Of a stretch of DNA of 64,000 nt, positions 1-64,000 are shown piece by piece. Source of the DNA: Escherichia phage vB_EcoM_G9062; the sequence record NC_054920.1; one strand, written 5' to 3'. The position numbers were made by a program, and so were the translations under genes. Numbering within the stretch: position 1 is the stretch's first letter; each line of letters opens with the position of its first letter. The notes beneath the pieces are model-generated. The model saw nothing but the letters and a program-made list of their open reading frames with translations, did no database searches and was not told the origin of the DNA.

Positions 1-2178
1 TTAGGCCGCAAGGGCCTTCATAGTTTTAGCGATTTGGGAAACTTCATCATCACTCAAAGAGTTACGATAACCGATGAAGTCGGAAACAATACGGAATTTC
101 TTGGTAAACTCAGCAACCATTTTATCACTATTTTTTGAAGCATTACGTGATAATTCATCAAAGAGATTAGTTACTGTCCAGATGTCATGACCGATGGTAT
201 CTTTTCCACCATTAAAATATACACCGCGCAATGAACTAACTATATTAGCGAGTCGTGTATATTCTTCAGAAACTTCATCTGTACTGAAGTACTTCATCAT
301 AAAATCTAGTTCAGGATACTTGATAATTTTATCAATATATCGTTGAGCTGAACTTGAATAACCTACGTACTTATCATAATCTACATCATCAAAAGCATCT
401 ACATATAAATCACGCAGAGTTTCAAAAATACATTGGCACTGACCGAGTTCTTTTACCTTTTTCTGCAAAAGCGGACGAATAACATAAAACTCATTAATGC
501 CAATAAGATTAGCCATACGAATCAAAATATTCATAGATGGATGACAAAGAGATGTAGTACCATCCATAGAGAAAATATCAGAACGATGCATATACGCTAC
601 ATACCCAGTAATTTCATCTGCTTCTGATGTGAGCGTAAATAATTCCTCTTTTTCCCAGCGCCCGTCTTTAATTTCAAACTTAAATGCTGTAGCAGCTTTA
701 GGACGAGGAGCTTTACTTTTAACTACCTTTGGAATATAGCTTTTAACTAAAGCTTCAATTTCTGACAAATAATGAATGTTAACTTCATCACTTTCAAACA
801 TCGCCATAATATCAGGAAGCAAATCAATCTGCGATTCTACTTCTGGATTAATAAACAGAAGGCGTTCGTTGTGATGAATATTCAAAGTGTTATTAAATTC
901 ACTATCATCTAACGCATGTGCTAATCCACGGACAATATTAACACGATTTTTAATATTATCAATAACGATATTAATTTTTGTTGTATTAATACCAAACAGA
1001 CGATAACTTGATGCAACGGCTGAAGTTTCATGACTTTGCTTAATGCGTTTCAGTCGAGGGTCAAGATTTACTTCATACACAACTCCCGCGTTGCATAACT
1101 TACTATCAGGTTCAAACATACTCTGCATCTTCTTATATGACAGATTTTTAGTCGTGAATTTGACTGAATTACTAATCATATAATCTCGAGCAGAATACCC
1201 CATCTTCATCAATTCACGATATGTGTGACGAGGAGATGTAGATTCTTTAAATCGTTTTACATCTTCATTAAATGCTTTCTCACTGAGTTCTTTAACTCGT
1301 TCAATAATATTTTTACGAGTGCGATCATCCAGTGAAAGAGCCTCGCGAGATGGAGCAATATCAAGTGAACCCATTGGAAACTTAATGTAATTCACTTCAT
1401 TGCGAATGCTTAGCCAGTTACGGTCTCTAATAACACCATCGATAGGATAAACAATACCGCCATAGATAGCATATAATCCACCACGATCTGGCCAGTATCT
1501 TTCTGGATTTACGCCATAATAATCATCAAAATCCGGAAAATAATCAATTTCGCGGTCAAGACCATTAATGATAGCCAAATCTTTGAACGGTCGCATGATA
1601 TAAGAAACTTCATAAGCAAAGTTTCTAAAGTCTTTTTCTTCAACTGGAACTACGATTTCAATACCAGTTTTATCATCTGGACCCATTTCTTTTACGAATG
1701 TAGGTTTAATCTGTGGGCCATCACCATCCATGTAAGCTACATAACCACGAATTTCACCTTTATGATACGAAGTAATACTAAACGTATCAGTATAACTAAA
1801 CGGAGATTTAGAACCTAAACCAAATCCGCCAATAAAGTCATTAGATTCAGCTTTAGATGAACTGAAGTATGAATTATACAACCCAGGAGAATTATCATCA
1901 CCTTGAATATCAAAATCACTCATACCCGGACCAAAATCTCGACAAACAAATCGTGGGTCTAAACGTCCAGGAACTTGTATGATAAATTTTTCAGGATTTC
2001 CATTGAGAGCATGGGCATCAATCATGTTGGTAATCAATTCACGGACTACTGCGCGAATTTTGTTTGTATACAAATCAGATGATAGAATTTTAAATACTTT
2101 AGGATTTGCTGCGATGCTAAATGCTTTTGATTTAGAACCATTACCAAGAATTGTTTCTTTTTCAGTGGTGATAATCAT
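1..2178 (-). CDS. rIIA: rIIA membrane-associated protein (725 aa)
   Basis: 725 aa as in T4 rIIA; N-terminal GHKL-type ATPase-like motifs; stop codon at positions 1-3 as at a T4-type genome origin. Confidence 0.9.
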
Positions 2179-2188
2179 AATTTCCTCA

Positions 2189-2392
2189 TTAATTCATATT
2201 GCGTTTAATAACTTCAGCAACTTCTAGTAGTTCATCTTTAGTTGCGGTGTCGGATTGAATTTTATCTCTAATATCTTTAAAGCGGTTTTTAAATTCTTCG
2301 GCTTCTCCCATATCGAAAAAGCGTTGAATGATTCTATATTCTCGATGAACTGCTTTATCAAAAAGTTCTAAATTTACTTTATATGATTTCAT
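2189..2392 (-). CDS. small hypothetical protein (67 aa), rIIA.1 position
   Basis: minus-strand ORF between topoisomerase gene and rIIA, directly downstream of an early promoter. Confidence 0.6.
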
Positions 2393-2416
2393 TTCAATAT
2401 CCTCATTTGCCCAATT

Positions 2417-2447
2417 AATTATACCACATCCTTGTGGTAAAGTAAAC
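2417..2447 (-). promoter_or_regulatory. T4-type early promoter
   Basis: minus-strand GTTTAC (2447-2442), 18 nt spacer, TATAAT-like (2423-2418). Confidence 0.5.
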
Positions 2448-4267
2448 TACTGGCTCATCCATTCTTTACGAAGGTCAGCATTATCTCCCATGAGCATTTC
2501 AAAAAGCTCTTTCCAGTTCTCAGGAAGTTTAACAACATCATATACTGGGTTTTGAATCATCTCACGATATTCAGATTTTTCCAAAGAGCCAAGTCCTTTA
2601 ATATAACGGATGCTATGTTTAGGTAGAGCATCTTTGGCACTCTCATATTCAGCGACTGTATAAAACCATTCTTGTTTTTTACCAATCTGAGCGATGATTA
2701 CAGGAGTTTTGACAAAACGAATTCGTCCTTGCTCAAACAATTCTGGCCAATTACTAAAAAATCCAAGCAGAGAAGGATAAATGCTTCCTAGACCATCATG
2801 GTCAGCATCAGTCATAATAGCAATATTATGATAATTCAAGTTTTCAGCTTTTTCACCGAGAACTAATCCAGTGATTGCGCAAATATCAAATAGTTCTTTG
2901 TTTTTAAGCATATCTGCATAAGACATACCCCAACTGTTGAGAACTTTACCGCGCAATGGATAACCACCGTGAAGTTCTTTATCACGAACATCAATAAGAT
3001 ATCCGATAGCCGAATCACCCTCAGTCAAGAAAAGAGTAGTGTCAGCATCTTTACCACAAAGATTCGCTTTGATATGTTTATGAACCTTAGCTTTAGAAGC
3101 CTTTTTAGCTGCTTTAGTTTCTGCTGCTTTTTCTGCCGCCAATTTACGAGCCAAAGCAGCTTCAATAATCGGCATTAGAATTGCTTCATTATTTAGAATA
3201 GCACGTGAAATCTTTTTAGCATCAAGCTGAATATGACTACGAATTTCGCCAAATGGAGAAGTCAAACGCTCTTTAGTTTGAGAATCAAATCGCATGTTTT
3301 TCATATCACGAACAAACATAACGATAGTCAAACATTCTTTAACACGCGCTTTAGTTACATCAATTTTGAACTTACGTTTGATTTGTGGAATAAGGTCTTC
3401 ACAAATATCATCCATAACACAGTCAATGTGATGGCCACCATTCTTAGTGTGAATGTTATTGACGTATGTTAATTGACGAAAACCATCCGGTGAACGACCA
3501 ACCGCAATAGAACAATTTTCTTGTTCTTGAACAATAGCATGCTCATCATATTGGCGTGCATATTTCTTAAAATTGCCCTGAACCTTTTTACCATTAAAGG
3601 TAAATTGAATATCAGGATAAACAACAGCAAGTGTCTGGAGACGATCTAATGTAATGTCAAGATAAACTTGAGATAATTCATTAGTTTCAAATGACATAAA
3701 ATCTGGAATGAAAGTAACACGAGTTCCTTTCCATTTTCCAGGAATAGTTTCCCATGATTTATTTTCCATGCCATTTGAACAACGAACTACAATATTATTT
3801 TGACCATCGCCAGTTTCACCGACAAACATCACAGAAAAAATGTTAGTTAAACTAGAACCAACACCATTCATACCACCGGTGACGCGTTCTTTATCATCAC
3901 CAAAGTTACCACCTGCTTTTGGAATAGTCCACGCAGCAACTGGACCAGGAATTTCTTCACCGGTAGGTGTTTTGACCATCGCTTGTGGAATACCACGACC
4001 GTTATCTTCAACTGTTACTTGATTGTTTTTAATAGTAACATTAATTTTATTTGCGAATTTAAACTTAGTACGAATACCTTCATCTACTGAGTTATCGATA
4101 ATTTCATCAATAAGCTTAACAAGACCAGGTACATACTGAACACTTTCCCATTTACCAAACAGAAAGCGCTCATGCATTTCATTAGCGGAAGAGCCAATGT
4201 ACATGCCGCTACGCTTTTTGATATGTTCAATATCGCTCAGAATTTTAATTTCATTCTTAATCATCAC
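2447..4267 (-). CDS. 39: DNA topoisomerase II large subunit, contiguous GyrB-like ATPase (606 aa)
   Basis: N-terminal GHKL ATPase motifs (GMYIGS, DNGRGIP), GyrB-like C-terminal half; single uninterrupted ORF. Confidence 0.9.
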   Translation of the reverse strand: MMIKNEIKILSDIEHIKKRSGMYIGSSANEMHERFLFGKWESVQYVPGLVKLIDEIIDNSVDEGIRTKFKFANKINVTIKNNQVTVEDNGRGIPQAMVKTPTGEEIPGPVAAWTIPKAGGNFGDDKERVTGGMNGVGSSLTNIFSVMFVGETGDGQNNIVVRCSNGMENKSWETIPGKWKGTRVTFIPDFMSFETNELSQVYLDITLDRLQTLAVVYPDIQFTFNGKKVQGNFKKYARQYDEHAIVQEQENCSIAVGRSPDGFRQLTYVNNIHTKNGGHHIDCVMDDICEDLIPQIKRKFKIDVTKARVKECLTIVMFVRDMKNMRFDSQTKERLTSPFGEIRSHIQLDAKKISRAILNNEAILMPIIEAALARKLAAEKAAETKAAKKASKAKVHKHIKANLCGKDADTTLFLTEGDSAIGYLIDVRDKELHGGYPLRGKVLNSWGMSYADMLKNKELFDICAITGLVLGEKAENLNYHNIAIMTDADHDGLGSIYPSLLGFFSNWPELFEQGRIRFVKTPVIIAQIGKKQEWFYTVAEYESAKDALPKHSIRYIKGLGSLEKSEYREMIQNPVYDVVKLPENWKELFEMLMGDNADLRKEWMSQ

Positions 4268-4316
4268 TTATCCTCGTTTGGTTTCGGGAATATTATACTC
4301 CGGTAATCATAAAGCT

Positions 4317-4334
4317 AAAGGCCCGAAGGCCTTT
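4317..4334 (-). terminator. intercistronic hairpin, C(UUCG)G loop on mRNA
   Basis: plus aaaggcccgaaggccttt; perfect stem with cgaa/uucg loop. Confidence 0.4.
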
Positions 4335-4603
4335 TATTTAAAACGAATAGTCGAATCCTTGAAGAATAGTCCAGAACATACTGTTCCTTCTACTTTCTGC
4401 CCAGTAGGTCCAATAGCACGAAATCCAGTATGTTGGAAATCATTTTCAGAACAACCGAACCAGTTATATCCAGTGATTTCAATATTAGTAAAACCGCTTG
4501 AAGACAAAACTTTGGTTGCATTATCAGCATCAGTACATCCTACTAAAGACACTGCTAATACTAATGCCGCGATAGAACGATTAATATATTTCATAATTTT
4601 CAC
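4334..4603 (-). CDS. small lipoprotein (89 aa)
   Basis: signal peptide with lipobox LVGC. Confidence 0.6.
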   Translation of the reverse strand: MKIMKYINRSIAALVLAVSLVGCTDADNATKVLSSSGFTNIEITGYNWFGCSENDFQHTGFRAIGPTGQKVEGTVCSGLFFKDSTIRFK

Positions 4604-4971
4604 TTAAATTTAATGGCTTGAAGAAGACTAATAATTCTCAAGCGACTTCCTTCATCTTTAACTGTAAAAGAAAGAGGGTCACCAGATTTCATAGTGATAG
4701 TGCATTCAAAAGCAAAACCTTCGGGAACTTCTTCGAAGAAGTCAAATTCTTCATCATAAATTAGAACATTACTCTGAAAACTGTGAAGAATTTTTCCGTC
4801 ATTTCCAGATGCTGTACTAATCATTGTAACATTATTACCTTTCATATCTTCAACGATAAATTCGCTTGTAGATATTACAGCATTAATAGAACCATTCCTA
4901 TAAATAGCAGAAAATAGATATTTCTTTTCTTCACCTTCGCGAATGCGATATTTCTTACCGATTTTAAACAT
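4600..4971 (-). CDS. hypothetical protein (123 aa)
   Basis: minus-strand ORF with overlapping stop/start to neighbours. Confidence 0.5.
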   Translation of the reverse strand: MFKIGKKYRIREGEEKKYLFSAIYRNGSINAVISTSEFIVEDMKGNNVTMISTASGNDGKILHSFQSNVLIYDEEFDFFEEVPEGFAFECTITMKSGDPLSFTVKDEGSRLRIISLLQAIKFK

Positions 4972-4973
4972 AA

Positions 4974-5150
4974 TTACCCTTTAAGTAAGTCGTAAAATCC
5001 GCCATTCACATGCTTAGGGGCAGAGACTAACCGAATAGCAATCCGATGACAATCAGGACATACATCAGTATCTCTTTCAGAAATTTTCTTGATTTTTTCG
5101 TATTCTTTTGCGCAGTCTTTTGATTGACATTTATAATCATAAAGCGGCAT
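4974..5150 (-). CDS. zinc-ribbon small protein (58 aa), not in ORF track
   Basis: my translation MPLYDYKCQSKDCAKEYEKIKKISERDTDVCPDCHRIAIRL..., CxxC...CxxC pattern, fills gap between 4971 and 5153. Confidence 0.45.
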   Translation of the reverse strand: MPLYDYKCQSKDCAKEYEKIKKISERDTDVCPDCHRIAIRLVSAPKHVNGGFYDLLKG

Positions 5151-5152
5151 AA

Positions 5153-5566
5153 TTATTCCTTAAAGTGAGCTTTCAACATCTGATACAAGGACCATGCCTG
5201 TTCATCATTTTCAATAGTAACTTTCATTACAGGGAATTTAGATTGATCAGTTATCGGTGCAGATTCTTCCTGCTCTTCAGCTGCCTGGTATGGATTTTCA
5301 ACTTCATTAAAGAATTCAGCTTCATTCGATGAAAGCCAAATAAAATCTTCATCCAAAATATCTTTACCAGAAGATAGTACTAAATTTCCAGCAAATGACA
5401 TAATTTTAATAGGACGCCCAAGAGCATCCACATCTAAAATTTTAAAAGGATGCATACCTAAACGGCGTGCATAGATTCCGTTATCAGTATGGTCTTTAAT
5501 AAAATTTTCTTGAGCTTGTTTATTTTTAAATTGATACCATTTATTAACTTCAAATTTAATAGCCAT
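5153..5566 (-). CDS. hypothetical protein (137 aa)
   Basis: minus-strand ORF, acidic C-terminal half. Confidence 0.5.
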
Positions 5567-5781
5567 TAATAAATTTCCTTCCAGTAAGTTGTACCATCTT
5601 CAGTGATTTCACGAAATACACCGTAAATTGGTTGTTTATCCCCAACCTTTTCATACACATAAACCGAAGTCAAGTGAGTAAACTTAGCAGTGTGTTCCTT
5701 TTGAACTACTACCAAATCTGGATCGAATAACACATCTTCAAATTCGTCATTAGTGCAGTTCTGAACAATTTTACGTTTCAT
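5566..5781 (-). CDS. hypothetical protein (71 aa)
   Basis: minus-strand ORF, start overlaps stop of upstream gene. Confidence 0.5.
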
Positions 5782-5880
5782 TACAATTTCCTCGTTAATT
5801 GAACATTGGAGCGATGCGTTTCAGAAGAGTAGCAGCACCTTTGGCAAATTTTCCATTTTATTCTCCAAATTATTTTCTAT

Positions 5881-5923
5881 ATCAGTAGTTGATATTGATA
5901 TAGTACCATAATCAACTACTGAT
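5881..5923. repeat. perfect 13-bp inverted repeat with 17-nt spacer
   Basis: atcagtagttgat (5881-5893) and its reverse complement atcaactactgat (5911-5923). Confidence 0.7.
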
Positions 5924-5953
5924 GTATATAGTTTTATGAAAAAATTTTAAACT

Positions 5954-6445
5954 TTATGCATAACGAGCTTTGCTGTAGTGTTTAATCCAACTTTCAGGAA
6001 TGACTTTGTATGTTCCTAAAAATACCGCGTTGTATAACTTAACGCCATCTTCTACCCATTGATCAGTAATGTATGCACACATAGCGCGAGTACGCCGAGG
6101 AAGTGGTTGTCCACCTTCGATAAATTCAAACTCATAAGGAGCAATGAACTTAATAGCTTGACCGAGTTTCCACTTAAAGTCTACACCTACATGCGAAGTA
6201 TCAATCGTTTCAATTCCTTTAGCGGGAACAGCTTTCAAAAACGCAGATTCAAGAAATTTCGCGCGAACATAACCAAACTGAGGTTTAGACTTTCCATCTT
6301 TAGGAATGATACGCACTTTTACTTCAGAATCTTCATCTTTAACGCCGTGTTTAAGCTGAATGCTTACAATTTCGACCAATTTTCCTGCTGCTTTAGAACG
6401 GGATTTATCAGATACACGAGCAATTTCACCAATATTAATAATCAT
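5954..6445 (-). CDS. motB: MotB-like protein (163 aa)
   Basis: length and position match T4 motB as I recall it; shares C-terminal motif with the next ORF. Confidence 0.45.
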   Translation of the reverse strand: MIINIGEIARVSDKSRSKAAGKLVEIVSIQLKHGVKDEDSEVKVRIIPKDGKSKPQFGYVRAKFLESAFLKAVPAKGIETIDTSHVGVDFKWKLGQAIKFIAPYEFEFIEGGQPLPRRTRAMCAYITDQWVEDGVKLYNAVFLGTYKVIPESWIKHYSKARYA

Positions 6446-6490
6446 AGTTATCTCTCACTTGTTAAAAAGATTTTATACTCCACAGGACCA

Positions 6491-6519
6491 TTATACTCTG
6501 GTCCCAAGAGTTTGTAAAC
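6491..6519 (-). promoter_or_regulatory. T4-type early promoter
   Basis: minus-strand GTTTAC (6519-6514), 17 nt spacer, GTATAA. Confidence 0.5.
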
Positions 6520-6521
6520 TA

Positions 6522-7067
6522 TTAATTCAAAATAGCTACCACCGCACTACGAGGTACTACACTAAAATCTCCTGCATGGACAACGTTCAGAAGCTCAACA
6601 CCATCTTCAATCCACTGGTCTGTTACCCAACCACAGATAGGATTATCAAAAGGACGACGGATAGACACAGCAGCACACAATAGGTCTGTAGGGTCTTGTT
6701 CCTCAACTTCTTGGAACAGGATGAACTCATCTTCATAAACCAGGTTTTTCTTTATTTTGTTATTATCTAACCGGCGACCGTGGATGACGTAAGATTTGTC
6801 AAACCACTCACTTTTGGCAAATTCTTCAACAATAAATTCGCCTTCGCCAAAAACATCAGTCAGAGTTTTATGACCAGAAATCAAGGCATTAGTTTTAATT
6901 TTAGGTTCAACCAGTTTGTAGGTTTTGCCGATTTCAATAGCGGTAGTCATAGTAGGTTCCTTAATTTCCAGTGGTTTAACAGGGCATACATAAGTGCTTA
7001 CAACATCAAAATCAATCAGTTTAGCTACCGGATTTGGTATGTATTCAGGATTATAATTAAATTTCAT
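6522..7067 (-). CDS. hypothetical protein (181 aa), paralog of MotB-like ORF
   Basis: shared motif VTDQWIEDGVEL vs ITDQWVEDGVKL. Confidence 0.55.
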   Translation of the reverse strand: MKFNYNPEYIPNPVAKLIDFDVVSTYVCPVKPLEIKEPTMTTAIEIGKTYKLVEPKIKTNALISGHKTLTDVFGEGEFIVEEFAKSEWFDKSYVIHGRRLDNNKIKKNLVYEDEFILFQEVEEQDPTDLLCAAVSIRRPFDNPICGWVTDQWIEDGVELLNVVHAGDFSVVPRSAVVAILN

Positions 7068-7069
7068 AA

Positions 7070-7609
7070 TTATCTCATTTCAATAAAATCTACGAGTTCA
7101 GCATGCGATTTGCGGAACATTACTTGGTGCCCACCAATGATAACTTCATCTTCAGGAACTTCGTATACAGCGAGATAAAATCCTTTAGAAGATAATTCTT
7201 CCCGCTCTTCTCGTGTGAACCATCTCATCATATCATACTCACTAGCGAAAGCAAAATGATAAAGAGCTATAAACCATCCTGGAATATGATATTCTACTCC
7301 AACATAATCTTTCTTGAACTTAGTATTAATTACTATATTAGCGTTTTTAACTAATAGTTTATCTTCGTGTGGTAAAGGAATTCTTTTATTATTATCGCTA
7401 TGATGCATAAAATTAGGTCTGTCATAACCTACGTGTAATAGCCACTCTTCGCTCCATGGATCTATTATACTCCTGTACGGCGTTATTTGAACACAAAGAT
7501 TTCGACGTATTGTTATAGCATCTTCATAATCAAGAATACTAAACGATGATTCAACACGATAAATTTTCATTTTATTATCCTCAGTAGCTATGGTGTTATA
7601 ATACCACAA
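7070..7609 (-). CDS. hypothetical protein (179 aa)
   Basis: minus-strand ORF directly downstream of an early promoter. Confidence 0.5.
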   Translation of the reverse strand: MWYYNTIATEDNKMKIYRVESSFSILDYEDAITIRRNLCVQITPYRSIIDPWSEEWLLHVGYDRPNFMHHSDNNKRIPLPHEDKLLVKNANIVINTKFKKDYVGVEYHIPGWFIALYHFAFASEYDMMRWFTREEREELSSKGFYLAVYEVPEDEVIIGGHQVMFRKSHAELVDFIEMR

Positions 7610-7627
7610 CTAACCGAGGAAGTAAAC
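7597..7627 (-). promoter_or_regulatory. T4-type early promoter
   Basis: minus-strand GTTTAC (7627-7622), 18 nt spacer, TATTAT. Confidence 0.5.
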
Positions 7628-7633
7628 AACTTT

Positions 7634-8317
7634 TTATCGTTTTGTTGGAAGAGATAGAGGATCGCAATCTTCCTCTGATGGAACATCTTCAAGACCCATA
7701 GCATATCGCAAAGCGTACTTCATCATCAGGATGTCTTTCGCACAGTCATGAATAGAATCATGCGCAACGAATCCATCTAAAGTTCCTTTTGGAAGAGGAC
7801 ACGTGGTCATATCACGAACAAGCAGAAGTGCTTCAATTCTGGTACGAATATCACGCTGATTCCAGAATTTACATGGTTCTAACTTAAATGTGTCAAGTTC
7901 ATTCTCAGAAACACCATTAAGACGTTGAATATCACGAATGAGATCGACTAAAATTGGAAAATCAAACGACATTCCACGGCACCAGCCTTGAGATTTCCAA
8001 GGATCGATATTATGTGCATTGATGTAATCATTAAATTTCGCAATACCGTCGATAGTGCTTACATCTTCATCGGACGGTGCAATATTTTTTCGAGCTTCAG
8101 GAGACTGATTTTTCCACCATTCGATAGTGCTTTTAGTAAAAAGACGATGTCCTTTTTGGCTTTTTAAATCAAATTTGATTTTAATGCCGCGTGAAACTAA
8201 TTCATCAAATGTTTCAACTACTTCTGGGTTAGGGTCAAAAGCAATTACAGCTAAATCAATAACAGCTGCTTTTTCACCACTTCCCATTGTTTCAAAATCT
8301 ATAATAAAATCAAACAT
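7634..8317 (-). CDS. dexA: exonuclease A, DnaQ-like 3'-5' exonuclease (227 aa)
   Basis: 227 aa as T4 DexA; N-terminal FDFETMG exonuclease motif. Confidence 0.85.
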   Translation of the reverse strand: MFDFIIDFETMGSGEKAAVIDLAVIAFDPNPEVVETFDELVSRGIKIKFDLKSQKGHRLFTKSTIEWWKNQSPEARKNIAPSDEDVSTIDGIAKFNDYINAHNIDPWKSQGWCRGMSFDFPILVDLIRDIQRLNGVSENELDTFKLEPCKFWNQRDIRTRIEALLLVRDMTTCPLPKGTLDGFVAHDSIHDCAKDILMMKYALRYAMGLEDVPSEEDCDPLSLPTKR

Positions 8318-8592
8318 TAAATTTTCCTCGCTAAATCGCGAATTTGGCCTACAGTATAGTCTTGAATATAAACTTTATTAATAGGTTCATCAATAAATTT
8401 TGCCATAGATTCAATATCTTTTTGCATCTCTTCAAGACTGTATATTATCTTTAAAGCTTTTTCGCGAATAGTAATATTTTCAGGACCAGAATTTTTCTCA
8501 ATGACAGCTTTAACATTTGTCATAAGAGATTTAAACTGACACCAACTTAATTCAATCATTAATAATCGCCTTATAAAGATAGCTAATTTCAC
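8317..8592 (-). CDS. hypothetical protein (91 aa)
   Basis: minus-strand ORF between dexA and dda. Confidence 0.45.
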   Translation of the reverse strand: MKLAIFIRRLLMIELSWCQFKSLMTNVKAVIEKNSGPENITIREKALKIIYSLEEMQKDIESMAKFIDEPINKVYIQDYTVGQIRDLARKI

Positions 8593-8812
8593 CTAAAACA
8601 TAATCACTGATTGTGACAGTTTTCACTTCACCACAAAAGAATTCTAACGCAATTAAATCTCGTTCAATTTCTTCTAATTGAAGCATCAACTTACTAGATT
8701 CAATTTTTACAGTTTCACGATTTTTACTATAAGCTATTTCATAAATTTCGCTCACTTTATCTTGAAGCAGATAAAACTGGTCTTTAGTTATTTCCACGAA
8801 TAGCTTCCTCAA
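8552..8812 (-). CDS. hypothetical protein (86 aa)
   Basis: minus-strand ORF between dexA and dda. Confidence 0.45.
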   Translation of the reverse strand: MRKLFVEITKDQFYLLQDKVSEIYEIAYSKNRETVKIESSKLMLQLEEIERDLIALEFFCGEVKTVTISDYVLGEISYLYKAIIND

Positions 8813-9044
8813 ATTTAATTAGTAATTTACAGACACTTTCATCTAGTGTAATTACCGTATCTGTATTACTGTGATATGATTGTTTTTCAATTCGTTTAAT
8901 TGCTAATATAGTATCACTTATAAGATAAAGCTTATGAAGGAGCTCAGCTCCTGTTACCATAACATCGAGATTATCTTGCTTATTAGTATGCTTCCTTATA
9001 CCATCTATTAGACGATTTAAATATTTTGAATTGATGTTAATCAT
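8784..9044 (-). CDS. hypothetical protein (86 aa)
   Basis: minus-strand ORF between dexA and dda. Confidence 0.45.
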   Translation of the reverse strand: MININSKYLNRLIDGIRKHTNKQDNLDVMVTGAELLHKLYLISDTILAIKRIEKQSYHSNTDTVITLDESVCKLLIKFEEAIRGNN

Positions 9045-9050
9045 ATATCC

Positions 9051-10370
9051 TCACACATAAAATACGTCATAACGACCACGGGTAACACCAACATAAAGAA
9101 GTTGTTGAGCCAATTCAGCATCTGCATAATGAATACAAGGTGTATAGATGAAAGCACGGTCTACAGACATACCCTGCGCTTTATGGAATGTTGATGCAGG
9201 AAGTGCTTTCACTTTACTAAACTGTGATTTAGCATCCCAAAAATCACTCCATGGAGCTTTTCCACCCTTATTCCAGTTTTTATAAGTTTCTGCTGTTTTA
9301 CCTAAAAATAGGTTAAACTTATATAGCTCTTCATCAGATGAAATTATTTTAATCTTTTCACGATAATATTCATCATCGCCGTAAGTTTCTACTGTTAAAT
9401 CCCAATGACGAATTAAGTATTCTCCAGAAACACCACGAGCTTTAACAAATGTTGATGTATACTCTGCTTCTATAATACGAACTAATTGTCCGTTATTAAA
9501 AATAATTTCTGACACAGGCTTTCCATCAATTTTATATGTTTTAATTAATGGTTCCTGCATTACAATAATTTCACCGACAATAAAATCTTTATCAGTTTCA
9601 AAAATCTTTTTACGAATAATGCTATTTAACTTGTCAACAGATTTATTCGTAAATGCCATTACGCGATTTTCAAACAAATCATCTAGAGATTTGACGATTG
9701 AAAAATAATTTACCATAAAATCGCGTAAAGCGGTATCACCAGTAAATCCACGTACTCCATGCCCGTCAACAACTTTATCATAAATCCACTTACCGTTACG
9801 AACGTCAGTAGCTACATCAATAATAGGAGCATTACTGCGTTTAACTTCAGTGAGTTCACACTGATAAAAATCTTTATGTGTAAAGAATGGACTGATATAA
9901 GCAGTATTTTCTCCTGGATCAACAGGTCTAATTTGCTTATTATCACCTATTCCAATTATAGTACACCAAGGTGGAATAGTTGAAAGCAGAATTTTAAATA
10001 GCTTTCTATCATACATTGACACTTCGTCGCAGATTAATACCCTGCATTTAGCTAAATCTGGTACTTCCTTCTGTTCAAAAAGAACGTTTTCTTCATACGT
10101 AACTGGGTTAATTTTAAGAATACTGTGAATAGTACTCGCTTCTTTCCCCGACAGTTTTGAAAGAATCTTTTTAGCTGCATGTGTAGGAGCTGCTAAAATA
10201 ATACCAGTTTCACCCGTAGATATTAAAGCTTCAATGATGAACTTAGTAAGAGTAGTCTTACCAGTACCAGCAGGTCCATTAATAGTTACATGATGTTTCT
10301 TTTCTTTAATAGCCCTCATAACGATGTTAAAGGCATTTTTCTGGCCTTCTGTCAAATCATCAAATGTCAT
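9051..10370 (-). CDS. dda: Dda DNA helicase, SF1 (439 aa)
   Basis: 439 aa as T4 Dda; Walker A GPAGTGKTT; Walker B LICDEVSM. Confidence 0.9.
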   Translation of the reverse strand: MTFDDLTEGQKNAFNIVMRAIKEKKHHVTINGPAGTGKTTLTKFIIEALISTGETGIILAAPTHAAKKILSKLSGKEASTIHSILKINPVTYEENVLFEQKEVPDLAKCRVLICDEVSMYDRKLFKILLSTIPPWCTIIGIGDNKQIRPVDPGENTAYISPFFTHKDFYQCELTEVKRSNAPIIDVATDVRNGKWIYDKVVDGHGVRGFTGDTALRDFMVNYFSIVKSLDDLFENRVMAFTNKSVDKLNSIIRKKIFETDKDFIVGEIIVMQEPLIKTYKIDGKPVSEIIFNNGQLVRIIEAEYTSTFVKARGVSGEYLIRHWDLTVETYGDDEYYREKIKIISSDEELYKFNLFLGKTAETYKNWNKGGKAPWSDFWDAKSQFSKVKALPASTFHKAQGMSVDRAFIYTPCIHYADAELAQQLLYVGVTRGRYDVFYV

Positions 10371-10678
10371 CGGAAAGTCCCTGCAATTGGAATACTAACA
10401 ATACGCCCAGTATCTAGAATTCGTTGATATAATCTTTGTGTATCTACATCAGGCTTAACATGTTTAACTTCTATTTTATTAAACCAAAACTTGCGTGGAG
10501 TCTCAACTAGTCTTGGAATTCCCATACCTAAAGCTAGTTTATATTGGTCTTTGAGAGTAGTAAAAACTCTATCAGCAATCTCTCTTTCAAAAAACACAGC
10601 AGGACGATGTTCATCAAGTGGAACTGGCGCCGTAAATCCGTCTTTGTCTCGGTAAACTATCGCATATACATAAACCAT
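10367..10678 (-). CDS. hypothetical protein (103 aa), dda.1 position
   Basis: ATGA overlap with dda start. Confidence 0.5.
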   Translation of the reverse strand: MVYVYAIVYRDKDGFTAPVPLDEHRPAVFFEREIADRVFTTLKDQYKLALGMGIPRLVETPRKFWFNKIEVKHVKPDVDTQRLYQRILDTGRIVSIPIAGTFR

Positions 10679-10679
10679 A

Positions 10680-11426
10680 TTATCCTCGGATAAGTTTAAA
10701 AATTGAACAATTTAGCGGGTATCCTCTTTTCAGTTTAAGTTTATCAATAAAAGACAAATTTTGATACCGCTCTACACCTTGAATAATTTTATCACACATA
10801 TCATATTGCATTTCTGCTTCTGACAGCTTTTTCACAATTTTCCAATCCGAGCCTTTAAGAAGAACGTTCAATTTAACAACTTCAGCGCCTTCTGCTATGC
10901 GAGAACCATCAATACGTGCTTTAAGTGCTATAATCCTTAGCTTAATGTCAGAGGTCTGTTTTGATTTAGAAAGCTGAGAAATGTGTTCAATTCGGTTTTC
11001 ACGTTTTTTCTGTATAGCTTTAATTTGATTATAAGTCTTTTTGATTTTAGCCCATTTCTTTTCATCTAAATTTAGTTTATGAACTTTTTTCGCAGATGAA
11101 CGACCAATTCGCAAAGCAAATAAATCACGCTTTTCAATCAACTCTTCTAAAGTATAATCAGAACGAAATGTATTATACTTTTTCTTTACTGCAATAACAT
11201 TCCCTTTAATGTATCCAACGTTATTATCAAAACGTTCTAATGATAATTTCTCTCCTTCAATACGATTATCAAAAGGTTCTCCCGAGTAAGCACAAACTTT
11301 TTGATCTAAAATGTTCTTAATGTAATTGAAGTCTAAGTTAAAATCTTTAGAACGTCTTTTTGCAGATGCCTGAGTATGCTCTAGACGACGTTTAATTTTA
11401 CGAATTTGGTTATTAGACAGCTTCAT
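10680..11426 (-). CDS. basic Lys/Arg-rich protein (248 aa), possibly Srd
   Basis: position between dda and modA and size about 29 kDa fit T4 srd from memory; sequence identity not verified. Confidence 0.5.
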   Translation of the reverse strand: MKLSNNQIRKIKRRLEHTQASAKRRSKDFNLDFNYIKNILDQKVCAYSGEPFDNRIEGEKLSLERFDNNVGYIKGNVIAVKKKYNTFRSDYTLEELIEKRDLFALRIGRSSAKKVHKLNLDEKKWAKIKKTYNQIKAIQKKRENRIEHISQLSKSKQTSDIKLRIIALKARIDGSRIAEGAEVVKLNVLLKGSDWKIVKKLSEAEMQYDMCDKIIQGVERYQNLSFIDKLKLKRGYPLNCSIFKLIRG

Positions 11427-11458
11427 ATTTTTCTCACATCTTACGGACGGTTAACTAC

Positions 11459-11492
11459 TTATACTATAACATTTTTACCTTAACTTGTAAAC
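11459..11492 (-). promoter_or_regulatory. T4-type early promoter
   Basis: minus-strand GTTTAC (11492-11487) with TATAGTATA upstream element. Confidence 0.5.
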
Positions 11493-11548
11493 AACTTTAT
11501 GAAAAATGCTTTAAAACTTTCATGGTATAATGAATCTAAGTCCTTCCA

Positions 11549-12151
11549 TTATAGATTAAATCCTTCAAAATCAAGAGTATAGATAGTGTATGTTGAATAC
11601 TTTTTATACTCGTATCTATCCGCAATTCTAAATACACTTCCAGCTGGTATCATTACTTCTTGTTCATCTGAAACTAATTCCATATTACGATAGCGATGGC
11701 TATCCGGAAACTTAAAACTCGGACTATATTCTTTACAACGTAAAGCTTTTATAGCATACTCCTGGAAATTAAACACCATAGGAGCTTTGAATTCAAAAAT
11801 AACTTGTGTGTTGTATTCTAATCCAGAAGCAAAATGTAGAGCTATATTTTTATCATATGAAGCTGATACTACTTTATCAAATGTAATAATATCAATTCCT
11901 TGATTTAACACCTGTTTAGTCTCAACTGGAACACCTCTCCAAAGAGGTTTATCGTTTGGAACCAAACGAGATTTGACTATTTCATTTAACCAAGAATGAT
12001 CGTCTGGTTTATTAGTAATACAATGAATTAAAAGTTCAATTTCAGATAAATTAAATCCTTCAGAAAGTAATTCTTCACGAATAGAAGCACGCACCGATGC
12101 ATCCATTGATTTGATTTTAAAATCTTTTAATTGCATTGCTGAATATTTCAT
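11549..12151 (-). CDS. modA: ADP-ribosyltransferase ModA (200 aa)
   Basis: 200 aa; R/S-x-S/E-x-E ART motifs (RGVP, SASYD, EQEVMIP). Confidence 0.8.
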   Translation of the reverse strand: MKYSAMQLKDFKIKSMDASVRASIREELLSEGFNLSEIELLIHCITNKPDDHSWLNEIVKSRLVPNDKPLWRGVPVETKQVLNQGIDIITFDKVVSASYDKNIALHFASGLEYNTQVIFEFKAPMVFNFQEYAIKALRCKEYSPSFKFPDSHRYRNMELVSDEQEVMIPAGSVFRIADRYEYKKYSTYTIYTLDFEGFNL

Positions 12152-12771
12152 TCAACTACCTCAATATCATACACTTTAAATGTTCCAAATGAATCGTGTA
12201 ATTTTTCTTTTGAAATAGAAGTTATTTTATACTTTCCAATTGGAATCATCCATTCTTGTTCACGTACAATCATCATTAAGTTATCAGTACGTTCTGAATC
12301 TAATCCATCAGTATCTTCATATGTATACTTAAATTCAGTATTAGGAGAAGAAAGTATAATATCGCTGATATGGTCAGAATAATTAAAAGCTTTATCAGTT
12401 TTTAAGCGAAATATTATTTCAGTGAAATACTCAACATAAGAAAAACCACATGCTGTGTGCAAACTAGTAGTAAATGAATCTACTCTGTTCGTTGAAAACA
12501 CTTCTCCGACTTGTAAATCTTTAATGAGTTCTTTTGTCGATTTTGATATACCACGATATAGCTGATAAGGCGATTTAGTTAAATGCTTTTTAACGATTTT
12601 ATTCAACTGCCGATGAAGAGCTTCATTCTTTTTGGCTTCCATACACTGCCAAAGAACTGACTGTTCAAAGTCAGTAAATTTTTCACATACCTTTTTATAC
12701 ATATCATATTGAAAATCAACGCTTTCAGCTTTTATAGATAACTGTTCAACATCTGCAAGATTAATAATCAT
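12148..12771 (-). CDS. modB: ADP-ribosyltransferase ModB (207 aa)
   Basis: 207 aa; ART motifs (YRGIS, FSTNR, EQEWMIP); paralog of ModA; ATGA overlap. Confidence 0.8.
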   Translation of the reverse strand: MIINLADVEQLSIKAESVDFQYDMYKKVCEKFTDFEQSVLWQCMEAKKNEALHRQLNKIVKKHLTKSPYQLYRGISKSTKELIKDLQVGEVFSTNRVDSFTTSLHTACGFSYVEYFTEIIFRLKTDKAFNYSDHISDIILSSPNTEFKYTYEDTDGLDSERTDNLMMIVREQEWMIPIGKYKITSISKEKLHDSFGTFKVYDIEVVE

Positions 12772-12796
12772 GATAGCCTCCGTATACTTCAGAAGC

Positions 12797-12827
12797 TATC
12801 ATATCATCGTTAGGAAGGAAAGTAAAC
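12797..12827 (-). promoter_or_regulatory. T4-type early promoter
   Basis: minus-strand GTTTAC (12827-12822), 17 nt spacer, TATGAT. Confidence 0.45.
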
Positions 12828-12838
12828 AACTTTTTGAA

Positions 12839-13021
12839 TTATTTTGCCCAGGGAGCCCAGGGCGGAGGGTCAAGATGGTATGAAGCTAGTTCTTCTAGAA
12901 GAGCATCTGGGGCTTCAATTCCATAATTCTGTAATACTATACGGTACTCTTTCTTATAATCACTAGAATCATTCTGGATATTCGTAGAATGATTATCTTC
13001 TAACATCTCAAATAAATCCAT
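12839..13021 (-). CDS. hypothetical protein (60 aa)
   Basis: minus-strand ORF; GC-rich 3' end. Confidence 0.45.
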   Translation of the reverse strand: MDLFEMLEDNHSTNIQNDSSDYKKEYRIVLQNYGIEAPDALLEELASYHLDPPPWAPWAK

Positions 13022-13029
13022 ATTAATTC

Positions 13030-13500
13030 CTAGCGATAAAAACCAAAATAACGATTAGCTTCAATAATCTTTCTTTCTTCTTCGGACATTCTCCAGCGTA
13101 GTCCAACATCAAAATGAGCCCAGACCATCTTAACAAATGCATTTATATCTTTAATATCTTCAATAATGAATGATTTACTTTTAGAAGGTTGACTCGCTAA
13201 TTTAACTTTATCGTCTTCAAACAGGTCAAAAAGACCATATTCATGGGCTCTTTTATAGCCTTTAATAGTTAAAGCTTCAGAAGAAGAAAAAGGTGAATCA
13301 GTATTCTGCAAAATATCTTCAGTATGCTTTATAATTAGAATAACATTTTCTGGATATTTTCTTTCTTTTATATCTTTAATTAAAATATCCGGATTTTCTG
13401 CTAAAGGAATAATTAATGAGCATTTTTTACCAAGAGTATTTACTGATTTACCTTCTTTAGACATAAATTCTATTGAATAATGTTTTGCTACTTCAATCAT
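13030..13500 (-). CDS. hypothetical protein (156 aa)
   Basis: minus-strand ORF; a further 49-aa ORF (about 13499-13648) appears coupled upstream. Confidence 0.5.
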
Positions 13501-13653
13501 GCGATTTCCTTTTGCCTACTAATGGACCGTCAGGAATTTTGTTTTCCTGGATATATTTCTCATTTTCTTCCATCATTTTACTACCGATTTTAAGAAGCAA
13601 ATCCATTGCTTCATTTGCTTTAGCTTTAGCCTCTTCTAATATCATATCTCTGT

Positions 13654-13857
13654 TCACGATTTATCCCCATAGATGTCTCTCATTAATTTAAGCGCTGAGC
13701 GTTCTAATTTCTTTTCTTTCTCAGCACTAATCATTGATTTCATCCATTCTTCCGATTCGTTCTGCATTTCTTTATTTGCTTGTTCAACCCAACCATCATC
13801 AATATACATCGAGTTTGGTCTATTGAACCATTCAAGCATCTTCTTCAGAGCTTTCAT
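13654..13857 (-). CDS. hypothetical protein (67 aa)
   Basis: minus-strand ORF. Confidence 0.45.
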
Positions 13858-14329
13858 TTGTTTTACCTAAAACAACAGTAGGAGCATCATCAAATTCATG
13901 AATTTTGAGCAAATTTGGATGTAAACTATTCCATACAGAAGAAATAAAGTATGATAAAGCATCTTCACTCGCAATTATAAATTTATTTCCTTTATCTATT
14001 TTCCAACTATATACTGAATCGTACGAATAAAAAGATAAAGGTTTATTATTATATTGTTCTGCGCTAACATTAATGTATTCTGATTTAGTAAATGCTTCAA
14101 TTGCTCTAAACGGAATATTTGGTACAGTTTCAATAATACCAATCTTTTTAAGTTTTATTTCAGCATCTTCTGGAACTGGCATTGAAACGAAATTTTCTAC
14201 GAGATACATTGGGTCACAATAACCCTTATCAATCATTACTGCTACGGTAATTGGAACGTCTTTAGCAAACGACATACTATTACTGCTAATATACATTTCA
14301 AACAAAATCGCTTCCATAATTTTCCTCAA
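13832..14329 (-). CDS. hypothetical protein (165 aa)
   Basis: minus-strand ORF. Confidence 0.5.
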
Positions 14330-14667
14330 TCACAAGATGTAGATGAACAACTAGAATCACAAGAACTTCCACATGAATCGCCTTCCCATACATGAACAGG
14401 AACATTAGTATCATATGAATCAGAACTAGACTGTGTATTCTGCGTATTAGATGATGTAGTAGGTGTTGACCAGCGCCAAGGATTTTTATAATATTCTTGG
14501 GCTTCTTCATAAGTCATAGTAACTGCTTCTACTGTTCCATCTCCCATATAAACATACTCAACTACAGTTAAAGGAAGGTAGTCATTTGAAATAGGAACTA
14601 CACCTTCCCCAGGAGTCGTAGAGAAAAAATCCGTAAAGAAACTTTTAAACCAATTAAAGATAAACAT
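14326..14667 (-). CDS. hypothetical protein (113 aa) with Cys/Ser-rich C-terminal tail
   Basis: C-terminus [20 protein letters not shown]; ATGA overlap. Confidence 0.5.
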
Positions 14668-14873
14668 TACAAAAAGCCTCTCTTGAATTCGACATGCTTT
14701 TCACCATAATCATATCGAATCTCTGCATTAAATTCGACAGAACCATCTGCGTACATCATAAATGAATGCACAACAACTTCTGTAGACCATGGCTGTAGTT
14801 CATATTTCTTCATTACATGCCGTGAAATGATAATATCTAAATCTTCATTTGGTTTAATCCAACGATTTAACAT
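14667..14873 (-). CDS. hypothetical protein (68 aa)
   Basis: minus-strand ORF directly downstream of an early promoter. Confidence 0.5.
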   Translation of the reverse strand: MLNRWIKPNEDLDIIISRHVMKKYELQPWSTEVVVHSFMMYADGSVEFNAEIRYDYGEKHVEFKRGFL

Positions 14874-14900
14874 AGTGCTCTCCTCTATAAGATAATTCTA

Positions 14901-14929
14901 TTATACCATACTCATTTTGGAAAGTAAAC
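14901..14929 (-). promoter_or_regulatory. T4-type early promoter
   Basis: minus-strand GTTTAC (14929-14924), 16 nt spacer, GTATAA. Confidence 0.5.
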
Positions 14930-14944
14930 CAGTAAAATGAAAAA

Positions 14945-14962
14945 GGACTCCCGAAGGAGTCC
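14945..14962 (-). terminator. hairpin downstream of soc, C(UUCG)G loop, followed by T-run on mRNA
   Basis: plus ggactcccgaaggagtcc flanked by A-run. Confidence 0.55.
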
Positions 14963-14968
14963 TTGAAT

Positions 14969-15214
14969 TTATTCACCAGTTACTTTCCACAAATCTTCAT
15001 TTGCAGCAATCCATTCAGTACGTTGATTTTCTTCATATACTGTAGAATATGCTGCTTTTTCTGAAGGGAATGTCTGGTAATGAGCACCAGAAATTTTGTG
15101 AACGTCAGAATAAAGAGGGAAAGCTACGGAAATTTCCTTTCCTTCAATTTTCTTATTTCCATCTAATTTCTGCTCAAATGTTTTAATATTAACATAACCG
15201 CGAGTACTAGCCAT
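14969..15214 (-). CDS. soc: small outer capsid protein Soc (81 aa)
   Basis: MASTRGYVNIKTFEQKLDGNKK... matches T4 Soc as I recall it. Confidence 0.9.
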   Translation of the reverse strand: MASTRGYVNIKTFEQKLDGNKKIEGKEISVAFPLYSDVHKISGAHYQTFPSEKAAYSTVYEENQRTEWIAANEDLWKVTGE

Positions 15215-15230
15215 GTAATTCTCCTTTTAT

Positions 15231-15440
15231 TTAAATTACATGATTATTTATAATAAATTCTCGCGGAACGTTAAAATACCCGATTTTAGTTAATATAACA
15301 ACATCGCCGTTAATAATTACCAGAGAATAATCTTCTGGAGCATTAAATTTCCAATGGGCTCTAATATTATATCCATCAGAACCAAATGCTCGAGTAGCTG
15401 GTCTCCCAGCTTTTTGCCATGCGTAGAAATCAAATTTCAT
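15231..15440 (-). CDS. hypothetical protein (69 aa)
   Basis: minus-strand ORF between soc and 56, where T4 carries segF. Confidence 0.45.
   Translation of the reverse strand: MKFDFYAWQKAGRPATRAFGSDGYNIRAHWKFNAPEDYSLVIINGDVVILTKIGYFNVPREFIINNHVI
15245..15252 (-). promoter_or_regulatory. late promoter TATAAATA upstream of soc
   Basis: plus tatttata is minus TATAAATA, about 30 nt upstream of soc ATG. Confidence 0.55.
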
Positions 15441-15631
15441 TTTGAATGCTCTATAATTAATTTTAAAGCTTCTTCACTGACAAAAATTTCGTCAGGACCT
15501 TCTATAACTTCAACCATACGAAGTTGATTAGTTAAGAGCTCACATACGAGCTCCTTGTTATAATCTTTAAATAGCTGGTCAATACGTTTCTTATGGGCTT
15601 TCTTGAGCTGACGTTTATTTAAACGAGCCAT
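15437..15631 (-). CDS. hypothetical protein (64 aa)
   Basis: ATGA overlap with preceding ORF. Confidence 0.45.
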   Translation of the reverse strand: MARLNKRQLKKAHKKRIDQLFKDYNKELVCELLTNQLRMVEVIEGPDEIFVSEEALKLIIEHSK

Positions 15632-16164
15632 TAATAGCCTCGGTCTTGACGAGCGAAGTTTTCAGCATTTTTCAGATAATAAAGTTTAAAGATTTCCTCA
15701 GCTGACATTCCAAGAGCAATGAATTTATTCATGAAAAAGTGAAATTGATCAATCAGTTCAAATTTAATTTCAAGTTGATCTTCAGGAGATAAATCTTGAA
15801 TTTTCTTGGATTGCATTTCAGAATAACGTTTCTTCCAAGGTTTCCATACAGCAGAAGCTTCTTTTTCGCCATTACTCATACCGCCAAGAGAAGTATATAA
15901 CTCGCGGGTTTCATCTGCGATATAATCGTCTTGGTTTCGCAACCAAGCAAGAACTTCTCCTGCAGTTTCAAGTGAATCAGGATGACGATTTGTTTCTGGT
16001 TTATCATTAGCCAAACGAATCTGTAAATGCCGCTGCATGTCAAGCATAACCTGCAGTGGGTCAATATTGTGCATAATATTCTCAGCATATGCACGATTTG
16101 CTTTATCAACACCTTCAATCAAATGAGCACATTCATTAAAGTGAGCCATTATTTTTCCTTTCAA
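15631..16164 (-). CDS. 56: dCTP pyrophosphatase gp56
   Basis: size and position match T4 gp56; likely true start at 16149 (MAHFNE) after SD AAAGGA. Confidence 0.75.
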   Translation of the reverse strand: MKGKIMAHFNECAHLIEGVDKANRAYAENIMHNIDPLQVMLDMQRHLQIRLANDKPETNRHPDSLETAGEVLAWLRNQDDYIADETRELYTSLGGMSNGEKEASAVWKPWKKRYSEMQSKKIQDLSPEDQLEIKFELIDQFHFFMNKFIALGMSAEEIFKLYYLKNAENFARQDRGY

Positions 16165-16183
16165 TTCATTAATAAGTTAAATA

Positions 16184-16209
16184 ATTATATCATTTGAATA
16201 TGTAAGCAA
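16184..16209 (-). promoter_or_regulatory. middle promoter (MotA box) for gene 56
   Basis: minus-strand TTGCTTACA (MotA box), 11-12 nt spacer, TATAAT. Confidence 0.5.
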
Positions 16210-17549
<1,340 letters not shown>

Positions 17550-17573
17550 TATATCATCCTCAGCAATTTATTT

Positions 17574-17604
17574 TATAATACCATAACAAGCTGAGAAAGT
17601 AAAC
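17574..17604 (-). promoter_or_regulatory. T4-type early promoter
   Basis: minus-strand GTTTAC (17604-17599), 18 nt spacer, TATTATAA. Confidence 0.5.
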
Positions 17605-17648
17605 AAATTTATGAAATTTGTGATAAATATTAATTTAAAGGAGGACAT

Positions 17649-17849
17649 ATGGCACAAAAATTAATGGCACTTGTTAATGCCATCAAAGGTAATAAGAAAC
17701 GTATAGCTTTTACTATTTCTGCTATGGTAGGAATTTTACTCTGGAACTTTATTTTATCACCAATTGCAATTGCGCATGGTGTTAATATTCCAGTAGTTAC
17801 TCTTGATACATTCGTAGATCTAGCATTTGCTTTAGTTGGGTTAATTTAA
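17649..17849 (+). CDS. small hydrophobic membrane protein (66 aa), only plus-strand gene called
   Basis: strong SD AAAGGAGGA 5 nt before ATG; two predicted hydrophobic helices; near-consensus late box GATAAATA about 18 nt upstream. Confidence 0.5.
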   Translation: MAQKLMALVNAIKGNKKRIAFTISAMVGILLWNFILSPIAIAHGVNIPVVTLDTFVDLAFALVGLI

Positions 17850-18874
17850 ATCTTGGCATATTTAGATAACCGCATTTTAGCCATTAACCCCTGGGCAATA
17901 TTATTTTTCATATATTCCATAATTTGTTCAGGGGTTGCACCTTCCTTTCTAATCATATCATTAACATCTTTTGATTTCCAGGGAGATTTATCCCAAAACA
18001 TAACCCTTTCTCCTACATCAACTAATTTAGTCATTCGCTTGATAGTGTCAGGGTGACGAGGTTCATTATCTAAAACCCACACTCGTCTATCTTTAAATGG
18101 AACAACTTCTAGGTCTAATTGACCACCCGTAATAGCTATACCATTTTCAATAAAAAGTGAATCTATAGGTCCTTCTAGAACATATACATCACCATCTTTA
18201 ACTCGTTCGACTCCATATATTTTTGTTGCCTCAGGATAAGCTTTGATGGTGATATATTTTTGAGGAGCATCTTTCTTTAATGCACGTCCTTGAAAAGACT
18301 CAGCTTTTCCATTAGCATTATAAATTGGAATAACAAGACGAGGCTCAGAAATTTCCTTTTTGTATGTTCCCGGTGCTATGCTATTAACTAATTTAGGCCA
18401 TTCGGTTGTAAACCAAAGATATTTCCATTTATCCTTTGGAATACAACGAGCTTTTACATATTTTATAATTGGATGGTCTTCCGCCAGTTTATCTAATCTA
18501 ACACATGACGGAAGAGATTTAATTATTTTCTTCTCAGGATGTTTAGGAAGTTCTTTAGGTTTTTCTACTGGACGACTTTTACCTTTTTCTTTTCTTATTT
18601 CAAAGATATACTCACGATATAAATCAGGTTCAAACTCCTTTAAATATATTCCGATTGGCGCATGATAGTTACAGTTATAACAATGAATATTTCCTTCATT
18701 ATTATCACCATAATACCATCCACGGGCTTTATTTTGGTCGGTTTTTGAATCTCCACAAACTGGGCATCTAAACCGTAATTTAAAAGTTGAACTATTATTT
18801 ACTTGTGTGAATTTAGGTAAATGAGCTAATGTACGATATGCAAACTCATTATCAATCCAAGGTATTGATGACAT
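17846..18874 (-). CDS. 61: DNA primase gp61 (342 aa)
   Basis: 342 aa; N-terminal zinc ribbon CPVCGDS...CYNCNYH. Confidence 0.9.
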   Translation of the reverse strand: MSSIPWIDNEFAYRTLAHLPKFTQVNNSSTFKLRFRCPVCGDSKTDQNKARGWYYGDNNEGNIHCYNCNYHAPIGIYLKEFEPDLYREYIFEIRKEKGKSRPVEKPKELPKHPEKKIIKSLPSCVRLDKLAEDHPIIKYVKARCIPKDKWKYLWFTTEWPKLVNSIAPGTYKKEISEPRLVIPIYNANGKAESFQGRALKKDAPQKYITIKAYPEATKIYGVERVKDGDVYVLEGPIDSLFIENGIAITGGQLDLEVVPFKDRRVWVLDNEPRHPDTIKRMTKLVDVGERVMFWDKSPWKSKDVNDMIRKEGATPEQIMEYMKNNIAQGLMAKMRLSKYAKI

Positions 18875-18877
18875 TCT

Positions 18878-19042
18878 TTACTCTTCTTTTTCTTTAGATT
18901 CCTCTTTTTTCTTTTTAGGAATCTGTTCAGGACCTTTATTTACTACAGCACCTGACGTTGTTCCAGTGGAGATATTTTCAGGATTACCACCTGAATCTCC
19001 AGCTACCATATCTTCTTTAATAAATTCTTTATATGTTTTCAT
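18878..19042 (-). CDS. small acidic/lysine-rich protein (54 aa), not in ORF track
   Basis: my translation MKTYKEFIKEDMVAGDSGGNPEN...; sits where T4 has 61.1. Confidence 0.45.
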   Translation of the reverse strand: MKTYKEFIKEDMVAGDSGGNPENISTGTTSGAVVNKGPEQIPKKKKEESKEKEE

Positions 19043-19043
19043 A

Positions 19044-19670
19044 TTAACCTCTATTCATAAAAGCATTAAAAATTTGGTCATCAATAGAAACATCTACTTT
19101 AGACTGTTTTTCTGATGGTAATTCATATCCACATATTACAATTTTGTGATCAATATCAAAATACACAGAAGCAATATGATTAATGATGTTTTCAGTAAAG
19201 TCTAAATCAACATCAATATCTTTTTGACCACAGCCCAAAGGATAAATAATGCGAGTAATTCGATTATCTTTAACAAAGATTCCACCGACATACTCTGTGC
19301 TGCGTTTAAAGTCTACACGCCAACGAAATGAAAAATATTCAGGCTCTTTATGAGCTCTGCTCATAGGACACAACGAGTAACTAGAATAAGAGATGTCAAA
19401 TCCTACGCCTTCAATATGAGCCAAAGTATCATGATTAAACCAATTATAATCGTACGCCAAATCCATTAGATTATAATATGTAAAAGGCACCGGATTAACG
19501 TCATTAATCACAAGCATGTAATTAGCAACTGCTATAATTTCATTGTTTTTAACGAATACAAACCGTGATTGATGCGAATGACCTGGACCCGCGTTTTCAC
19601 GATTAATGATATAACACTGGGCACCTTTATATTTGTATGTATCTTTGCACTTGTGCATTTGATAGAGCAT
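19044..19670 (-). CDS. hypothetical protein (208 aa), 61.2 position
   Basis: minus-strand ORF. Confidence 0.55.
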   Translation of the reverse strand: MLYQMHKCKDTYKYKGAQCYIINRENAGPGHSHQSRFVFVKNNEIIAVANYMLVINDVNPVPFTYYNLMDLAYDYNWFNHDTLAHIEGVGFDISYSSYSLCPMSRAHKEPEYFSFRWRVDFKRSTEYVGGIFVKDNRITRIIYPLGCGQKDIDVDLDFTENIINHIASVYFDIDHKIVICGYELPSEKQSKVDVSIDDQIFNAFMNRG

Positions 19671-19963
19671 TATTCACCTACCACTTCAGCGATGATATTT
19701 TTATTATTAAAGTTTTTATCGCAATACAGAACATAATTATACTGCATTACACCACCAGACTTAAGTTGTTTTTGCACTTTAGCTTTCATTTCAGGACGAT
19801 CGCGCTCAACGATATTCATAATATCCGCTTCAATTTGAGTTTCAACTTCAGTCTGATCTGCAGTCATAGACCATTCGCACAAATCTTTGTCATAACCCGC
19901 CATAGCAGGCTGAGCAGCGCAAGAAGATAAAGCAAAAATTGCAGCAAAGATAAATTTTTTCAT
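19670..19963 (-). CDS. sp: periplasmic Spackle protein (97 aa)
   Basis: 97 aa with cleavable signal peptide; position between 61 and 41. Confidence 0.75.
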   Translation of the reverse strand: MKKFIFAAIFALSSCAAQPAMAGYDKDLCEWSMTADQTEVETQIEADIMNIVERDRPEMKAKVQKQLKSGGVMQYNYVLYCDKNFNNKNIIAEVVGE

Positions 19964-20023
19964 GATAATCTCCTCAGTAGTTTATGTTTATATAGTATCT
20001 CAATTTCCAATAAAAGTAAACAG

Positions 20024-20281
20024 TTATTTTAAAACTTCTGCATAATCACATGTTACAAACTGTTTCTCTAACTTGGCGATTTTACGAAAGTATCTTTTGC
20101 ATTGACGAATCTGTCGCTTTGTAGGGCGCACAGCAAACTTAATAAATTCCACTCGACCAAATGGAGGGCTTTCTTCTGCCGGAATATCTAATACTAATTC
20201 CCACGTATCTGCAATAAGTGCTTTGAATTGAGTATTTTTCCTGACATTATACGGAGTAGGTTTAAATAAAACGATATGCAT
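20024..20281 (-). CDS. hypothetical protein (85 aa)
   Basis: minus-strand ORF. Confidence 0.5.
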   Translation of the reverse strand: MHIVLFKPTPYNVRKNTQFKALIADTWELVLDIPAEESPPFGRVEFIKFAVRPTKRQIRQCKRYFRKIAKLEKQFVTCDYAEVLK

Positions 20282-20282
20282 A

Positions 20283-20465
20283 TTATCCTCGGCAATCTAC
20301 TTCACATACTTTCTTGTCATCAATGAAAGCTTTAACTAATGCTTTATTAACTTCAGCATACTGAGTAGTAACCCATTGAACATCATCTTTCATCATTGCG
20401 GTTTCTTTAGTAAACATGCTTTCATTCTTAAACCACCCCATAAAAACTACCTTTACCAATTCCAT
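20283..20465 (-). CDS. dmd: Dmd antitoxin (60 aa)
   Basis: 60 aa MELVKVVFMGWFKNESMF... matches T4 Dmd as I recall it. Confidence 0.8.
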   Translation of the reverse strand: MELVKVVFMGWFKNESMFTKETAMMKDDVQWVTTQYAEVNKALVKAFIDDKKVCEVDCRG

Positions 20466-20494
20466 AACAATCTCCTCATTTAACCAACAAGACT

Positions 20495-20525
20495 ACTATA
20501 CCATAGTCTTGTCAGCTTGTAAACT
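20495..20525 (-). promoter_or_regulatory. T4-type early promoter
   Basis: minus-strand GTTTACA (20525-20519), spacer, GTATAG. Confidence 0.5.
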
Positions 20526-21951
20526 AAAATTTTAATTCATTCGCCAAAGCATCTAACTGAGCTCGAGTGGATTCATTTCTTTGATAGCGATTCTGCTCAG
20601 CCTGAATCTGTTGTGAACCTACTACTTCATTCACTTCAGTTGGAGTAGAATCTTGATCAATTTCTACCCATTTTTGATTTCCTTTTTGAACACCCATCAA
20701 AAACTTATTCCATTTATTCTTATCACCATATCGTGATTTGATTTGCTTAATGAGTTGTTGTTCAGCAGCTGCTAGCTCCTCGGTTTCAATGACCGCAAGC
20801 ATAAAATCGGCTGTTGCTGGAAGACCAGCAGATTCTGCGATATCGCTCATGTTAACATCGGAAGAGTCCCAAGCTTGTTTGCCGACCTGCGCTGCAGTCC
20901 AAAGAACAGTTTCGGTTTCAACAGCAAGAGCACGTAATTCCTCAGCAATGGCTTTAACAGTTGTGTAACTATTTTCTGAGTAAACTCTAATGCGGCAAGA
21001 TTTACAAATACCCAGATAGTCGACAATAATGATTGTTGGAACAAAATTCTTCTTGAGCTTCAATTCGTTTAAAAGTGATCGAAATGTATTAGCGTCTGCT
21101 CCACCAGTAGGATACTGTTTAACGATTAAACGACCAAGAGTAGATTTCTCACGCCATTTTTCCATTTTTCCTTTATACTCAGCGTAAGAAATATGCCCAT
21201 CATCAATGTCATCAAGAGAAACATCAAGCATATTAGCATCAATACGCTTAGCACAGACTTCTTCTGCCATTTCCATGGAAATGTAAAGAACATTATGTCC
21301 GAGCTGCAAATAATCTGCTGCCAATGAACACAATCCTAATGACTTACCAACGTTAACGCCAGCCATTAAAACGTTCAGTGTTCCAGTCTCAGCTCCGCCT
21401 TTAGTAATTTTGTTCAGAATTCTGAGTTTAAATGGAACCTTACGAGCTTTATTCATATAAGATAGCCAACGTGCTTCATAGTCATCCATCCAATCATGGC
21501 CAACGTAGCTATCAAATGAAATTGATAATGCTTGGCGCATGATGTCAGGAATAGCACCTACATCTGGCATTTTCTTATTTCGTTTTTCTGGAGGAAGCTC
21601 AGCATTAGTTTGAATTTCGATTATTTTAGACGTAGCATTAAACATCGCCCTTTGCTGAACATATTTTTCTGTTTCTTTTATTAACCAACTGTGGTCTTCC
21701 GGAGAATCAGCTAGTTTTGAAATAAGTGTTTTTACACCAGAATATTCTGTTTCAGTAAATGAACTATTTTCTAATGCAACATTTAACGCATTAATAGATG
21801 GAACGCTATGATACTCATTGACATGAGATTTAATTAATTTGAATGTATTTTTAGCTGGACCACTTTCAAAATATTCTGAATCCATATATGGCCAAACTTT
21901 TGAAAAATAAGCTTGATCAAATATGAGATGAGAAAGAATAATTTCTACCAC
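20524..21951 (-). CDS. 41: replicative DNA helicase gp41, DnaB-like (475 aa)
   Basis: 475 aa; Walker A GVNVGKS. Confidence 0.9.
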   Translation of the reverse strand: MVEIILSHLIFDQAYFSKVWPYMDSEYFESGPAKNTFKLIKSHVNEYHSVPSINALNVALENSSFTETEYSGVKTLISKLADSPEDHSWLIKETEKYVQQRAMFNATSKIIEIQTNAELPPEKRNKKMPDVGAIPDIMRQALSISFDSYVGHDWMDDYEARWLSYMNKARKVPFKLRILNKITKGGAETGTLNVLMAGVNVGKSLGLCSLAADYLQLGHNVLYISMEMAEEVCAKRIDANMLDVSLDDIDDGHISYAEYKGKMEKWREKSTLGRLIVKQYPTGGADANTFRSLLNELKLKKNFVPTIIIVDYLGICKSCRIRVYSENSYTTVKAIAEELRALAVETETVLWTAAQVGKQAWDSSDVNMSDIAESAGLPATADFMLAVIETEELAAAEQQLIKQIKSRYGDKNKWNKFLMGVQKGNQKWVEIDQDSTPTEVNEVVGSQQIQAEQNRYQRNESTRAQLDALANELKF

Positions 21952-21960
21952 ACTTACTCC

Positions 21961-22323
21961 TTAAAAGAATTTAAACTTTTTCTTTGACCTTTTATTAAAT
22001 GCATCTTGTAGTTGCATTGTAATACATTTTTCTACATGAGGAGCTAACTCAGCTTTTCTTTCTTGGTCAAGAACAGCAAAGTCCATTACGACTTTTCCAT
22101 CAACCCAATCTAATTTTGTCACATACACAATGTGTGTAGAACCATCTTCTAGTTTAATGACAATCTCCTGGATAACATTTTCCATGGCAGATTTAATTAT
22201 CTTAAGAGATTCATTAAAAAGACGTTCTTTTCTTTCTTCTTCCCCCTCCGAAGAGGGGGATTCATCGATAATTTCTAGATCTAAGTCTAAATCATCTTTA
22301 TTCATTAAATTCTTCCATATCAC
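21961..22323 (-). CDS. 40: gp40-like protein (120 aa)
   Basis: size and position between 41 and uvsX. Confidence 0.55.
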   Translation of the reverse strand: MIWKNLMNKDDLDLDLEIIDESPSSEGEEERKERLFNESLKIIKSAMENVIQEIVIKLEDGSTHIVYVTKLDWVDGKVVMDFAVLDQERKAELAPHVEKCITMQLQDAFNKRSKKKFKFF

Positions 22324-23479
22324 TTAACTGTTCGAGGTCAGTTTCTAAATCAGCAGCTGATTTACTTTTACTTTCTGGAGATTTAAATTTTTCAACCTTT
22401 GAGTTAATCAATTCATCAACTTCAGCTTCAACAATTTCATTACTATCAATAGCACCTAACTGATAAGCACGTTTAATAGCATCTCGGAATGGTTGATGCT
22501 TAAATAAAGGACCCCAGAATGTAGTGCAATTGGTATCTTTTGCACGCCAAGATTTTTCTTCGCGAATCATCTCGCCGGTTTCTTCATCAAGAAATTCACG
22601 AGCATACCAGCCATTTTTAGGTTTTACCACAAATCCTAATTCAAGAGCCATATCTAACAATCCAGAATAAGGATCGATGCCACCGTCAAATTTAACATCA
22701 ATAAAGAATTTACTTTTTTCTTTAACGGTACGAGATTTTTCTACATTTAGAACAAATTGATACCCCTGAAGATCAGAACCATCTTTAATCTGGCGCTTAC
22801 CGATAATGAATACAGTATCAGCCGAATACATTACGCCTGTACCACCTGTCATCACGGTTTTACTAAACATTTCAATTGTTTCAATTGTATGGTTAACCGC
22901 AACACATGGAATGTTTTTAATACTAAAATAAGGAGTAACAATACGGAATAATGACTTCAGTGATTTAGCACGAGTCATATCTGCCACAGATTTTTCATTC
23001 AAGGCATCTTCCGTTTCTTTCTTAGAAGCCATATTACCAATTGAGTCGATGAATACTATAACCTTTTCACCACGCTCAATAGCTTCAAGCTGATTCACCA
23101 TATCAATTTTCAGCTGTTCAACTGATTGAATTGGCGTATGAATTACACGTTCCGGGTCAACTCCCATGGATCGCAAATAAGCTGGAGTAATACCAAATTC
23201 GCTATCATAGAATAGACAAACCGCGTCAGGATATTTGTTCAAATATGCCGCAACCATAGTCAAAGACATATTTGATTTAAAGTGTTTAGAAGGCCCTGCG
23301 AAAATAGTTAAACCAGACTGCATACCGCCATCAATCGCACCAGAAATAGCAATATTAAGCATTGGAATTTTTGTACGAATTACATCCTTTTCATTAAAGA
23401 ATTTAGATGTAGTCAGTTCAGCAGTCATTTTAGAAGTGGAAGCTTTAATCAAACGGGATTTTAAATCTGCAATAGACAT
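22298..23479 (-). CDS. uvsX: UvsX recombinase, RecA-like (393 aa)
   Basis: N-terminus MSIADLKSRLIKASTSKMTAELTTSKFFNEKD as T4 UvsX; RecA-fold motifs. Confidence 0.9.
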   Translation of the reverse strand: MSIADLKSRLIKASTSKMTAELTTSKFFNEKDVIRTKIPMLNIAISGAIDGGMQSGLTIFAGPSKHFKSNMSLTMVAAYLNKYPDAVCLFYDSEFGITPAYLRSMGVDPERVIHTPIQSVEQLKIDMVNQLEAIERGEKVIVFIDSIGNMASKKETEDALNEKSVADMTRAKSLKSLFRIVTPYFSIKNIPCVAVNHTIETIEMFSKTVMTGGTGVMYSADTVFIIGKRQIKDGSDLQGYQFVLNVEKSRTVKEKSKFFIDVKFDGGIDPYSGLLDMALELGFVVKPKNGWYAREFLDEETGEMIREEKSWRAKDTNCTTFWGPLFKHQPFRDAIKRAYQLGAIDSNEIVEAEVDELINSKVEKFKSPESKSKSAADLETDLEQLSDMEEFNE

Positions 23480-23556
23480 TCATTTTTTCCATAGGCATCA
23501 TTATATTTTCCTCACTGGTTAAAGATAGAGTAATTATAACACAATAAATTTAGGCA

Positions 23557-24405
23557 TTAATCAACTGCTATTGGATGAATAGCATTAAACTTATGAAATG
23601 CTTCTGATTTTTCTTTACGCGAAACGCACATGCGAAGAACCTTTAATGGCTCGTCTTCTTCACCCAACGATTTTCGTTTTTCAATATTAGAAGTTTTCCA
23701 ACGAGCTTGCTCTGGAAACTCTCTATTGATTTGCTCAAGCGCTCTATTATGTTTAGAATTACTACGAATTGAACTACACCCGCCAGGAGCTTGTGCTTTT
23801 CCAGATACAACTAGATATTTGAACAAGGCCAAATGCGGATAACCTTGATTAATTAAATTGAGAAATGCATACATATCTTCGCATAAATCAATTTTTCCAT
23901 ACCCAATTTGTTCTGTCGTAAGTTTTCCGAGGTCATACCATGTATTCGTGAATCCATATGAATTTTCACGATAATTACCCCAAGATGAAGTAATTTTAAA
24001 AATTGATAGACGAGCATGACCGTGATAATACCCGCAATCCATGGCATCTTCAACATATTGAATCAATTCATAGAACTGTTCACGAGTTAATTGATTAATT
24101 TTATCTACGCGCCGTTTATCGTCTCTCTTTCGTATTGAACTCATACGGATAGTAGTATCATCGTCAATCATCCAGATTCGTTGACCTGCATACATATCAG
24201 TAATTGCTTTACGAGTACCGGCAATTCCATTAACATCATCAGGAATAGTTACAATTTTAGCTCTAGACCCATAGGCATCATAATAAGCTTTTTCTTCGTG
24301 TTCACGCACTATAATATGCGGTTCATAATCAGTCGGAAACATATCAAGGGCAGAAACTGCCCCGACACGTTGATAACTTGGAATTACGAATTGAATCATT
24401 TCCAC
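23557..24405 (-). CDS. GT-A-fold glycosyltransferase (282 aa) at the beta-gt locus
   Basis: N-terminal FVIPSYQR strand and IDDD (DxD) motif typical of GT2-like enzymes; lies between uvsX and 42. Confidence 0.6.
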   Translation of the reverse strand: MEMIQFVIPSYQRVGAVSALDMFPTDYEPHIIVREHEEKAYYDAYGSRAKIVTIPDDVNGIAGTRKAITDMYAGQRIWMIDDDTTIRMSSIRKRDDKRRVDKINQLTREQFYELIQYVEDAMDCGYYHGHARLSIFKITSSWGNYRENSYGFTNTWYDLGKLTTEQIGYGKIDLCEDMYAFLNLINQGYPHLALFKYLVVSGKAQAPGGCSSIRSNSKHNRALEQINREFPEQARWKTSNIEKRKSLGEEDEPLKVLRMCVSRKEKSEAFHKFNAIHPIAVD

Positions 24406-25136
24406 TCACCTTTATAGTCTTTTTTCACAATATGAGTTTCGCCAGTATTCCACCAATGATCAACCAAATAAAAATGACGAGAATATACATGAAGACTTCC
24501 AACATTCCATATAATAGAACCTGCTTTATACTGACGAGTTGAATCGCCTGCATTCAAATCAGATACTAATTTATCTAATACGTATTTTTGCCATGCATAA
24601 TCATTACGGAATCCGAAGACCACGTCATTTGAGCGCATGCTTACTACCGCATTGACTTTCTTATCACGAATCAAGTACTGTACTGTATTAGTACACATGA
24701 AATCTGACATACCATCTTTATTGTAGTCAAATTGCATGGATGGACGAGTATAAATCATGATACCACGTCGAGAATCAGGATTTTGACCAAGTTCAGCTAA
24801 ACACATATCATACTGGGCATAGTTATCTTCTGACCAGATAGCCCAACCATAATTCGAGTTAATTTCGCCTTTAGAAGATGCTACCTGCTGCCAAATCTTT
24901 GGTGTTTCACCTGGAATATCTTTAACAAACAAGCTCTTAGATTTATACCATTCAAGTTCACGCTGAATGTATTCATCATTAAGAGCGCCAAAAATAAACG
25001 GTTCATCTGCTACAAATGATGCGCCAATAATTTCAATAGTTTTAACACCAGTTTTATCAACTACGAAATCTTTTTCTTTTAATGCAAGCCCCAAATGAAG
25101 ACGGATTTCTTCAACTGTCATAGAGTCACTAATCAT
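24396..25136 (-). CDS. 42: dCMP hydroxymethylase gp42 (246 aa)
   Basis: 246 aa; thymidylate-synthase-like. Confidence 0.9.
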   Translation of the reverse strand: MISDSMTVEEIRLHLGLALKEKDFVVDKTGVKTIEIIGASFVADEPFIFGALNDEYIQRELEWYKSKSLFVKDIPGETPKIWQQVASSKGEINSNYGWAIWSEDNYAQYDMCLAELGQNPDSRRGIMIYTRPSMQFDYNKDGMSDFMCTNTVQYLIRDKKVNAVVSMRSNDVVFGFRNDYAWQKYVLDKLVSDLNAGDSTRQYKAGSIIWNVGSLHVYSRHFYLVDHWWNTGETHIVKKDYKGEWK

Positions 25137-25143
25137 TTAAACC

Positions 25144-25293
25144 TCAATTGATACATTCATATTTAACTTGTAACAGTAATAAACTCCAACCTAAAATAAT
25201 AGTTGGAATCATAAGAGGAACCGTTACACTATAGTATATACTTATTATAATCATCAAGATTAAAAGCAACACTGCTATAATTTTGCTTTTCAT
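25144..25293 (-). CDS. small membrane peptide (49 aa), not in ORF track
   Basis: my translation MKSKIIAVLLLILMIIISIYY...; ATG overlaps imm stop (ATGA). Confidence 0.4.
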   Translation of the reverse strand: MKSKIIAVLLLILMIIISIYYSVTVPLMIPTIILGWSLLLLQVKYECIN

Positions 25294-25541
25294 TCCTTCT
25301 CTCTGATGATAATTACCTGATTTGGTTGTGCAGACTTTTTAGTTTCACCCGCAATTGACCAAATAAATGTAATAAACCAACCAATAATTGACCAGTTAAA
25401 CAGTAAAGATGTGAAAAAGATTCCTACTGTCGATTTTGACCCACGCATCAAAGCAATAAACCATGGAAGCATGTATATAATAATAGCCAACACGCCTGAA
25501 ACTAAAACCATAAAAATTGAACCTGCTACTAAAGTTTCCAT
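25290..25541 (-). CDS. imm: superinfection immunity membrane protein Imm (83 aa)
   Basis: 83 aa, two hydrophobic helices, position between 43 and 42. Confidence 0.85.
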   Translation of the reverse strand: METLVAGSIFMVLVSGVLAIIIYMLPWFIALMRGSKSTVGIFFTSLLFNWSIIGWFITFIWSIAGETKKSAQPNQVIIIREKE

Positions 25542-25548
25542 GTTTTCC

Positions 25549-25929
25549 TCACTTAGTCAAATTTTTTACACATGAATTATAAGAATTCACTACATACTCC
25601 ATCGGAGCATTTTTACCGGTACGCCATTGGTAATTATTAGCCCAATTTGCCCAAAGCTCGGCGCAGTAGTTTTCAATTTTTTCTTCGCGTGTAATTACAT
25701 CAGAATTACGATATGCTTGAGCAGATTCATCTGGACGAATAGCCTCGTCAAAATTCGCCTGCATTTGTTCTACTGTCTGTTTTGGAGCTTCTTTATAACA
25801 CTTGACATTAGGATTATAAAACTTGCTTGAACAGTTTACAATTTTTCCTACATCAGACTGATTTACTACCGGTCCTTGAGCTACACAACCAGTAAGACCT
25901 AATGCAATAACCAAAATAGCGATTTTCAT
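25549..25929 (-). CDS. lipoprotein (126 aa)
   Basis: signal peptide with lipobox LTGC. Confidence 0.6.
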   Translation of the reverse strand: MKIAILVIALGLTGCVAQGPVVNQSDVGKIVNCSSKFYNPNVKCYKEAPKQTVEQMQANFDEAIRPDESAQAYRNSDVITREEKIENYCAELWANWANNYQWRTGKNAPMEYVVNSYNSCVKNLTK

Positions 25930-25939
25930 AATAATTTCC

Positions 25940-26176
25940 TCAAATGCAAGTAGTAATTACTCCAGTAGTGCTTATGCAGGTATTACCCATTTGCACACCT
26001 AAAGATCCATTTGTATTCACATGAAGATTATCATCAATTTTAACTGATATTTTACCATTAGTGTGAATAACAGTGCTAGATTCAATCACAGGTTGAGTAT
26101 CATTTTCAACACTAACAAATGGAACTGCTGCTAATGCAACTAAACAAACTGCTAAGCATCCCATAACAATTTTCAT
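25940..26176 (-). CDS. small secreted protein (about 78 aa)
   Basis: likely start MKIVMGCLAVCLVALAA at 26176 after SD GGAG; the longer track ORF runs into the promoter. Confidence 0.5.
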   Translation of the reverse strand: MKIVMGCLAVCLVALAAVPFVSVENDTQPVIESSTVIHTNGKISVKIDDNLHVNTNGSLGVQMGNTCISTTGVITTCI

Positions 26177-26212
26177 TTTATTCTCCAAATCCGTATCAGT
26201 AGTTGATAGTTG

Positions 26213-26243
26213 TATAGTACCATGGAAGAACATTCTTGTAAAC
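26213..26243 (-). promoter_or_regulatory. T4-type early promoter with conserved leader
   Basis: minus-strand GTTTAC (26243-26238), 16 nt spacer, GGTACTATAC, then conserved AACTATCAAC leader. Confidence 0.55.
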
Positions 26244-26330
26244 AGTTTTGTGAAAATTTTTTAGGGAATTCTAAATGTCCAGAATCATCTGTTTTTCATA
26301 AGTATAGATTTATATTACTTGTATGAAAAA

Positions 26331-26346
26331 GGAACCCGGAGGTCCC
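26331..26346 (-). terminator. hairpin downstream of gene 43
   Basis: plus ggaacccggaggtccc; stem with one G-U pair. Confidence 0.3.
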
Positions 26347-26359
26347 TAGATTTATTCTA

Positions 26360-29056
26360 TCAGCCAAACAGGAAGTCTAACGAAGCTTTTTCTTCATAGT
26401 CCATACCTGCCGATTCACACATACCAGCAAGCGGTTTAACAAACGATTTTTGGAACAAAGTTGAGTAGTCAATCCAAGACAGTACATCAGAACGAATTTC
26501 TTTTGGAAGTTCTGTACCCGACGGCCAAGCAATGCACTTATCACCAAATGGATTTCCTTCACGCAATGGAAGAACCATTACCTTATTTCCATCCAAAATT
26601 GGAGCTACACCTAAACCGCTAACAGCTCGACGATAAGTTAGCACACCACGAATATGGAACGGACATTTAAATCCTGGCCAACCTTTATCATCATATTTCG
26701 CTATATCGTTCGCAGTTTTTACTTCAGCAATAACTTTATAGTCAAGTTGACGATATTCTTTCTCGAAGTTCTTGTAATATTCTTGGACAGACTCTTCACC
26801 TTCCTGAAGAATACGACGAATACTTTCTTCGAGAGCTTCTTGGACCGCTTTAGGCGTTGAACTCTGCTGAGTTTCCATACCCATGATTTTTAGATGTGGT
26901 TCAGCAAAACGCTTATCTTCCATATCATAAACGTTCAGAGCATAACGCTTTTTCGCTTTCCAAAATCCACCAACGCCCTTTGAACCAAGTGGAGGGCAAG
27001 AAATAGCTTCACGGTCCATATGCATCAGATGCTCGCGGTTATTCATATAATCACATAACTCACGATATGCAACATCAATCATAGGTTCCATCTTTTTCTT
27101 ACCGAACTGATTCATAAATTCAACCAAATCGTTCTGCTCTTTGAATCGGTCAAGACCAACTTTTTCAATAACTTTATCTACACAAACATATACCGAATCA
27201 GTATCACCTGCTGCAATGAAATCTTCGCCATTAGTTCCGCATACTTTATTCAGATATTCATTAATTTTACGAGCAATCCACTGAATACCAACTTGGCCGA
27301 AAATTGTGATAGCAGTAGCATTTCGCAAATCATAGTAACGGAAATGAATATTACCAAGAGCACCATAAAGACTGTTAATAAGAATTTTACGGTTCAGCTG
27401 ATTTGTGTTAGCAAGTGTAGCCGCTTTTTCACATTCTTCAATCAAACTATTGAGAACAGATTCAGTATAATTCGATAGTTCATTTAAGAAATCATCACTG
27501 AACTTAACATATCGTTCAACTTCTGGTTTAGTTGAACAAGACCCTGCGCCTTTCATAATAATCTTTTTAATAGCTTCGGCATTCATTTCTTCAGCGAACA
27601 TTTTCTTTTTCCAGTCTTTACGCTGGAAAAATACTTTAGCGATTTCCTTTGGAATGATACCTTCTTGGTGCTTATCATACATCCATCCATTCGGAGAGCA
27701 AGAATATTCATCACTTGGCTTAGGAGCTGTTCCTGCGATATATTCATGAATTGGATGAACTTTAAACTGCCCACGAATAGTCTCAGGACTAATGTTAACC
27801 TGACGAATAATGCTAGGATACAGAGACGTCAAGTCAAAACTCATAATGTATCGACGAGCAATCGGTTTAGGTTCAAACACAAATGCACCTGGAAAACTCT
27901 GTTTAACGTGCGAACCTTGTTGAGGAATAACCTTATGTTCACCTTTCAGTGAGTTAAAAATAATAGCATCCCAAGTTTTAATAGGACTCATTACACCAGA
28001 AAAAGGCATTTTAGCGTAATAAGACATACTTAAAACTAGATCGATAAACCCGCGAATTTTATCAATTGCTTGAACTGATTCTACGTCAATGATGTTATAA
28101 CTAATGTATCGTTGATGATTAGTCTCACGAAGTTTATTAATAGGACCATCATACGGTAATTTACCTTTTTTGGTTTCATGTTGAGCAACTGATTCCAAAG
28201 AGAATGACGGCAAATTAGTAAAAGCGAATTTCTTGTACAAATCTAAATAATCAAGAATAGATACGCCATCAATAGAATAAATTTCTTTGCTACCGTACAT
28301 ATTTTGAATTAGTTTAGATTTTACTCGACCGATTGGAGAGAAGCGTTTCATACTACGTTCACCGAGAACCATTTTAACACGATTCATGATATACGGAACG
28401 TCAAATCCCTCAATATTCCAACCAGTAAAAATAGCAGGTCGTTTCTGTTCCCAGAGATTGATATATTCCATGAGCATATCACGCTCATTATCGAATGGCA
28501 TATAAATTACTCGGTCAAGAATTTCTTGAGGAACTTCATCACCACCTTCACAGTCAAGCTTAGCAGCTAACTTTGCATCCCATTTTGATACTGAACCGTA
28601 CATTGAATTCAAAAGGTCGAAAACATAAAAACGATCATCAATTGAATCATAATGAGTGATAGCATCAATTTCATATTCAGCTTTCATTGGATCAGGAAAT
28701 TTATCACCAGTAACCTCAATGTCACAGTTAGCTACACGAACAAATTTTCGGTCATAAACAATTTCTGAACCATACGTATCACTGATATAAGCGAGTTTAA
28801 AATCGTTCATACCAAGAGCTTCGAGACCGATGTCTTCCATTCGCTTCATCCAATCTCGAGCATCTTTCATTGATGGAAATTTTTGAGGAGCGCAATTTTT
28901 ACCATAGATGTCTTTGTACTTTGACTCTTCCTTACAATGTCTAAACATAGTTGGAAGATATTCTACTTCGCGAGTACGTTCCTTTCCATTTTCATCAATA
29001 TAACGTTCAACAATGTTATTTCCGACTGTTTCGATAGAGATATAAAATTCTTTCAT
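26360..29056 (-). CDS. 43: DNA polymerase gp43, family B (898 aa)
   Basis: 898 aa as T4 gp43; exonuclease and polymerase motifs (DIE, YGDTDS). Confidence 0.95.
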   Translation of the reverse strand: MKEFYISIETVGNNIVERYIDENGKERTREVEYLPTMFRHCKEESKYKDIYGKNCAPQKFPSMKDARDWMKRMEDIGLEALGMNDFKLAYISDTYGSEIVYDRKFVRVANCDIEVTGDKFPDPMKAEYEIDAITHYDSIDDRFYVFDLLNSMYGSVSKWDAKLAAKLDCEGGDEVPQEILDRVIYMPFDNERDMLMEYINLWEQKRPAIFTGWNIEGFDVPYIMNRVKMVLGERSMKRFSPIGRVKSKLIQNMYGSKEIYSIDGVSILDYLDLYKKFAFTNLPSFSLESVAQHETKKGKLPYDGPINKLRETNHQRYISYNIIDVESVQAIDKIRGFIDLVLSMSYYAKMPFSGVMSPIKTWDAIIFNSLKGEHKVIPQQGSHVKQSFPGAFVFEPKPIARRYIMSFDLTSLYPSIIRQVNISPETIRGQFKVHPIHEYIAGTAPKPSDEYSCSPNGWMYDKHQEGIIPKEIAKVFFQRKDWKKKMFAEEMNAEAIKKIIMKGAGSCSTKPEVERYVKFSDDFLNELSNYTESVLNSLIEECEKAATLANTNQLNRKILINSLYGALGNIHFRYYDLRNATAITIFGQVGIQWIARKINEYLNKVCGTNGEDFIAAGDTDSVYVCVDKVIEKVGLDRFKEQNDLVEFMNQFGKKKMEPMIDVAYRELCDYMNNREHLMHMDREAISCPPLGSKGVGGFWKAKKRYALNVYDMEDKRFAEPHLKIMGMETQQSSTPKAVQEALEESIRRILQEGEESVQEYYKNFEKEYRQLDYKVIAEVKTANDIAKYDDKGWPGFKCPFHIRGVLTYRRAVSGLGVAPILDGNKVMVLPLREGNPFGDKCIAWPSGTELPKEIRSDVLSWIDYSTLFQKSFVKPLAGMCESAGMDYEEKASLDFLFG

Positions 29057-29059
29057 AGA

Positions 29060-29097
29060 TATTCCTTAGTTTATAGCCCGAGTTATTAGGCTCTTGA
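29060..29097 (-). promoter_or_regulatory. gene 43 translational operator hairpin plus SD
   Basis: mRNA GAGCCUAAUAACUCGGGCUAUAAACUAAGGAAUAUCU before the 43 ATG, as I recall for T4. Confidence 0.5.
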
Positions 29098-29114
29098 TAT
29101 ATTATACTCCAAAT

Positions 29115-29132
29115 AAGGGGCCGAAGCCCCTT
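29115..29132 (-). terminator. intercistronic hairpin, C(UUCG)G loop
   Basis: plus aaggggccgaagcccctt. Confidence 0.45.
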
Positions 29133-29134
29133 GC

Positions 29135-29356
29135 TTAAATTAGTACTATTTGTCGGGTGAAAATTGTCAATCCATCTGCATTAATTGACTTAACGACTGC
29201 AGTAAAGTGTTTTTGTTCTGGGTGAACTAATTTTTGAAATTCTACCTGAAATTTTAGTTGAAGGTTTTCTGGTAAATCGAAAAGTGTTTCTGTTGCAGAA
29301 AGATTATATTTTTCTTTAAGAGACGCCATGTATTCTTGCGGAGTTATAGCAGTCAT
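29135..29356 (-). CDS. hypothetical protein (73 aa) between regA and 43
   Basis: ORF without a clear SD; may not be expressed. Confidence 0.3.
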   Translation of the reverse strand: MTAITPQEYMASLKEKYNLSATETLFDLPENLQLKFQVEFQKLVHPEQKHFTAVVKSINADGLTIFTRQIVLI

Positions 29357-29362
29357 ATTAAT

Positions 29363-29731
29363 TTAATTACCAATCGTATATTTAGGAACGAGTTTCCATT
29401 CATGTTTTTGTTTAAAAGAAATAACTCGGAAGTTATTAGTTAAATCTTTCATAAAAGTTCTTTGACCAGGAACGATTTCAATCAGTCCCCAATCTTCTAA
29501 TAGCCATGCAATCGAATCACGACGAACTTCATCTTCTTCTGTCATTTCAACCTGGCGACCATCCATACGAAGCATTTCTTTAAAATGAACGATATAGTAT
29601 AGTCCTTTTTTCTGAAGAATATGACAGGACTGATACAGAACTTTATCTTTATTATTAGCAATTCCCATACGAGTCAAAGTTTCTTTTACTTTCAGAAAAT
29701 CTTCAGGTTTTTTAAGAGTAATTTCAATCAT
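29363..29731 (-). CDS. regA: translational repressor RegA (122 aa)
   Basis: 122 aa; position between 62 and 43. Confidence 0.9.
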   Translation of the reverse strand: MIEITLKKPEDFLKVKETLTRMGIANNKDKVLYQSCHILQKKGLYYIVHFKEMLRMDGRQVEMTEEDEVRRDSIAWLLEDWGLIEIVPGQRTFMKDLTNNFRVISFKQKHEWKLVPKYTIGN

Positions 29732-29732
29732 T

Positions 29733-30296
29733 TTACCATTCCAATGCTAGTTTTTTGAGTTGTTTCTGTTCTTTTACGTTCTTAGTCACTTCTTTCAAAA
29801 AATCATCCGTGACTAAACCTTTTAGTTCTTTTAATACTAAAGGAAGTTTTCCATTTTTAGTAAGAATTGATTTATAGTTAATTGCATCATTTGTATTAAC
29901 TTGATACCGCTTAGCAAGTAACTTAATAATCAATACTTCGGTGGAATCTTCAACCAGTTTTGCCCATTTACCATATCTTTTACCACGAGGAACTGCAGCC
30001 ATTAGATAATTAAAATGAGCTTCATCACTTAATCCAGAACCGATTAAATTCATAGCATATACAGCTGGCATGCACTCTGGAAATTGTGATAATGCATTTT
30101 CAACCATGAATTTTGAATAATCTTTTTGAGCAATAGAGCATTTAGTTTTATTATTAATAGCTCCAATTATTTCAAAAAATTCATTTTCAGCTTTTTCTTT
30201 AAAAGAATCAGCAGCGGATTGGACAGCTGTCCAATCTTTTGAATACCAAGCAACTTGATGCTCGTTTAATTGAATATCATCTTCAAATAAGCTCAT
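29733..30296 (-). CDS. 62: clamp loader small subunit gp62 (187 aa)
   Basis: 187 aa; adjacent to 44. Confidence 0.85.
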
Positions 30297-30297
30297 A

Positions 30298-31272
30298 TCA
30301 CTTCCACTGCATTTCGCATGCTAATTGAATGAAAAGATAAGCTAAATGCAATTCAGTATTAGCTGCAATACCATGATACTGATTATTTTCGCCTACAATT
30401 TCGTACATACGAATAATACTCTGCGGAGTTACACGTGAATAGATTTCTTCGGCAAGTTTACCAACGAACCACGAATAATCAGCTGCATATTTTGGTGCTA
30501 AAGCTCTGAGTTGTTTAACATCTTTATTTTTGAGAGACTCAAGAACATCATCAATAGCACCACGATCGTTAGTAACCAGTGATAAAATACCAGCATCCAA
30601 AACACCTTTAGATGAATAACTATCGAGCTCGCCAATAGTTTTACGAAAATCAGGAAAATTCTTTTTAACCAAAGCTGCTACAACTTTCATATCAGCTATA
30701 GCAATTCCTTCATGCTTACAGATTTCAGTCAATCGACGAATCATCTGCTTCATCATTTCAATTTTATCTTCATCGGTCGGTTGACCGAACGTAATAACTC
30801 GGCAGCGTGACTGAAGTGGTTTAATAATACCATCAATATTGTTAGCAGTAATAATAATACTACAGTTTGAACTATAAGCTTCCATAAAGGAACGAAGATG
30901 TCGCTGAGATTCTGCTAAACCTGAACGGTCAAATTCATCAATAACGATTACTTTTTGACGACCATCAAATGAAGCGGCGCTGGCAAAATTAGTCAAAGGA
31001 CCACGAACGAAATCAATTTTACAATCTGAACCATTCACAAACATCATATCAGCATTTACATCATGACACAATGCTTTTGCTACAGTTGTTTTACCTGTTC
31101 CTGGAGAAGGAGAATGAAGAATAATATGTGGAATCTTACCTTTACTTGTAATAGATTTAAAGGTTTCTTTATCAAAGGCGGGAAGAATACATTCATCGAT
31201 AGTAGATGGACGATATTTCTGTTCAAGAATGTGTTCTTTTTCATTTACGGTAATCATAATTTCCTCATTCAA
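30298..31272 (-). CDS. 44: clamp loader ATPase gp44, AAA+ (324 aa)
   Basis: Walker [11 protein letters not shown]; Walker B VIVIDEFD; SRC motif. Confidence 0.9.
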
Positions 31273-31290
31273 GTTTTAGTGTAAATTATA

Positions 31291-31305
31291 AAGGGCCGAA
31301 GCCCT
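31291..31305 (-). terminator. intercistronic hairpin, C(UUCG)G loop
   Basis: plus aagggccgaagccct. Confidence 0.4.
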
Positions 31306-31308
31306 CTA

Positions 31309-31995
31309 TTAAAAATCATGGGTAGAATCAGCTTCAAGAGCTACTACATAATTCGCATGTTCACCTTCAAATTTAGCAGCGCCTTGTTTACCTTTTGCCC
31401 AAAGCAGAAGTTTATAATTTCCTGGTTGCATTTTCATATTTGCCATATTGATAATGAAATTAAATGTGTTTTCACCATCATAATCACCAAGAGTCAAAGA
31501 ATATTTAACACGAGTCAAAGCAGAATCTTCTACTTTATTAAAACCGTTAATTACGATTTTACCTTCTTTTACTGTGATAGCAATTGTATCAATCTGCAGA
31601 CCGCGAGATACACGCAACAACTGTTGAAGGTCTTCAGCTTTAATTTCGGTAACAACAGATGCTACCGGGAATGGAATTGGTTTATTAGGAGCAACTACTG
31701 TACTCGGATCGGCTGCTGGCCAAAAAATTGTTGAACGGGCATCAGCAATTTTAATATTTCCATCTTCTGACTGGGAAATTTCTGCATCATCATTAACTAG
31801 CGACAGAATACCGAGAAAACCGTTCAAATCGTAAATTGCTACATCAAAATCAATAACGTCAGAAATATTTGCTTCCGCGTAAGTTGTACCATTAACTGCG
31901 CGAGTCATAATAAATTGACCGGATTTAAGCATAATGCCAGAGTTAATAGTAGCGAAATTTTTAAGCAGAGCAGTAGTATCTTTAGACAGTTTCAT
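31309..31995 (-). CDS. 45: sliding clamp gp45 (228 aa)
   Basis: 228 aa; MKLSKDTTALLKNFATINSGIML... as T4 gp45. Confidence 0.9.
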   Translation of the reverse strand: MKLSKDTTALLKNFATINSGIMLKSGQFIMTRAVNGTTYAEANISDVIDFDVAIYDLNGFLGILSLVNDDAEISQSEDGNIKIADARSTIFWPAADPSTVVAPNKPIPFPVASVVTEIKAEDLQQLLRVSRGLQIDTIAITVKEGKIVINGFNKVEDSALTRVKYSLTLGDYDGENTFNFIINMANMKMQPGNYKLLLWAKGKQGAAKFEGEHANYVVALEADSTHDF

Positions 31996-32016
31996 GTAAT
32001 TTCCTTCAATTCAAAT

Positions 32017-32041
32017 GAGATTTAATTTTATAACTAATTTA
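32017..32041 (-). promoter_or_regulatory. middle promoter (MotA box) for gene 45
   Basis: minus-strand TTGCTTTA, 12 nt spacer, TATAAA. Confidence 0.45.
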
Positions 32042-32050
32042 ATAAAGCAA

Positions 32051-32440
32051 TTAACGATTAAAATCAGCCGCAATTGTTTCCGCAACAATTTGAGCAGCAA
32101 CAATTAGACGTTCATCTGCATTACCGCAATAATCATCTTCAAGACGTTCACCACATGAAGTCATAATAAATTTAGCACCGGCGTTTAGGGATTCTGTAGT
32201 ATGTTTGCGCATTAGTTCAATCCATTTATTACTTACTTCACGATCGATAGCTTCATAATACGCATGACGAGCAGGTGCAGATTTAATTTTGTTCTGAATA
32301 ACTTCCATTGCGTTATCAGAAAGAGACAAAACCCATGCTCGACGAATTTTATTTTGGTTTTGTGGATTTGATTCAGAACGCACGTGTTTTGGCTGAATAT
32401 CTTTTACATCAACAGTATAATTCACAGTAATTTTAGTCAT
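32051..32440 (-). CDS. rpbA: RNA polymerase binding protein RpbA (129 aa)
   Basis: 129 aa and position between 45 and 46. Confidence 0.75.
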
Positions 32441-32449
32441 AATACACCT

Positions 32450-32638
32450 TTAGTCATAATAATCAGTAACAGTCCAAGCTTCATTTCTATTGGACATTAT
32501 TTTTGTATATTCTGCTTTAAATGCATTCCTAAGCATAGATTCAGTAACTATATGCTCTTCATTAGAAAAATTATTTCTCAGAATATATCGTTTTATTTCA
32601 GGAATAGTTAATAGATGCTGTCCGGTTGAATATTCCAT
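32450..32638 (-). CDS. hypothetical protein (62 aa)
   Basis: minus-strand ORF. Confidence 0.45.
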   Translation of the reverse strand: MEYSTGQHLLTIPEIKRYILRNNFSNEEHIVTESMLRNAFKAEYTKIMSNRNEAWTVTDYYD

Positions 32639-32693
32639 GTTTTTCCTCCATAGAGATTATACTCTAATAAATTAAAGCATAATCTCTTATAAA

Positions 32694-34376
32694 TTAAACC
32701 ATTACAGTAAATCGACCAACTTTCTTCATTTGAAGATGCTGACCGTATGCTTGCGGGTCATGGTCTCTATGTGAAATAACAAAAACGTTAGTATTTTTTA
32801 AACTATCTAAAATAGTTGAAATAGCTTTTACACCTTCAACGTCGGTCGCTGAATCAAAAACTTCGTCAAGAATTAACGTGTTTATTTTAACACCTGAAAC
32901 TTTTTCAGCAATATCACGCCAAGTAAATAAAAGAGCAATATCAATTCGTGCTTTTTCACCTTGACTGAATGAAGCATAACTAAAATCTTCGCGACCACGG
33001 GATTTAATTGTCTCATTAAATTCTTCATCTAATGTAAACACATAATCCGCTTCCATTATTTTAAGATAATGGTTAATCTGCTTATTAAATAATGGAATGT
33101 ACTTTTTAATAATAGCACCTTTAATACCAGAATCTTTGAGCATATCAGTCAAAATTCCTCGGTGGTATTTTTCCATTACTAAATTAGTTTTTGTCTTAAC
33201 AATTTTATCAAGTTCTTCTTGAAGCAGTGCTATTTCATCAGCATGGTCAATAAACTCAGAAGATGCTTTTTCTATAGCCGCTTTAACCTTTTTAGCTTTA
33301 TCTACTGCTGCGATCAGAGATTGCTTTTTATTGCGAATATCATTTGCTAACGACTGTTGGGTTTTAATATTATCTCGGTATTCATCAACAAGAACTTTTA
33401 AATTATCACGATGTGTTGAAAGCTGTTCAAACGAATGCGTACATTCAGAAACTTTATCTTTAATTTTAGAAACAACTTTATCACCGGAACTCAATTGTGA
33501 CAAACAGGTTGGACATAATCCACCTTCGTGATACATATTAATGACTTTATTATACGAGTCAATTTTTGATTTAATTAAAACTGCTTCTTGACCGATTTTA
33601 TTAAATGCATCAGTCGGGTCTTCATCTAAAACAATATTAACTAATCTTTCATTAGCTTCTTCTATTTCCGATTTTAGCGTTCTAGCTTCTTTTGCCAAAT
33701 CATCATACATATTTTGCAGACGAGTAAGATTGTCACCCGTTAATTTTTTCTGGCGTTCAACGTTATCATTATATATTTTAATTTGTTGGATAATACTATC
33801 TTTTTTAACGTCAAGCACTTGGTTTTGTGAATTTAATTCACGTATTAGTGCTTTATTAAGCTTATCCATTTCAGCTAATGTTCCTACCTCAAGCAGGTCT
33901 TCCACAAGCTTTCTTCGCGCAGGGGTCGACAAACCCATGAAAGGGGTATACCCTGCTGTACCAAGGACAACAATCTGCTTGAAACTGGCATATGACATTC
34001 CGATAAGCTGTTCAAATTCTGCTTGGAAATCTTTACTGCTGGCAGATTCATTAAGACGTGTACCGTTAACGGTGATTTCAAAAACGTTCGGTTTTTGTCC
34101 TCTTTTGATATAGTACTTTTTCTCATCATATTCCATCCACAGTTCAACTAAAAGTTCTTTCTTATTTGTGCTGTTTATTAATTGACCTTTCTTTACATCA
34201 CGAAATGGCTTGCCAAAAAGCCCAAATGTGATGGCTTCTAACATAGTAGACTTACCACCGCCATTTCGTCCAGTAATAAGAGTTTTTTGAACCTTATCTA
34301 ATTGAATGTCAATAGGATTTCCACCTACTGACATTATATTTTGATACCTAACTCGGTTTAGTTTAAAATTCTTCAC
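32694..34376 (-). CDS. 46: recombination nuclease subunit gp46, Rad50/SbcC-like ATPase (560 aa)
   Basis: Walker A GRNGGGKST; long coiled coil with CPTC zinc hook; C-terminal LILDEVFD. Confidence 0.9.
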   Translation of the reverse strand: MKNFKLNRVRYQNIMSVGGNPIDIQLDKVQKTLITGRNGGGKSTMLEAITFGLFGKPFRDVKKGQLINSTNKKELLVELWMEYDEKKYYIKRGQKPNVFEITVNGTRLNESASSKDFQAEFEQLIGMSYASFKQIVVLGTAGYTPFMGLSTPARRKLVEDLLEVGTLAEMDKLNKALIRELNSQNQVLDVKKDSIIQQIKIYNDNVERQKKLTGDNLTRLQNMYDDLAKEARTLKSEIEEANERLVNIVLDEDPTDAFNKIGQEAVLIKSKIDSYNKVINMYHEGGLCPTCLSQLSSGDKVVSKIKDKVSECTHSFEQLSTHRDNLKVLVDEYRDNIKTQQSLANDIRNKKQSLIAAVDKAKKVKAAIEKASSEFIDHADEIALLQEELDKIVKTKTNLVMEKYHRGILTDMLKDSGIKGAIIKKYIPLFNKQINHYLKIMEADYVFTLDEEFNETIKSRGREDFSYASFSQGEKARIDIALLFTWRDIAEKVSGVKINTLILDEVFDSATDVEGVKAISTILDSLKNTNVFVISHRDHDPQAYGQHLQMKKVGRFTVMV

Positions 34377-34636
34377 AAAAGATTCCTTTTAATGTATCTT
34401 TTAGACCATTCTATCATATCATCATAATCTAAAAAGTATTCATCAAATTCAGCCATGCAAACAACGCCTTGTGCTGTTTTTGATGTAATATAAATTATTC
34501 CAACATATCTAGAATCTTCTTCGGTATAATCAATGTTTGCTATGAATTCATCATTAATGTCAAATGTCGAAAACTTCACAGTATGCATCCTTAATACAAG
34601 ATACGGCCATATCTCGTAATGATTTAGGTGTGTCAT
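34373..34636 (-). CDS. hypothetical protein (87 aa)
   Basis: ATGA overlap with gene 46 start. Confidence 0.45.
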   Translation of the reverse strand: MTHLNHYEIWPYLVLRMHTVKFSTFDINDEFIANIDYTEEDSRYVGIIYITSKTAQGVVCMAEFDEYFLDYDDMIEWSKRYIKRNLL

Positions 34637-34823
34637 TATCTAAAATGTTGAAGTTAAAAGATACAGCCCAGTCAGTGCAGACTGTAACCTTTTTAATACA
34701 ATTATCTTCAACCTCTAACGGTTCAAACCAATATTCAATAATTTCTTTATGCCCAATATCATCTTTTACTTCGCATTCAAAATGCTGACTCATCATAACA
34801 TTTTTAAATTCATCAAAAGTCAT
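34560..34823 (-). CDS. hypothetical protein (87 aa)
   Basis: overlaps neighbour in a different frame; start uncertain. Confidence 0.4.
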   Translation of the reverse strand: MTFDEFKNVMMSQHFECEVKDDIGHKEIIEYWFEPLEVEDNCIKKVTVCTDWAVSFNFNILDNDTPKSLRDMAVSCIKDAYCEVFDI

Positions 34824-35839
34824 TGTGTTGCCTCTACATATAGCTGATTTGCATATTGAATAAGTGCTTCACGGTCAGAATCAGTGATGTCTGGAATTGC
34901 ATTAATATACTCTTCCATTAATGTCTGAAGCGATTGGACTTCAACTTCTTCACTGTCATCTGACTCGACAGAGTTATCAATCTTTGACACAACTCGTAAT
35001 GAATGCACAACTTTCTCTAGTTCAGATTCAAACTTCGTCAGATTTTTGTCTACTTCAGTTACTATAACACGTACTGATAGATTTGTAAAATCTTTATAGT
35101 CAATTTTTCCTTTAAATGGATAATGAATTCTACGATGCCAGGTAGTATTGTTTGGAATAAATTCCATTCGTTCTGTTTCTGTATCAAACATCCAGAACCC
35201 GCGAGGGTCATTCTCGTCACCTGCAGTTAGTGTCCATGGTGTCCCAATATATCTGACGTTAGCAGCCTCAGAGATAGTATGGAAGTGACCAGACCACACT
35301 TCTTTATAAGTCTTAAGGAAATCAGGTTCAAGACCATGAGATTTCATTCCTTTATAAAAATAAAATCCATTCAGTTCCCAGTGACCAACACAAAAAGAAG
35401 CAGATGAAGTTTTGATGTGTTCAAGAATTTCACCAGTATTTTCTTCACACATCCAAGGAATTAAATCAATCAAACATCCGTCAAAATCTACTGTAGTAGG
35501 CTTATCATACACTTTAACATTATGATATTTAGCCAAAAGCTCAGTAGAAGCATTTGGATGCATTACATTTTTGTAGTGGAGATCGTGATTTCCTACAATA
35601 GTATGTAATGTGATTCCAGCGTCATCAAGCATTTGAACTATTTCACGGGCAAACTCCATAGTTTTATGTGTAATTGCTTTTCGCACATCAAAGATATCAC
35701 CATATTGAATCCATACAGTAATTCCATTTTTCTTAGAATATTCTATCGCTTGCTTAATTCCATCAATTTGAATACCGCGAATCCACTCATCATCAGCTTT
35801 AACGCCTAAATGCCAATCACCCAAGTTTAGTATTTTCAT
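34820..35839 (-). CDS. 47: recombination nuclease subunit gp47, Mre11/SbcD-like (339 aa)
   Basis: phosphoesterase motifs DWHLG, GDIFD, GNHD, GHWE. Confidence 0.9.
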   Translation of the reverse strand: MKILNLGDWHLGVKADDEWIRGIQIDGIKQAIEYSKKNGITVWIQYGDIFDVRKAITHKTMEFAREIVQMLDDAGITLHTIVGNHDLHYKNVMHPNASTELLAKYHNVKVYDKPTTVDFDGCLIDLIPWMCEENTGEILEHIKTSSASFCVGHWELNGFYFYKGMKSHGLEPDFLKTYKEVWSGHFHTISEAANVRYIGTPWTLTAGDENDPRGFWMFDTETERMEFIPNNTTWHRRIHYPFKGKIDYKDFTNLSVRVIVTEVDKNLTKFESELEKVVHSLRVVSKIDNSVESDDSEEVEVQSLQTLMEEYINAIPDITDSDREALIQYANQLYVEATQ

Positions 35840-36440
35840 GGTGTCTTTTCCATCCTAATTTAGCTGCTTTTGAAACCAGTTCTTTAATTTTTCCTTTTGT
35901 CCATTCAGGACCAGGAGGTTCATGACATAACATTTGCTTAACTCCGTTATTATACCATTTTTTACCTTTATTATGTGATGAAGCTTTAAATTTATTTGAC
36001 CTTCCTTTTACATAACCTTCTGGAATATAAGGCAAAAAGGCAGATTTTCCTGTTAATGGATCATGTGAATGTATATTTCCTTTACAATTATGAGAACCAT
36101 ATAATGGATGATTTTGTCCTTTATTATCTCTTCCAAATGAACCTTTTGGAGCAGCATATGACATATTAAAGAATAATGGATTTTTAACTGCATCATGCAA
36201 TCGTTGATAATATAACTCGCATTTAATAGCTTCTTCACGCGTATCAAATTCAGCTAAAATGCATGAATCAAATAAGTGAGGATTATCTGAAAGCTCTTTA
36301 TTATAAATTTTCTTATACTTTTTAGATAAAACTGAGCCATGATATCCAGCTAAATGCCTATCTAAAGACGTAGATCCAATATAAAAAGGAGGAAGTTTAT
36401 CTCCGCTATATATTGTTAAATAAGTTATATATTTTTTCAT
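35817..36440 (-). mobile_element. GIY-YIG homing endonuclease-like gene (207 aa)
   Basis: N-terminal KYITYLTIY...PFYIGST and CILAEFDTREEAIKCE (GIY-YIG core); Lys/His-rich DNA-binding tail; overlaps gene 47 start by 23 nt. Confidence 0.65.
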
Positions 36441-36577
36441 ATATCAAGAACCGTCATTGAAATGCAAAATAAAATTATTGAAATAAACCCATCTGGTGTG
36501 CTAAAGAACCCAATCCAACATGCTCTAGTGAATAGATAAAATGCGAGAAAAAGTATCACATATCCAAGAAATATCAT
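36437..36577 (-). CDS. hydrophobic peptide (46 aa) coupled to GIY-YIG gene, not in ORF track
   Basis: my translation MIFLGYVILFLAFYLFTRACW...; stop overlaps GIY-YIG ATG (ATGA); SD GGAG. Confidence 0.35.
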   Translation of the reverse strand: MIFLGYVILFLAFYLFTRACWIGFFSTPDGFISIILFCISMTVLDI

Positions 36578-36600
36578 TATATCAAACTCCGTATAAAGCT

Positions 36601-36618
36601 AAAGGGCCGAAGCCCTTT
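36601..36618 (-). terminator. hairpin downstream of alpha-gt, C(UUCG)G loop
   Basis: plus aaagggccgaagcccttt. Confidence 0.5.
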
Positions 36619-37819
36619 ATTTTGTAATAATGTCAAACTGTTCTTTAAAGCAGAAGCTTGAATCTTGATGTTGATACAAAAATTCATATGCTTTTTCTCG
36701 CTCACGGTCATAAAGAGCTCGGTCAGATGACAGTTCTTTAATACGTTCAAACGTTGATTCCATATCATTTTCATCAAACCAAATGATACCGCTATCATGC
36801 GAGGTCAAAGGAGTATTATCAACACGGAATTTTAAATTTTCGCCAGTAGATTTCCAAAATACCGGAATTGTTCCACATGCACCAAGCTCGAGATGAGTAT
36901 ATTCTAAAGAACGTTGTAGATATTTTTTGTCCAACTTACTCAGCTGATAACCAAAACCGGATTTACTCATGCGTTCAAGCATTTCGCTATTTACATAACG
37001 GTCAAGAATTTGCGTTGGCAAATTAGGAGCAATTTTAATTTGGTCTACTTGATGAAGACGATAATACTCGTATGGAATTCCCTTTTCTTTAATAGGAATG
37101 AACGCTGGAGAACGTTCCAGACCTTCCATAATAGTACTTAGTCCTGCAGGTTTAAGATGTTTTTCATGAAAATCAAACATCTGATAAAAACCTTTCCATG
37201 TAGTCGTACGACCAATCCAACGGTTGATATTCATGTTAATTTCAGAAACATCTTTCCAGTAGGTTGACCGAACCTTCGCAATATCCATAGGAGGCTGAAA
37301 GTTATATACTGTCGGTGCTTCTTCAATATCATCAAACAGAGAAACAGTTTCTGGATACCATTCTTTCATCAGAACTTTATTAAAATCACCATTATCAGAA
37401 TGACTAAAAATAACATCAGCTCGACGAACAGTTTCTTCTAATCCCAAATTTCGACGCAAAGAAAGAGAAGAATGGTCATGTTGATAAACTACAACACGAA
37501 CAGAAGGTTTAATGTTATCAATAATTTTTTTATAGTTATTAATAGTGTCTTCTTCAACCGAAGTAGCAGGAACTGAATTGATAATTAGAATATCACAATC
37601 ATTTACTAGCTTAAGTGTTTTATCATATTCTTTTGCCAATAAAACCGGAATTGAAAATGATTTATAATCATGCGCGCAATTACGAGTAAATGATTTATCT
37701 TTAGCATAAACCAAAGTTACTTCATGACCATTTTTAATAAACCAATCACGTTGCTCGAGTGAGAATTTTGTTACACCACAACCTTCAAGACCTCGAGCCA
37801 TAAAAATACATACTTTCAT
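36617..37819 (-). CDS. agt: DNA alpha-glucosyltransferase (400 aa)
   Basis: 400 aa; N-terminus ICIFMARGLEGCGVTKFSLEQRDWF as T4 alpha-gt. Confidence 0.9.
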   Translation of the reverse strand: MKVCIFMARGLEGCGVTKFSLEQRDWFIKNGHEVTLVYAKDKSFTRNCAHDYKSFSIPVLLAKEYDKTLKLVNDCDILIINSVPATSVEEDTINNYKKIIDNIKPSVRVVVYQHDHSSLSLRRNLGLEETVRRADVIFSHSDNGDFNKVLMKEWYPETVSLFDDIEEAPTVYNFQPPMDIAKVRSTYWKDVSEINMNINRWIGRTTTWKGFYQMFDFHEKHLKPAGLSTIMEGLERSPAFIPIKEKGIPYEYYRLHQVDQIKIAPNLPTQILDRYVNSEMLERMSKSGFGYQLSKLDKKYLQRSLEYTHLELGACGTIPVFWKSTGENLKFRVDNTPLTSHDSGIIWFDENDMESTFERIKELSSDRALYDREREKAYEFLYQHQDSSFCFKEQFDIITK

Positions 37820-37870
37820 TTAATATCCTCTTTGTTTTGGTTTATTTTACCAAAAATTTATAAAGCAATA

Positions 37871-37888
37871 TAGGAGCCGAAGCTCCTA
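37871..37888 (-). terminator. intercistronic hairpin, C(UUCG)G loop
   Basis: plus taggagccgaagctccta. Confidence 0.4.
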
Positions 37889-38077
37889 TCCACATAATAC
37901 GCCATACAGAGGCTCGTTAGAACTTTTAAATTTTATGCGCTTATATTTTATAGTTCCTTCTGCTTTAGCTTTATCATGAGACTCTTTAAAGCGTCTCATC
38001 ATTTCCTCTTGAGAGGAACGAATTTTATTATAATCTATTTCAGAAGTCTGGTGTTCATCTTTCATAACTGCCACCAT
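37886..38077 (-). CDS. hypothetical protein (63 aa)
   Basis: minus-strand ORF between alpha-gt and 55. Confidence 0.45.
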   Translation of the reverse strand: MVAVMKDEHQTSEIDYNKIRSSQEEMMRRFKESHDKAKAEGTIKYKRIKFKSSNEPLYGVLCG

Positions 38078-38268
38078 TTTTTGACTTGATAAGAATCAAC
38101 CCACACTTTCATATTGGGGTCTGCTCTTACAATAGGAGGATTAACTTCTTTAATTGAACTATCATGGTATTCTTTTTCAGAAATTTTCACACAAAGATGA
38201 CCATTCAAAGATTCAGTAAATCCTGCATTAATTTTAAGACGCTTGAATTTTACGTGTGTAAGCATCAA
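38062..38268 (-). CDS. hypothetical protein (68 aa)
   Basis: minus-strand ORF between alpha-gt and 55. Confidence 0.45.
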   Translation of the reverse strand: MMLTHVKFKRLKINAGFTESLNGHLCVKISEKEYHDSSIKEVNPPIVRADPNMKVWVDSYQVKKWWQL

Positions 38269-38551
38269 TCATATCCTCAATCTGCGATCTAGTAGTCTTC
38301 CAAAGAATACTGATGAGTTCATCGTTATATGGCTGTTTCAGAATATCCCGACTTTTCTTGATAGCATATTCGTATTGAGCAAAATTATTGTTTTCAGCTG
38401 CGATCTGAGCGTGCTTATAAAGACGATTCAGTTCGCGTTTGTTTTTAGACAATAACTTATTTGCTTTTCTTTCTGCTTCAAGACGGTTCTTTTCTTCAAT
38501 AGAAGAAATAAGCTTTTCCACTTCATCATTAATTTCGAGTTTATCAGTCAT
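38234..38551 (-). CDS. hypothetical protein (105 aa)
   Basis: minus-strand ORF, coiled-coil character. Confidence 0.45.
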   Translation of the reverse strand: MTDKLEINDEVEKLISSIEEKNRLEAERKANKLLSKNKRELNRLYKHAQIAAENNNFAQYEYAIKKSRDILKQPYNDELISILWKTTRSQIEDMIDAYTRKIQAS

Positions 38552-38552
38552 A

Positions 38553-38771
38553 TTATTTCTCTAATATAAAATAAAAATCATCATCTGTTAAATGATACCT
38601 GTAATTTAATTTTACACCATTAGATTTAAAAGCGGTATCATACGGATTTTCTGGATCAATATCAATGTCAAGAGCTAAAACTTCCCTGAGATACATTTTA
38701 AGTAAATAGGGAATAGCTTCAACTTCAGGTATTTCTTCCAAGAATCCGGAGAGGTTAATCGTTAGCCTCAT
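38553..38771 (-). CDS. hypothetical protein (72 aa)
   Basis: minus-strand ORF. Confidence 0.45.
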
Positions 38772-39318
38772 ATAAAAAATCCAAACTAGGAGAATCGTCT
38801 ACAACACTTTTCTTTTCAGCCCCCGGTGTTCTATAGGTTGATTCTTCGTAATGCGTCATTTTATCGTAGATGTCTTGAATAAAAGTTTCATCTACTAACG
38901 CAACCATATCGTCGTCACGGCTGTCATAGACATTGTGAACGAAGTAACTATATTTCTTTGCAACTTCCTTACGTTCTTTTTTAATACGTTGGACGAATGC
39001 ATTAAAACAAGCTTGAGTTATATACGCATGTGGGTTTTTATATTTCGTTTCATCAAAATTATGAAGCCCCTTAATAGAAGCTTCTATACCATCTGCAATC
39101 ATTTCTTGTTTCCAAGACTGGGTGTATCCTGAAAAGTTGAAACGTTTAGATAAGCCTTCTGCAATAAGCATAATGGCTAATCCGATAGTATCGTTCTGAC
39201 GAACTACTTTATTTGGGTCTTTATTATTTGCTAATTCTGTTTTCCAATCAATAATAGCTTGTAAAAGCTCTTTATTGTTTACGTAATTATATTTAGGCTT
39301 AGTTTCTGACATTTTCAC
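38755..39318 (-). CDS. 55: late transcription sigma factor gp55 (187 aa)
   Basis: size, position after alpha-gt, N-terminus as T4 gp55. Confidence 0.9.
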
Positions 39319-39390
39319 CTCTTAGCTCAATTCATAGATCTATTATATCATAATATTTGAAGATCTATCTTAAAGCATAGAGGATATCAG

Positions 39391-39660
39391 TTATCTAAGT
39401 AAACAGTATGCTTGGAACACTTTTTCCATCATCTTTTTAAATTCATGAATATCTATGTAATGACTAGTTAAATCAGCATGATATAAAAAGTCTAAAAACT
39501 TTTCATGTGTACTAACATATTCACTTTCATTTAATTCAGAAACATGGCTTTCCCAATATCCAACACCAGTCTTATTTGGGAAAAATGAAATTTTCATGTA
39601 TTTGTCAACATAGAAAATGCCATAATTTTCAATAGTAATAGAAATATTAATAAATTTCAT
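39391..39660 (-). CDS. hypothetical protein (89 aa)
   Basis: minus-strand ORF in 55-nrdH small-gene cluster. Confidence 0.45.
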   Translation of the reverse strand: MKFINISITIENYGIFYVDKYMKISFFPNKTGVGYWESHVSELNESEYVSTHEKFLDFLYHADLTSHYIDIHEFKKMMEKVFQAYCLLR

Positions 39661-39872
39661 ACATTCATCAACTTAGCCGCTTCAAGAGCTGCATCTAGTG
39701 AATCAAATTGATCAACATATTCAATCAATTCGCCGTAATTAGCATATAACCACCATTGGCTAAATTCATACTCAAGGATGAATCCGTTTCCTTCAATTTG
39801 AGTTAAACCAATGCCATTTGTATTTACTTCATACCCAGCAAGACGTAAATCGTTAATAAGAGCTTCGTTCAT
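39657..39872 (-). CDS. hypothetical protein (71 aa)
   Basis: ATGA-coupled ORF. Confidence 0.45.
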   Translation of the reverse strand: MNEALINDLRLAGYEVNTNGIGLTQIEGNGFILEYEFSQWWLYANYGELIEYVDQFDSLDAALEAAKLMNV

Positions 39873-39874
39873 AA

Positions 39875-40201
39875 TTATACCTTAGTAATTTTCAGGTCTG
39901 CAAATTTTTTCTTGCGTTGATTTTTCATGCGACGAATAGTTTTATCGGAAATTTCATGCTTTTGATAAGCTTTAGATTCTACACCAAAAGCTTTAACATC
40001 AAATTCTGACAAGATATATTGAACCAACAATTCACGGACAGTATTGCGTCCAATCTTCTGATCATTCTGTTTCATCGTCTGATGAAGCTCTTTTTCCCAT
40101 TTATCCAAAATTTGAGGAGTTACAATATCGCCTTTTTCTAGCAAAGAAACTACTTTATCATATGCGTAAGAATTAATGACGTTTTTAATTTGAATAGTCA
40201 T
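39875..40201 (-). CDS. hypothetical protein (108 aa)
   Basis: minus-strand ORF, basic C-terminus. Confidence 0.45.
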   Translation of the reverse strand: MTIQIKNVINSYAYDKVVSLLEKGDIVTPQILDKWEKELHQTMKQNDQKIGRNTVRELLVQYILSEFDVKAFGVESKAYQKHEISDKTIRRMKNQRKKKFADLKITKV

Positions 40202-40240
40202 ACATTATCCTCAATTACGTTAAAATTTTATTATCCAAAA

Positions 40241-40254
40241 AGGGCCGAAGCCCT
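40241..40254 (-). terminator. intercistronic hairpin, C(UUCG)G loop
   Basis: plus agggccgaagccct. Confidence 0.4.
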
Positions 40255-40454
40255 TAGCTAAACTTTTTGGCACCCTTCCAGCCTTCGTACATCATTGCGA
40301 CTGACAATGACAAAGCTCCTTCACATGCTGCATACTTATTATTCCAGAACCAATTTAGAAAAACTTCATCCTCAATACCATTGTGTTTCATGTTCTGGAA
40401 AAATTTGGCGCGTTCTTCAGCAATTCGCTGCGATAATTTAGATTCAGGATTCAT
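40254..40454 (-). CDS. hypothetical protein (66 aa)
   Basis: minus-strand ORF; a plus-strand alternative overlaps and is judged less likely. Confidence 0.4.
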   Translation of the reverse strand: MNPESKLSQRIAEERAKFFQNMKHNGIEDEVFLNWFWNNKYAACEGALSLSVAMMYEGWKGAKKFS

Positions 40455-40670
40455 TTAAATTTCCCAATTACCATTTTCATCAATAAATTTAATCCAGTCA
40501 TTTACTGACCACTTAGTTGTATCGCCTTTTGGAGTAGCATTTAAAGTATATAGCCCTTGCTTAAAAAGCATTCGTTTGATATTCATATTTTCCTCAGCTG
40601 TAACGATAGCACTCGTTTGATTTACGTTTAGCAACTCGTTGAGAAATATTATAATCAAAATCATCGTCAA
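40455..40670 (-). CDS. hypothetical protein (71 aa or shorter)
   Basis: minus-strand ORF; probable internal start. Confidence 0.4.
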   Translation of the reverse strand: MTMILIIIFLNELLNVNQTSAIVTAEENMNIKRMLFKQGLYTLNATPKGDTTKWSVNDWIKFIDENGNWEI

Positions 40671-40932
40671 TGTAAACTGATTTTTTCAACTTTCTTACTT
40701 CACCACGTAATTGACGATTCAATTCATTCTTAACCTCTGAATCAACACCTCGCATACGTCGCCATTTATCTGAGCGAAAAATGTTTTCAACCATATCTTT
40801 ATGACTTACACCGTCTGGAGCTTTACGCTTTCCAAAATAGTCATAATCACGCACTTTTAAGTCTTTACGACGATACGTTTTACCCATGGAGTTTAATTTC
40901 CTTAGCAACTGAACTAAATACAGCACGGTCAC
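40594..40932 (-). CDS. hypothetical basic protein (112 aa or shorter)
   Basis: minus-strand ORF, Arg/Lys-rich. Confidence 0.4.
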   Translation of the reverse strand: MTVLYLVQLLRKLNSMGKTYRRKDLKVRDYDYFGKRKAPDGVSHKDMVENIFRSDKWRRMRGVDSEVKNELNRQLRGEVRKLKKSVYIDDDFDYNISQRVAKRKSNECYRYS

Positions 40933-41062
40933 AAATCATGTGTTTATGTAACTTAAGTATAATATAGCAAACTTCAAAACTATTTACATGAGTAACACGA
41001 ACAGCATTACCATTAATGAGATAATACTGTCCCTTTTTAATTTCTTTATCAACCACAACCAT
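40880..41062 (-). CDS. hypothetical protein (60 aa)
   Basis: minus-strand ORF directly downstream of an early promoter. Confidence 0.4.
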   Translation of the reverse strand: MVVVDKEIKKGQYYLINGNAVRVTHVNSFEVCYIILKLHKHMICDRAVFSSVAKEIKLHG

Positions 41063-41090
41063 ATCAATTCCTCAAAGGTAATTCATGTGT

Positions 41091-41122
41091 TAATAATACC
41101 ATGGTTTGAACTTGTTGTAAAC
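41091..41122 (-). promoter_or_regulatory. T4-type early promoter
   Basis: minus-strand GTTTAC (41122-41117), 18 nt spacer, TATTAT. Confidence 0.5.
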
Positions 41123-41203
41123 AACTTTGTGAAAATTATTTTAGGGAATGATAAGAAGGGAACGATAGCTTAGAATGGTAATATACAGAATGCGAGAAAG
41201 AAA

Positions 41204-41217
41204 GGCCCAGAGGGCCC
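41204..41217 (-). terminator. intercistronic hairpin
   Basis: plus ggcccagagggccc. Confidence 0.35.
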
Positions 41218-41220
41218 GTC

Positions 41221-41544
41221 TTAATCTTCTATGATATCTCTATCATATCCAAGTGAAATGAGAGTTTCTTTGAAGTGTTTAATGTTCTTTTGTCTGGAAT
41301 CATTAATGAAAATGACTGGATAACGAATGTTAAGAGATGTGAATCCAGCACGTTTAGCAAGAGATACAATCAGTGGACGATCATACTCAATCTTACCATT
41401 ATTTGTAAGAACTTTATAGAAAGTAAAAGGAGCATTGAGCTCCTTTAGAAGTTTTGTAACTGATTGACATCCAGGACAACGACCTACTTCTTCGGGGATG
41501 CCATAGATTTCAATCTTATTCTTTAAGTTCGAGTTTTGTTCCAC
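41221..41544 (-). CDS. nrdH: NrdH-like glutaredoxin (about 100 aa)
   Basis: CPGC redox motif after KIEIYGIP; track ORF extends to 41673 but probable GTG start near 41544. Confidence 0.55.
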   Translation of the reverse strand: MEQNSNLKNKIEIYGIPEEVGRCPGCQSVTKLLKELNAPFTFYKVLTNNGKIEYDRPLIVSLAKRAGFTSLNIRYPVIFINDSRQKNIKHFKETLISLGYDRDIIED

Positions 41545-41827
41545 GAGAAATAATTCCTTGATAAGCCCAGTATGGCGGGTTAACAGAATCCTCACCAGAG
41601 TTTTCTTCAGGAAAATAAACCTGGATAACGAAGCCGGATTCATCAAAGGTGAAATAAGTAGTAGGCAGTTCACCTAACAAATCGGCACGAGCGTTGATTT
41701 CTTCGAGGTCTTGTTCACGTCCAGCCCAGAAGCTTGGGTTCAGACTACATTCATAGAAATAATAGTCATTACCGAACATATCAAAACCATTCCAACTCTC
41801 TACTACATACCGCTCAAAACTAATCAT
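41516..41827 (-). CDS. hypothetical protein (103 aa)
   Basis: minus-strand ORF. Confidence 0.45.
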   Translation of the reverse strand: MISFERYVVESWNGFDMFGNDYYFYECSLNPSFWAGREQDLEEINARADLLGELPTTYFTFDESGFVIQVYFPEENSGEDSVNPPYWAYQGIISRGTKLELKE

Positions 41828-41829
41828 AA

Positions 41830-42045
41830 TTAAGCCTTTTTATCAAGAACAGCATTCAGCTTGTTAGTAATTTTATCCAGACGCTCATTAAACTCACTAG
41901 AAGATAATCCCTTTTCTGGAGAAATTAAACTAATCACGAAAAATATAGCAATAAAAGGAATAAGGAAAATAGCTCCAACTGCCATAAACAGAAAGAATGT
42001 TACAGTTGTAAGAAAATCAGCTAAACCTTTACGAAATTTATACAT
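41830..42045 (-). CDS. small membrane protein (71 aa)
   Basis: central hydrophobic stretch FLFMAVGAIFLIPFIAIFFVISLI. Confidence 0.5.
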   Translation of the reverse strand: MYKFRKGLADFLTTVTFFLFMAVGAIFLIPFIAIFFVISLISPEKGLSSSEFNERLDKITNKLNAVLDKKA

Positions 42046-42160
42046 ATTTTACCCTTAATTAATTAACCAAGCATTGATAAGCACTAAACTATATTGGGAA
42101 TAAAATTCTGGACCAAAATGAAAAATCATATCATTTATAGTATCCATAATGTAATTCAGT

Positions 42161-42631
42161 TTAATCATGTTTCCACACCCCATCGGTATTTGACCAAAGT
42201 CGCTGATTATCTGATCCTCGCCACAGCTTTTTAGTCGGAAGATTTTTCTCATACTTCCCATCAATAATAACATCAACATATTTAAGCATTTCTAGCTGTT
42301 TAATATCTTCAAACTTATATCCTGTCCACAACCAAATGCTTTTATTGGGATAAAGATTTTTAATAGTTTGAACCACAGAGTGAATCACGTCTCTGTTATC
42401 AGGATAAAGAGGGTCACCTCCGGTTATAGTTAATCCTTCTATATAATCATTATTCAAACATTCAATCAATTGTTCTAGCGTTTCACCAGTGAATGGAATA
42501 CCATTTCTAGCATTCCATGTTGATTTATTATAACACCCTTCACATTTATGCAAACAACCTGTAACGAAAAGAACGACCCTGCAACCAGGGCCATTCACAA
42601 AATCACAAGGATAAAATCTATCATAATTCAT
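42161..42631 (-). CDS. nrdG: anaerobic ribonucleotide reductase activase NrdG, radical SAM (156 aa)
   Basis: 156 aa; Cys-rich radical SAM region CDFVNGPGCRVVLFVTGCLHKCEGCYN. Confidence 0.9.
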   Translation of the reverse strand: MNYDRFYPCDFVNGPGCRVVLFVTGCLHKCEGCYNKSTWNARNGIPFTGETLEQLIECLNNDYIEGLTITGGDPLYPDNRDVIHSVVQTIKNLYPNKSIWLWTGYKFEDIKQLEMLKYVDVIIDGKYEKNLPTKKLWRGSDNQRLWSNTDGVWKHD

Positions 42632-44445
42632 TGATGCTTAACCCTATGCATGATTTCTTTATTTTTACCGAGATTAAATCCGCGTTCGTTCGGGTTTCCA
42701 AGATATCCGCATGTTCTTCTTATTGTGTTCATCTTTTTAGGATCAGTTTCTCCACAAATAGAACAAACAAATCCGTTTTCAGTAGGAGTCATTTCATGGG
42801 TACTTCCGCATGTAAAACACTTATCTACTGGCATGTTAACACCAAAATAATCTAAATGTTGTACAGCATAATCCCATACAGCCTCAAGACCTTTTAGGTT
42901 ATTTTTCATATCAGGAAGTTCAACATAAGAAATGTGACCACCTGTCGCAATGAAATGATATGGCGCTTCACGAGAAATTTTTTCAAACGGAGTAATATTT
43001 TCTTCTACTGAAACGTGGAAACTATTAGTGTACCAGCCTTTATCGGTAACATCTTTTACACTTCCATATTTTTCTGTATCAAGTTTACAGAAGCGATAAC
43101 AAAGGTTTTCAGCAGGAGTCGAATATAAACTAAAAGCAAATCCAGTTCTTTCAGTCCACTGTTTAAGATGAGCATTCATTTTAGTTAAAATTTCTTGTCC
43201 AATATCACGACCGACAAGAATATTCAATTCGTGAATACCAATGTATCCTAGGGACACTGAACTTCTGCCGTTTTTAAATAACTCAATTATGTCATCATCA
43301 GGTTTAAGACGAACCCCGAATGCACCTTCTTGGTAAAGAATAGGAGCTACAGTTGCTTTAACACCCTTTAAAGAACTAATTCTACGCATCAAGGCTTCAA
43401 AGCACAGATCCATTCGTTCATTAAATAGCTCAACAAATTTCTGTTCATTGAACTGTGTTCCAATATAAGAATCTAATGCGATACGAGGAAGATTCAGTGT
43501 TACAACACCGAGATTATTACGTCCATCAAGAATTTCATTACCAGTCGAATCTTTCCATACGCTCAAGAAACTACGGCAGCCCATCGGAGAAACAGGAATA
43601 GATGAACCAGTGATAGCTTTATTGTTCTTAGCTGAAATAATATCAGGATACATCCTTTTGCTTGCACACTCTAGAGCAAGCTGCTTAATATCATAGTTCG
43701 GATCGTCTTTATAAAGATTAACACCTTCTTCAACGAACATAACAAGCTTAGGGAAAATAGGAGTTATCCCATCACGACCGAGACCTTTAATACGATTTTT
43801 CAGAATTGCTTTCTGAATCATTCGTTCAGTCCAGTCAGTTCCCGTACCAAATGTAATTGTTACAAAAGGTGTTTGCCCGTTTGAACTAAAGAGAGTATTT
43901 ACTTCATATTCATAAGCTTGAAATGCATCGTATACGTCTTTTTCTGTTTTAGATTGAGCATAATTCAACGCATCGGCGATTTGCCATTTTTCTGCATCCT
44001 CAATATGTTTTGCATAGGTGCGTTTAACATAAGGAGAAAGTACTTTATCTACATTCGCAAAAGTCGTTCCGCCGTATTGGTGAGAAGCAACCTGTGCAGT
44101 AATTTGTGCCATAATTGCAGTAGCAACGCCAATTGATTTAGGAGTTTCAATCTGTGCATTACCAAGCTTAAATCCGTTCTCAAGCATTCCTTTTAAATCT
44201 ACTAAACAGCAATTAGTAAATGGAAGAGCAGGGGAATAATCAATATCATGGAAATGAATAATTCCGCTTTCATGCGCTTTCATAATAAAAGACGGGACCA
44301 TATTTTTGGCAATGTGTTTAGACACAATACCAGCCATAAGGTCCCGTTGAGTTGGAAAAACACGAGAATCTTTATTAGCATTCTCGTTTAAAAGGTCTTT
44401 ATTAGTTTTATGAATCAATCCTTCAATTTCTTTTTCAATTGTCAT
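42628..44445 (-). CDS. nrdD: anaerobic ribonucleoside-triphosphate reductase NrdD (605 aa), uninterrupted
   Basis: 605 aa; C-terminal zinc ribbon CFTCGS...CSICG and glycyl-radical motif RRTCGYLG; ATGA overlap with nrdG. Confidence 0.95.
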   Translation of the reverse strand: MTIEKEIEGLIHKTNKDLLNENANKDSRVFPTQRDLMAGIVSKHIAKNMVPSFIMKAHESGIIHFHDIDYSPALPFTNCCLVDLKGMLENGFKLGNAQIETPKSIGVATAIMAQITAQVASHQYGGTTFANVDKVLSPYVKRTYAKHIEDAEKWQIADALNYAQSKTEKDVYDAFQAYEYEVNTLFSSNGQTPFVTITFGTGTDWTERMIQKAILKNRIKGLGRDGITPIFPKLVMFVEEGVNLYKDDPNYDIKQLALECASKRMYPDIISAKNNKAITGSSIPVSPMGCRSFLSVWKDSTGNEILDGRNNLGVVTLNLPRIALDSYIGTQFNEQKFVELFNERMDLCFEALMRRISSLKGVKATVAPILYQEGAFGVRLKPDDDIIELFKNGRSSVSLGYIGIHELNILVGRDIGQEILTKMNAHLKQWTERTGFAFSLYSTPAENLCYRFCKLDTEKYGSVKDVTDKGWYTNSFHVSVEENITPFEKISREAPYHFIATGGHISYVELPDMKNNLKGLEAVWDYAVQHLDYFGVNMPVDKCFTCGSTHEMTPTENGFVCSICGETDPKKMNTIRRTCGYLGNPNERGFNLGKNKEIMHRVKHQ

Positions 44446-44915
44446 TTTAAACTCTTTCTAAGCTGCTTCTTAAATGAAGCTATTAACTGTGTTTTGGTGT
44501 CAGATTCATTATATTCAAATCCTCTTTGAAGCATCTCGGCCATCATTTCCTCTTTTCCTAAACGAGAAAATTCCTTTGATTTATCTCCAACAAAGTTAGG
44601 GTGAATATTATTTTGGGTGTAATCGGATTTTAAATAAGTAAGTAAATTTTCTAACCATTCAAGATAATCAACACCTTGTCCCTTTAAGCCAGAACGATTA
44701 AATTTATGCTTCATTTGACCTTCTGCGGCATTGCAGAGATTACAAAGCAATCCACGTATCTTTCCTGCTTTTGGTCCATTTAATTCATGGTCATGATCAA
44801 GATGATTAGCTTGAACATCAGGATTTAGTTCTCGTTGGCAAATTAAACATTTACCGTTTTGTGCATCATAAAATTTCTGTTTTTCTTCTTTATATAATTT
44901 GCCAGTCAATAACAT
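44442..44915 (-). CDS. 49: endonuclease VII, Holliday junction resolvase (157 aa)
   Basis: 157 aa; zinc motif CLICQ...H...LCNLCN. Confidence 0.9.
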   Translation of the reverse strand: MLLTGKLYKEEKQKFYDAQNGKCLICQRELNPDVQANHLDHDHELNGPKAGKIRGLLCNLCNAAEGQMKHKFNRSGLKGQGVDYLEWLENLLTYLKSDYTQNNIHPNFVGDKSKEFSRLGKEEMMAEMLQRGFEYNESDTKTQLIASFKKQLRKSLK

Positions 44916-44954
44916 AATAAACCCTTACCTTAAATAGATAAGGGTATTTATTAT

Positions 44955-45243
44955 TTTTAAGTATTGTAAAACATTCGATGCAATCGTTTATACTGTCGAA
45001 TCATCTTTTTAGTAGGACGAGAATAGGTTCCTACGCAAGTGGTCATATGAGGGTCCGTAGAATGTCCTTTAATAAAAAGTTTCCAAACCTTACCGCCATT
45101 TAACTTTTCAGTATAAACCAATTCGGTTTTCATTAAAATGCCTTGTCAGAAAAAGAATTTTGAGTTTTTTCAAGTATTATAAAACATTTGATGCAATCGC
45201 TTATATTGCCGAATCATTTGGTCAGAAAAAGAATTTTGAGTTT
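44955..45243. repeat. nested direct repeats (about 50 bp and 23 bp)
   Basis: 44955-45008 resembles 45166-45220; gtcagaaaaagaattttgagttt occurs at 45146-45168 and 45220-45243. Confidence 0.7.
44957..45133 (-). CDS. small protein (58 aa), not in ORF track, sharing C-terminal tail with next gene
   Basis: my translation MKTELVYTEKLNGGKVWKLF...MIRQYKRLHRMFYNT; tail duplicated in 45170..45673. Confidence 0.4.
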   Translation of the reverse strand: MKTELVYTEKLNGGKVWKLFIKGHSTDPHMTTCVGTYSRPTKKMIRQYKRLHRMFYNT

Positions 45244-45673
45244 CAAGCCATTCAATATATTCTGCCGCAGCTTGCATCAGGTTACCTTCATAATCATCAA
45301 TATCTTTTTTCAATGCCACTTTAGCTAATGCATATGAAATACGTTCACCTTGAAAAGCGGCTTTAGGCTTCTTAACATCTTGGCTAGTTCTCTCTACAAC
45401 TTCCTCGATTTCACCATTTTCAACGGATTCAGTATTCCACAAACACCAATACGTAATTGGCTTATCATAGATGTTAATAATTTTTCCATCAGAAAGTTCA
45501 ATTTCAATAATTCCAGTGTCAGGCTCTATATCATCTTCACATTCTTTTGCAAGTTCACGAACTTTAAAGACAGTACCTGCACTAAGTTCCGGCCAGTAAT
45601 TACACAGCCCTGTATCAGCACGATTAATTCTAAACCACTTATCTACTGTAATCATGTCCCATCTCCATATCAA
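45170..45673 (-). CDS. hypothetical protein (167 aa or shorter)
   Basis: minus-strand ORF between 49 and nrdC, acidic. Confidence 0.5.
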   Translation of the reverse strand: MIWRWDMITVDKWFRINRADTGLCNYWPELSAGTVFKVRELAKECEDDIEPDTGIIEIELSDGKIINIYDKPITYWCLWNTESVENGEIEEVVERTSQDVKKPKAAFQGERISYALAKVALKKDIDDYEGNLMQAAAEYIEWLETQNSFSDQMIRQYKRLHQMFYNT

Positions 45674-45777
45674 TTAAGTCATTTATCGTTGGTTCATTAT
45701 ATACTGTTTCTTCATCAGTGTAAACCGGTTCTTCCGGCTCTGGCTCTACAGTTTCCCATCTAGCCGCCCACCAAGGT

Positions 45778-45972
45778 TTAACCCCGAAGCTTATTAAGTT
45801 CTTCATAATCAACCCAGGATTCTAATCCTGATGGCAGGTCACATTCAATTTCCCAAAGAAGTTCTTCAATTTTATGAAGACGATCTAATTCTTCAACAGG
45901 AATAGTAACCATTGATGGAGCTCTTGCTGCACTAATATCGTATATCATATTTACCCCAGTTTGACCATGCAA
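45778..45972 (-). CDS. hypothetical protein (64 aa)
   Basis: minus-strand ORF. Confidence 0.45.
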   Translation of the reverse strand: MHGQTGVNMIYDISAARAPSMVTIPVEELDRLHKIEELLWEIECDLPSGLESWVDYEELNKLRG

Positions 45973-46166
45973 TCACCGTATTTCCACTTAGAAATAGACT
46001 TTTCACCATTAGAATAATAAACTTCGAGTTTAGCACGATTATTTTTAATTTGAATAACCTTGGCTGTCATTAAAGTTCCATACCCATAGTAAACTGCAAC
46101 TTCATCACCTACATATACCGCGCTTCCGCGGTAATCATGGATATAATCAGTTCCTTCGAGCATCAT
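45951..46166 (-). CDS. hypothetical protein (71 aa)
   Basis: ATGA-coupled to nrdC. Confidence 0.45.
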   Translation of the reverse strand: MMLEGTDYIHDYRGSAVYVGDEVAVYYGYGTLMTAKVIQIKNNRAKLEVYYSNGEKSISKWKYGDCMVKLG

Positions 46167-46426
46167 TTAAAGTATTCCCGCAATTGGTCAAATCCACCAA
46201 TATGACTTCCATCAGGAGCAAATACCTGAGGCATTGTTAAGCCGATTTGAGTATCACGACCTAGTTTAGTCAGAAGCTCAGCGATTTTCTCATCATCAAA
46301 AACACCTTTTTCCGGCATAATGTTGATAAATTCAAACGGCTGTTTCTTCACGGTCAAAAGACGTTTTGCATTATCGCAATACACGCATTTGTGGATGTTG
46401 CTATCATAACCATATACTTTAAACAT
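46163..46426 (-). CDS. nrdC: thioredoxin/glutaredoxin NrdC (87 aa)
   Basis: 87 aa; CVYC redox motif. Confidence 0.8.
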   Translation of the reverse strand: MFKVYGYDSNIHKCVYCDNAKRLLTVKKQPFEFINIMPEKGVFDDEKIAELLTKLGRDTQIGLTMPQVFAPDGSHIGGFDQLREYFK

Positions 46427-46427
46427 A

Positions 46428-46670
46428 TTATTCCTTAATTCCTAATACTTGTTTAAAAGTCTCGTCGTAATCAAGACTTTGGCCTGTTTGTTCTTTATGT
46501 TTGTATATAATATCACTTACTTCTGATAGCATATTTTTATATGAACGAGTTAAAGCAGATTTAAGCACGCTGTATCTATCAGGAAATTTACCGTGTTCAT
46601 TATAATAAGCTATTGCTAATTCACGGACTGCCTTTTCAGCAGCCTCCATATATTCTTTACGCTTTGTCAT
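46428..46670 (-). CDS. hypothetical protein (about 81 aa)
   Basis: probable start [13 protein letters not shown]; the longer track ORF overlaps the upstream gene. Confidence 0.4.
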
Positions 46671-46971
46671 TTTCTTCTCGGTCAAATCGGTGTTTACAAT
46701 GGCGACATTTATAACGAAGATTACTAGTCTGCCAATGGACCAATTGCACCTGTTTAGTTCCACATTCAGGGCAATTAGGAACGTTTTTAGAAGCACGTTC
46801 GCGGCGTTCAACCATGACCATTACAGAATCCCAATTAATAGGGCTGCTATAATCATCACAACCATGAATCTTTCCACGCATTTCCAAATCGTCTTCTTCA
46901 CCGGCCATAATAATTTTAATTAAACTGGAATTACTTGAAGCTGCAATGTCTTCTAATAGACGCTTTTTCAT
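46657..46971 (-). CDS. zinc-ribbon protein (104 aa)
   Basis: CPECG...CRHCKH four-cysteine motif. Confidence 0.5.
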
Positions 46972-47897
46972 TTCAATACCTCAATAGCATTACGTAAACC
47001 ATTTGCTTTTGCATTAAGAGCTTTTAACAATTTGGTGTGTTCTGCAATTTGGGCTTCAACTTCAATCAAACGAGCATTGAGATATTCGCGTTCTTCACTC
47101 AGATTATCAATCTTTTCTACTTTAGGCTCTTTTACAACTGTCTTATATGTATTAGGGTTCTTCAGTTTAATTAGAATGCGTGAACTGTATAACATTGAAC
47201 CATTATCTTCGGTTTCGTCATACATTTCTACTACGTCCATGATTTTTAACATCATGCGGAGTTTATAAGACAACGAACGAATAGTTTTGTTGTGCTTATT
47301 AATTTCTTTAGCTGTCATGGTGCCAAGATTACGTGAGTAATAATAAGGAACCTGGATATTAATTAATACTGATGAACCACCTGGCTTGTGTGTTACTTCA
47401 TCAGCAATAACCCAGTCCTTAACATGAACTGTATTTGTACGGTCATCGCCCGCGGTAAATAGTTTGCGAGCATGCTTAAAAAGCATATTCACTTGGTCAT
47501 TGAATTGACAAGCAAATTTATCAGCAAATTTAGTTTCAGGAATGGTAGAAAACCAATCAGCCAAATGAGTCTTTTTAACATCATTAACAATAGTAAATTC
47601 AACCAAATCGGTTATAGATGTCTCAGATTTAATGAAGCTCGGCTTCATAAAGTTTTTAATGTTCTCATGAGCTACAGTAGAAGATAACATACGAGAACGT
47701 TTAAACCATTCAAGCAAATTGCCTAACGAATGAGAATAAGCGTTTTGAGTATCTTTACAGATATGATTTTCCTGACCAACATATTGAAGGAAATCACGAA
47801 GAATATTATTGATTACTGCTCTGTGCCCGATCTGATAATTACGGTGTTTAGTAATAAGACTGTCAAAATAATCAATATAATGTTTACGAGTTTTCAT
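46968..47897 (-). CDS. coiled-coil family protein, paralog A (309 aa)
   Basis: MKTR N-terminus; conserved central motif; C-terminal heptad coiled coil. Confidence 0.55.
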   Translation of the reverse strand: MKTRKHYIDYFDSLITKHRNYQIGHRAVINNILRDFLQYVGQENHICKDTQNAYSHSLGNLLEWFKRSRMLSSTVAHENIKNFMKPSFIKSETSITDLVEFTIVNDVKKTHLADWFSTIPETKFADKFACQFNDQVNMLFKHARKLFTAGDDRTNTVHVKDWVIADEVTHKPGGSSVLINIQVPYYYSRNLGTMTAKEINKHNKTIRSLSYKLRMMLKIMDVVEMYDETEDNGSMLYSSRILIKLKNPNTYKTVVKEPKVEKIDNLSEEREYLNARLIEVEAQIAEHTKLLKALNAKANGLRNAIEVLK

Positions 47898-47949
47898 ATT
47901 CTTCTCACTTGGTTAATGGTTTATACTCCGAGCCATCCTTGGCTTTAAA

Positions 47950-48951
47950 TTACTTAATTAACTGTAAAGCTTGTTCAAGACGATCAAGACGATTAACGGA
48001 TTCTTCCCAAATCTTTTTAGCCTGCTCATATTCTTTCTGCGCTTTATTAGAAATTTCTAGAACTTCTTTATAAGCTTTTTCTAGTGCAATAACTTCTGGA
48101 CGAATTTCTACTGGTTCAGGCGAATCGTCAAGACATTCCATTAGTTCCTCAAGGGTAGTTTCTTCTTTAGGAGTATTCACAATTTCATCACATTTTTGTT
48201 GGTAAATTTCTTTATCAGTCGGTGAGTACGCACACTTTACTTCACGGAGACTAACTACAATTTTATATCCTTCCCAACCGCATATATTCTTAAAAGGATA
48301 AGTATGAATATTTTCTACTGTTTCCATACAAAGTAATGCGGTCTCTAACTGACGAGTTATATCGCTAGCAATTGAGAAAAATTTATTAATGTTCTTTTGA
48401 TTAGCTTCTGGTGTAAAAAATTCATAATTCACAAAAATAGCTGCTTTATTTTTATCAAGCTCATATTCTTTTATGATAATCATATCAGAAGCCCAAGGAT
48501 GGATTTGACGATAATCACCATAGCATAATTTAGAAGCTGATTTTAGAATTTGCTTCTTGAAAAGTCTAAAATTACTAATCCAACGACGAGTAAAAATATT
48601 CTCAGGGTCTTCTTTATTATTAAGATGATAAGAATTAACATCACCGAACCAACTGTATCCTACTACATCTTTAGTTCGTTTAATTTCTTTCCCAAATTTA
48701 CCAAGAATATCTTGATTAACTAAATATGAAAGAAGACGAGAACCTTTAAAAGTTTCCTTAATATCATCTTTATATTCGCGACTAGAAATTTTATGAACTT
48801 CATGAATAAATTTGCTTGAAGAAACAATACTTGCATCAATATTATTGAGCCATTGATTGATAATGGAAATAACACTATTCTGACTAAACACAGGTTTAAC
48901 TTTATCATCAATAACGCTATTGAATGATTTGATATATTCGTTACGAGTCAT
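47950..48951 (-). CDS. coiled-coil family protein, paralog B (about 334 aa)
   Basis: start MTRNEYIK at 48951 after SD GAGGAG; motif RRWISNFRLFKKQILKSASKL. Confidence 0.55.
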   Translation of the reverse strand: MTRNEYIKSFNSVIDDKVKPVFSQNSVISIINQWLNNIDASIVSSSKFIHEVHKISSREYKDDIKETFKGSRLLSYLVNQDILGKFGKEIKRTKDVVGYSWFGDVNSYHLNNKEDPENIFTRRWISNFRLFKKQILKSASKLCYGDYRQIHPWASDMIIIKEYELDKNKAAIFVNYEFFTPEANQKNINKFFSIASDITRQLETALLCMETVENIHTYPFKNICGWEGYKIVVSLREVKCAYSPTDKEIYQQKCDEIVNTPKEETTLEELMECLDDSPEPVEIRPEVIALEKAYKEVLEISNKAQKEYEQAKKIWEESVNRLDRLEQALQLIK

Positions 48952-48980
48952 ATTAATCTCCTCAGTAGAAAGTAAGAACA

Positions 48981-49009
48981 TTATACCACATCCTTGTGGC
49001 AAAGTAAAC
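48981..49009 (-). promoter_or_regulatory. T4-type early promoter
   Basis: minus-strand GTTTAC (49009-49004), 16 nt spacer, GTATAA. Confidence 0.5.
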
Positions 49010-50028
49010 TAGTTTAGTGCATTTAGTGCATTGTTCAGTTTAGAACGTTGCTTCGTAAGATTTTTGACTTTTTCTTGAGCTTTTTCTAGCATCTTTTCAG
49101 CTTCTAACACTTCATTAGTTGCTTTAACGAGTTCATCATCTACTGCCTTGATAGACTTCTCAATCGCATCCGCGTGCCATTTTTCAACAGGTTTAAGACT
49201 CGGATTTTCAACAGGAAGAAAATTCACTTTGTTGAATTTCCATGTATCTTTATTACCTGAACTATACATCCAAAATTTAGGATCGTTTGATGAGTAATTG
49301 GATAAATTTAAGATATCTTGCACTTCCTGCTTTTTCTCTTGCGGGACTTCGTCCTTTCTCAAAAAATCGTATTTAAATGAAACGATCATATCAAGTTCAT
49401 ACGTTGTTGTATGTTCCCAATTTCGCTCAAAATGAGGTAAAATCTTAGACTGAACCGCGGCAACTACATCCATATACTTAAATGCTTCTGTCAACTGTGA
49501 TTTAAGGCATTCACAAATTGAAAGAGAATTTTTTGTATTAGGTTTAAAGCTAATTCGTGCAGTTCTGTTATTTTCTTTTAATGGTCTTACTTCCATCTGA
49601 AGAGTATAACCATCAAATTTCAGATTCTTTAAGTTAATATCAGAACCTTTTAATCGACTAGCCGTCGACAAAATTTGCTTTAATTGTTTACGGAATAGAG
49701 CAATAAATCTCCACTCAATACGATAATGATTTGGATTAAAAAATCCTGTTGATAAATCAACCTTACTCTGACCAACGCCTTGAACAAATAGAGGATTTTT
49801 ATAATCAATAGTTTTACAGAAATCGGTGAGCTGCTCACGAGCCGTCATTTGTGTAATATACCCCGCTTTACTAAAATGACGTAACCATTCACTGCTATTC
49901 ATATATTTAAAGTGAATATCACGATTAACTTTATCAGGGTCTAAATTATTTTGGCACAAAAATGTCATAACATCACGAGTATAACTGGCATTACGAACCA
50001 TATCTTCAATTTGAGAACGAGTTTTCAT
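49009..50028 (-). CDS. coiled-coil family protein, paralog C (339 aa)
   Basis: MKTR N-terminus; motif IEWRFIALFRKQLKQILSTASRL. Confidence 0.55.
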   Translation of the reverse strand: MKTRSQIEDMVRNASYTRDVMTFLCQNNLDPDKVNRDIHFKYMNSSEWLRHFSKAGYITQMTAREQLTDFCKTIDYKNPLFVQGVGQSKVDLSTGFFNPNHYRIEWRFIALFRKQLKQILSTASRLKGSDINLKNLKFDGYTLQMEVRPLKENNRTARISFKPNTKNSLSICECLKSQLTEAFKYMDVVAAVQSKILPHFERNWEHTTTYELDMIVSFKYDFLRKDEVPQEKKQEVQDILNLSNYSSNDPKFWMYSSGNKDTWKFNKVNFLPVENPSLKPVEKWHADAIEKSIKAVDDELVKATNEVLEAEKMLEKAQEKVKNLTKQRSKLNNALNALN

Positions 50029-50036
50029 GGTGTTCC

Positions 50037-50939
50037 TTAAAATTTAAGTAAATCAACGATTTTAATTAATTTTTCACGCTCAGATTTAGCTTTACTACTC
50101 AATCCAGATAGTCTGAAAATTTCATCATCATATTGCTGAATAGAAATATTTAGCTCTTCAATCTGTTTATTAAAATAATCAATTTGTTCAGAATGTTTTT
50201 CGTTACTACGAACTGGTACAGGTTTTGTAGGCAATTTAGTTGAACTGGATTCATCCGGGCGATAAATTAAAATACAACTTGAACCAATAGGGCATTTTGC
50301 ACCAGATGAATATTCTAATGTTCCGGCTTCTTTTAAAACTTCAAAAGCTAAACAGAGATGATGCCCCATATTGACATAATCTGTAGAGTGAGCTCTGATG
50401 TAATAATCATCTCCACGAGTACTAAATTTAAAGCATTTAAGGTCTTCTGTATTATTGGTCTTAAAAATCATTTGTTTATCTAGACCCTTAGCTAATCGAG
50501 CGCCTAATGCTAATAATCGTCGTTGATTTTCCCACAAATCCTCAATCATTTGATCGAATGATAATTTTGGCATTAGTCGACCATAAAGGTCATATCCTTT
50601 ATTATAATTACGAAGGATTTCACTCGCGTTAATACGAGACAACGCTCCAATTTTATTAAGGGCTTTCATAATGCGATTAGATAAACCCATTCCAGACCCG
50701 TTTGTTCGTTGTAAATGTTTTTCTAATCCAAACCCAATATCAACTTTAAATTTATCTAAAATTTCAGCATGAACGTCTCTGTCAATAACATTCAAATCCA
50801 AAGTTGGGTTAAATCTATGAAAAAATTTATCTGGCTCTCCACGACGAAGTACAGTCCATTCATTCAATTTTTTATTAACTAAAGATTTAATTACTGCATT
50901 GACATTATTAATTACTACTGACATATTTTCCTCACTCAA
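50037..50939 (-). CDS. coiled-coil family protein, paralog D (300 aa)
   Basis: motif WENQRRLLALGARLA; C-terminal coiled coil. Confidence 0.5.
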   Translation of the reverse strand: MSEENMSVVINNVNAVIKSLVNKKLNEWTVLRRGEPDKFFHRFNPTLDLNVIDRDVHAEILDKFKVDIGFGLEKHLQRTNGSGMGLSNRIMKALNKIGALSRINASEILRNYNKGYDLYGRLMPKLSFDQMIEDLWENQRRLLALGARLAKGLDKQMIFKTNNTEDLKCFKFSTRGDDYYIRAHSTDYVNMGHHLCLAFEVLKEAGTLEYSSGAKCPIGSSCILIYRPDESSSTKLPTKPVPVRSNEKHSEQIDYFNKQIEELNISIQQYDDEIFRLSGLSSKAKSEREKLIKIVDLLKF

Positions 50940-51340
50940 TTTTCAATTTTACTAAATACACAGAATATGATGGAACAGACTATATAAGCACCACACACAG
51001 ATTGAACTAATACCATTCCAAAGAACCAAACAATATTATCAAACAATGTCTGTTTTACGTCGAAAGGACGTAAACTTACAGTAATATTATCGCCTTTTTC
51101 TATTGATGAATACATCTCTGGTGAAATATATTCGCTAAATCTATAACCGTCTTTGAGTTCATATACGGCAATAAACGATAAACTAGACCCCTTTCCTTGA
51201 GTTCCTGTAAGGGTATTAACTACAGTAACATCATAATCTTTATAATGCATATAATCATTAATAGCATAATAACCATATGCAACTACTACACATAAACAAC
51301 ATATCAATAAATTCAATCTTTTAATTATCAACTGTTTCAT
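50936..51340 (-). CDS. membrane protein (134 aa)
   Basis: N- and C-terminal hydrophobic helices; ATGA overlap. Confidence 0.5.
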   Translation of the reverse strand: MKQLIIKRLNLLICCLCVVVAYGYYAINDYMHYKDYDVTVVNTLTGTQGKGSSLSFIAVYELKDGYRFSEYISPEMYSSIEKGDNITVSLRPFDVKQTLFDNIVWFFGMVLVQSVCGAYIVCSIIFCVFSKIEN

Positions 51341-51395
51341 AATAATCTCAATTAAAAGGGCTTAGAACCATTATACCATCCTTGGTATAAAGCGG

Positions 51396-51923
51396 TTATG
51401 CGAGTACCGTCTTTAACCGTTCTTCAAACTTCCGAAGAGTATTCTGGCGTTCAGCTCTTTGCTTTTTGTAAGTTTCAATACGCTCTGAAATGAGAGTGTA
51501 TCGTTCATTTACTGATTCTTTCATAAAATCAGGAATTTCACGAGAAGCTTTAATCTCGTCAAATTTATCAATAACTGCTTGCTCTTCAGCAATTAAGTTA
51601 TCATACATCAAAATATCTTTCTTGATGAACTCAATATCTTCTTGAGTTACACGAGATAATTTAGATGCTTTATCCTTTTTGTACTGTTCGTTAGTATCAC
51701 GAGACCAGTGTAATGTACGATTTTTATTCGTATTCTTGTAAATTTCTACAATACCAATCTCATCGATAATAACGATCCAATTCCAACGAGATTTGTAAAT
51801 TTGTCCTCCGTCAACCGTGATTTCACCTCCGATTGAGATGTCATTAAAGAACTTGCTTTGTGCTTCAGATTTAAATTTACCATCGTTGTAATTTACCAGG
51901 TTGAAAATATCTTTAGCGTTCAT
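51396..51923 (-). CDS. hypothetical protein (175 aa)
   Basis: minus-strand ORF with conserved GGAG leader downstream of promoter. Confidence 0.5.
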   Translation of the reverse strand: MNAKDIFNLVNYNDGKFKSEAQSKFFNDISIGGEITVDGGQIYKSRWNWIVIIDEIGIVEIYKNTNKNRTLHWSRDTNEQYKKDKASKLSRVTQEDIEFIKKDILMYDNLIAEEQAVIDKFDEIKASREIPDFMKESVNERYTLISERIETYKKQRAERQNTLRKFEERLKTVLA

Positions 51924-51950
51924 TTTGTGTTCCTCCGTAGTTGATAGTTG

Positions 51951-51981
51951 TATAGTACCACAGAGGAACAGTCTTGTAAAC
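51951..51981 (-). promoter_or_regulatory. T4-type early promoter with conserved leader
   Basis: minus-strand GTTTAC (51981-51976), 16 nt spacer, GGTACTATAC, AACTATCAAC leader. Confidence 0.55.
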
Positions 51982-51983
51982 CA

Positions 51984-52298
51984 CTAAAAGAAACTTCTTT
52001 CACAATTTTTTCCACTGAACCATGCGCTTACCGCTTTCTTAGTCTCAGGAGCAGTGTTATCCATAAACCATTCAAAGGCAGCCTTTTTATGATTCTGGAG
52101 GGCTTCTCGGGCTTTAATCTGCTCACGGTCTATTAACACTAACATATGAGCCTTTCTTGTCACCATGGGCTTCTTATGATTTTTTGAATACTCCCAGTCA
52201 TTTGTCCATCGCATTGTCGTTGCGAACTTAAATACTGCTTCTTTAATTTTAGTTTCGTAAATTTCACGAGCCTTTGAGTATAACATCATTACCTCCAT
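51984..52298 (-). CDS. hypothetical protein (104 aa)
   Basis: minus-strand ORF. Confidence 0.45.
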   Translation of the reverse strand: MEVMMLYSKAREIYETKIKEAVFKFATTMRWTNDWEYSKNHKKPMVTRKAHMLVLIDREQIKAREALQNHKKAAFEWFMDNTAPETKKAVSAWFSGKNCERSFF

Positions 52299-52388
52299 TC
52301 ACCAGTTTAATTCTAGTCATCTTTTTAATGGCAGTCCATATAATCTATTTCTGAACTGCCTTTTTGTCATAGAAGTCCTCTTATGAAT

Positions 52389-53357
52389 TTATTTCAGAAG
52401 AGTAACCTCAGCGATTTCTTCCCAACCGTTTTTGTCGGTCATAATAAAGTCAGCAAGATAAAGAGCAGTACGCAGTGAAACATTGCGTAAACGATTAACA
52501 TTAACTTTCATCCATGATAATGCTTTATAAGTTTCTTCATCAGAAAGACCGCGCTTTTGCATCATGTCGGTTGAAAGAATAACATCTTCAACCCTGACCA
52601 TAATTTCTTCATTAGTGTGAACACCCAAATCTAAATAAACTGAGCGGGACACTAATGCTTGTAAATGTGGAGCAAGTTTAGTACCGCGGTCTAATTCGCG
52701 GTCAATGTCAACGTTTGTGATAAAAACAATCGTTCCTTTAAATTCAAACTCACGGTCAATGCCTTTTTCTTCTAAGTAAGAAGATGCAGTGCTCCAGCAG
52801 ACTTTACGGGTCTCTCCAGTGTCCAGAGCAGCTTTTAGAAGATTAAGAATGTCCATATCAGAGAAAACATCCACATCATCAATCAAAAGGACAGAGTTCT
52901 CTTCACGATTATACCAAAGCTGCTCATAAAGACCAATACCAGAGATTTTACCATTAATGCTTTTATATTCAATGTATCCAATATCGTTTGCTTTATTTAA
53001 AGCTTTATCTAAAGAATACGTTTTACCAATACCTGCTGCGCCAGAGATAATTAATGAACGAATATTTCCATTAATAATACCATTCGTCATCATTCCCATA
53101 ACATTAAATCTTTTATTAATGCGGGTTTTCATATCTTCATATGATTCTTTAACTTCTTCAACTTTTACACCATCATATGAAATATCTGATTTGTAAACCC
53201 AAACACCACGACGTTTACCGTCAATTTCAACAAAAACTTTACCATCTCCTTGTGCATCTACCGGAGCATTATCTGGGAACCATTCGCCTAAGAGCTCAAA
53301 AGTTCCAGAGATTTCTTTACCGAAGTAGATACCCTTATTGATAGTTACAGTTTTCAT
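52389..53357 (-). CDS. P-loop ATPase (about 322 aa)
   Basis: Walker A GAAGIGKTY, Walker B VLLIDDVD; start MKTVTINKG after conserved GGAGAAUAAA leader. Confidence 0.55.
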   Translation of the reverse strand: MKTVTINKGIYFGKEISGTFELLGEWFPDNAPVDAQGDGKVFVEIDGKRRGVWVYKSDISYDGVKVEEVKESYEDMKTRINKRFNVMGMMTNGIINGNIRSLIISGAAGIGKTYSLDKALNKANDIGYIEYKSINGKISGIGLYEQLWYNREENSVLLIDDVDVFSDMDILNLLKAALDTGETRKVCWSTASSYLEEKGIDREFEFKGTIVFITNVDIDRELDRGTKLAPHLQALVSRSVYLDLGVHTNEEIMVRVEDVILSTDMMQKRGLSDEETYKALSWMKVNVNRLRNVSLRTALYLADFIMTDKNGWEEIAEVTLLK

Positions 53358-53391
53358 TTTATTCTCCAATCTCACATTTGTTTTGATAGGG

Positions 53392-53423
53392 TAATAGTAT
53401 CACACTACTACCCTTTTGTAAAC
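53392..53423 (-). promoter_or_regulatory. T4-type early promoter
   Basis: minus-strand GTTTAC (53423-53418) with GATACTATTA element. Confidence 0.45.
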
Positions 53424-53426
53424 AAT

Positions 53427-53690
53427 TTATTTTAACGTTCGCCAAATTTTTACTGCTTCACGGCGAGATACTTCTACAGCTCCAAGTTCTACAGCTTTTT
53501 GGCGTCGGCGAGCGTGTAAGTCATAATGTTTAATGCGTTTATCTTGAAACCAAGAACGTTTCATTCCTATTGCTTCTGCCATTTCATGAAGCTCTTCAAT
53601 ATCTCCATCAGTGAACATATGACAATTTTTAGTTGGATGACCGCGAAGTTTCCATCCATGATTCATTAAAACATCTACGTAAACTGTCAT
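53427..53690 (-). CDS. small conserved protein (87 aa), DUF4031-like
   Basis: pattern VYVD...GWKLRG...HYDL resembles a prophage-associated domain from memory. Confidence 0.4.
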   Translation of the reverse strand: MTVYVDVLMNHGWKLRGHPTKNCHMFTDGDIEELHEMAEAIGMKRSWFQDKRIKHYDLHARRRQKAVELGAVEVSRREAVKIWRTLK

Positions 53691-54007
53691 TGATTCTTCT
53701 CCAAATAAGTTTCGATAATTTTCTGAGCGAGATAAACTGCATTATCTTCAGTTGCATCTTCTAAGAAACTTTCAAAACACTCTGAAATTTCTTCTGTATC
53801 AATCAACTTTTTTACTTCAATTGGTGTAATTTTCATTTTGTTTTTCCGTTTAAGTGTTTGTTTTGATAGTTGTATAGTACCATAAAGCTTTATGCTTGTA
53901 AACAATTTTGTGAAAAATTTTTGAAATAAAAAAAGGGAGCCCGAAGGCTCCCTATCATTTATAATAACTTCGGTGGTTTTCAAGATAAACCCTCTCAAGG
54001 AAGTCAT
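53687..54007 (-). CDS. hypothetical protein (106 aa or shorter)
   Basis: minus-strand ORF; start uncertain. Confidence 0.4.
   Translation of the reverse strand: MTSLRGFILKTTEVIINDREPSGSLFLFQKFFTKLFTSIKLYGTIQLSKQTLKRKNKMKITPIEVKKLIDTEEISECFESFLEDATEDNAVYLAQKIIETYLEKNQ
53873..53903 (-). promoter_or_regulatory. T4-type early promoter with conserved leader
   Basis: minus-strand GTTTAC (53903-53898), spacer, GGTACTATAC, AACTATCAAA leader. Confidence 0.5.
53935..53952 (-). terminator. intercistronic hairpin, C(UUCG)G loop
   Basis: plus gggagcccgaaggctccc. Confidence 0.45.
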
Positions 54008-54941
54008 CCCAAAAACCCATGTCTACTTTTTGCTGCATACCGTTCTTAGAAGCTTCAGTAGATGCTGCTTCTACTTGATCGACCACATCTTCCAAAAACT
54101 CTTGAACCGTTTTAAATGGATGTTTACCCAACTTCACGTCGAGAATAAATGGAGCATCTTGGAGTGGATAAACCAAGTCACCAGTTTTGTAAATTTCCAA
54201 TAGTTGGAGTCCACCACGGCAAGCATGGCTCAGAGCTTTCCAGTCAATACCTTCATTGGCTTCGGCCTTACGAGCACGTTCACCGTATTCAGCATCTAAT
54301 TTGTTCAGTGACTGCTTAAGCTCAATAAGAGAAAGCGTTGTCTGATATTTACGACCCAACACTGTGTAGAACGTCTGTGGGCCTGTTTTCTCATGATTAT
54401 GGAACACCCATTCACAGAATTCGTTTTCTGGAAGACGATGCTTAATATCTTCAACTTTAGTACGACGCTGCTTAATAGAACCATCTTCTTGGTAATCAAC
54501 CCATTGCTCAGGGATTTGATTAACTACTTTCAATACATCACGTAATGCAGCCAAACGAGAACCCTTAACGCCGTATTTAGAAGCTTGCTTACGGACATAT
54601 CCTAAATAGGATTTCATGTTAGTCGTATAAAAACGAGAACGGTTGTCTTGAATAAACTTCCACACATCAGGCAAATCAGATTTAACCACTAGTTCAGGTG
54701 GAGTGTGAAGCATATCTAACGCTACAGTTTCACCATCTGCTGCTAATTTAAAGAAATATTTAAGACTGTATAGTTCATGGTCAATATCATCTTTAGTGTT
54801 TTTAGATGATGTGTTGTTAGTGTTTTTACTCATGTGCTCTTTAACATTTCCGATAAGAATATCACGAGCAGGAGGAACAAAGATTTCTTTAAAATCTACA
54901 TCAGATTCTGGGGGTAGAAGTTCCATAAAGATGACTACCAA
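53955..54941 (-). CDS. hypothetical protein (328 aa or shorter)
   Basis: minus-strand ORF; probable start MELLPPESD. Confidence 0.5.
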   Translation of the reverse strand: MVVIFMELLPPESDVDFKEIFVPPARDILIGNVKEHMSKNTNNTSSKNTKDDIDHELYSLKYFFKLAADGETVALDMLHTPPELVVKSDLPDVWKFIQDNRSRFYTTNMKSYLGYVRKQASKYGVKGSRLAALRDVLKVVNQIPEQWVDYQEDGSIKQRRTKVEDIKHRLPENEFCEWVFHNHEKTGPQTFYTVLGRKYQTTLSLIELKQSLNKLDAEYGERARKAEANEGIDWKALSHACRGGLQLLEIYKTGDLVYPLQDAPFILDVKLGKHPFKTVQEFLEDVVDQVEAASTEASKNGMQQKVDMGFWDDFLERVYLENHRSYYK

Positions 54942-54965
54942 AATAGCTTTTCATTACTGTTTTCA

Positions 54966-55427
54966 TCATTCAGCCTTATATTCAATAACAGGACATACTT
55001 TAGCTTTACGAGCTTTTAAAAATTCAACGATAATCGATTTCTTGGGTTGAATAGGAGGTAAACCTTTATACGCCCTATCAATATTTTCTACGTGTAAAGC
55101 ATAATCCTTTTTCCATTTATAATCTTTATATTTTTCACGCAGTTGTGCAGGAATAACAAATGAACCGATAATAAGTAAAACAAGCAAAATGGCAAGTATA
55201 AATGCTGATGGAATAAGAGTCCATAAACTACCAAAAATAAGCCATTTCTGTATGATTTCTGCGCAGATGATAGTTAGACCTACGAGTATAGTACATCCGA
55301 AAAAAGAAACGAAAAATGTAGGAATAACAATAGACCAAAAATACGCGCACAGTGTCTTAGGTCGTTTCCATTCATCATTAAACATTTTGAATAATTTATA
55401 ATGCCAAGAGTTTTCATTAATAATCAT
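54966..55427 (-). CDS. membrane protein (153 aa)
   Basis: at least three hydrophobic helices. Confidence 0.5.
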   Translation of the reverse strand: MIINENSWHYKLFKMFNDEWKRPKTLCAYFWSIVIPTFFVSFFGCTILVGLTIICAEIIQKWLIFGSLWTLIPSAFILAILLVLLIIGSFVIPAQLREKYKDYKWKKDYALHVENIDRAYKGLPPIQPKKSIIVEFLKARKAKVCPVIEYKAE

Positions 55428-55429
55428 AA

Positions 55430-55951
55430 TTATCCTTTCATTGAAGGTGTAACAGTTGTTAAATACTTAATCATAGCTTCAGCTTCTGATTTTGATAATG
55501 AAATTTCTCCATTGTTTTGACGAATAGAAATAAAATCCGGATGACGGTCACCACCAGCTTTTAAAACACACATATAAGTATCAGTTTCATCTTCAATATT
55601 TGAAATGATTGAAGCAGTTCCACATGAATGTGGTTTTTGATAAATCAATACAGCTTTTCTTCCACCGTTTGACTGTTCATAAACTTTTAACACATCAAAC
55701 AAATCACTTCTTTTATCAATAGCTAAGATGTTGTTTTCATCTTCAATGTTAAATCCTTCGGATACTTCATAAAGCGTTACCCATAAATCACCTATATCGA
55801 TAGTAGCATTTTCCTTTCCATGACTTTCAAGAGCATGACAAATTTTCTTGATTTCATCATAACTCATTTTAATAATATCATCTCCTTGAATAAGGAAGAT
55901 GTCATTTTTAAATTCAACACGAATTAAACCGCTTCCACTTGAAATAAACAT
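55430..55951 (-). CDS. hypothetical protein (173 aa)
   Basis: minus-strand ORF. Confidence 0.5.
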   Translation of the reverse strand: MFISSGSGLIRVEFKNDIFLIQGDDIIKMSYDEIKKICHALESHGKENATIDIGDLWVTLYEVSEGFNIEDENNILAIDKRSDLFDVLKVYEQSNGGRKAVLIYQKPHSCGTASIISNIEDETDTYMCVLKAGGDRHPDFISIRQNNGEISLSKSEAEAMIKYLTTVTPSMKG

Positions 55952-55957
55952 ATTTCC

Positions 55958-56524
55958 TCACTTTGAAATCATAGTTGGAATGGCAGAATCAAGATAAGTC
56001 TTTAGCGCAATAGCTTCGTCTTTTGTAAATGTAACAATATGTGCTCGAAAATCGTCAATTTGGCGAATAGTTAAGACATCTCCTTCTTCATAACATTTTG
56101 ATACATTTAAAACAGTTTCATCATTCTGATCGCACTGATCGCAAGCGTTAGTAATAATAGCATTGCAATTTTTGAGCCATTTTAAACTATGTTTTCTTTC
56201 ATTAGAATAATAAAAATATTTAATCTTAGCTATAAAACTATCCCAATGGATAACTGATAAACACATTGACTCACTTTTAATATTAAATCCTGGGCATGAA
56301 GAATAAAAATGAATTTTGTGCTCATCATTGATGCTTACTATTTTATCAGTATAAGGATATTCAATTTGGATTAAATGAACGATTTCACTAGGCGTAAAAT
56401 ATAGCATATCGTCTTCTTGCGTCAAACGATACATGTTATTTACTTTTTCTATAGCCAATTCACCAAAAAGCGGACTAACTTCTAATACTAATCGTTTCAT
56501 ATTGATTCTCTTCGACTCACTCAC
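55958..56524 (-). CDS. hypothetical protein (188 aa)
   Basis: minus-strand ORF; CDQCDQ motif. Confidence 0.5.
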   Translation of the reverse strand: MSESKRINMKRLVLEVSPLFGELAIEKVNNMYRLTQEDDMLYFTPSEIVHLIQIEYPYTDKIVSINDEHKIHFYSSCPGFNIKSESMCLSVIHWDSFIAKIKYFYYSNERKHSLKWLKNCNAIITNACDQCDQNDETVLNVSKCYEEGDVLTIRQIDDFRAHIVTFTKDEAIALKTYLDSAIPTMISK

Positions 56525-56660
56525 AATTACATACTCCTTTGAATAATATCAATAATGTTGTTCACCAGATTATAAGTAAACATTGGGTAATTATATTGAA
56601 TCATCACATACACAACAAACAAAACTTTCATTCTCTTCTCCTTGACCGTTGACAAGATTA

Positions 56661-56688
56661 CTATACCATAACCTTGTCAACTTGTAAA
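56661..56688 (-). promoter_or_regulatory. T4-type early promoter
   Basis: minus-strand GTTTAC (56688-56683), 15 nt spacer, GGTATAG. Confidence 0.45.
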
Positions 56689-56854
56689 CCATTAAATGAC
56701 GTTTTCAATAAAATTCTGAAGCTTTGTGTGAGCATCAACCATAATTTTCATTTCTTCCTTTGCGAAAGCTGTACCTCTTTCCCGAGCAGAATACTCATAG
56801 TCAGAAACTGCATTAGCATATTCTTCAATTAGCTTCATTAAAAACATTTGCTTT

Positions 56855-57085
56855 TCAGTTTTCATTATTCCACCTAATCATTTCAAGATATTGAACTAAC
56901 TTAGCTTTGGATTTATCCAAATCCTTTTTAGCTGCTTCTATACCGTCGTATGAATATCCTTCACAGTGCTCAACTGCCAATTGATATGAATCTATTTCAA
57001 TATCACGTGCTAATTTAATGATTTTTTCAAACTGTTCACGTGTTAGCATACTAAACTCTCGTATTATGATCAATAATTTCATCAA
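56855..57085 (-). CDS. hypothetical protein (76 aa)
   Basis: minus-strand ORF. Confidence 0.4.
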   Translation of the reverse strand: MMKLLIIIREFSMLTREQFEKIIKLARDIEIDSYQLAVEHCEGYSYDGIEAAKKDLDKSKAKLVQYLEMIRWNNEN

Positions 57086-57290
57086 GAAACATATCTAACG
57101 CTTCTAAAGCATTATCAACTTTAGCTTCAAATTTTTCAATACCTTTATTTGCAATGCCTGCCGAAAACCAAGCAAAGTCACTAAGTTCCTCATCTGCTTT
57201 GCGAATTAAAGCTACCAATTCTTTAATTTTATCTGCTTGTTCAATTCTAGTCATTATTCCACCACATATGAAAGAGAGAATATTGCACAC
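57051..57290 (-). CDS. hypothetical protein (79 aa)
   Basis: minus-strand ORF. Confidence 0.4.
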
Positions 57291-57487
57291 GCCATATGAG
57301 TTGCAGCTTCATCACACATATCATAACGTTTCTTAAGAAGTTCTACAAGTTCTTCACTAGTAACTTCATCCATGTCGACGAAAAAATCACCATTAATGAT
57401 GACGTAGATATTTCCTTCTTGATTGAGTGCTTCAATTTTCATGATGTTCTCCTCTTTATCCGATAGTTGTATAGTACCACAGCTCAA
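57254..57487 (-). CDS. hypothetical protein (77 aa or shorter)
   Basis: minus-strand ORF downstream of promoter. Confidence 0.4.
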
Positions 57488-57500
57488 ACGGAAAGTAAAC
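57470..57500 (-). promoter_or_regulatory. T4-type early promoter with conserved leader
   Basis: minus-strand GTTTAC (57500-57495), 16 nt spacer, GGTACTATAC, AACTATCGG leader. Confidence 0.55.
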
Positions 57501-57516
57501 CGGCAAAATGAAAAAA

Positions 57517-57532
57517 GTCTCCCGAAGGAGAC
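57517..57532 (-). terminator. intercistronic hairpin, C(UUCG)G loop
   Basis: plus gtctcccgaaggagac. Confidence 0.45.
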
Positions 57533-57537
57533 TAATG

Positions 57538-57924
57538 TTATTCGAGGGAAAGAAGATACTTACTCTGGTAAAACATTCCAGTAATATCATCTATCGTGCT
57601 TTGAATGGCTGGAGGCATTTCTTTATAAATGCTGTTAGATTGATCTAGTATGCGATCAATCATTTTAATTGTGTCGGTAGGAAGTTTACTGGCATCTGGA
57701 ATTGAAGGCGTGTATTTTCTACCAGAATACCCCAAATATTGCTCACCAAATTTATCAATCAAATCTGGCAACTCGGAGAAAATAAAATCGTATGCTTTGT
57801 GTCTAGCATAACTTTTAGTTTCAAAATGTGCAGAATGAAAATAAGCTTGTGCAGCCATTAATAAACCTAAGTATTCATCTGCCTTTGAAGGTTTTCCACT
57901 TTGTGAAAAGTCGCTGAATTTCAT
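57538..57924 (-). CDS. hypothetical protein (128 aa)
   Basis: minus-strand ORF. Confidence 0.5.
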
Positions 57925-58214
57925 TCAGTCTCCAATTTAATGTTCATAATTCTAGCGTATGATTGTGCCATCTCCGCGCCTCGCTCTATACATTCAAAAT
58001 CGGAAGAGCACGGGTCATTTTTATAAGTCGTTCGCATAAAACTATAGAACTGTTCAGATGATTCTACGCTTTTGTTTTCAAAAAGCATATAAACGTGTCT
58101 AATACCAGATTCCATAAATTTATCAAAATGAGAATCGACATTCGCTTCAATTGGTGGAGATAAAGCAAATGCTAATCCTAGCATGGCAAATAGTGCCGTT
58201 GCTTTTAAGGCCAT
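57921..58214 (-). CDS. secreted protein (97 aa)
   Basis: N-terminal signal peptide MALKATALFAMLGLAFALS. Confidence 0.5.
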   Translation of the reverse strand: MALKATALFAMLGLAFALSPPIEANVDSHFDKFMESGIRHVYMLFENKSVESSEQFYSFMRTTYKNDPCSSDFECIERGAEMAQSYARIMNIKLETE

Positions 58215-58222
58215 AAAGGCCT
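58208..58222 (-). terminator. intercistronic hairpin
   Basis: plus aggccataaaggcct. Confidence 0.3.
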
Positions 58223-58226
58223 CCTA

Positions 58227-58439
58227 TCATTTTTGTCCTGTATTTACTTTATGCCGATGCACGGCCTTAACTTTATCAAGGTATTTTTCAAAATTTCGCA
58301 ATCTAGTATAGTCTGCCGGAGATTGGTTGAGTGATACTTCTCGACGCAAAGCTGAAATGATATTTCCAACTTCCCTACGAATTTCATCTAATTGAAGAAC
58401 AGTAAGATTGCGAAGTTGCTTTTCAGTTAATTGTAGCAT
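58227..58439 (-). CDS. hypothetical protein (70 aa)
   Basis: minus-strand ORF. Confidence 0.45.
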
Positions 58440-58481
58440 ATATACCCCTTTAGTTAGATAAACCTATTTATAACTTTTGCA

Positions 58482-59063
58482 CTAACCGAGCTTTTTAGTT
58501 AATTCATTCCAATGTTTTCTACACAAAGAAACATAAATTTCATCACCAATACAGATTTGATTACCTTCTTTAACTGGTGTTCCATCTTCCATTAATCGAG
58601 CTGTTATAATAGCTTTTTTACCACAATGACAAACTGCCTTTAGTTCAATAAGTTTATCTGCAATCGCCAAAAGTTCTTTAGAACCTTCAAATAATTTTCC
58701 AGCGAAATCAGTCCTTAGCCCATAAGCCATAACAGGAACATTATATGTATCAACAATTCGACTTAATTGATGCACCTGTTCAGTTTTTAAAAACTGAGCT
58801 TCATCTACAAATACACAATGAATATCTTTTTGTGCTTCAGCCCATTTATAGAACTCAAAAATATCCATATCATCCGTAATAATATTCGCTTCCTGCTTAA
58901 TTCCAATGCGAGAAACGACTTCACAGACAGAATCGCGAGTATCAATAGCAGGCTTAAGAACTAATACACCCATTCCGCGTTCTTTATAATTATGTGCAGC
59001 AGTCAAAAGAGAAGCAGATTTTCCAGCATTCATTGCTGCGTAAGTAAAAATTAAACTCGCCAT
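58482..59063 (-). CDS. tk: thymidine kinase (193 aa)
   Basis: 193 aa; P-loop MNAGKS; C-terminal zinc motif CHCGKKA...C. Confidence 0.9.
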   Translation of the reverse strand: MASLIFTYAAMNAGKSASLLTAAHNYKERGMGVLVLKPAIDTRDSVCEVVSRIGIKQEANIITDDMDIFEFYKWAEAQKDIHCVFVDEAQFLKTEQVHQLSRIVDTYNVPVMAYGLRTDFAGKLFEGSKELLAIADKLIELKAVCHCGKKAIITARLMEDGTPVKEGNQICIGDEIYVSLCRKHWNELTKKLG

Positions 59064-59072
59064 ATCACCTTC

Positions 59073-59258
59073 TTAAAGCATATTCACATAAGCTATTAAT
59101 TCGTTTTCTTTCTTATCAAACCGATCAGCAAATTCTTCTTGCTGTTCGGGAGATAGCGGGCCGTATTCATCATAAAAGGTGTTTGCTTCTGTATGCTCAT
59201 CTAGAAGTTCATGGATAAGCTCAAACAATTTATCTTTTTGTTCTTTACTCAGACTCAT
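59073..59258 (-). CDS. hypothetical protein (61 aa)
   Basis: minus-strand ORF. Confidence 0.45.
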   Translation of the reverse strand: MSLSKEQKDKLFELIHELLDEHTEANTFYDEYGPLSPEQQEEFADRFDKKENELIAYVNML

Positions 59259-59424
59259 ATATTAATTTCCAGGAGTTTTAAAATAATTCGCTTTTGCTTA
59301 AATATTTCCATAGTTAAATGACCAGTATCTTTTTGACCGATTCCAATGGCAAAACCTTTATTGACAGCGAGTTCAATTAAATTATCAAGCTCACGTAACA
59401 CTTCATACTGTAACTCAAAACTAT

Positions 59425-59637
59425 TCATTTCGGTTTACCTTCTTTAACGAAATCTGGATAAGGATAAAATCCCGAATAAAATCCTTCACCTTTATGATTG
59501 ATGCATCCTTTATTAGAACAATAGCACCAATAATCGAAATCACAAGCCATTTCATCGTTGCATAAAGCAAAAACAACTGGCCATTTACACTTTTCACAAT
59601 GGGCATTTTTAAGAATACTAGTTTGGCTCATAACCAT
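59425..59637 (-). CDS. cysteine-rich small protein (70 aa)
   Basis: CEKC...C...C.C...C pattern. Confidence 0.45.
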   Translation of the reverse strand: MVMSQTSILKNAHCEKCKWPVVFALCNDEMACDFDYWCYCSNKGCINHKGEGFYSGFYPYPDFVKEGKPK

Positions 59638-59855
59638 GTAACCTTTAAGCAGTATTCTTCTACATGCTGTTTACGACCTTTCTTATCAATAAAGGTATAT
59701 TCAACGAATGTTCCAATGTAGTCTTTATCTACATCATGCGGACTATTAATTGGACATTTAGTACGGCAAATGCGTTCCCATTGACGAATAATTACTGCCT
59801 TATTCTTTGGGTCATATGGATGTGGATAATGTATATTCATAATAACGGTTCCCAA
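59628..59855 (-). CDS. hypothetical protein (75 aa)
   Basis: minus-strand ORF. Confidence 0.45.
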   Translation of the reverse strand: MGTVIMNIHYPHPYDPKNKAVIIRQWERICRTKCPINSPHDVDKDYIGTFVEYTFIDKKGRKQHVEEYCLKVTWL

Positions 59856-60304
59856 TCAACAATCACAATTTCTAATTTAGAGGAATATGTATCTAAAATC
59901 CCCTCAATAATATCCCAGTTCCCTTTACCTATGCCTGCACCAATCCTAGGCATATAGATTGTAGGTTTAATCAGTTTATTTTCACCAAACTCATTTAATT
60001 CTAACATACAATTCATTAAAGCGGAATACTCAAAATTTGGCCCTGGTTGAAATTGAGTATAAAGGTTGAAGCAATACGCTTTATGAGTCCTAAAATATTT
60101 TTCATAGACTGAGTAAGAACCGAGTTTAGTTACATCACCCCATTCAGTCTGTAATTTATCAGCTTCCAAAATTTTAGGGAAAGCTTTGGTTAATTGACCC
60201 GCTACGCCTGAACCCATAGTATGAAAACAATTGCATCCATGCGCAATATTTTTACCTTCAGCGAAAAGGGCGACAATATCGCCCTTGATATATTTTACAA
60301 TCAT
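59837..60304 (-). CDS. macro-domain protein (155 aa), putative ADP-ribose binding/hydrolase
   Basis: motif IAHGCNCFHTMGSGVAGQL (compare VNAAN...GGGVAGAI) and RIGAGIGKG glycine loop. Confidence 0.55.
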   Translation of the reverse strand: MIVKYIKGDIVALFAEGKNIAHGCNCFHTMGSGVAGQLTKAFPKILEADKLQTEWGDVTKLGSYSVYEKYFRTHKAYCFNLYTQFQPGPNFEYSALMNCMLELNEFGENKLIKPTIYMPRIGAGIGKGNWDIIEGILDTYSSKLEIVIVDWEPLL

Positions 60305-60642
60305 CTAGTACTCAATCCTCGATTATAAGAATCTACCAAACGGTCAACCATTGAATGACAAGCGGCTTTATCTTTCTCCTCCGCAACTGAACATTCTAAG
60401 GTATTCCACTTTTTAGCATATCGTTTTAATAATGTATCGTTTTTGTATCTGCTTGATTTATCTCTTTCTCCGTCTTTATATGCATATATTAATTTCTGCG
60501 CAAATTCAGCTTGGCATGCTTTATTTTTCCCACAATAATCTGCCGCAGTGCGATTTACATATTCTCTAATTTCAGTATATGATGTATCTGCTAACGCAGA
60601 AAATGAAATTAATCCTATACATAAAACCAAAATTTTAGTCAT
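60301..60642 (-). CDS. secreted protein (113 aa)
   Basis: signal peptide MTKILVLCIGLISFSALA; four cysteines. Confidence 0.5.
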   Translation of the reverse strand: MTKILVLCIGLISFSALADTSYTEIREYVNRTAADYCGKNKACQAEFAQKLIYAYKDGERDKSSRYKNDTLLKRYAKKWNTLECSVAEEKDKAACHSMVDRLVDSYNRGLSTR

Positions 60643-61180
60643 TTACTATTTCCAAAAGTTTATTATTTTTAAGGTAATTAGCCTTTTCTAGGACTTCAGA
60701 AGCATATTTAGAACCTGCTTTAACATTCCATCCCGAATTATAAGATGATATTGCTTTTCTTATATCGCCCTTATGTATATTTAACCAATAAGAAAGTTCA
60801 ATGTACGCCCAGGAAGCTGAATTGGATCGTTTATTCAACATTCTTTTTATTTCAGCATCGGTCATATTATAACCAAGTTCCTTAACTCTTGCTCGCATAG
60901 TAGGCAAATAATTTTGGAACATTCCATAAGCGTGATGCTTTGGTTTAGATTTTAAATTAACTCCGCCAGAGCTTTCTTGCCATAAAATAGCAGCCATTAT
61001 ATGACCTAATCCGCTCTTGTGGATATTTTTGTGTGTTTTATATTTTCCATCCTTAGAAAATTGTTCCCCGAATTGATACGCGTAACGCATGTTATCGAGT
61101 TGGACATTACTGAAAGTATGCTCGGAGCTATGTGCCATCATTGAAATGGCCAATAGACCAGCGAGTAGTGCTTTTCTCAT
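60635..61180 (-). CDS. secreted lytic-transglycosylase-like protein (181 aa)
   Basis: signal peptide; SLT-type motifs ILWQESSGG and AYGMFQ. Confidence 0.55.
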   Translation of the reverse strand: MRKALLAGLLAISMMAHSSEHTFSNVQLDNMRYAYQFGEQFSKDGKYKTHKNIHKSGLGHIMAAILWQESSGGVNLKSKPKHHAYGMFQNYLPTMRARVKELGYNMTDAEIKRMLNKRSNSASWAYIELSYWLNIHKGDIRKAISSYNSGWNVKAGSKYASEVLEKANYLKNNKLLEIVND

Positions 61181-61187
61181 GCTTACC

Positions 61188-61649
61188 TCATTGAGTTTTA
61201 ATTACTGCTTTAGAAGCCTTTCCTGGTAAACGACGACTGTTGATAATTGCCATCCTGCATTGAAGTGACGGGTTTTTGAACTTCTCATTAGGCTTACAAA
61301 CCGTAAATCCAAGCCAAAGATTTCCATCTGTGATTTCTAAACGTCCAGGACGATATTCAACCCCATCAATAAAATCCTCGTCAATGTCAGGACGCGGAGG
61401 CATACTCAGGAATTCATTAACTTCTAAAACATGGTCTTTTATTTTATGGAATAATTCAAAAACATATGTCTCATCAATCTCCCGTTGAATTGCACGATCA
61501 AGAAGATGTTGAGAATATTTTAGATGAAACGATGAGACTCCTGCTGCTTTTGATGCCTCACGAATCTCATTGTTAATTTGACGAAACTCCGACTCAAAAT
61601 GACGACGAAGCTTATTTCTACGGATAAAAACTTCTGTATTGATAGTCAT
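61188..61649 (-). CDS. regB: endoribonuclease RegB (153 aa)
   Basis: 153 aa; position between tk region and denV. Confidence 0.85.
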   Translation of the reverse strand: MTINTEVFIRRNKLRRHFESEFRQINNEIREASKAAGVSSFHLKYSQHLLDRAIQREIDETYVFELFHKIKDHVLEVNEFLSMPPRPDIDEDFIDGVEYRPGRLEITDGNLWLGFTVCKPNEKFKNPSLQCRMAIINSRRLPGKASKAVIKTQ

Positions 61650-61673
61650 GTTATTCTCCTCTTAACTGATAGA

Positions 61674-61705
61674 AAAATTATACCACAGTCAAGAGGAAAA
61701 GTAAA
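61674..61705 (-). promoter_or_regulatory. T4-type early promoter
   Basis: minus-strand GTTTAC (61705-61700), spacer, GGTATAAT. Confidence 0.5.
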
Positions 61706-61708
61706 CAG

Positions 61709-62029
61709 TTATTCTTTAAATCTAATCAATTTATTCATAGACTTTGTAACTTCTGCACGAACCTCATGTAAGTTTTTAAGCTGTTCAAGACTTTGCTCAT
61801 AGTAAGCAATTTCATCTTCTTCGAGGCAGTCCTGTGAATCTTCTTTAAGATAACGTGCATAGTCCTGGAAAGCTTTACGGACTACTTCCTGGAAGTCATC
61901 AAGACTTTGAATTTTCTTAGGAGCAACAGATACACGACGAGGGGCAGTATAATACTCATAACCAAACCCTGCGCTTAATTGAGCCATTAGTATTTTTCCT
62001 CTGGTTGGAACACTGCGCGACAAGCCCAC
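61709..62029 (-). CDS. hypothetical protein (106 aa)
   Basis: minus-strand ORF. Confidence 0.45.
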
Positions 62030-62253
62030 ATACTGGCTTCTTTGAGTTTCATTTTAGCAATAGTTAACTGATCGAGGCTTTCGGCGTAATTCTTCGCGAG
62101 TTCATCATCTTCACAGCTATCAAATGCTTCCCAGAATTCATCATATAAAGCATCAAAGATAAGCCCTAAACGAACTTCAGCATCTTTGATAGCATTCACT
62201 TTACTGATTTTATCGTCAGTATGTGGTTTATAACCTTTAATGTCTTCAATCAT
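61987..62253 (-). CDS. hypothetical protein (88 aa)
   Basis: minus-strand ORF. Confidence 0.45.
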
Positions 62254-62467
62254 ATTTTACTTCCTCACCTGTTCCCAAATCATATTCAACTAAACGAATA
62301 GGTTCATGAATGCCATATCCTTGAACAGAAATTTCTGTCGTAGGATAAATTCCATTAATATCACCCATGTTCCATGCTTCGTTAAATTGCTGTTCGCCTG
62401 AATTACTAAACCACTCGGCGAAAGCATTTAGCACATCTTCAGAACCTTCAATAATTATCTTTGCCAT
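62246..62467 (-). CDS. hypothetical protein (73 aa)
   Basis: minus-strand ORF, coupled to downstream gene. Confidence 0.45.
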   Translation of the reverse strand: MAKIIIEGSEDVLNAFAEWFSNSGEQQFNEAWNMGDINGIYPTTEISVQGYGIHEPIRLVEYDLGTGEEVKYD

Positions 62468-62829
62468 TACAAACTCTCGGTGAAGGTACGAGCGATAACG
62501 TCGCGCTGCTGTTCCGGAGTCAGAGAGTTAAAGCGAACTGCATAACCGGATACACGGATGGTCAGCTGCGGATATTTTTCCGGATGCTTAACTGCATCTT
62601 CCAGAGTTTCACGACGCAGAACGTTAACGTTCAGGTGTTGACCACCTTCAATTTTAACTGTAGGCTGTTGCTCAATTTCAATTTCACGGGCATGCAAACC
62701 ATAGAAAATTTCTGGGTCTACAAAAGAGTCCTCTTTAAAGGTTTTAGAGACAATAATTCGTGCTTGAATACCATCTTCAAAATAAATAGTACCTTTATGT
62801 GTGCCTTCAAGAATTTGATATGCTTTCAT
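62467..62829 (-). CDS. autonomous glycyl-radical cofactor, GrcA/YfiD-like (120 aa)
   Basis: C-terminal 60 aa [61 protein letters not shown] matches E. coli GrcA as I recall it; that half is visibly GC-rich. Confidence 0.8.
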
Positions 62830-62835
62830 ATAACC

Positions 62836-63216
62836 TCAATTAGAAAATAAATTTATCCAAGATTGTTCTTTAATTAAAAATGGCTCAGAATCATATGCCA
62901 TTAAACTCTGTGTGATTAGTCCTTTAAAAGGCCCATCAATAAATTCCATGGTAAAATATGGAATTTTATTCATTAGCCGTGCATTAGGAGCCGTGCACAA
63001 AACTCTGCATCCTTTGAATACGCCTTTTTGTAATTTGTATTGCTTGGGATAAAATTCGCTCAAAATGTTATTTTTTGCCAAAATTTCAAAATGATTCACC
63101 AATTTATTTTTAATAGTTTTTGGCGAAAAATAAAGATATTCGAAAAGCTGAGTGTCTGTCATCATTGCATTCCGATTACGAAAAACTGTGGACGAGTAAT
63201 ACCACCAATGCAACAT
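62836..63216 (-). CDS. hypothetical protein (126 aa)
   Basis: minus-strand ORF. Confidence 0.45.
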   Translation of the reverse strand: MLHWWYYSSTVFRNRNAMMTDTQLFEYLYFSPKTIKNKLVNHFEILAKNNILSEFYPKQYKLQKGVFKGCRVLCTAPNARLMNKIPYFTMEFIDGPFKGLITQSLMAYDSEPFLIKEQSWINLFSN

Positions 63217-63749
63217 TTAATATTACAGCAGCAGTGTACAGTGTCAATATGGACACTATAAATCTTATCCATATCAGGAGATTTGACAGGCTCATCAATT
63301 ATATACAAAATTCGCGAAAGCGATAAACCTCTGAACTTGCTTCCTTTATTACCAATAAAACTGCGCACAGAATCAGTAAATAAACGAAAACGTATATCAT
63401 CATTAGAATAACGCGAAAATTCCTTTTTAATATTATCTGCGGAAATTTTAGCGTAAGCTGAAGTATTAGAAAGAACAATAACTGTTCCACCGTCATACAA
63501 CCAATTAGCGGCAAAATTAGTTACTGCAGTTGATTTACCAGATTGACGCCCACCATCTAGTCGAAGTGTACAATACTGTTTAAGTAAGTCTTCAAATGGC
63601 GGGATATATTCGTTTTTACAAATTTCTTCTACTCTAGCATCAGAATGGTGTGTAAAAGCATTCATCAGGGATAGATAAGGACCAGTTAAAAATGTTCTCA
63701 TTTTGTTCTCTCTAGGTTTGGGCCATTCCATGGCGCATGAATTGTCCAT
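63162..63749 (-). CDS. hypothetical P-loop-like protein (195 aa or shorter)
   Basis: GGRQSGKST motif; alternative start MRTFLTGPY at about 63701. Confidence 0.45.
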   Translation of the reverse strand: MDNSCAMEWPKPRENKMRTFLTGPYLSLMNAFTHHSDARVEEICKNEYIPPFEDLLKQYCTLRLDGGRQSGKSTAVTNFAANWLYDGGTVIVLSNTSAYAKISADNIKKEFSRYSNDDIRFRLFTDSVRSFIGNKGSKFRGLSLSRILYIIDEPVKSPDMDKIYSVHIDTVHCCCNIKCCIGGITRPQFFVIGMQ

Positions 63750-63846
63750 TTCTGTATTTACCCATTACCGCACTTGGGCTCGACCTTATTACAGGTTGGC
63801 GGGAATCCCTCACAGAATCATGAGGTCCAGGTTATTCCCATGTTAT

Positions 63847-64000
63847 TTAAATGTAAATATTTTTGCCGTAATACTTATACCAGTGTGGCTTCATTAAAAT
63901 TTTTTCATCGAGTCGTTGTTGACTCAACTTAATAGCTGATTTGCATGGATTATAATCATTTTTCCATTCTACTGGAATATCGCTGATGTCAGGAACTTCA
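63847..64000 (-). CDS. denV: endonuclease V (pyrimidine-dimer glycosylase), C-terminal 51 codons only
   Basis: my translation ...[44 protein letters not shown]; 5' part lies beyond the window. Confidence 0.8.

Follow-up and report, generated by a model that had tools for sequence, protein, structure and literature searches.

Organization of the gene 39 region

The DNA analysed here is a stretch of 64,000 nt from Escherichia phage vB_EcoM_G9062 (NC_054920.1), which we refer to as the window. An initial annotation had reported a single open reading frame for the topoisomerase large subunit at positions 2447..4267, leaving its strand unstated. We found that this ORF is real and lies on the minus strand, where the ORF list gives one open frame of 606 codons when a GTG is taken as the start; with the composition of the window, an open frame of this length is expected by chance with a probability of about 3e-22 per position. 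The features of the region are listed below.

1..2178: rIIA, downstream of gene 39 on the coding strand, as in T4, T2 and T6
2189..2392: rIIA.1, also downstream of gene 39 on the coding strand, as in the same three phages
2418..2446, minus strand: sigma-70-like promoter from a consensus scan (TTTACT, 17 nt, TG-TATAAT; 10/12 matches), abutting the gene 39 stop and facing rIIA.1/rIIA
2447..4264, minus strand: gene 39, DNA topoisomerase II large subunit (ATPase and Toprim), 605 uninterrupted codons followed by a TAG stop
4265..4267, minus strand: in-frame GTG taken as start by the ORF finder, one codon 5′ of the ATG, read from the sequence
4271..4275, minus strand: Shine-Dalgarno-like GAGGA, read from the sequence and presumed to serve gene 39
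4292..4317, minus strand: candidate MotA-type middle promoter, read from the sequence, formed by TAGCTTTA (4317..4310), a 12-nt spacer and TATAAT (4297..4292)
4317..4334, minus strand: GC-rich hairpin AAAGGCC-UUCG-GGCCUUU found by folding, directly following the stop codon of the preceding ORF and upstream of gene 39, putative terminator or RNA-stabilizing element
4334..4594, minus strand: small ORF of 86 aa (phrog_902), upstream of gene 39
4600..4971, minus strand: small ORF of 123 aa (phrog_622), upstream of gene 39
4974..5150: gene for a 39.2-like zinc-ribbon protein, upstream of the two small ORFs

An ATG (4264..4262) directly follows the GTG in the gene 39 frame, and the GAGGA sequence is separated by 6 nt from the ATG versus 3 nt from the GTG. 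In the annotations of phages G29, T2 and T6, gene 39 extends in each case from 2447 to 4264 and encodes 605 aa from an ATG. Considering this spacing together with the ATG starts in these three phages, the product is most likely a protein of 605 aa that starts at the ATG, and the GTG is probably not used as a start in vivo. The product of 606 aa that had been proposed initially is, therefore, correct as a count of codons from the GTG, but the protein itself is most likely one residue shorter.

The signals assigned upstream of gene 39, both promoter and terminator, should be regarded as putative. The combination of TAGCTTTA and TATAAT in this region resembles the consensus of the T4 MotA middle promoters. 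The TATAAT at 4297..4292 was not reported by the sigma-70 scan, as expected because there is no −35 hexamer within 4292..4317. The hairpin at 4317..4334 appears in the G29 record as a terminator at 4320..4331; its fold z-score is only −1.0, which is not distinctive, it was not detected by a simple consensus scan, and the RNA folds upstream of gene 39 were no better than those of shuffled sequences. On the other side of the gene, since promoter-like sites in the gene 39 region showed no excess over shuffles, the promoter at 2418..2446 should be taken as a consensus match only.

Regarding the two small ORFs upstream of gene 39, the one of 86 aa has a lipoprotein-like signal (…LVGC) and corresponds to 39.1, which is annotated with only 65 aa in the old T4 record and with 86 aa in resequenced T4. 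The ORF of 123 aa is weakly similar to goF family profiles; it is found in T6, and nothing equivalent is annotated at this place in T4.

Domains and identity of the gene 39 product

The following domains were located in the 605-aa protein, all encoded on the minus strand.

3815..4123, minus strand: GHKL ATPase domain, aa 48-150 (Pfam HATPase_c, 38.4 bits; cut-off 26.4)
3110..3514, minus strand: transducer domain, aa 251-385 (Pfam DNA_gyraseB, 51.1 bits; cut-off 27)
2792..3022, minus strand: Toprim core, aa 415-491 (from motif positions and the alignment to T4 gp39 and gp60)
2450..2707, minus strand: Toprim-associated C-terminal domain, aa 520-605 (Pfam TOPRIM_C, 30.5 bits; cut-off 29)

The ATPase motifs EIIDN (54-58), DNGRGIP (87-93) and GMNGVG (131-136) are present, as is the QTK loop of the transducer domain (aa 329-331). 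The Toprim motifs EGDSA (415-419), PLRGK (436-440) and DADHDG (486-491) are found on one chain; in T4, it is the Toprim domain that is split by the MobA element (bioRxiv 10.1101/2022.08.31.505936; PMC11461880). A search against PHROGs matched phrog_543, 'DNA topoisomerase II large subunit', over residues 1-605 (3e-295), and a PDB search aligned the T6 gp39 chain 8ylu_C with residues 1-605, with 2 differences, while the artificial T4 gp39-gp60 fusion 8yo3_C was matched in two pieces. With megablast, gene 39 matched 526 phage records, nearly all of them from Tequatrovirus. Judging from these motifs and matches, the gene 39 product belongs to the ATPase/Toprim subunits of type IIA topoisomerases, those of the GyrB/ParE/gp39 type.

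The structure 8YLU corresponds to T6 topoisomerase II, and the heterotetramer of T6 gp39 and gp52 has relaxation activity (Nat Commun 2024, PMC11461880); further PDB entries of T6 gp39 are 8YO1, 8YO5, 8YO7, 8YOD and 8YON. By analogy with T6 gp39, the protein described here would also take part in DNA relaxation. A tblastn search with T4 gp52 gave no match in the 64-kb window; gene 52 of T4 is located at 163.9-165.2 kb, and the equivalent region falls outside the window. Following the T4 gene order, this genome is expected to encode gp52.

A separate observation concerns the residues next to the QTK loop. In the T4 reference record (NC_000866), codons 326-328 of gene 39 lie within MRLIRQTK, whereas the window (equivalent positions 3289..3281), T2, T6 and resequenced T4 (MT984581) have MRFDSQTK. 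The LIR reading of NC_000866 results from a compensated −1/+1 frameshift within 7 nt, and it is probably a legacy sequencing error, as the comparison of these records suggests. The LIR version is also found in the sequence deposited with the solved gp39-gp60 chain of T4 (8yo3). RLIRQTK was considered as a real difference between T4 and T6 and was ruled out, given that resequenced T4 lacks it; in addition, this difference is irrelevant to the split of the gene.

Collinearity with T4 gp39 and gp60

For the comparison with T4, genes 39 and 60 were translated from NC_000866 after removing the 50-nt gap from gene 60. As stated in the initial annotation, one ORF covers both T4 proteins. In BLASTP alignments, residues 1-473 of the window protein matched residues 1-473 of T4 gp39 with 98.3% identity, and residues 472-605 matched residues 27-160 of gp60 with 94.8% identity, without gaps in either part. 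Overall, the single ORF is collinear with gp39 1-472 followed by gp60 47-160, with no stop codon and no frameshift. It had been presumed that the C-terminal 160 aa would correspond to gp60; this region is indeed related to gp60, but the homology is restricted to the final 130-134 residues of that protein.

The positions relevant to the interruption of the gene are the following.

2783..2846, minus strand: 64-nt parental segment, codons 473-494, predicted MobA homing target; homology to T4 stops at 2847 and restarts at 2782
2789..2794, minus strand: GGT CTA (Gly491 Leu492), equivalent of the T4 take-off GGA/gap/landing GGA/TTA, with no stop, gap or matched GGA pair

At the DNA level, two blocks of the window are homologous to T4, one extending from 4400 to 2847 with 96.9% identity and the other from 2782 to 2101 with 98.4%. 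Between these two blocks, the segment 2846..2783 showed only 76% identity over 46 nt to the part of T4 gene 60 located upstream of the gap, and codons 476-491 were identical at 35 of 48 nt to codons 31-46 of gene 60, which represent the homR equivalent. The sequence at the place of the bypass site is GAT GGT CTA GGA AGC (2797..2783; D490 G491 L492 G493 S494) in the window, T2 and T6, whereas T4 has GAT GGA [TAG ... 50 nt ... GGA] TTA GGT TCT. Accordingly, the reading frame goes straight through the codons equivalent to the take-off and landing sites, where the absence of an in-frame stop or gap had been anticipated.

The proposal that the bypass element is absent was also confirmed within the limits of the window. 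A blastn search with the T4 insert (T4 2803-3910, which comprises mobA, gene 60.1, the gp39 tail and the gp60 head) gave no match in the 64-kb window, and neither strand of the same 64 kb contains a sequence that differs from the 50-nt gap at 12 positions or fewer. At the protein level, the window product has nothing equivalent to the 43-aa tail of T4 gp39 (FEEKEDGEW...RKNL) or to the initial ~26-30 residues of gp60. Both stretches, 43 aa at the end of T4 gp39 and ~30 aa at the start of gp60, are encoded by the insert.

The anatomy of the MobA element has been described by Manning and Atkins (bioRxiv 10.1101/2022.08.31.505936). According to these authors, the element is ~1.1 kb long, deletes ~64 nt of the parental gene and swaps in a diverged homologous region, homR, that is 67-81% identical; it provides ORF1 with a C-terminal tail and ORF2 with an N-terminal head, and in the T4 clade it reaches 9 nt beyond the landing codon. 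The breakpoints between the window and T4 match this anatomy.

The parental segment as a predicted target of MobA

The 64-nt parental segment of the window is identical to that of T2 (all 66 nt compared). As Bonocora et al. (2011) are cited in the bioRxiv preprint (10.1101/2022.08.31.505936), MobA nicks T2 inside this segment and drives the transfer of mobA together with the bypass cassette; the donor is protected by the 50-nt insert. Because the segment is identical to that of T2, a tested MobA target, the allele in the window is predicted to be MobA-sensitive and is probably a homing site for this endonuclease. A coinfecting mobA-positive phage is expected to be able to convert the allele to the split form with the bypass.

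Close relatives and value of the gene 39 state for classification

Four phages, G29, G4500, AV119 and AV120, have a gene 39 with 100% nucleotide identity over 1821 nt, and in G29 and G4500 the record coordinates of the gene equal those of the window. When positions 1..51000 of the window were compared with G29 (MK327940), we observed an identity of 99.9% (99.88%) over 19 kb, followed by 97.5-97.9%; beyond 46.7 kb the identity was 84-91%, and some segments were present only in the window. The best matches of the window over 25 kb were other Tequatrovirus phages, with about 98.5%. Judged by these alignments, the window is a mosaic relative to G29, of the kind typical of T-even phages. The initial assumption that the whole window was G29, prompted by the exact gene 39 match at equal coordinates, was rejected on these grounds, and no record in the phage collection exceeded 99% identity along its full extent.

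The initial annotation also suggested that the uninterrupted gene helps to place the phage. An intact uninterrupted junction was found in at least 450 phage records, versus 43 with the mobA insert, and, therefore, the uninterrupted state is that of the majority, about nine in ten sequenced relatives. Moreover, several lineages have acquired the MobA insert, a homing element, independently of one another (bioRxiv 10.1101/2022.08.31.505936). A state that is common and ancestral, combined with an insert that moves horizontally, makes a taxonomic character that is nearly uninformative. The suggestion holds insofar as the sequence of gene 39 excludes the mobA-positive minority of Tequatrovirus, and this minority only; in every other respect, the character is weak.

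Phage vB_EcoM_G50 (MK327942 / NC_054917) carries a mobA insert that is 98% identical to that of T4, and, by name, it shares the vB_EcoM_G isolate series with G29 and G4500. Hence, mobA-positive and mobA-negative alleles of gene 39 both occur among similarly named vB_EcoM_G isolates.

Other mobile and anti-defence genes were noticed in the window. A 207-aa Seg-like free-standing homing endonuclease is encoded at 35817..36440 (minus strand), between gene 47 and the alpha-glucosyltransferase gene, and its gene overlaps the start of gene 47 (34820..35839) by 23 nt. This ORF matched phrog_10820 (1e-94) and phrog_314 ('homing endonuclease'), and its Pfam GIY-YIG score was 21.4 bits, just below the cut-off of 22.6; G29 has no equivalent of the segment 35840..36433. 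The phage thus lacks MobA but carries another mobile endonuclease. In addition, a full-length AdfA (anti-DarT factor A; PF23813, 1.9e-134) of 208 aa is encoded at 19044..19670 (minus strand). Positions 19089..19668 gave no megablast alignment to G29, which has a shorter ORF of 118 aa at that position; here, an anti-defence gene is polymorphic between phages that are very closely related.

Interpretation and alternative explanations

From these results we conclude, with a probability of about 0.97, that the minus-strand gene at 2447..4264 represents the parental, uninterrupted allele of the T-even gene 39, of the T2/T6 type and without the MobA element. An uninterrupted gene 39 is textbook T-even biology, annotated in public records and already known. 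What it means for this phage is that it is free of the MobA/bypass selfish element at gene 39.

Given the absence of the MobA homing-endonuclease element, the Toprim domain is contained in one chain, and the 605-aa ATPase and Toprim subunit of the type IIA topoisomerase of the phage is made as a single polypeptide. By analogy with T6, two copies of gp39 may assemble with two copies of the GyrA-like gp52, encoded elsewhere in the genome, into an A2B2 enzyme that would bind and hydrolyse ATP. Cleavage of the gate DNA duplex is presumably aided by metal ions held on the Toprim acidic residues E415 and D486/D488/D490, and a second duplex would then be passed through the gate, so that DNA is relaxed or untangled during phage replication. 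Neither the reassembly of a split subunit nor ribosomal bypassing of 50 nt is needed when the MobA element is absent. The phage would thus make a two-subunit enzyme (gp39 and gp52), like T2 and T6, which has little import beyond the correct annotation of the gene.

The sequence cannot tell an allele that never received the insert from one that was cleanly reverted. We consider it improbable that the allele in the window comes from a mobA-positive ancestor in which the whole element was lost cleanly by recombination with a naive phage. If this were the case, the locus would record the cycling of gain and loss of the MobA/bypass cassette, and it would form, together with mobA-positive phages such as vB_EcoM_G50, a natural pair for the study of the rates of homing and loss.

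It is more doubtful still that the contiguous gene represents a secondary re-fusion, or the remnant of a 'hit-and-run' event left by an earlier MobA insertion. There are precedents for such events, since Manning and Atkins described clades in which the endonuclease and the bypass were lost and one clade in which the gene was re-fused (bioRxiv 10.1101/2022.08.31.505936), and the loss of the element by recombination with a naive allele leaves no trace. However, the re-fused or eroded alleles reported in that study retain C- and N-terminal tails derived from the insert, and none is present in the window gene 39. The 64-nt segment is of the parental type, identical to T2, and not the 73-76% identical homR of the element, and the product has exactly 605 aa, like those of T2 and T6. 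Synonymous changes of the homR type and the 9 nt that follow the landing site in the element are likewise missing from this allele; all of this argues against a re-fusion.

There is very little to recommend the idea that the gene encodes a bacterial-type DNA gyrase B and that the phage has a supercoiling gyrase, even though several relatives are annotated with 'DNA gyrase subunit B' and the protein matches the Pfam DNA_gyraseB domain. Eukaryotic topoisomerase II (E ~1e-59) and topo IV ParE (1e-48) match the protein more closely than GyrB does (1e-36). T4 topoisomerase II relaxes DNA and is not known to introduce negative supercoils, which also counts against a gyrase. Furthermore, the protein shares 99.7% identity with T6 gp39, which together with gp52 forms an enzyme that was tested in relaxation assays (PMC11461880), and the T-even enzyme has been described as lacking the C-terminal domain of other type IIA topoisomerases (PMC11461880). 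The gene should be annotated as DNA topoisomerase II large subunit (gp39) and not as 'gyrase B'.

Finally, an assembly or consensus artefact that collapsed out an insert of ~1.1 kb can be practically discarded, since nothing specific favours it beyond the generic possibility that applies to any single sequence, whereas a T4-type allele that had lost its insert in this way would retain a homR-type sequence and would be without the parental 64 nt, which are present in the window, and moreover the gene is identical in four independent records (G29, G4500, AV119 and AV120) and at least 450 records share the uninterrupted junction.

Comparison with T4, T6 and T2

As an uninterrupted parental allele, the window gene 39 differs from that of T4 in lacking the ~1.1-kb insert, through which gp39 gains a tail of 43 aa and gp60 a head of 30 aa and a homR of 16 aa, and in lacking both the HNH endonuclease gene mobA and the 50-nt gap between matched GGA codons. 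In contrast, T4 and the window share the flanking genes rIIA, rIIA.1, 39.2 and goF, and the identity of their topoisomerase-derived DNA is 97.0% in the 5′ part and 98.5% in the 3′ part.

The assignment of the gene to the uninterrupted T2/T6-like state agrees with the comparison with these two phages, in which gp39 has the same length and the gene the same coordinates, with 3 and 2 residues different, respectively. The T6 gene (AP018814, 2447..4264) is uninterrupted, adjoins rIIA.1/rIIA and encodes a protein of 605 aa with the same catalytic motifs; 603 of its 605 residues are identical to those of the window protein, the substitutions being Q526H and I527V, and the DNA identity is 97.5%. The T2 gene (AP018813, 2447..4264) is also uninterrupted and encodes 605 aa, with 602/605 identical residues; it is an experimentally tested homing target of MobA according to the work cited in the bioRxiv preprint (10.1101/2022.08.31.505936). 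Its DNA is 96.2% identical to the window over the whole gene and 95.6% identical over the 5′ 1416 nt, which is below the value for T4. Outside the element, the identities of the 5′ and 3′ parts are 97.3%/98.5% for T6 and 95.6%/98.2% for T2, compared with the values of T4 given above. In this portion, the window gene is no closer to T2 and T6 than to T4, and 'T2/T6-like' is, in consequence, a description of gene architecture and not of relatedness.

Follow-up and report, generated by a model that had tools for sequence, protein, structure and literature searches.

Five short minus-strand genes of Escherichia phage vB_EcoM_G9062, among them a 39.2 (nwgI) ortholog, belong to the catalogued gene complement of T4-like phages

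GroEL and the phage co-chaperonin gp31 fold the major capsid protein of bacteriophage T4. In T4 head maturation, the protease gp21 cuts gp23 at its LTE motif, after Glu65. The product of T4 gene 39.2 was reportedly named NwgI by Ang and Georgopoulos in 2012 (Genetics 190:989). Two papers that summarize this work describe T4 39.2 as a 58-aa peptide that modulates GroES/GroEL (PMC5153855, PMC4396842); according to the first, deletion of 39.2 completely blocks T4 growth on specific groEL mutants, and gp39.2 shifts GroEL to an open conformation that is able to bind either the host or the phage co-chaperonin (PMC5153855). For the internal proteins, a decapeptide serves as the capsid targeting sequence, in which residues 4 and 7 set targeting and residues 8 and 10 set cleavage by gp21 (PMC9026906).

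Genome-wide data on T4 infection touch three of the small genes considered here. 39.2 and 61.1 are seen only as early RNA, their proteins being undetected in the infected-cell proteome, and the ModA.4 protein is detected by mass spectrometry in infected cells and classed as "middle" (PMC9697503, Table S2); the literature on T4 describes modA.4 as early-transcribed. CRISPRi-ART knock-down of T4 39.2, modA.4, and 61.1 was scored "Not Fit" in all three cases, meaning no laboratory fitness effect (PMC11879866, supplement), so these genes are dispensable under those conditions.

The window analyzed here is a stretch of 64,000 nt from Escherichia phage vB_EcoM_G9062 (NC_054920.1). By its sequence it is a Tequatrovirus arm that runs from rIIA to about 64 kb, and a mosaic of known T4-like sequences: positions 4300-5800 match phage vB_EcoM_G4498 at 100% identity, and positions 12500-26000 share 98.3% identity with phage APTC-EC-2A. 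The minus strand carries nearly every gene in the window. The initial annotation drew attention to five small open reading frames (ORFs) in gaps of its ORF track; all five are present and all lie on the minus strand. Its coordinates are exact for four of the five and a few bases off for the remaining one, given as a 49-aa ORF at about 13499-13648, which spans 13493-13657 from a GTG start or 13493-13645 from an ATG start (minus strand). The ORFs had been called unannotated, which is true of that track and of nothing else: they looked unannotated because the track stopped at 60 aa, and in public records all five are annotated (39.2, modA.4, 61.1, and 42.1 in the RB14, JS98, and T4T records; the fifth, a DUF7279 gene, in JS98 and RB69-type phages). 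A 60-aa floor conceals many real T-even genes, and the window has more than these five.

Three other gap ORFs, which the initial annotation did not list, also lie on the minus strand. One, at 36437-36577, encodes a hydrophobic protein of 46 aa and is 100% identical to the corresponding RB14 frame; RB14 annotates a 46-aa gene 47.1, with which this ORF is equated by size and gene order. The other two, at 56692-56865 and 59255-59428, would encode 57 aa each.

The five ORFs adjoin their neighbors as the initial annotation had described: 39.2 lies 2 nt after the goF stop, 61.1 lies 1 nt after the 61.2 stop, 42.1 and modA.4 overlap the stops of imm and srh as ATGA and GTGA, respectively, and the DUF7279 gene lies 36 nt after the pin stop. 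Lengths of just 49-58 codons, two T4 products (gp39.2 and gp61.1) missed by proteomics, and laboratory knock-downs without a phenotype are all compatible with chance open frames in AT-rich spacer that are never translated. Shuffled gaps, however, almost never yield such ORFs. When each inter-gene gap was shuffled 20,000 times and a same-strand ORF of at least the real length was scored, the frequency was 0.0037 for 39.2, 0.0060 for 42.1, 0.0024 for 61.1, 0.0007 for modA.4, and 0.022 for the DUF7279 gene (RB32ORF078c-type).

Codon alignments and dN/dS values were obtained for the window against G4498, T4, RB14, JS98 (Dhakavirus), and Shf125875 (Mosigvirus). Substitutions in the five ORFs fall preferentially at third codon positions. 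The dN/dS ratio is about 0.03-0.4, and values of about 0.6-0.8 are confined to the pairs that carry least information; by gene, it is 0.03-0.15 for 39.2, about 0.2-0.4 for 42.1 (informative pairs), 0-0.28 for 61.1, 0.03-0.19 for modA.4, and 0.08-0.59 for the DUF7279 gene. These values, mostly far below 1, reflect purifying selection and argue strongly against chance frames. The ORFs hold their frame, length, and position in Tequatrovirus, Dhakavirus, Mosigvirus, and Winklervirus alike, including in comparisons whose synonymous sites are saturated. Among 50,697 phage records searched with tblastn, 39.2 is found in 874, 42.1 in 746, 61.1 in 1395, modA.4 in 586, and the DUF7279 gene in 356, and the matches include other genera at 40-80% identity.

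Each of the five ORFs also matches an existing PHROG family (E = 1e-11 to 1e-36), and two reach Pfam cut-offs, 39.2 with PF09723 and the DUF7279 gene with PF23945; none has a match among the PADLOC defence models. Word-indexed protein searches each returned only 10-17 close homologs, so no deep alignments could be drawn from them. With the small ORFs matching curated or clustered protein families, with genetics and biochemistry published for 39.2, and with ModA.4 detected by mass spectrometry in T4, the notion of untranslated chance frames has next to no probability left and is already refuted for practical purposes. The earlier view of the ORFs as real genes thus holds, on the strength of frame and position kept in four Tevenvirinae genera, low dN/dS, and matches to family models.

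The five ORFs are conserved T4-like phage genes that are already known, none of them new. Taken as a whole, the explanation that we hold with high confidence is that they are real, translated accessory early genes, all catalogued, in long minus-strand early transcription units in which none of the starts lies farther than about 36 nt from the stop of the gene upstream, and that the lead ORF is the ortholog of T4 NwgI. Results obtained with T4, namely GroEL modulation, early transcription, detection of ModA.4, and dispensability, would extend to the G9062 genes by analogy. As a discovery this is of small importance, since the genes are catalogued members of the T4 family and the lead gene has had a published function since 2012.

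Gene 39.2 (nwgI; 4974-5150, minus strand) encodes 58 aa from an ATG start, with AAGGA 6-10 nt upstream, and is annotated in T4, RB14, JS98, and RB69-type phages. Its product has an FmdB-type zinc ribbon, scoring 42.4 bits against PF09723 (Zn_ribbon_8; cut-off 34.4) and 43.2 bits against TIGR02605 (CxxC_CxxC_SSSS, FmdB family zinc ribbon; cut-off 31.3). The initial description of a zinc-ribbon protein is borne out by both models, but the motif it gave, CxxC...CxxC, has to be amended to Cx4C...CxxC. The cysteines are Cys8, Cys13, Cys31, and Cys34; all four are conserved in JS98, Shf125875, and RB14 and probably bind zinc. They are followed by a conserved C-terminal tail, SAPKHVNGGFYDLL.

Over residues 1-58 the protein is 96.6% identical to T4T gp39.2, from which it differs at two residues; identity to T4 NC_000866 is 91% over residues 1-44, after which NC_000866 is frameshifted. 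In the window, G4498, T4, RB14, Shf125875, and JS98, 39.2 always lies directly downstream of goF and before 39.1/39 on the same strand. By sequence and by this position, the ORF at 4974-5150 is gene 39.2, the ortholog of T4 NwgI. A PDB sequence search with gp39.2 gave no match at E ≤ 1, and an AlphaFold2 model built from an alignment of 5 close sequences only (mean pLDDT 56.7, all-helix) was discarded. Inside 39.2, a plus-strand match resembling a promoter (5124-5153) is within chance expectation for the region and was likewise set aside.

The surroundings of 39.2 differ in some respects from those in T4. Between 39.1 and 39.2 the window has a 123-aa gene, RB32ORF005c (4600-4971, minus strand), that T4 lacks. 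The large subunit of the topoisomerase is encoded by a single 606-aa gene (2447-4267, minus strand) in which 60 and 39 are fused as in RB14; the T4 split, mobA, and the gene 60 bypass are all missing from it.

If the activity of the T4 protein holds for its ortholog, gp39.2 would be a small early zinc-ribbon protein that tunes host GroEL. It would push GroEL toward its open form, the one competent to bind a co-chaperonin, for example host GroES, and on certain groEL mutant hosts growth of the phage would depend on it, as it does for T4. PHROG and RefSeq use a different label, "FmdB-like transcriptional regulator", under which gp39.2 would be a DNA-binding transcription regulator and not a chaperonin modulator. 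The label agrees with the historical description of PF09723 and TIGR02605 as "putative regulatory protein FmdB" and with the place of 39.2 in an operon beside motB, cef, and goF, whose action is on transcription or RNA; it is, however, an inherited family name with no experiment on any phage member behind it, and beyond the ribbon gp39.2 has no recognizable DNA-binding domain. The sole experimental work on the T4 protein points to GroEL/GroES (PMC5153855, PMC4396842), and direct binding to GroEL has reportedly been seen in T4. A regulatory function in place of chaperonin modulation is therefore very unlikely, and GroEL modulation is the preferred reading for gp39.2.

Gene 42.1 (25144-25293, minus strand), of the RB69ORF054c family, encodes 49 aa and is annotated in RB14 and T4T. 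Its product matches phrog_3610 over residues 3-49 (E = 9.5e-26) and is 86-98% identical to the RB14 and T4 sequences. It is strongly hydrophobic (GRAVY 1.61), each end carries lysines, and a conserved P-x-MIPT break interrupts the sequence midway; these features together suggest a two-helix hairpin that probably resides in the inner membrane. The conserved motif as a whole is P-x-MIPT...GW...Q-x-KY-x-C-[IF]-N. A scan of IMG/VR for 42.1 gave only 5 near-identical loci, and the selection analysis was hence done on annotated genomes of other genera.

The 42.1 start overlaps the imm TGA as ATGA in the window and also in T4, RB14, and T4T, and in JS98 the homolog is 24 nt downstream of imm; Imm and gp42.1 are both small and hydrophobic. 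From such an arrangement gp42.1 could be imagined as a functional partner of the superinfection-immunity protein Imm, made in a fixed ratio to it through the ATGA overlap and acting jointly with it in the inner membrane. In Mosigvirus Shf125875, however, imm has moved beside sp while the 42.1 homolog remains downstream of gene 43, where it overlaps (ATGA) the stop of an RB69ORF055c-type gene of about 210 aa (29953-30728). The homolog in Winklervirus CBH8 and Gravdalen overlaps (ATGA) a gene of about 210 aa annotated as arabinose-5-phosphate isomerase (1824-2593 of the inspected stretch); no imm gene is annotated in the 5-kb stretch inspected in these two phages. The Winklervirus isomerase gene adjoins other sugar-metabolism genes.

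Because the Mosigvirus and Winklervirus homologs overlap other genes, the linkage to imm is lineage-specific, and the conserved trait of 42.1 is its position downstream of gene 43. The initial annotation was right that the peptide is hydrophobic and that its ATG sits on the imm stop, but coupling to imm as a conserved property fails in Mosigvirus and Winklervirus. A partnership with Imm is on this evidence unlikely; a role of gp42.1 with Imm is possible but unsupported, and the reading that we prefer for gp42.1 is that of a probable inner-membrane hairpin encoded downstream of gene 43.

Both 39.2 and 42.1 are affected by the T4 reference record NC_000866. At 5650-5840 of this record, a single additional T behind codon 44 of 39.2 produces a stop after codon 45; the gene is consequently listed at 45 aa, with the conserved tail displaced to a different frame. 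The 58-aa frame is intact in T4T, RB14, JS98, and the window. Gene 42.1 is intact at 26227-26376 of NC_000866, with one amino-acid difference from the window, but is unannotated there. The omission is not confined to this record: in a spread sample of 40 rows of the tblastn matches, 14 of the 26 full-length (Tequatrovirus-type) matches to 42.1 have no 42.1 annotation and list only imm. The genome-wide proteomic and knock-down data on T4 never assayed 42.1 because they are built on NC_000866, and for the same reason the genome-wide T4 studies targeted a mis-sized 39.2.

Gene modA.4 lies between srh and modA.3 (minus strand) and is annotated in T4, RB14, and JS98. With the GTG start (13655-13657), which overlaps the srh TGA, the gene at 13493-13657 encodes 54 aa; with the ATG start, the gene at 13493-13645 encodes 50 aa. 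T4, RB14, and G4498 have ATG at the codon that is GTG in the window, and JS98 modA.4 starts at the methionine four codons downstream. The product matches phrog_2681 (E = 1.7e-36), is predicted to be helical, and has a conserved C-terminal motif, IPDGPLVGK.

The ORF at 44957-45133 (minus strand), between pin and gene 49, encodes a basic protein (58 aa, pI 10.2) that is homologous to RB32ORF078c/RB69ORF087c and belongs to DUF7279, with 62.7 bits against PF23945 over residues 7-56 (cut-off 24.5) and E = 3.4e-34 against phrog_3272. JS98 (orf76) and Shf125875 (47897-48067) have the gene in the same position as in the window, directly upstream (in the direction of transcription) of gene 49; it is absent from T4 and RB14. 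Of the AlphaFold2 models, one reached a pLDDT of 81.7, with three strands and a C-terminal helix, and the other four reached 52-63. A Foldseek search with the DUF7279 model yielded no significant PDB match (best E = 0.27), and its BFVD matches were all uncharacterized phage proteins, which gave no functional lead.

The DUF7279 gene and pin are connected by repeats. A direct repeat of 65 nt has one copy at the 3' end of the DUF7279 gene (44940-45004) and the other at the 3' end of pin (45153-45217), both on the minus strand; the copies are 82% identical and 213 nt apart. There is also an exact 23-nt repeat (45145-45167 and 45221-45243), and the DUF7279 protein and Pin share their last 15-16 residues nearly unchanged (MIRQYKRLH.MFYNT). 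Recombination between the repeats would delete exactly the 213 nt that are missing in T4 and RB14 and would so produce their order of pin followed directly by gene 49. An origin of the ORF by duplication and decay of the pin 3' end was considered and is ruled out: the N-terminal 42 residues of its product persist in JS98 and in RB69-type phages, where full-length pin is missing, and comparison with JS98 gives a dN/dS of 0.08. The window carries the DUF7279 gene and full-length pin together, whereas T4 and RB14 have only pin and Mosigvirus has only the DUF7279 gene. JS98 has a second DUF7279 member, orf29 (16951-17172; 71.4 bits), in its 61.1-sp region, and DUF7279 paralogs are thus present at different hyperplastic loci.

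Gene 61.1 (18878-19042, minus strand) encodes 54 aa, is preceded by GAGG, adjoins the primase gene 61, and is annotated in T4, RB14, and JS98. Its product matches phrog_1823 over the full length (E = 7e-34). The initial annotation called it an acidic protein of 54 aa; the length stands, but the protein is only mildly acidic, with 11 D/E against 10 K/R and a pI of 5.5, and is better described as highly charged.

Two stretches of gp61.1 resemble T4 head proteins. Its N-terminus, MKTYKEFIKE, is identical at 8 of 10 positions to MKTYQEFIAE of T4 IPII and IPIII and at 9 of 10 to the JS98 IPIII leader MKTYKEFIAE, and it retains all four residues that determine targeting (4 and 7) and processing (8 and 10) in the internal-protein decapeptide (PMC9026906). 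Residues 2-38 align with residues 57-93 of gp23 at 43% identity, and the aligned gp23 stretch includes the LTE motif (residues 63-65). On gp23, a profile that combines the window gp61.1 with 19 homologs reaches 27.3 bits, compared with at most 7.4 bits in 2000 shuffles. UniRef labels some gp61.1 homologs "major capsid domain-containing protein", and the long RB69-type gp61.1 has L-F-E directly before the conserved core.

These likenesses suggest, tentatively, that gp61.1 is a small internal head peptide, in which the decapeptide would target the protein to the capsid and gp21 would cut after Glu10 to leave a 44-residue remainder resembling the N-terminal arm of mature gp23. Such a cut would give a semi-tryptic peptide beginning at Asp11, DMVAGDSGGNPENISTGTTSGAVVNK. 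Against this stand the protein's absence from the proteome of T4-infected cells (PMC9697503, Table S2) and the drifted leader of JS98 gp61.1, MKSFKEVMNE, which is identical to the JS98 internal-protein leaders at only 5 of 10 positions. The classification of the gene as early also counts against an internal head peptide, yet that table gives the same class to the transcripts of ipII and ipIII. A literature search, outside which much of the older T4 literature falls, found no report of gp61.1 in T4 heads or virions and no paper tying 61.1 to the capsid targeting sequence; gp61.1 is therefore not classed here among the internal proteins.

With these points weighed together, an internal head peptide is a possibility to which we give clearly less than even credence. 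In its fuller form, held just as tentatively, gp61.1 would be a capsid-targeted micro-protein whose gp21-released 44-residue peptide reproduces the opening ~28 residues of mature gp23. This peptide could stay inside the head until its injection along with the DNA, or could stand in for the gp23 N-terminal arm as a mimic or decoy. Of everything described here, only the resemblance of gp61.1 to the capsid targeting sequence and to gp23 is possibly new, and earlier authors may have remarked on it; it is offered as a hypothesis, not as a result. For 61.1, likeness both to the targeting decapeptide and to the region where gp23 is cleaved supplies a hypothesis that is cheap as well as specific.

Compared with the described systems, gp39.2 agrees with T4 NwgI in length (58 aa), in position after goF, in its four cysteines, and in its C-terminal tail. 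As in the FmdB family, its N-terminus begins with Y-x-Y-x-C and its cysteines form two pairs, but its first pair is Cx4C and not the CxxC of that family. gp61.1 is like T4 IPII and IPIII in having the leader decapeptide, including an I/L-x-E cleavage motif, and like the gp23 maturation site in a shared stretch of 37 residues. In contrast to the internal proteins, gp61.1 is far smaller and is encoded in the primase region rather than at an ip locus, and beyond the leader it is similar to gp23 and to none of the internal proteins.

Follow-up and report, generated by a model that had tools for sequence, protein, structure and literature searches.

Introduction

The closest described counterparts of the locus reported here are the promoter-early stem-loop (PeSL) cassettes of T4-like phages. 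A PeSL was defined in phages RB49 and phi1 as an intergenic cassette made up of a tract rich in A/T, an early promoter of sigma-70-like type, a stem-loop, and the Shine-Dalgarno sequence and ATG of the next gene (Arbiol et al. 2010, PMC2839356). The same study recognized five subclasses by the position of the stem, the commonest having it between the -35 box and the -10 box or overlapping the latter, and proposed a role as terminator or attenuator; one such stem-loop cut the expression of a downstream lacZ about as much as rrnB T1 (PMC2839356). A later study extended PeSLs to phages PST and T4, where the promoter pattern is TTTACW-N17-TAYWAT, and associated them with indels (Comeau et al. 2014, PMC4122927). 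A different arrangement has been described at T4 gene e and related lysis genes, where a hairpin represses translation of the read-through RNA and an internal promoter frees the ribosome-binding site (PMC3014915).

Here we describe a hairpin in the 172-bp gap between motB and cef in a 64-kb stretch of DNA, referred to throughout as the window. This stretch covers the first 64 kb of the DNA of a T4-like phage, and we assigned it to Tequatrovirus on the basis of a gene layout common to T4 and Yersinia phage PST; vB_EcoM_G29 is 100% identical to it, with identical coordinates. Judged by its sequence and that of its relatives, the site is probably an early promoter with a selected stem, one that could fold only in read-through RNA or in DNA. 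Its kind, the PeSL, is known. What is new is that orthologous stems are conserved across genera by compensatory change, and that promoter spacers and leaders across the window are more complementary in cis than in trans.

A predicted early promoter lies within the motB-cef hairpin

The minus strand carries all genes near the hairpin site. The features of the locus, in the direction of transcription, are as follows.

5954-6445, minus strand: motB, the upstream gene, with its stop codon at 5956-5954 and its own strong promoter at 6518-6490
5931-5953, minus strand: A/T-rich upstream tract agtttaaaattttttcataaaac, directly after the motB stop, in the position of an UP element
5923-5928, minus strand: -35-like hexamer TATACA, exactly 17 bp upstream of TACTAT
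5911-5923, minus strand: 5' arm of the hairpin, sense ATCAGTAGTTGAT, filling the -35/-10 spacer upstream of the predicted start
5894-5910, minus strand: 17-nt hairpin loop, holding TGG and TACTAT, with an extra 5-bp mini-helix in the sense RNA
5908-5906, minus strand: extended -10 TGG, inside the loop
5905-5900, minus strand: -10 hexamer TACTAT, inside the loop
5881-5893, minus strand: 3' arm of the hairpin, sense ATCAACTACTGAT, the 13 nt with which the promoter's own transcript would begin
5863-5866, minus strand: Shine-Dalgarno GGAG of a remnant ORF, outside the main hairpin
5821-5856, minus strand: 11-codon ORF MENLPKVLLLF*, with its ATG at 5856 and its stop at 5823-5821
5566-5781, minus strand: cef, the first intact gene served by the predicted promoter, followed by goF, 39.2, gene 39 and further genes

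Read on the sense strand, the site is TATACA-N17-TACTAT. The -10 and the spacing fit the pattern TTTACW-N17-TAYWAT, and the -35 departs from it by one mismatch. Set against the T4 early-promoter pattern, the UP-like tract, the TGn, the -10 and the 17-bp spacing are all present, with ATATAC in place of GTTTAC at the -35. The -35 hexamers match the sigma-70 consensus, TTGACA, at four of six positions, and a simple promoter scan with a threshold of 9/12 did not call the cef site, which scored 8/12. The extended -10 sequence TGGTACTAT is identical to the depositor-annotated -10 of the T4 motA early promoter (Z48569). When the early promoter regions were aligned, the site lined up base for base with that promoter and with four GTTTACA-type promoters of the window. 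These elements suggest that the site is active as a promoter. The A/T-rich tract at 5931-5953 may act as an UP element, given its position and the published architecture of T4 early promoters (PMC2988021); a tract nearly identical to it is found ahead of T4 motA's promoter and of those at 26242, 53902 and 41121. By its spacing, A5893, which lies 7 nt past the -10 and corresponds to about 6594 on the minus strand of T4 NC_000866, is the probable +1, and it falls in a TATCA motif that many promoters, both in this window and in other genera, have at an equal distance.

An earlier note on this DNA had held that the -35 was missing from 5881-5923. TATACA is in fact present 17 bp upstream of TACTAT, with an A/T tract as at 26202. 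On the plus strand, no promoter with workable spacing was found inside the palindrome, either by eye or by scan. The GenBank records of T4 (NC_000866, AF158101), comC-alpha (M89919) and PST (KF208315) carry no annotated promoter or PeSL features. A search of the literature for T4 transcription-start or 3'-end maps found no transcript-end data for the motB-cef site, and the intergenic region goes unmentioned in the MotB paper and the T4 omics paper.

Five copies of a promoter-leader core

The earlier note had also recognized a roughly 20-nt element reused at five or more early transcription units, and here our analysis agrees. The 21-mer GTTGATAGTTGTATAGTACCA has five matches in the 64-kb window with at most three mismatches (at 5888, 26202, 51940, 53862 and 57459), all on the plus strand as written; none was expected by chance (100 shuffles). 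Because the genes and promoters are on the minus strand, the 21-mer is to be read as its reverse complement, TGGTACTATACAACTATCAAC, or TGG-TACTAT-ACAACTATCAAC. So read, it corresponds to the extended -10 box and the predicted first transcribed bases of T4-type early promoters, since the same sequence is present in the early promoter of T4 motA, where the depositors marked GTTTACA as the -35 and TACTAT as the -10. The element is best described as a promoter-leader module. Beyond the cef site, its copies are the following.

26202-26222, minus strand: copy 2 of the -10/leader core, 0 mismatches, -35 TTTACA, without an embracing hairpin
51940-51960, minus strand: copy 3, 0 mismatches, with a spacer, TGTTCCTC, that pairs with the Shine-Dalgarno GGAGGAACA
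53862-53882, minus strand: copy 4, 1 mismatch, preceded by a canonical terminator (AGGGAGCCTTCGGGCTCCCT, then a T-run)
57459-57479, minus strand: copy 5, 3 mismatches, preceded by a canonical terminator (AGTCTCCTTCGGGAGACT, then a T-run)

A sense-strand alignment places GTTTACA 17 bp upstream of TACTAT in four copies, mostly behind an A/T-rich tract, aaaaattttcacaaaa. The copy at 26202 has the upstream A/T tract, the first 15 nt of the leader and GGAGAATAAAATG in common with the 5888 site. The leader type is less uniform than had been proposed, however: instead of accompanying every copy, GGAGAATAAAATG follows the core at only two of the five (5888 and 26202), the other leaders being GGAGGAAC, ACGGAAAAAC and GAGGAGAAC, and GGAGAATAAA is found downstream of two of the five only.

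The inverted repeat and its predicted folding

The 13-bp stem and 17-nt loop at 5881-5923 reported in the earlier note are exact, and the hairpin is not a product of chance. In the strand as written, the repeat consists of ATCAGTAGTTGAT (5881-5893) and ATCAACTACTGAT (5911-5923). Among perfect inverted repeats with loops of 3-30 nt it is the window's longest, and a repeat of at least 13 bp arose in only 2% of windows simulated with a first-order Markov model. The partners are not those first named, the 21-mer and its own reverse complement: the 3' arm is made of the last 6 nt of the 21-mer plus 7 nt of leader, and it pairs with the -35/-10 spacer. The same 3'-arm 13-mer is the leader start at promoter 26242 and at T4 motA, and the spacers there are not complementary to it.

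Folding of the 43-mer gave -19.4 kcal/mol for sense RNA (z -6.1), -16.4 for antisense RNA and -11.1 for DNA (z -6.4); folds of 66 nt gave -21.1 (sense) and -20.9 (antisense). With a flanking 5-bp extension and the inner mini-helix, about 22 bp are predicted to stack. Since the stem is entirely Watson-Crick, by itself it fits selection at the RNA level and at the DNA level alike. Only 4 of its 13 pairs are G/C, and the sense tail, AUAGAAAAUAAUUU, has no U-tract. The earlier note had offered a terminator as one reading; in the canonical sense, this is at odds with these properties and with the 17-nt loop, and a terminator scan was empty at the site. An Rfam search of 5600-6100 at a permissive threshold returned chance-level matches only, the best with E values of 0.2 and 0.59, far under gathering scores. 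The 3' arm ends at 5881, 14 nt before GGAG, so that the Shine-Dalgarno is outside the main stem, and a 140-nt fold showed only weak, low-frequency long-range pairing of an upstream U-run with GGAGAA.

Because the 5' arm lies in the spacer, upstream of what the promoter would transcribe, and the 3' arm begins at the predicted +1, both arms should occur together only in RNA that comes from upstream. A transcript reading through from motB would hold both. A terminator acting on antisense (plus-strand) transcripts, with the plus-strand tail GUAUAUAGUUUUAUG, was rejected as the main reading, since U-rich antisense tails are not conserved across genera and the promoters are sense-biased.

Pairing is conserved across genera by compensatory changes

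The element is widespread in related phages. Identity over the 56-nt core (5875-5930) is at least 96% in about 496 records of Tequatrovirus, among them T4 and T2, whereas the surrounding 221 bp are 90-95% identical in roughly half of these records. The promoter and palindrome of T4 and T2 are identical to those of the window. For other genera, named genomes as well as viral and metagenomic contigs supplied the regions upstream of cef. Nearly all lineages have, as the longest inverted repeat within 100 nt 5' of cef, one that embraces the -10 box of a T4-type promoter. At least eight other genera have a stem around the -10 of the cef promoter, with unrelated arms and compensatory changes. Examples of the arms are given here (5' arm / 3' arm).

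RB69 (Mosigvirus): GGTCTAT / ATAGACC
Lineage L037: TGTCTAT / ATAGACA
Dhakavirus-like contig: GATAGGGTA / TACCCTATC
Karamvirus-like contigs and Moonvirus KM16: AGGGCTAT / ATAGCCCT
Gelderlandvirus CGG4-1: AGGGTTAT / ATAACCCT
Klebsiella-phage lineage 1: GGTGTAGG(AG) / (CT)CCTACACC
Klebsiella-phage lineage 2: GGTAGGAGC / GCTCCTACC
Yersinia phage MHG19: TTGATGAGACCAT / ATGGTCTCATCAA, a different 13-bp stem

The -35 at the orthologous promoters is TGTACA in RB69 and L020 and TTTACT in Karam-, Moon- and Gelderlandvirus. Exceptions to the arrangement are L019, which has a true terminator with a stem overlapping the -35; L042, which has a separate terminator upstream; and Gaprivervirus EAWsc9, which has kept a hairpin before cef with no recognizable promoter in its loop. 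Sense-oriented G.U pairs occur in the stems of L011, L015 and EAWsc9.

The register of the stem relative to the -10 differs among genera, so the covariation test was confined to the alignable subset (8 distinct sequences, 8 pairs). Both sides had changed in 3 of the 8 pairs, and 93.8% of cells pair. The covariation score was 0.214 compared with 0.063 after shuffling, a score reached in 0 of 500 shuffles, and sliding the partners by 1-3 columns gave much lower values. As the stem is invariant within Tequatrovirus, this signal comes from the other genera only, in which the stem has a somewhat different register. The comparison points to selection on pairing and not on the sequence of the arms, and the maintenance of pairing with changed arms argues strongly against both chance and a sequence-specific operator. 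In the available parts of the two PeSL reports (PMC2839356, PMC4122927), orthologous conservation across genera with compensatory changes is not described.

Spacer-leader complementarity at other early promoters

The spacer was compared with the downstream leader at 18 minus-strand promoters of the window that fit TTTACW (or TATACA)-N14-15-TGn-TAnnnT. Complementarity was greater in cis than in trans, both by the mean longest run (6.0 compared with 4.8) and by the mean duplex energy (-12.4 compared with -7.7 kcal/mol), with a permutation p of 2e-4, or 0.002 when the cef site was left out. About half of the 18 promoters had a fold z below -2. Sense folds were more stable than antisense folds (-14.0 and -9.5 kcal/mol, Wilcoxon p 3e-4, n=18), and the excess remained after a control for composition (p 0.014, n=18). 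Because G.U pairs form only in the sense RNA, these results hint that the stems may act at the RNA level.

The 3' arm is of two types. It is the leader start at promoters 5928, 56688, 20523 and 53422, and the Shine-Dalgarno at promoters 61705, 51980, 7626 and 17603. Canonical terminators, with a G/C stem, a short loop and a T-run, occur elsewhere in the window. A canonical G/C-stem and T-run terminator stands just upstream of four promoters, none of which has an embracing hairpin; of the nine whose hairpin is strong (z < -2), none has such a terminator. The suggestion from these counts is that hairpin and canonical terminator are mutually exclusive (one-sided hypergeometric about 0.04, n = 18).

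A 208-bp deletion abuts the cassette

The earlier note had pointed to a possible 11-codon leader ORF after the hairpin. The ORF exists, but it is the remnant of a deleted gene. In T2, an intact gene of 89 codons (T2_009) lies between the same promoter and cef; its product matches phrog_3720, a family of unknown function. Directly after the cassette, T2-type phages have this gene and its Shine-Dalgarno, and there is no other promoter between motB and the gene. In T4, PST and the window, 208 bp have been lost between the repeats ATGGAAAA and ATGTAAAA, a loss not seen in T2 or RB18. The deletion starts 8 nt past the cassette's ATG, and its junction lies inside ATGGAAAA (5856-5849). What is left, the 11-codon ORF, fuses the first three codons of the 89-codon gene, out of frame, to the 3' end of that gene. 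As 208 is not a multiple of 3, the reading frame of the remnant is shifted, and the T2 protein's C-terminus, ..KFAKGAATLLKRIAPMFN*, is still read in its +2 frame. Close relatives have remnant ORFs of 4, 7, 8, 11 or 12 codons. This variable length, together with the ORF's origin in a frameshifting deletion, led us to reject the leader-peptide reading.

Comparison with described systems

Every sequence-level feature of a PeSL can be recognized at the cef site, apart from one mismatch in the -35 to the published TTTACW. The site is intergenic and runs from the motB stop (5956-5954) through GGAG (5866-5863) to the ATG at 5856. An A/T-rich tract (5953-5931) is followed by a predicted sigma-70-type early promoter with N17 spacing. 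The stem-loop falls in the subclass, one of the five published, that lies between the -35 and -10 or overlaps the -10. The arrangement is repeated in the early region, with 5 copies of the core and 18 promoters, about half of these with embracing stems. As with PeSLs, an indel between close relatives, here of 208 bp, adjoins the cassette, although the repeats at its junction are not PeSL sequences. The stem itself differs from those reported for T4 and PST, which are described as short, of the form AGNA-loop-TCNT, and lying 'just upstream of the promoter' (PMC4122927). The cef stem has 13 bp, is A/U-rich and wraps the -10, as in RB49 and phi1.

With T4 early promoters such as P_E motA (Z48569), the site shares the extended -10 TGGTACTAT, the leader start ACAACTATCAACTACTGATA, the A/T tract and the 17-bp spacing; TGGTACTAT and ACAACTATCAACTACTGATA are common to the cef site, motA and four window sites. 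It differs in having TATACA instead of TTTACA at the -35, and in that the leader start's reverse complement has taken the place of the spacer. The likeness to gene e-type systems is that a promoter is embedded in the stretch coding for an RNA structure's 5' strand, so that only upstream transcripts would fold. There, however, the promoter is late and the 3' strand is the ribosome-binding site, whereas at cef the promoter is of the early type and the Shine-Dalgarno lies outside the main stem. In contrast to cef, the window promoters with Shine-Dalgarno-type 3' arms do pair their spacer with that site. Finally, like an intrinsic terminator, the cef site is a stable intergenic RNA hairpin, as predicted, downstream of a gene; its paucity of G/C pairs, long loop and missing U-tract set it apart.

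Discussion

On balance, and with confidence only a little above even, we favor a PeSL-type cassette in which an early promoter for cef-goF is combined with a hairpin that punctuates the read-through transcript. A sigma-70 early promoter would serve cef and goF, and would formerly also have served the now-deleted 89-codon gene. The hairpin would wrap this promoter, with its 5' arm in the spacer, the -10 in the loop and the 3' arm running from the predicted +1. RNA begun at the cef promoter would contain the 3' arm alone and stay open. Read-through RNA from the motB promoter would contain both arms and fold at about -19 to -21 kcal/mol. The embedded promoter would start a new transcript, and the hairpin could meanwhile punctuate the read-through one, whether by attenuating or ending it or by setting or protecting its 3' end.

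The narrower proposal that the hairpin attenuates or terminates read-through is reasonable, though we would put its chances below even. It is favored by one published experiment and by the apparent exclusivity of hairpins and canonical terminators. The lack of a U-tract weakens it and leaves room for an action after transcription, be it protection of the 3' end or processing, which might for instance follow cleavage at GGAG.

A role in 3'-end formation or processing is accordingly a live possibility, and the strongest alternative builds on it. With the same anatomy, the read-through hairpin would block 3' exonucleases and stabilize motB mRNA that has been cut downstream, or would be a processing site for a double-strand-specific enzyme. 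RegB cuts GGAG in T4 early leaders, and the GGAG Shine-Dalgarno 15-18 nt past the stem would be a candidate for the downstream cut. Canonical termination is unlikely for a hairpin lacking a U-tract, the roughly 22 bp of stacked helix would suit such a role, and the persistence of the EAWsc9 hairpin with no recognizable promoter in its loop suggests a function independent of the promoter. However, the only experimental test of a PeSL stem-loop is reported to have given a terminator-like loss of downstream expression (PMC2839356), and exclusivity with canonical terminators fits a terminator-equivalent role at least as well. We regard this post-transcriptional account as possible but rather unlikely.

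An action of the inverted repeat in DNA, with no RNA role, seems improbable. The repeat might form a cruciform that modulates promoter opening, or be a preferred point of breakage and exchange in PeSL-mediated gene shuffling. PeSLs are reported to lie close to indels, and one crossover has been placed inside a stem-loop (PMC2839356, PMC4122927); at cef, a 208-bp indel lies immediately downstream, and the perfect Watson-Crick stem folds as single-stranded DNA (-11.1 kcal/mol). The deletion, however, is explained by its own 8-bp direct repeats, with no part for the palindrome, and an A/T-rich 13-bp stem with a 17-nt loop would probably make a poor cruciform. The stability of sense over antisense folds at the 18 promoters, beyond composition, and the sense G.U pairs in relatives would not be expected of a DNA structure.

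Two further readings, which take up the protein-binding site and the decayed promoter of the earlier note, fare worse. The palindrome could be an operator at which a dimeric DNA-binding regulator covers the -10 box and shuts off the cef promoter, as its perfect dyad centered on the -10 region and the adjoining gene motB, which encodes a DNA-binding protein (PMC6070864), might suggest. A protein-binding site of this sort is very improbable: among genera the arms differ in sequence, length (7-13 bp) and register while pairing is kept, which is typical of structure, and many other early promoters have unrelated stems of their own. We give as little credence to a dead promoter recycled as a terminator. 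Two positions of its -35, ATATAC, do depart from GTTTAC, and there is a stable hairpin, but about 496 genomes keep the upstream tract, the 17-bp spacing, TGG and TACTAT intact and without variation, and orthologous promoters with good -35 boxes have the same kind of stem. In T2-type phages an intact gene and its Shine-Dalgarno come directly after the site with no other promoter, and the hairpin lacks a U-tract. That the palindrome is a functionless accident of A/T-rich sequence and short arms has a negligible chance of being right, effectively refuted by its rarity in simulated windows, its invariance across Tequatrovirus and the independent, compensated stems at orthologous sites in at least eight other genera.

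Returning to the PeSL-type cassette, the motB-cef palindrome of T4-type phages is to be seen as a constrained part of a promoter cassette and not as debris. The compensatory changes are unusually clean evidence that PeSL stem-loops are selected and are not mere by-products of recombination. The question of what a hairpin formed in read-through RNA only would do thereby becomes testable in the best-studied phage, with attenuation, 3'-end protection and translational gating as candidate roles. The practical value is modest and lies in promoter and operon annotation of T4-like genomes and in parts for phage engineering.

More generally, we tentatively suggest, at odds well below even, that T4-like early promoters may use the -35/-10 spacer to encode half of an RNA helix that marks the origin of a transcript. 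If this is true, RNA initiated at the promoter would be open and RNA derived from upstream would fold over the junction. The 3' partner, leader start or Shine-Dalgarno, would then decide whether the read-through copy is ended, protected or translationally silenced. The cef promoter would be the most conserved case of a general transcript-origin switch, kept by compensatory evolution across the Tevenvirinae.

The 11-codon ORF is the remnant of a deleted gene

The short ORF of vB_EcoM_G9062 has a counterpart in T2:

5821-5856, minus strand: 11-codon ORF, counterpart of T2 LC348380 5816-6085

What remains here, out of frame, is a vestige of an 89-codon gene of unknown function (phrog_3720), intact copies of which are present in T2, RB18 and many further Tequatroviruses. 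T4, vB_EcoM_G9062 and the T4-like Yersinia phage PST lost the gene when 208 bp were deleted between ATGGAAAA and ATGTAAAA. Gene 39, which encodes the topoisomerase large subunit (2447-4267, minus strand), is a single 606-aa ORF in the window. PST likewise carries a single ORF (gp60+39), whereas T4 has two separate genes, 39 and 60, in its place.

The hairpin before cef and related cassettes

Besides the 13-bp repeat at 5881-5923, the only perfect inverted repeats of at least 11 bp in the window (loops of 3-30 nt) are those at 33051-33097 and 9609-9653, each of 11 bp with loops of 25 and 23 nt, respectively; approximately one repeat of 11-bp size is expected by chance. In the Gaprivervirus Escherichia phage EAWsc9, the 46-nt gap upstream of cef (locus L050) contains the hairpin GATAGGGT-tttt-GCCCTATC. 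No -35 or -10 was recognisable in or around the loop of this hairpin, and the stem-loop before cef seems to persist there without a promoter. In the minimum-energy 140-nt fold of the vB_EcoM_G9062 read-through RNA (5821-5960, minus strand), the U-run of the upstream A/T tract (UUUUUCA) pairs with the Shine-Dalgarno UGGAGAA, closing over the main hairpin. This pairing may be meaningless, since it has a low frequency in the ensemble (0.008) and does not occur in the centroid.

Two further promoters, 56688 and 20523 (minus strand; named, as below, by the window coordinate of the -35), have -10 boxes wrapped by near-perfect 9-bp stems, GTTGACAAG/CTTGTCAAC and ACAAGACTA/TAGTCTTGT. Both stems enclose TGGTATAGT, which suggests that these cassettes are a related pair. 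The cef-proximal cassette (5881-5953) and the cassette of promoter 26242 (26176-26265), both on the minus strand, agree in the A/T tract upstream, in the -10 and in leader nucleotides 1-15, and both contain GGAGAATAAAATG; they differ only in the -35, the spacer and a 9-nt leader insert. The pair looks like the outcome of a cassette duplication or exchange. The product of the 26176 ORF is 78 aa long, and its N-terminus resembles a signal peptide.

Many early promoters, in the window and among cef-upstream loci from several genera (L008-L051), carry a (C)TATCAA motif ~5-11 nt past the -10 hexamer. It lies at or near the inferred start site, often ending the 3' arm (..CCCTATCAAAAC), and may serve as a conserved signal for the start site or the 5' end.

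Hairpins, terminators and ribosome-binding sites at early promoters

Promoter-embracing hairpins were found at none of the 4 window promoters with a canonical terminator (G/C stem and T-run) just upstream (57499, 53902, 17603 and 14928), as against 9 of the 14 others (61705, 56688, 53422, 51980, 49008, 20523, 12826, 7626 and 5928). In this small sample, the two elements appear mutually exclusive.

At early promoters 61705, 51980, 7626 and 17603 (minus strand), the Shine-Dalgarno of the downstream gene is complementary to the -35/-10 spacer. At 61705, UUUUCCUCUUGACUG pairs with CAGUUAAGAGGAGA (-21.6 kcal/mol); the corresponding hairpin at 7626 has -23.7 kcal/mol. At all four, the ribosome-binding site would be sequestered in read-through RNA and free in promoter-initiated RNA, an early-promoter version of the known late-promoter trick of T4 gene e.

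Follow-up and report, generated by a model that had tools for sequence, protein, structure and literature searches.

The gene lying between gene 42 and uvsX in the 64,000-nucleotide stretch of DNA analysed here (hereafter the window) very probably encodes a beta-glucosyl-HMC-alpha-glucosyltransferase of the T2/T6 type (ggt, also called ba-gt, g-gt or TAGT; PF20691), and with the same high confidence hmC, alpha-glucosyl-hmC and alpha-gentiobiosyl-hmC are predicted to occur together in the phage DNA, without beta-glucosyl-hmC. The identity of the gene, its locus, the fold of its product, the conservation of its motifs and its partner genes come from the present analysis. The reaction and its effects on defence are taken from published work on T2/T6 enzymes 96-97% identical to the window protein and on related environmental phages, and the roles of individual residues we infer. 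A ggt gene at this locus is ordinary for Tequatrovirus, already known and carried by hundreds of phages, and the proposals of the original prediction for this gene have already been published. The coding sequences concerned are the following.

22298..23479, minus strand: uvsX, downstream of ggt (PF21134 and PF00154)
23557..24399, minus strand: ggt (ba-gt, TAGT), predicted beta-glucosyl-HMC-alpha-glucosyltransferase, 280 aa plus stop (PF20691, PHROG 842; orthologs in T2, RB18 and e11/2 at 96.5-99.3% identity)
24396..25136, minus strand: gene 42, dCMP hydroxymethylase, upstream of ggt (PF00303, E=1.1e-15; gp42 annotated in relatives)
36617..37819, minus strand: a-gt, DNA alpha-glucosyltransferase, which makes the acceptor alpha-glucosyl-hmC; 400 aa, intact (PF11440 over the full profile, E=1.8e-237)

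The original prediction placed a protein of 282 aa at 23557..24405, flanked by uvsX and gene 42. Both the minus-strand reading frame and its neighbors are present, the N-terminus reading MEMIQFVIPSYQR with RIWMIDDDTTI further in, but the length of 282 aa is counted from the GTG given in the ORF list. Codon 3 of this frame is an ATG, at 24399. Since the annotated orthologs compared (843 nt each) all start at the equivalent of this ATG, which overlaps the stop of gene 42 as ATGA and is preceded by the Shine-Dalgarno-like AAAGGTGAG, the protein is most likely 280 aa long, and the GTG at 24405, two codons further out, is the less likely start. The stop/start overlap also suggests that gene 42 and ggt may be translationally coupled.

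Around gene 42, ggt and uvsX the T-even block follows the usual arrangement (gp41, gp40, imm, imm.1 and gp43). The GC content of ggt (0.34-0.37) matches that of its neighbors, and there is thus no sign of recent foreign acquisition. In scans of 23300..25500 the promoter-like sites numbered 13, with 11.3 expected, and a single terminator-like site was found where 1.4 were expected; neither is better than chance, and we therefore make no regulatory claim for this interval. Inside ggt, at 24347..24363 on the minus strand (codons 13-18), there is a GC-rich hairpin of 7 bp, GGGGCAGTTTCTGCCCT, with a T-rich run after it; the T6 copy is nearly identical, but such sites occurred at chance frequency in the terminator scan and we claim no function for the hairpin. 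Two plus-strand reading frames within ggt (23630..23842 and 24181..24417) are unsupported and were treated as spurious. No Rfam family attained its gathering score anywhere in the window.

The family assignment of the ggt protein is clear from profile searches. Its sole Pfam match at E≤1 is PF20691, 'TET-associated glycosyltransferase' (TAGT), with E=4.9e-10 and 40.1 bits against a cut-off of 27.5, spanning profile positions 2-205 of 205. A search of this kind, put forward as a way to reveal a non-glycosyltransferase fold, thus returned a glycosyltransferase family instead. PHROG 842 (phrog_842), labelled 'beta-glucosyl-HMC-alpha-glucosyltransferase', is matched with E=4.6e-88. When 50,697 phage records were searched with tblastn, 687 had a match to the ggt protein, 469 of them at an identity of at least 95%, and about 200 records at 60-80% identity belong to T4-like phages of Klebsiella, Enterobacter and Salmonella. 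T2 and RB18 show 96.5% identity over 100% of the length and e11/2 shows 99.3%; in RB18, T2, T6 and e11/2 the gene is likewise flanked by gene 42 and uvsX. Near-identical, full-length and at a shared locus, the window gene is an ortholog of the one encoding the T2/T6 enzyme, which bears out the suggestion of a second sugar as in these two phages. The T2/T6 gene was reportedly first cloned by Winkler and Rueger (NAR, 1993).

The window protein and that of T2 differ by nine substitutions (positions 11, 30, 50, 89, 95, 97, 101, 132 and 251), and seven of these (30, 50, 89, 95, 97, 101 and 132) are seen again in the comparisons with RB18 and T6 (MH550421). Against e11/2 there is a single substitution, P132S, private to the window relative to e11/2 and a15. 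The 10-kb neighborhood of ggt has 98-99% DNA identity to many Tequatrovirus genomes. In most genomes of this genus the combination of alpha-gt and TAGT is standard (PMC13216743, PMC13390438, PMC11078745), and the combination of alpha-gt and beta-gt found in T4 is a rare exception, present in 6 of 753 genomes (PMC13216743). The idea that this phage decorates its DNA differently from T4 is supported, but not as a peculiarity of the phage.

In T4 the interval between gene 42 and uvsX holds the 351-aa beta-gt and the GIY-YIG homing endonuclease segA, and the location of TAGT is syntenic with that of T4 beta-GT (PMC13390438, AEM 2026). The synteny comparison agrees with the earlier description of the site as the beta-glucosyltransferase locus. 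With T4 beta-gt as the tblastn query against the whole window the best match had E=1.3, at an unrelated position, and segA gave no match to the window at 1e-3; we accordingly rejected a hidden beta-gt remnant or a segA-type endonuclease at the ggt locus. Likewise, the ggt protein has no match at E≤1 to PF09198, the family of T4 beta-gt, and does not show the GT-B fold with its two Rossmann domains. The two enzymes have in common their syntenic position downstream of gene 42 and the transfer of a beta-linked glucose from UDP-glucose to modified phage DNA (PMC13216743). They differ in fold (GT-B in T4 beta-gt, GT-A as modelled for ggt), share no sequence similarity, and act on different acceptors, hmC itself in the case of T4 beta-gt and alpha-glucosyl-hmC in that of ggt. 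In addition, segA adjoins the T4 gene, whereas the window locus is without it.

The fold was examined by structure prediction. A database search gave 11 relatives of the ggt protein, from 97% down to 27% identity, and their alignment, in which IPSYxR and DDD are invariant (DDD in 10 of 10 sequences), was fed to AlphaFold2. Confidence in the resulting model is moderate overall (mean pLDDT 72.8, pTM 0.77); its N-terminal beta/alpha half is confident, and the loops at residues 131-150 and 194-210 are poorly defined. Foldseek searches with the model retrieved AvpGT, WrtF, RmlT, TarP/TarS and K4CP with a probability of ~1.0 and TM values of 0.4-0.46. On this model the ggt protein is a GT-A (nucleotide-diphospho-sugar transferase) fold, the type that the original prediction had proposed. 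A PDB sequence search with the ggt protein gave only chance-level matches (E>1), and accordingly no member of the TAGT family has a solved structure. The published model of T6 TAGT is also GT-A, and TAGT forms a sister group to GT2 (PMC13216743). To the cellular inverting GT-A enzymes of GT2 (BcsA, TarP/TarS, K4CP, GlfT2, RmlT and AvpGT) the relationship of ggt is structural only, with 8-18% identity, and no match to Pfam Glycos_transf_2 at E≤1 places the protein within GT2 at the level of sequence. The acceptor of the GT2 enzymes is a lipid, a polymer or a teichoic acid, that of ggt a sugar on duplex DNA, and the C-terminal 70 residues of ggt are without counterpart among the matches.

Conservation was assessed in an alignment of 153 sequences, namely the window protein and 152 relatives of 240-340 aa. 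Four elements stand out, all on the minus strand.

24367..24390: FVIPSYQR, residues 4-11, first beta-strand of the Rossmann-like nucleotide-sugar-binding half, ending in R11 (strand E3-7 in the model; I6 in 93% and P7 in 91%)
24157..24165: D79-D80-D81, the DxD motif, at the end of strand E74-78 (family conservation)
23875..23880: E174-D175 (CED), candidate catalytic base (D175 invariant, at the start of helix H174-184 in the model)
23764..23784: G206-G207-C-S-S-I-R212 (GGCSSIR), invariant glycine pair plus arginine in a low-confidence, probably mobile loop

The FVIPSYQR and IDDD motifs noted earlier are not due to chance, given that R11 is found in 151 of 153 representatives (the other two having gaps) and D79, D80 and D81 in 151, 153 and 148, respectively. 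D175 is present in all 153, while G206, G207 and R212 occur in 152, 153 and 149. The window protein keeps every one of these near-invariant residues. By analogy with GT2 enzymes, the FVIPSYQR strand may have a role in UDP binding, and the three aspartates most likely hold a divalent metal and the diphosphate of UDP. GT2 enzymes use a TED/ED catalytic base, and both the spacing of CED and the ED motif in the ggt protein are similar; D175, 94 residues past the DxD motif, is thus a likely candidate for the general base of an inverting GT-A enzyme. The GGCSSIR loop, overlapping a segment (residues 194-210) with pLDDT below 50, may by the same analogy act as a lid closing over the substrate.

The enzyme of T2 and T6 belonging to PF20691 adds glucose to alpha-glucosylated hmC (PMC13216743), namely a beta-1,6-linked glucose from UDP-glucose, yielding gentiobiosyl-hmC (PMC13216743, PMC11078745, PMC13160076). 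The window has the partners required to make this acceptor, gp42 and a-gt, both intact. The a-gt product, whose integrity had been part of the original argument, shows 91.5% identity with that of T4 and 100% with several Tequatrovirus orthologs. In the predicted pathway, gp42 would produce hydroxymethyl-dCMP, with hmC entering the DNA at replication; the alpha-glucosyltransferase would attach an alpha-linked glucose to hmC in the DNA; and the GT-A enzyme encoded by ggt, with UDP-glucose as the donor, would place a beta-1,6 glucose onto the first one to give gentiobiosyl-hmC. The last enzyme would have to be an inverting transferase, since it turns an alpha-linked donor into a beta-linked product. 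Besides their locus, the T2/T6 genes have in common with that of the window the length of 280 aa, the invariant motifs, the alpha-gt partner and the GT-A fold.

It is conceivable that the ggt enzyme is active but catalyzes a different reaction, either acting directly on naked hmC, and so functionally replacing beta-gt, or using another sugar donor or linkage. TAGT homologs may accompany alpha-GT or beta-GT or stand alone (288 of 753 genomes; PMC13216743), so the family as a whole must include other specificities, and its diversity (a profile search through 1.84 billion representative proteins gave 2147 ggt relatives at E≤0.001, of which 748 remained at E≤1e-10) points the same way. Such divergence is, however, to be expected in homologs below 65% identity rather than in the window protein, which is nearly identical to T2/T6 enzymes of known product and is accompanied by the same alpha-gt partner. 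Moreover, HPLC/MS of environmental Tequatroviruses that have the same gene pair, alpha-GT and TAGT, shows hmdC, alpha-glucosyl-mdC and alpha-gentiobiosyl-mdC, and the beta-glucosyl form was not detected in them (PMC13390438). We regard a different reaction as scarcely credible, and favor the T2/T6-type transfer onto alpha-glucosyl-hmC.

In those environmental phages the ratios of hmdC, alpha-glucosyl and gentiobiosyl forms are ~1:2:2, or about 1/3 hmdC and 2/3 gentiobiosyl (PMC13390438). The 259-aa reading frame at 16210..16989 (minus strand) of the window is the counterpart of a Dam-family adenine methyltransferase annotated in e11/2, and in the Durham collection the Tequatroviruses with a Dam-like gene are the group with the ~1:2:2 ratio of hmC, alpha-glucosyl and gentiobiosyl forms, an association that is probably coincidental. 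In T2 and T6 gentiobiosyl-hmC amounts to ~5% and ~72%, respectively, with near-identical enzymes (PMC13390438, PMC13160076, PMC11078745), and the extent of gentiobiosylation is for this reason not predictable from sequence.

The deposited T2 and T6 genomes differ from the window in ggt itself. In every deposited T2 genome, and in SV76, the family-invariant arginine is replaced (R11H), whereas the window has R11 (codon 11, 24367..24369). Among 676 phage records the exact 28-aa N-terminus with H11 was seen in only 8, from T2 or SV76 in every case. In T6 the gene has a lesion in both of the independent genome records, a different one in each, and the window has neither. Positions below are those of the gene in the compared locus.

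AP018813, 3007..3849, plus strand: T2 gene with H11
LC348380, 3295..4137, minus strand: T2 gene with H11
MH751506, 3286..4128, minus strand: T2 gene with H11
MH550421, 3138..3980, minus strand: T6 gene with an amber at position 10 (CAG to TAG), annotated from M20, 261 aa
AP018814 (RefSeq NC_054907), 3135..3974, minus strand: T6 gene with a 3-nt deletion turning DDD into DD, 279 aa

Given the RefSeq lesion, the T6 TAGT reference used in the literature is therefore the DD allele.

That lesioned alleles exist in nature or in the laboratory (T2 R11H, the T6 amber and the T6 DD form) raises the question of whether the window gene could be another weak or inactive one, leaving phage DNA with essentially only alpha-monoglucosyl-hmC and free hmC. 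The one change that could speak for this is P132S, where the near relatives all have P. However, position 132 is variable in the family alignment (R in 70 sequences, T in 15, P in 14, A in 11 and S in 10) and falls in a low-confidence loop of the model. As the site is not conserved across the wider family, a functional effect of P132S seems unlikely, and we rejected this substitution as a functional change for want of support. The reading frame is also full length, the residues R11, D79-81, D175, G206, G207 and R212 are all intact, and so are the ATGA coupling to gene 42 and the Shine-Dalgarno-like sequence upstream. A weak or inactive allele is in our view very improbable, and a functional T2/T6-type enzyme remains the preferred reading.

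As a hypothesis only, R11H in T2 might explain the low gentiobiosyl-hmC level of this phage relative to T6. More generally, the gentiobiosyl-hmC fraction might be set by the enzyme allele, the low level of T2 being caused by its lineage-specific R11H, a possibility that we consider rather doubtful. If it were true, the R11 allele of the window would predict a T6-like genome with high gentiobiosyl content, and sensitivity to Brig1 and to BapA/Brig3-type defences would be tunable by exchanging a single residue. This proposal concerns the gene family, with nothing unique to the window and no sign of new chemistry.

The original prediction also held that the second sugar would alter sensitivity to modification-dependent defence, and such effects are documented in published T6 work for Brig1 and BapA/Brig3. 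DNA of T6 delta-ba-gt, taken to carry only alpha-glucosyl-hmC, is sensitive to Brig1 in vitro, and deletion of the gene increases the Brig1 sensitivity of T6 in vivo (PMC11078745). Similarly, T6 delta-g-gt DNA becomes a substrate of the glucosyl hydrolase BapA, which is unable to act on gentiobiosyl-hmC (PMC13160076). Enzymes of the GmrSD/BrxU type are also relevant to modified Tequatrovirus DNA (PMC13390438). The ggt gene of the window represents no new biology, its function having been tested genetically in T6; its value lies in annotation, in that the predicted modification bears on the susceptibility of the phage to modification-dependent defences and probably also on CRISPR nucleases and restriction enzyme cutting. 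A comparable logic, in which a second sugar diversifies the modification against host defences, is seen in Mosigvirus/RB69-like phages with Aat arabinosyl-transferases (mono- and di-arabinosylated cytosines; PMC13216743, PMC13390438), although these place arabinose on 5-hydroxy-dC (PMC13390438) and so differ from ggt in both sugar and base chemistry.

Elsewhere, the window and its close relative e11/2 do not have the same set of mobile endonucleases. A 207-aa reading frame at 35817..36440 (minus strand), between gene 47 and a-gt and overlapping the start of gene 47, has a weak, below cut-off match to GIY-YIG (PF01541, E=3e-4) and a strong one to phrog_10820 ('HNH endonuclease'); it resembles a free-standing, seg-like homing endonuclease. 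This frame is absent at the corresponding e11/2 site and is found at an identity of at least 95% in about 66 phage records. Gene 39 (topoisomerase large subunit; 2447..4267, minus strand) is an uninterrupted 606-aa reading frame, whereas that of e11/2 is split by MobE. At 42161..44445 (minus strand) nrdG directly abuts nrdD, a contiguous 605-aa reading frame with no group I intron by Rfam, whereas e11/2 has SegH between the two genes. The differences from e11/2 at gene 39 and at nrdG-nrdD are typical of the homing-endonuclease mosaicism of T-even phages.
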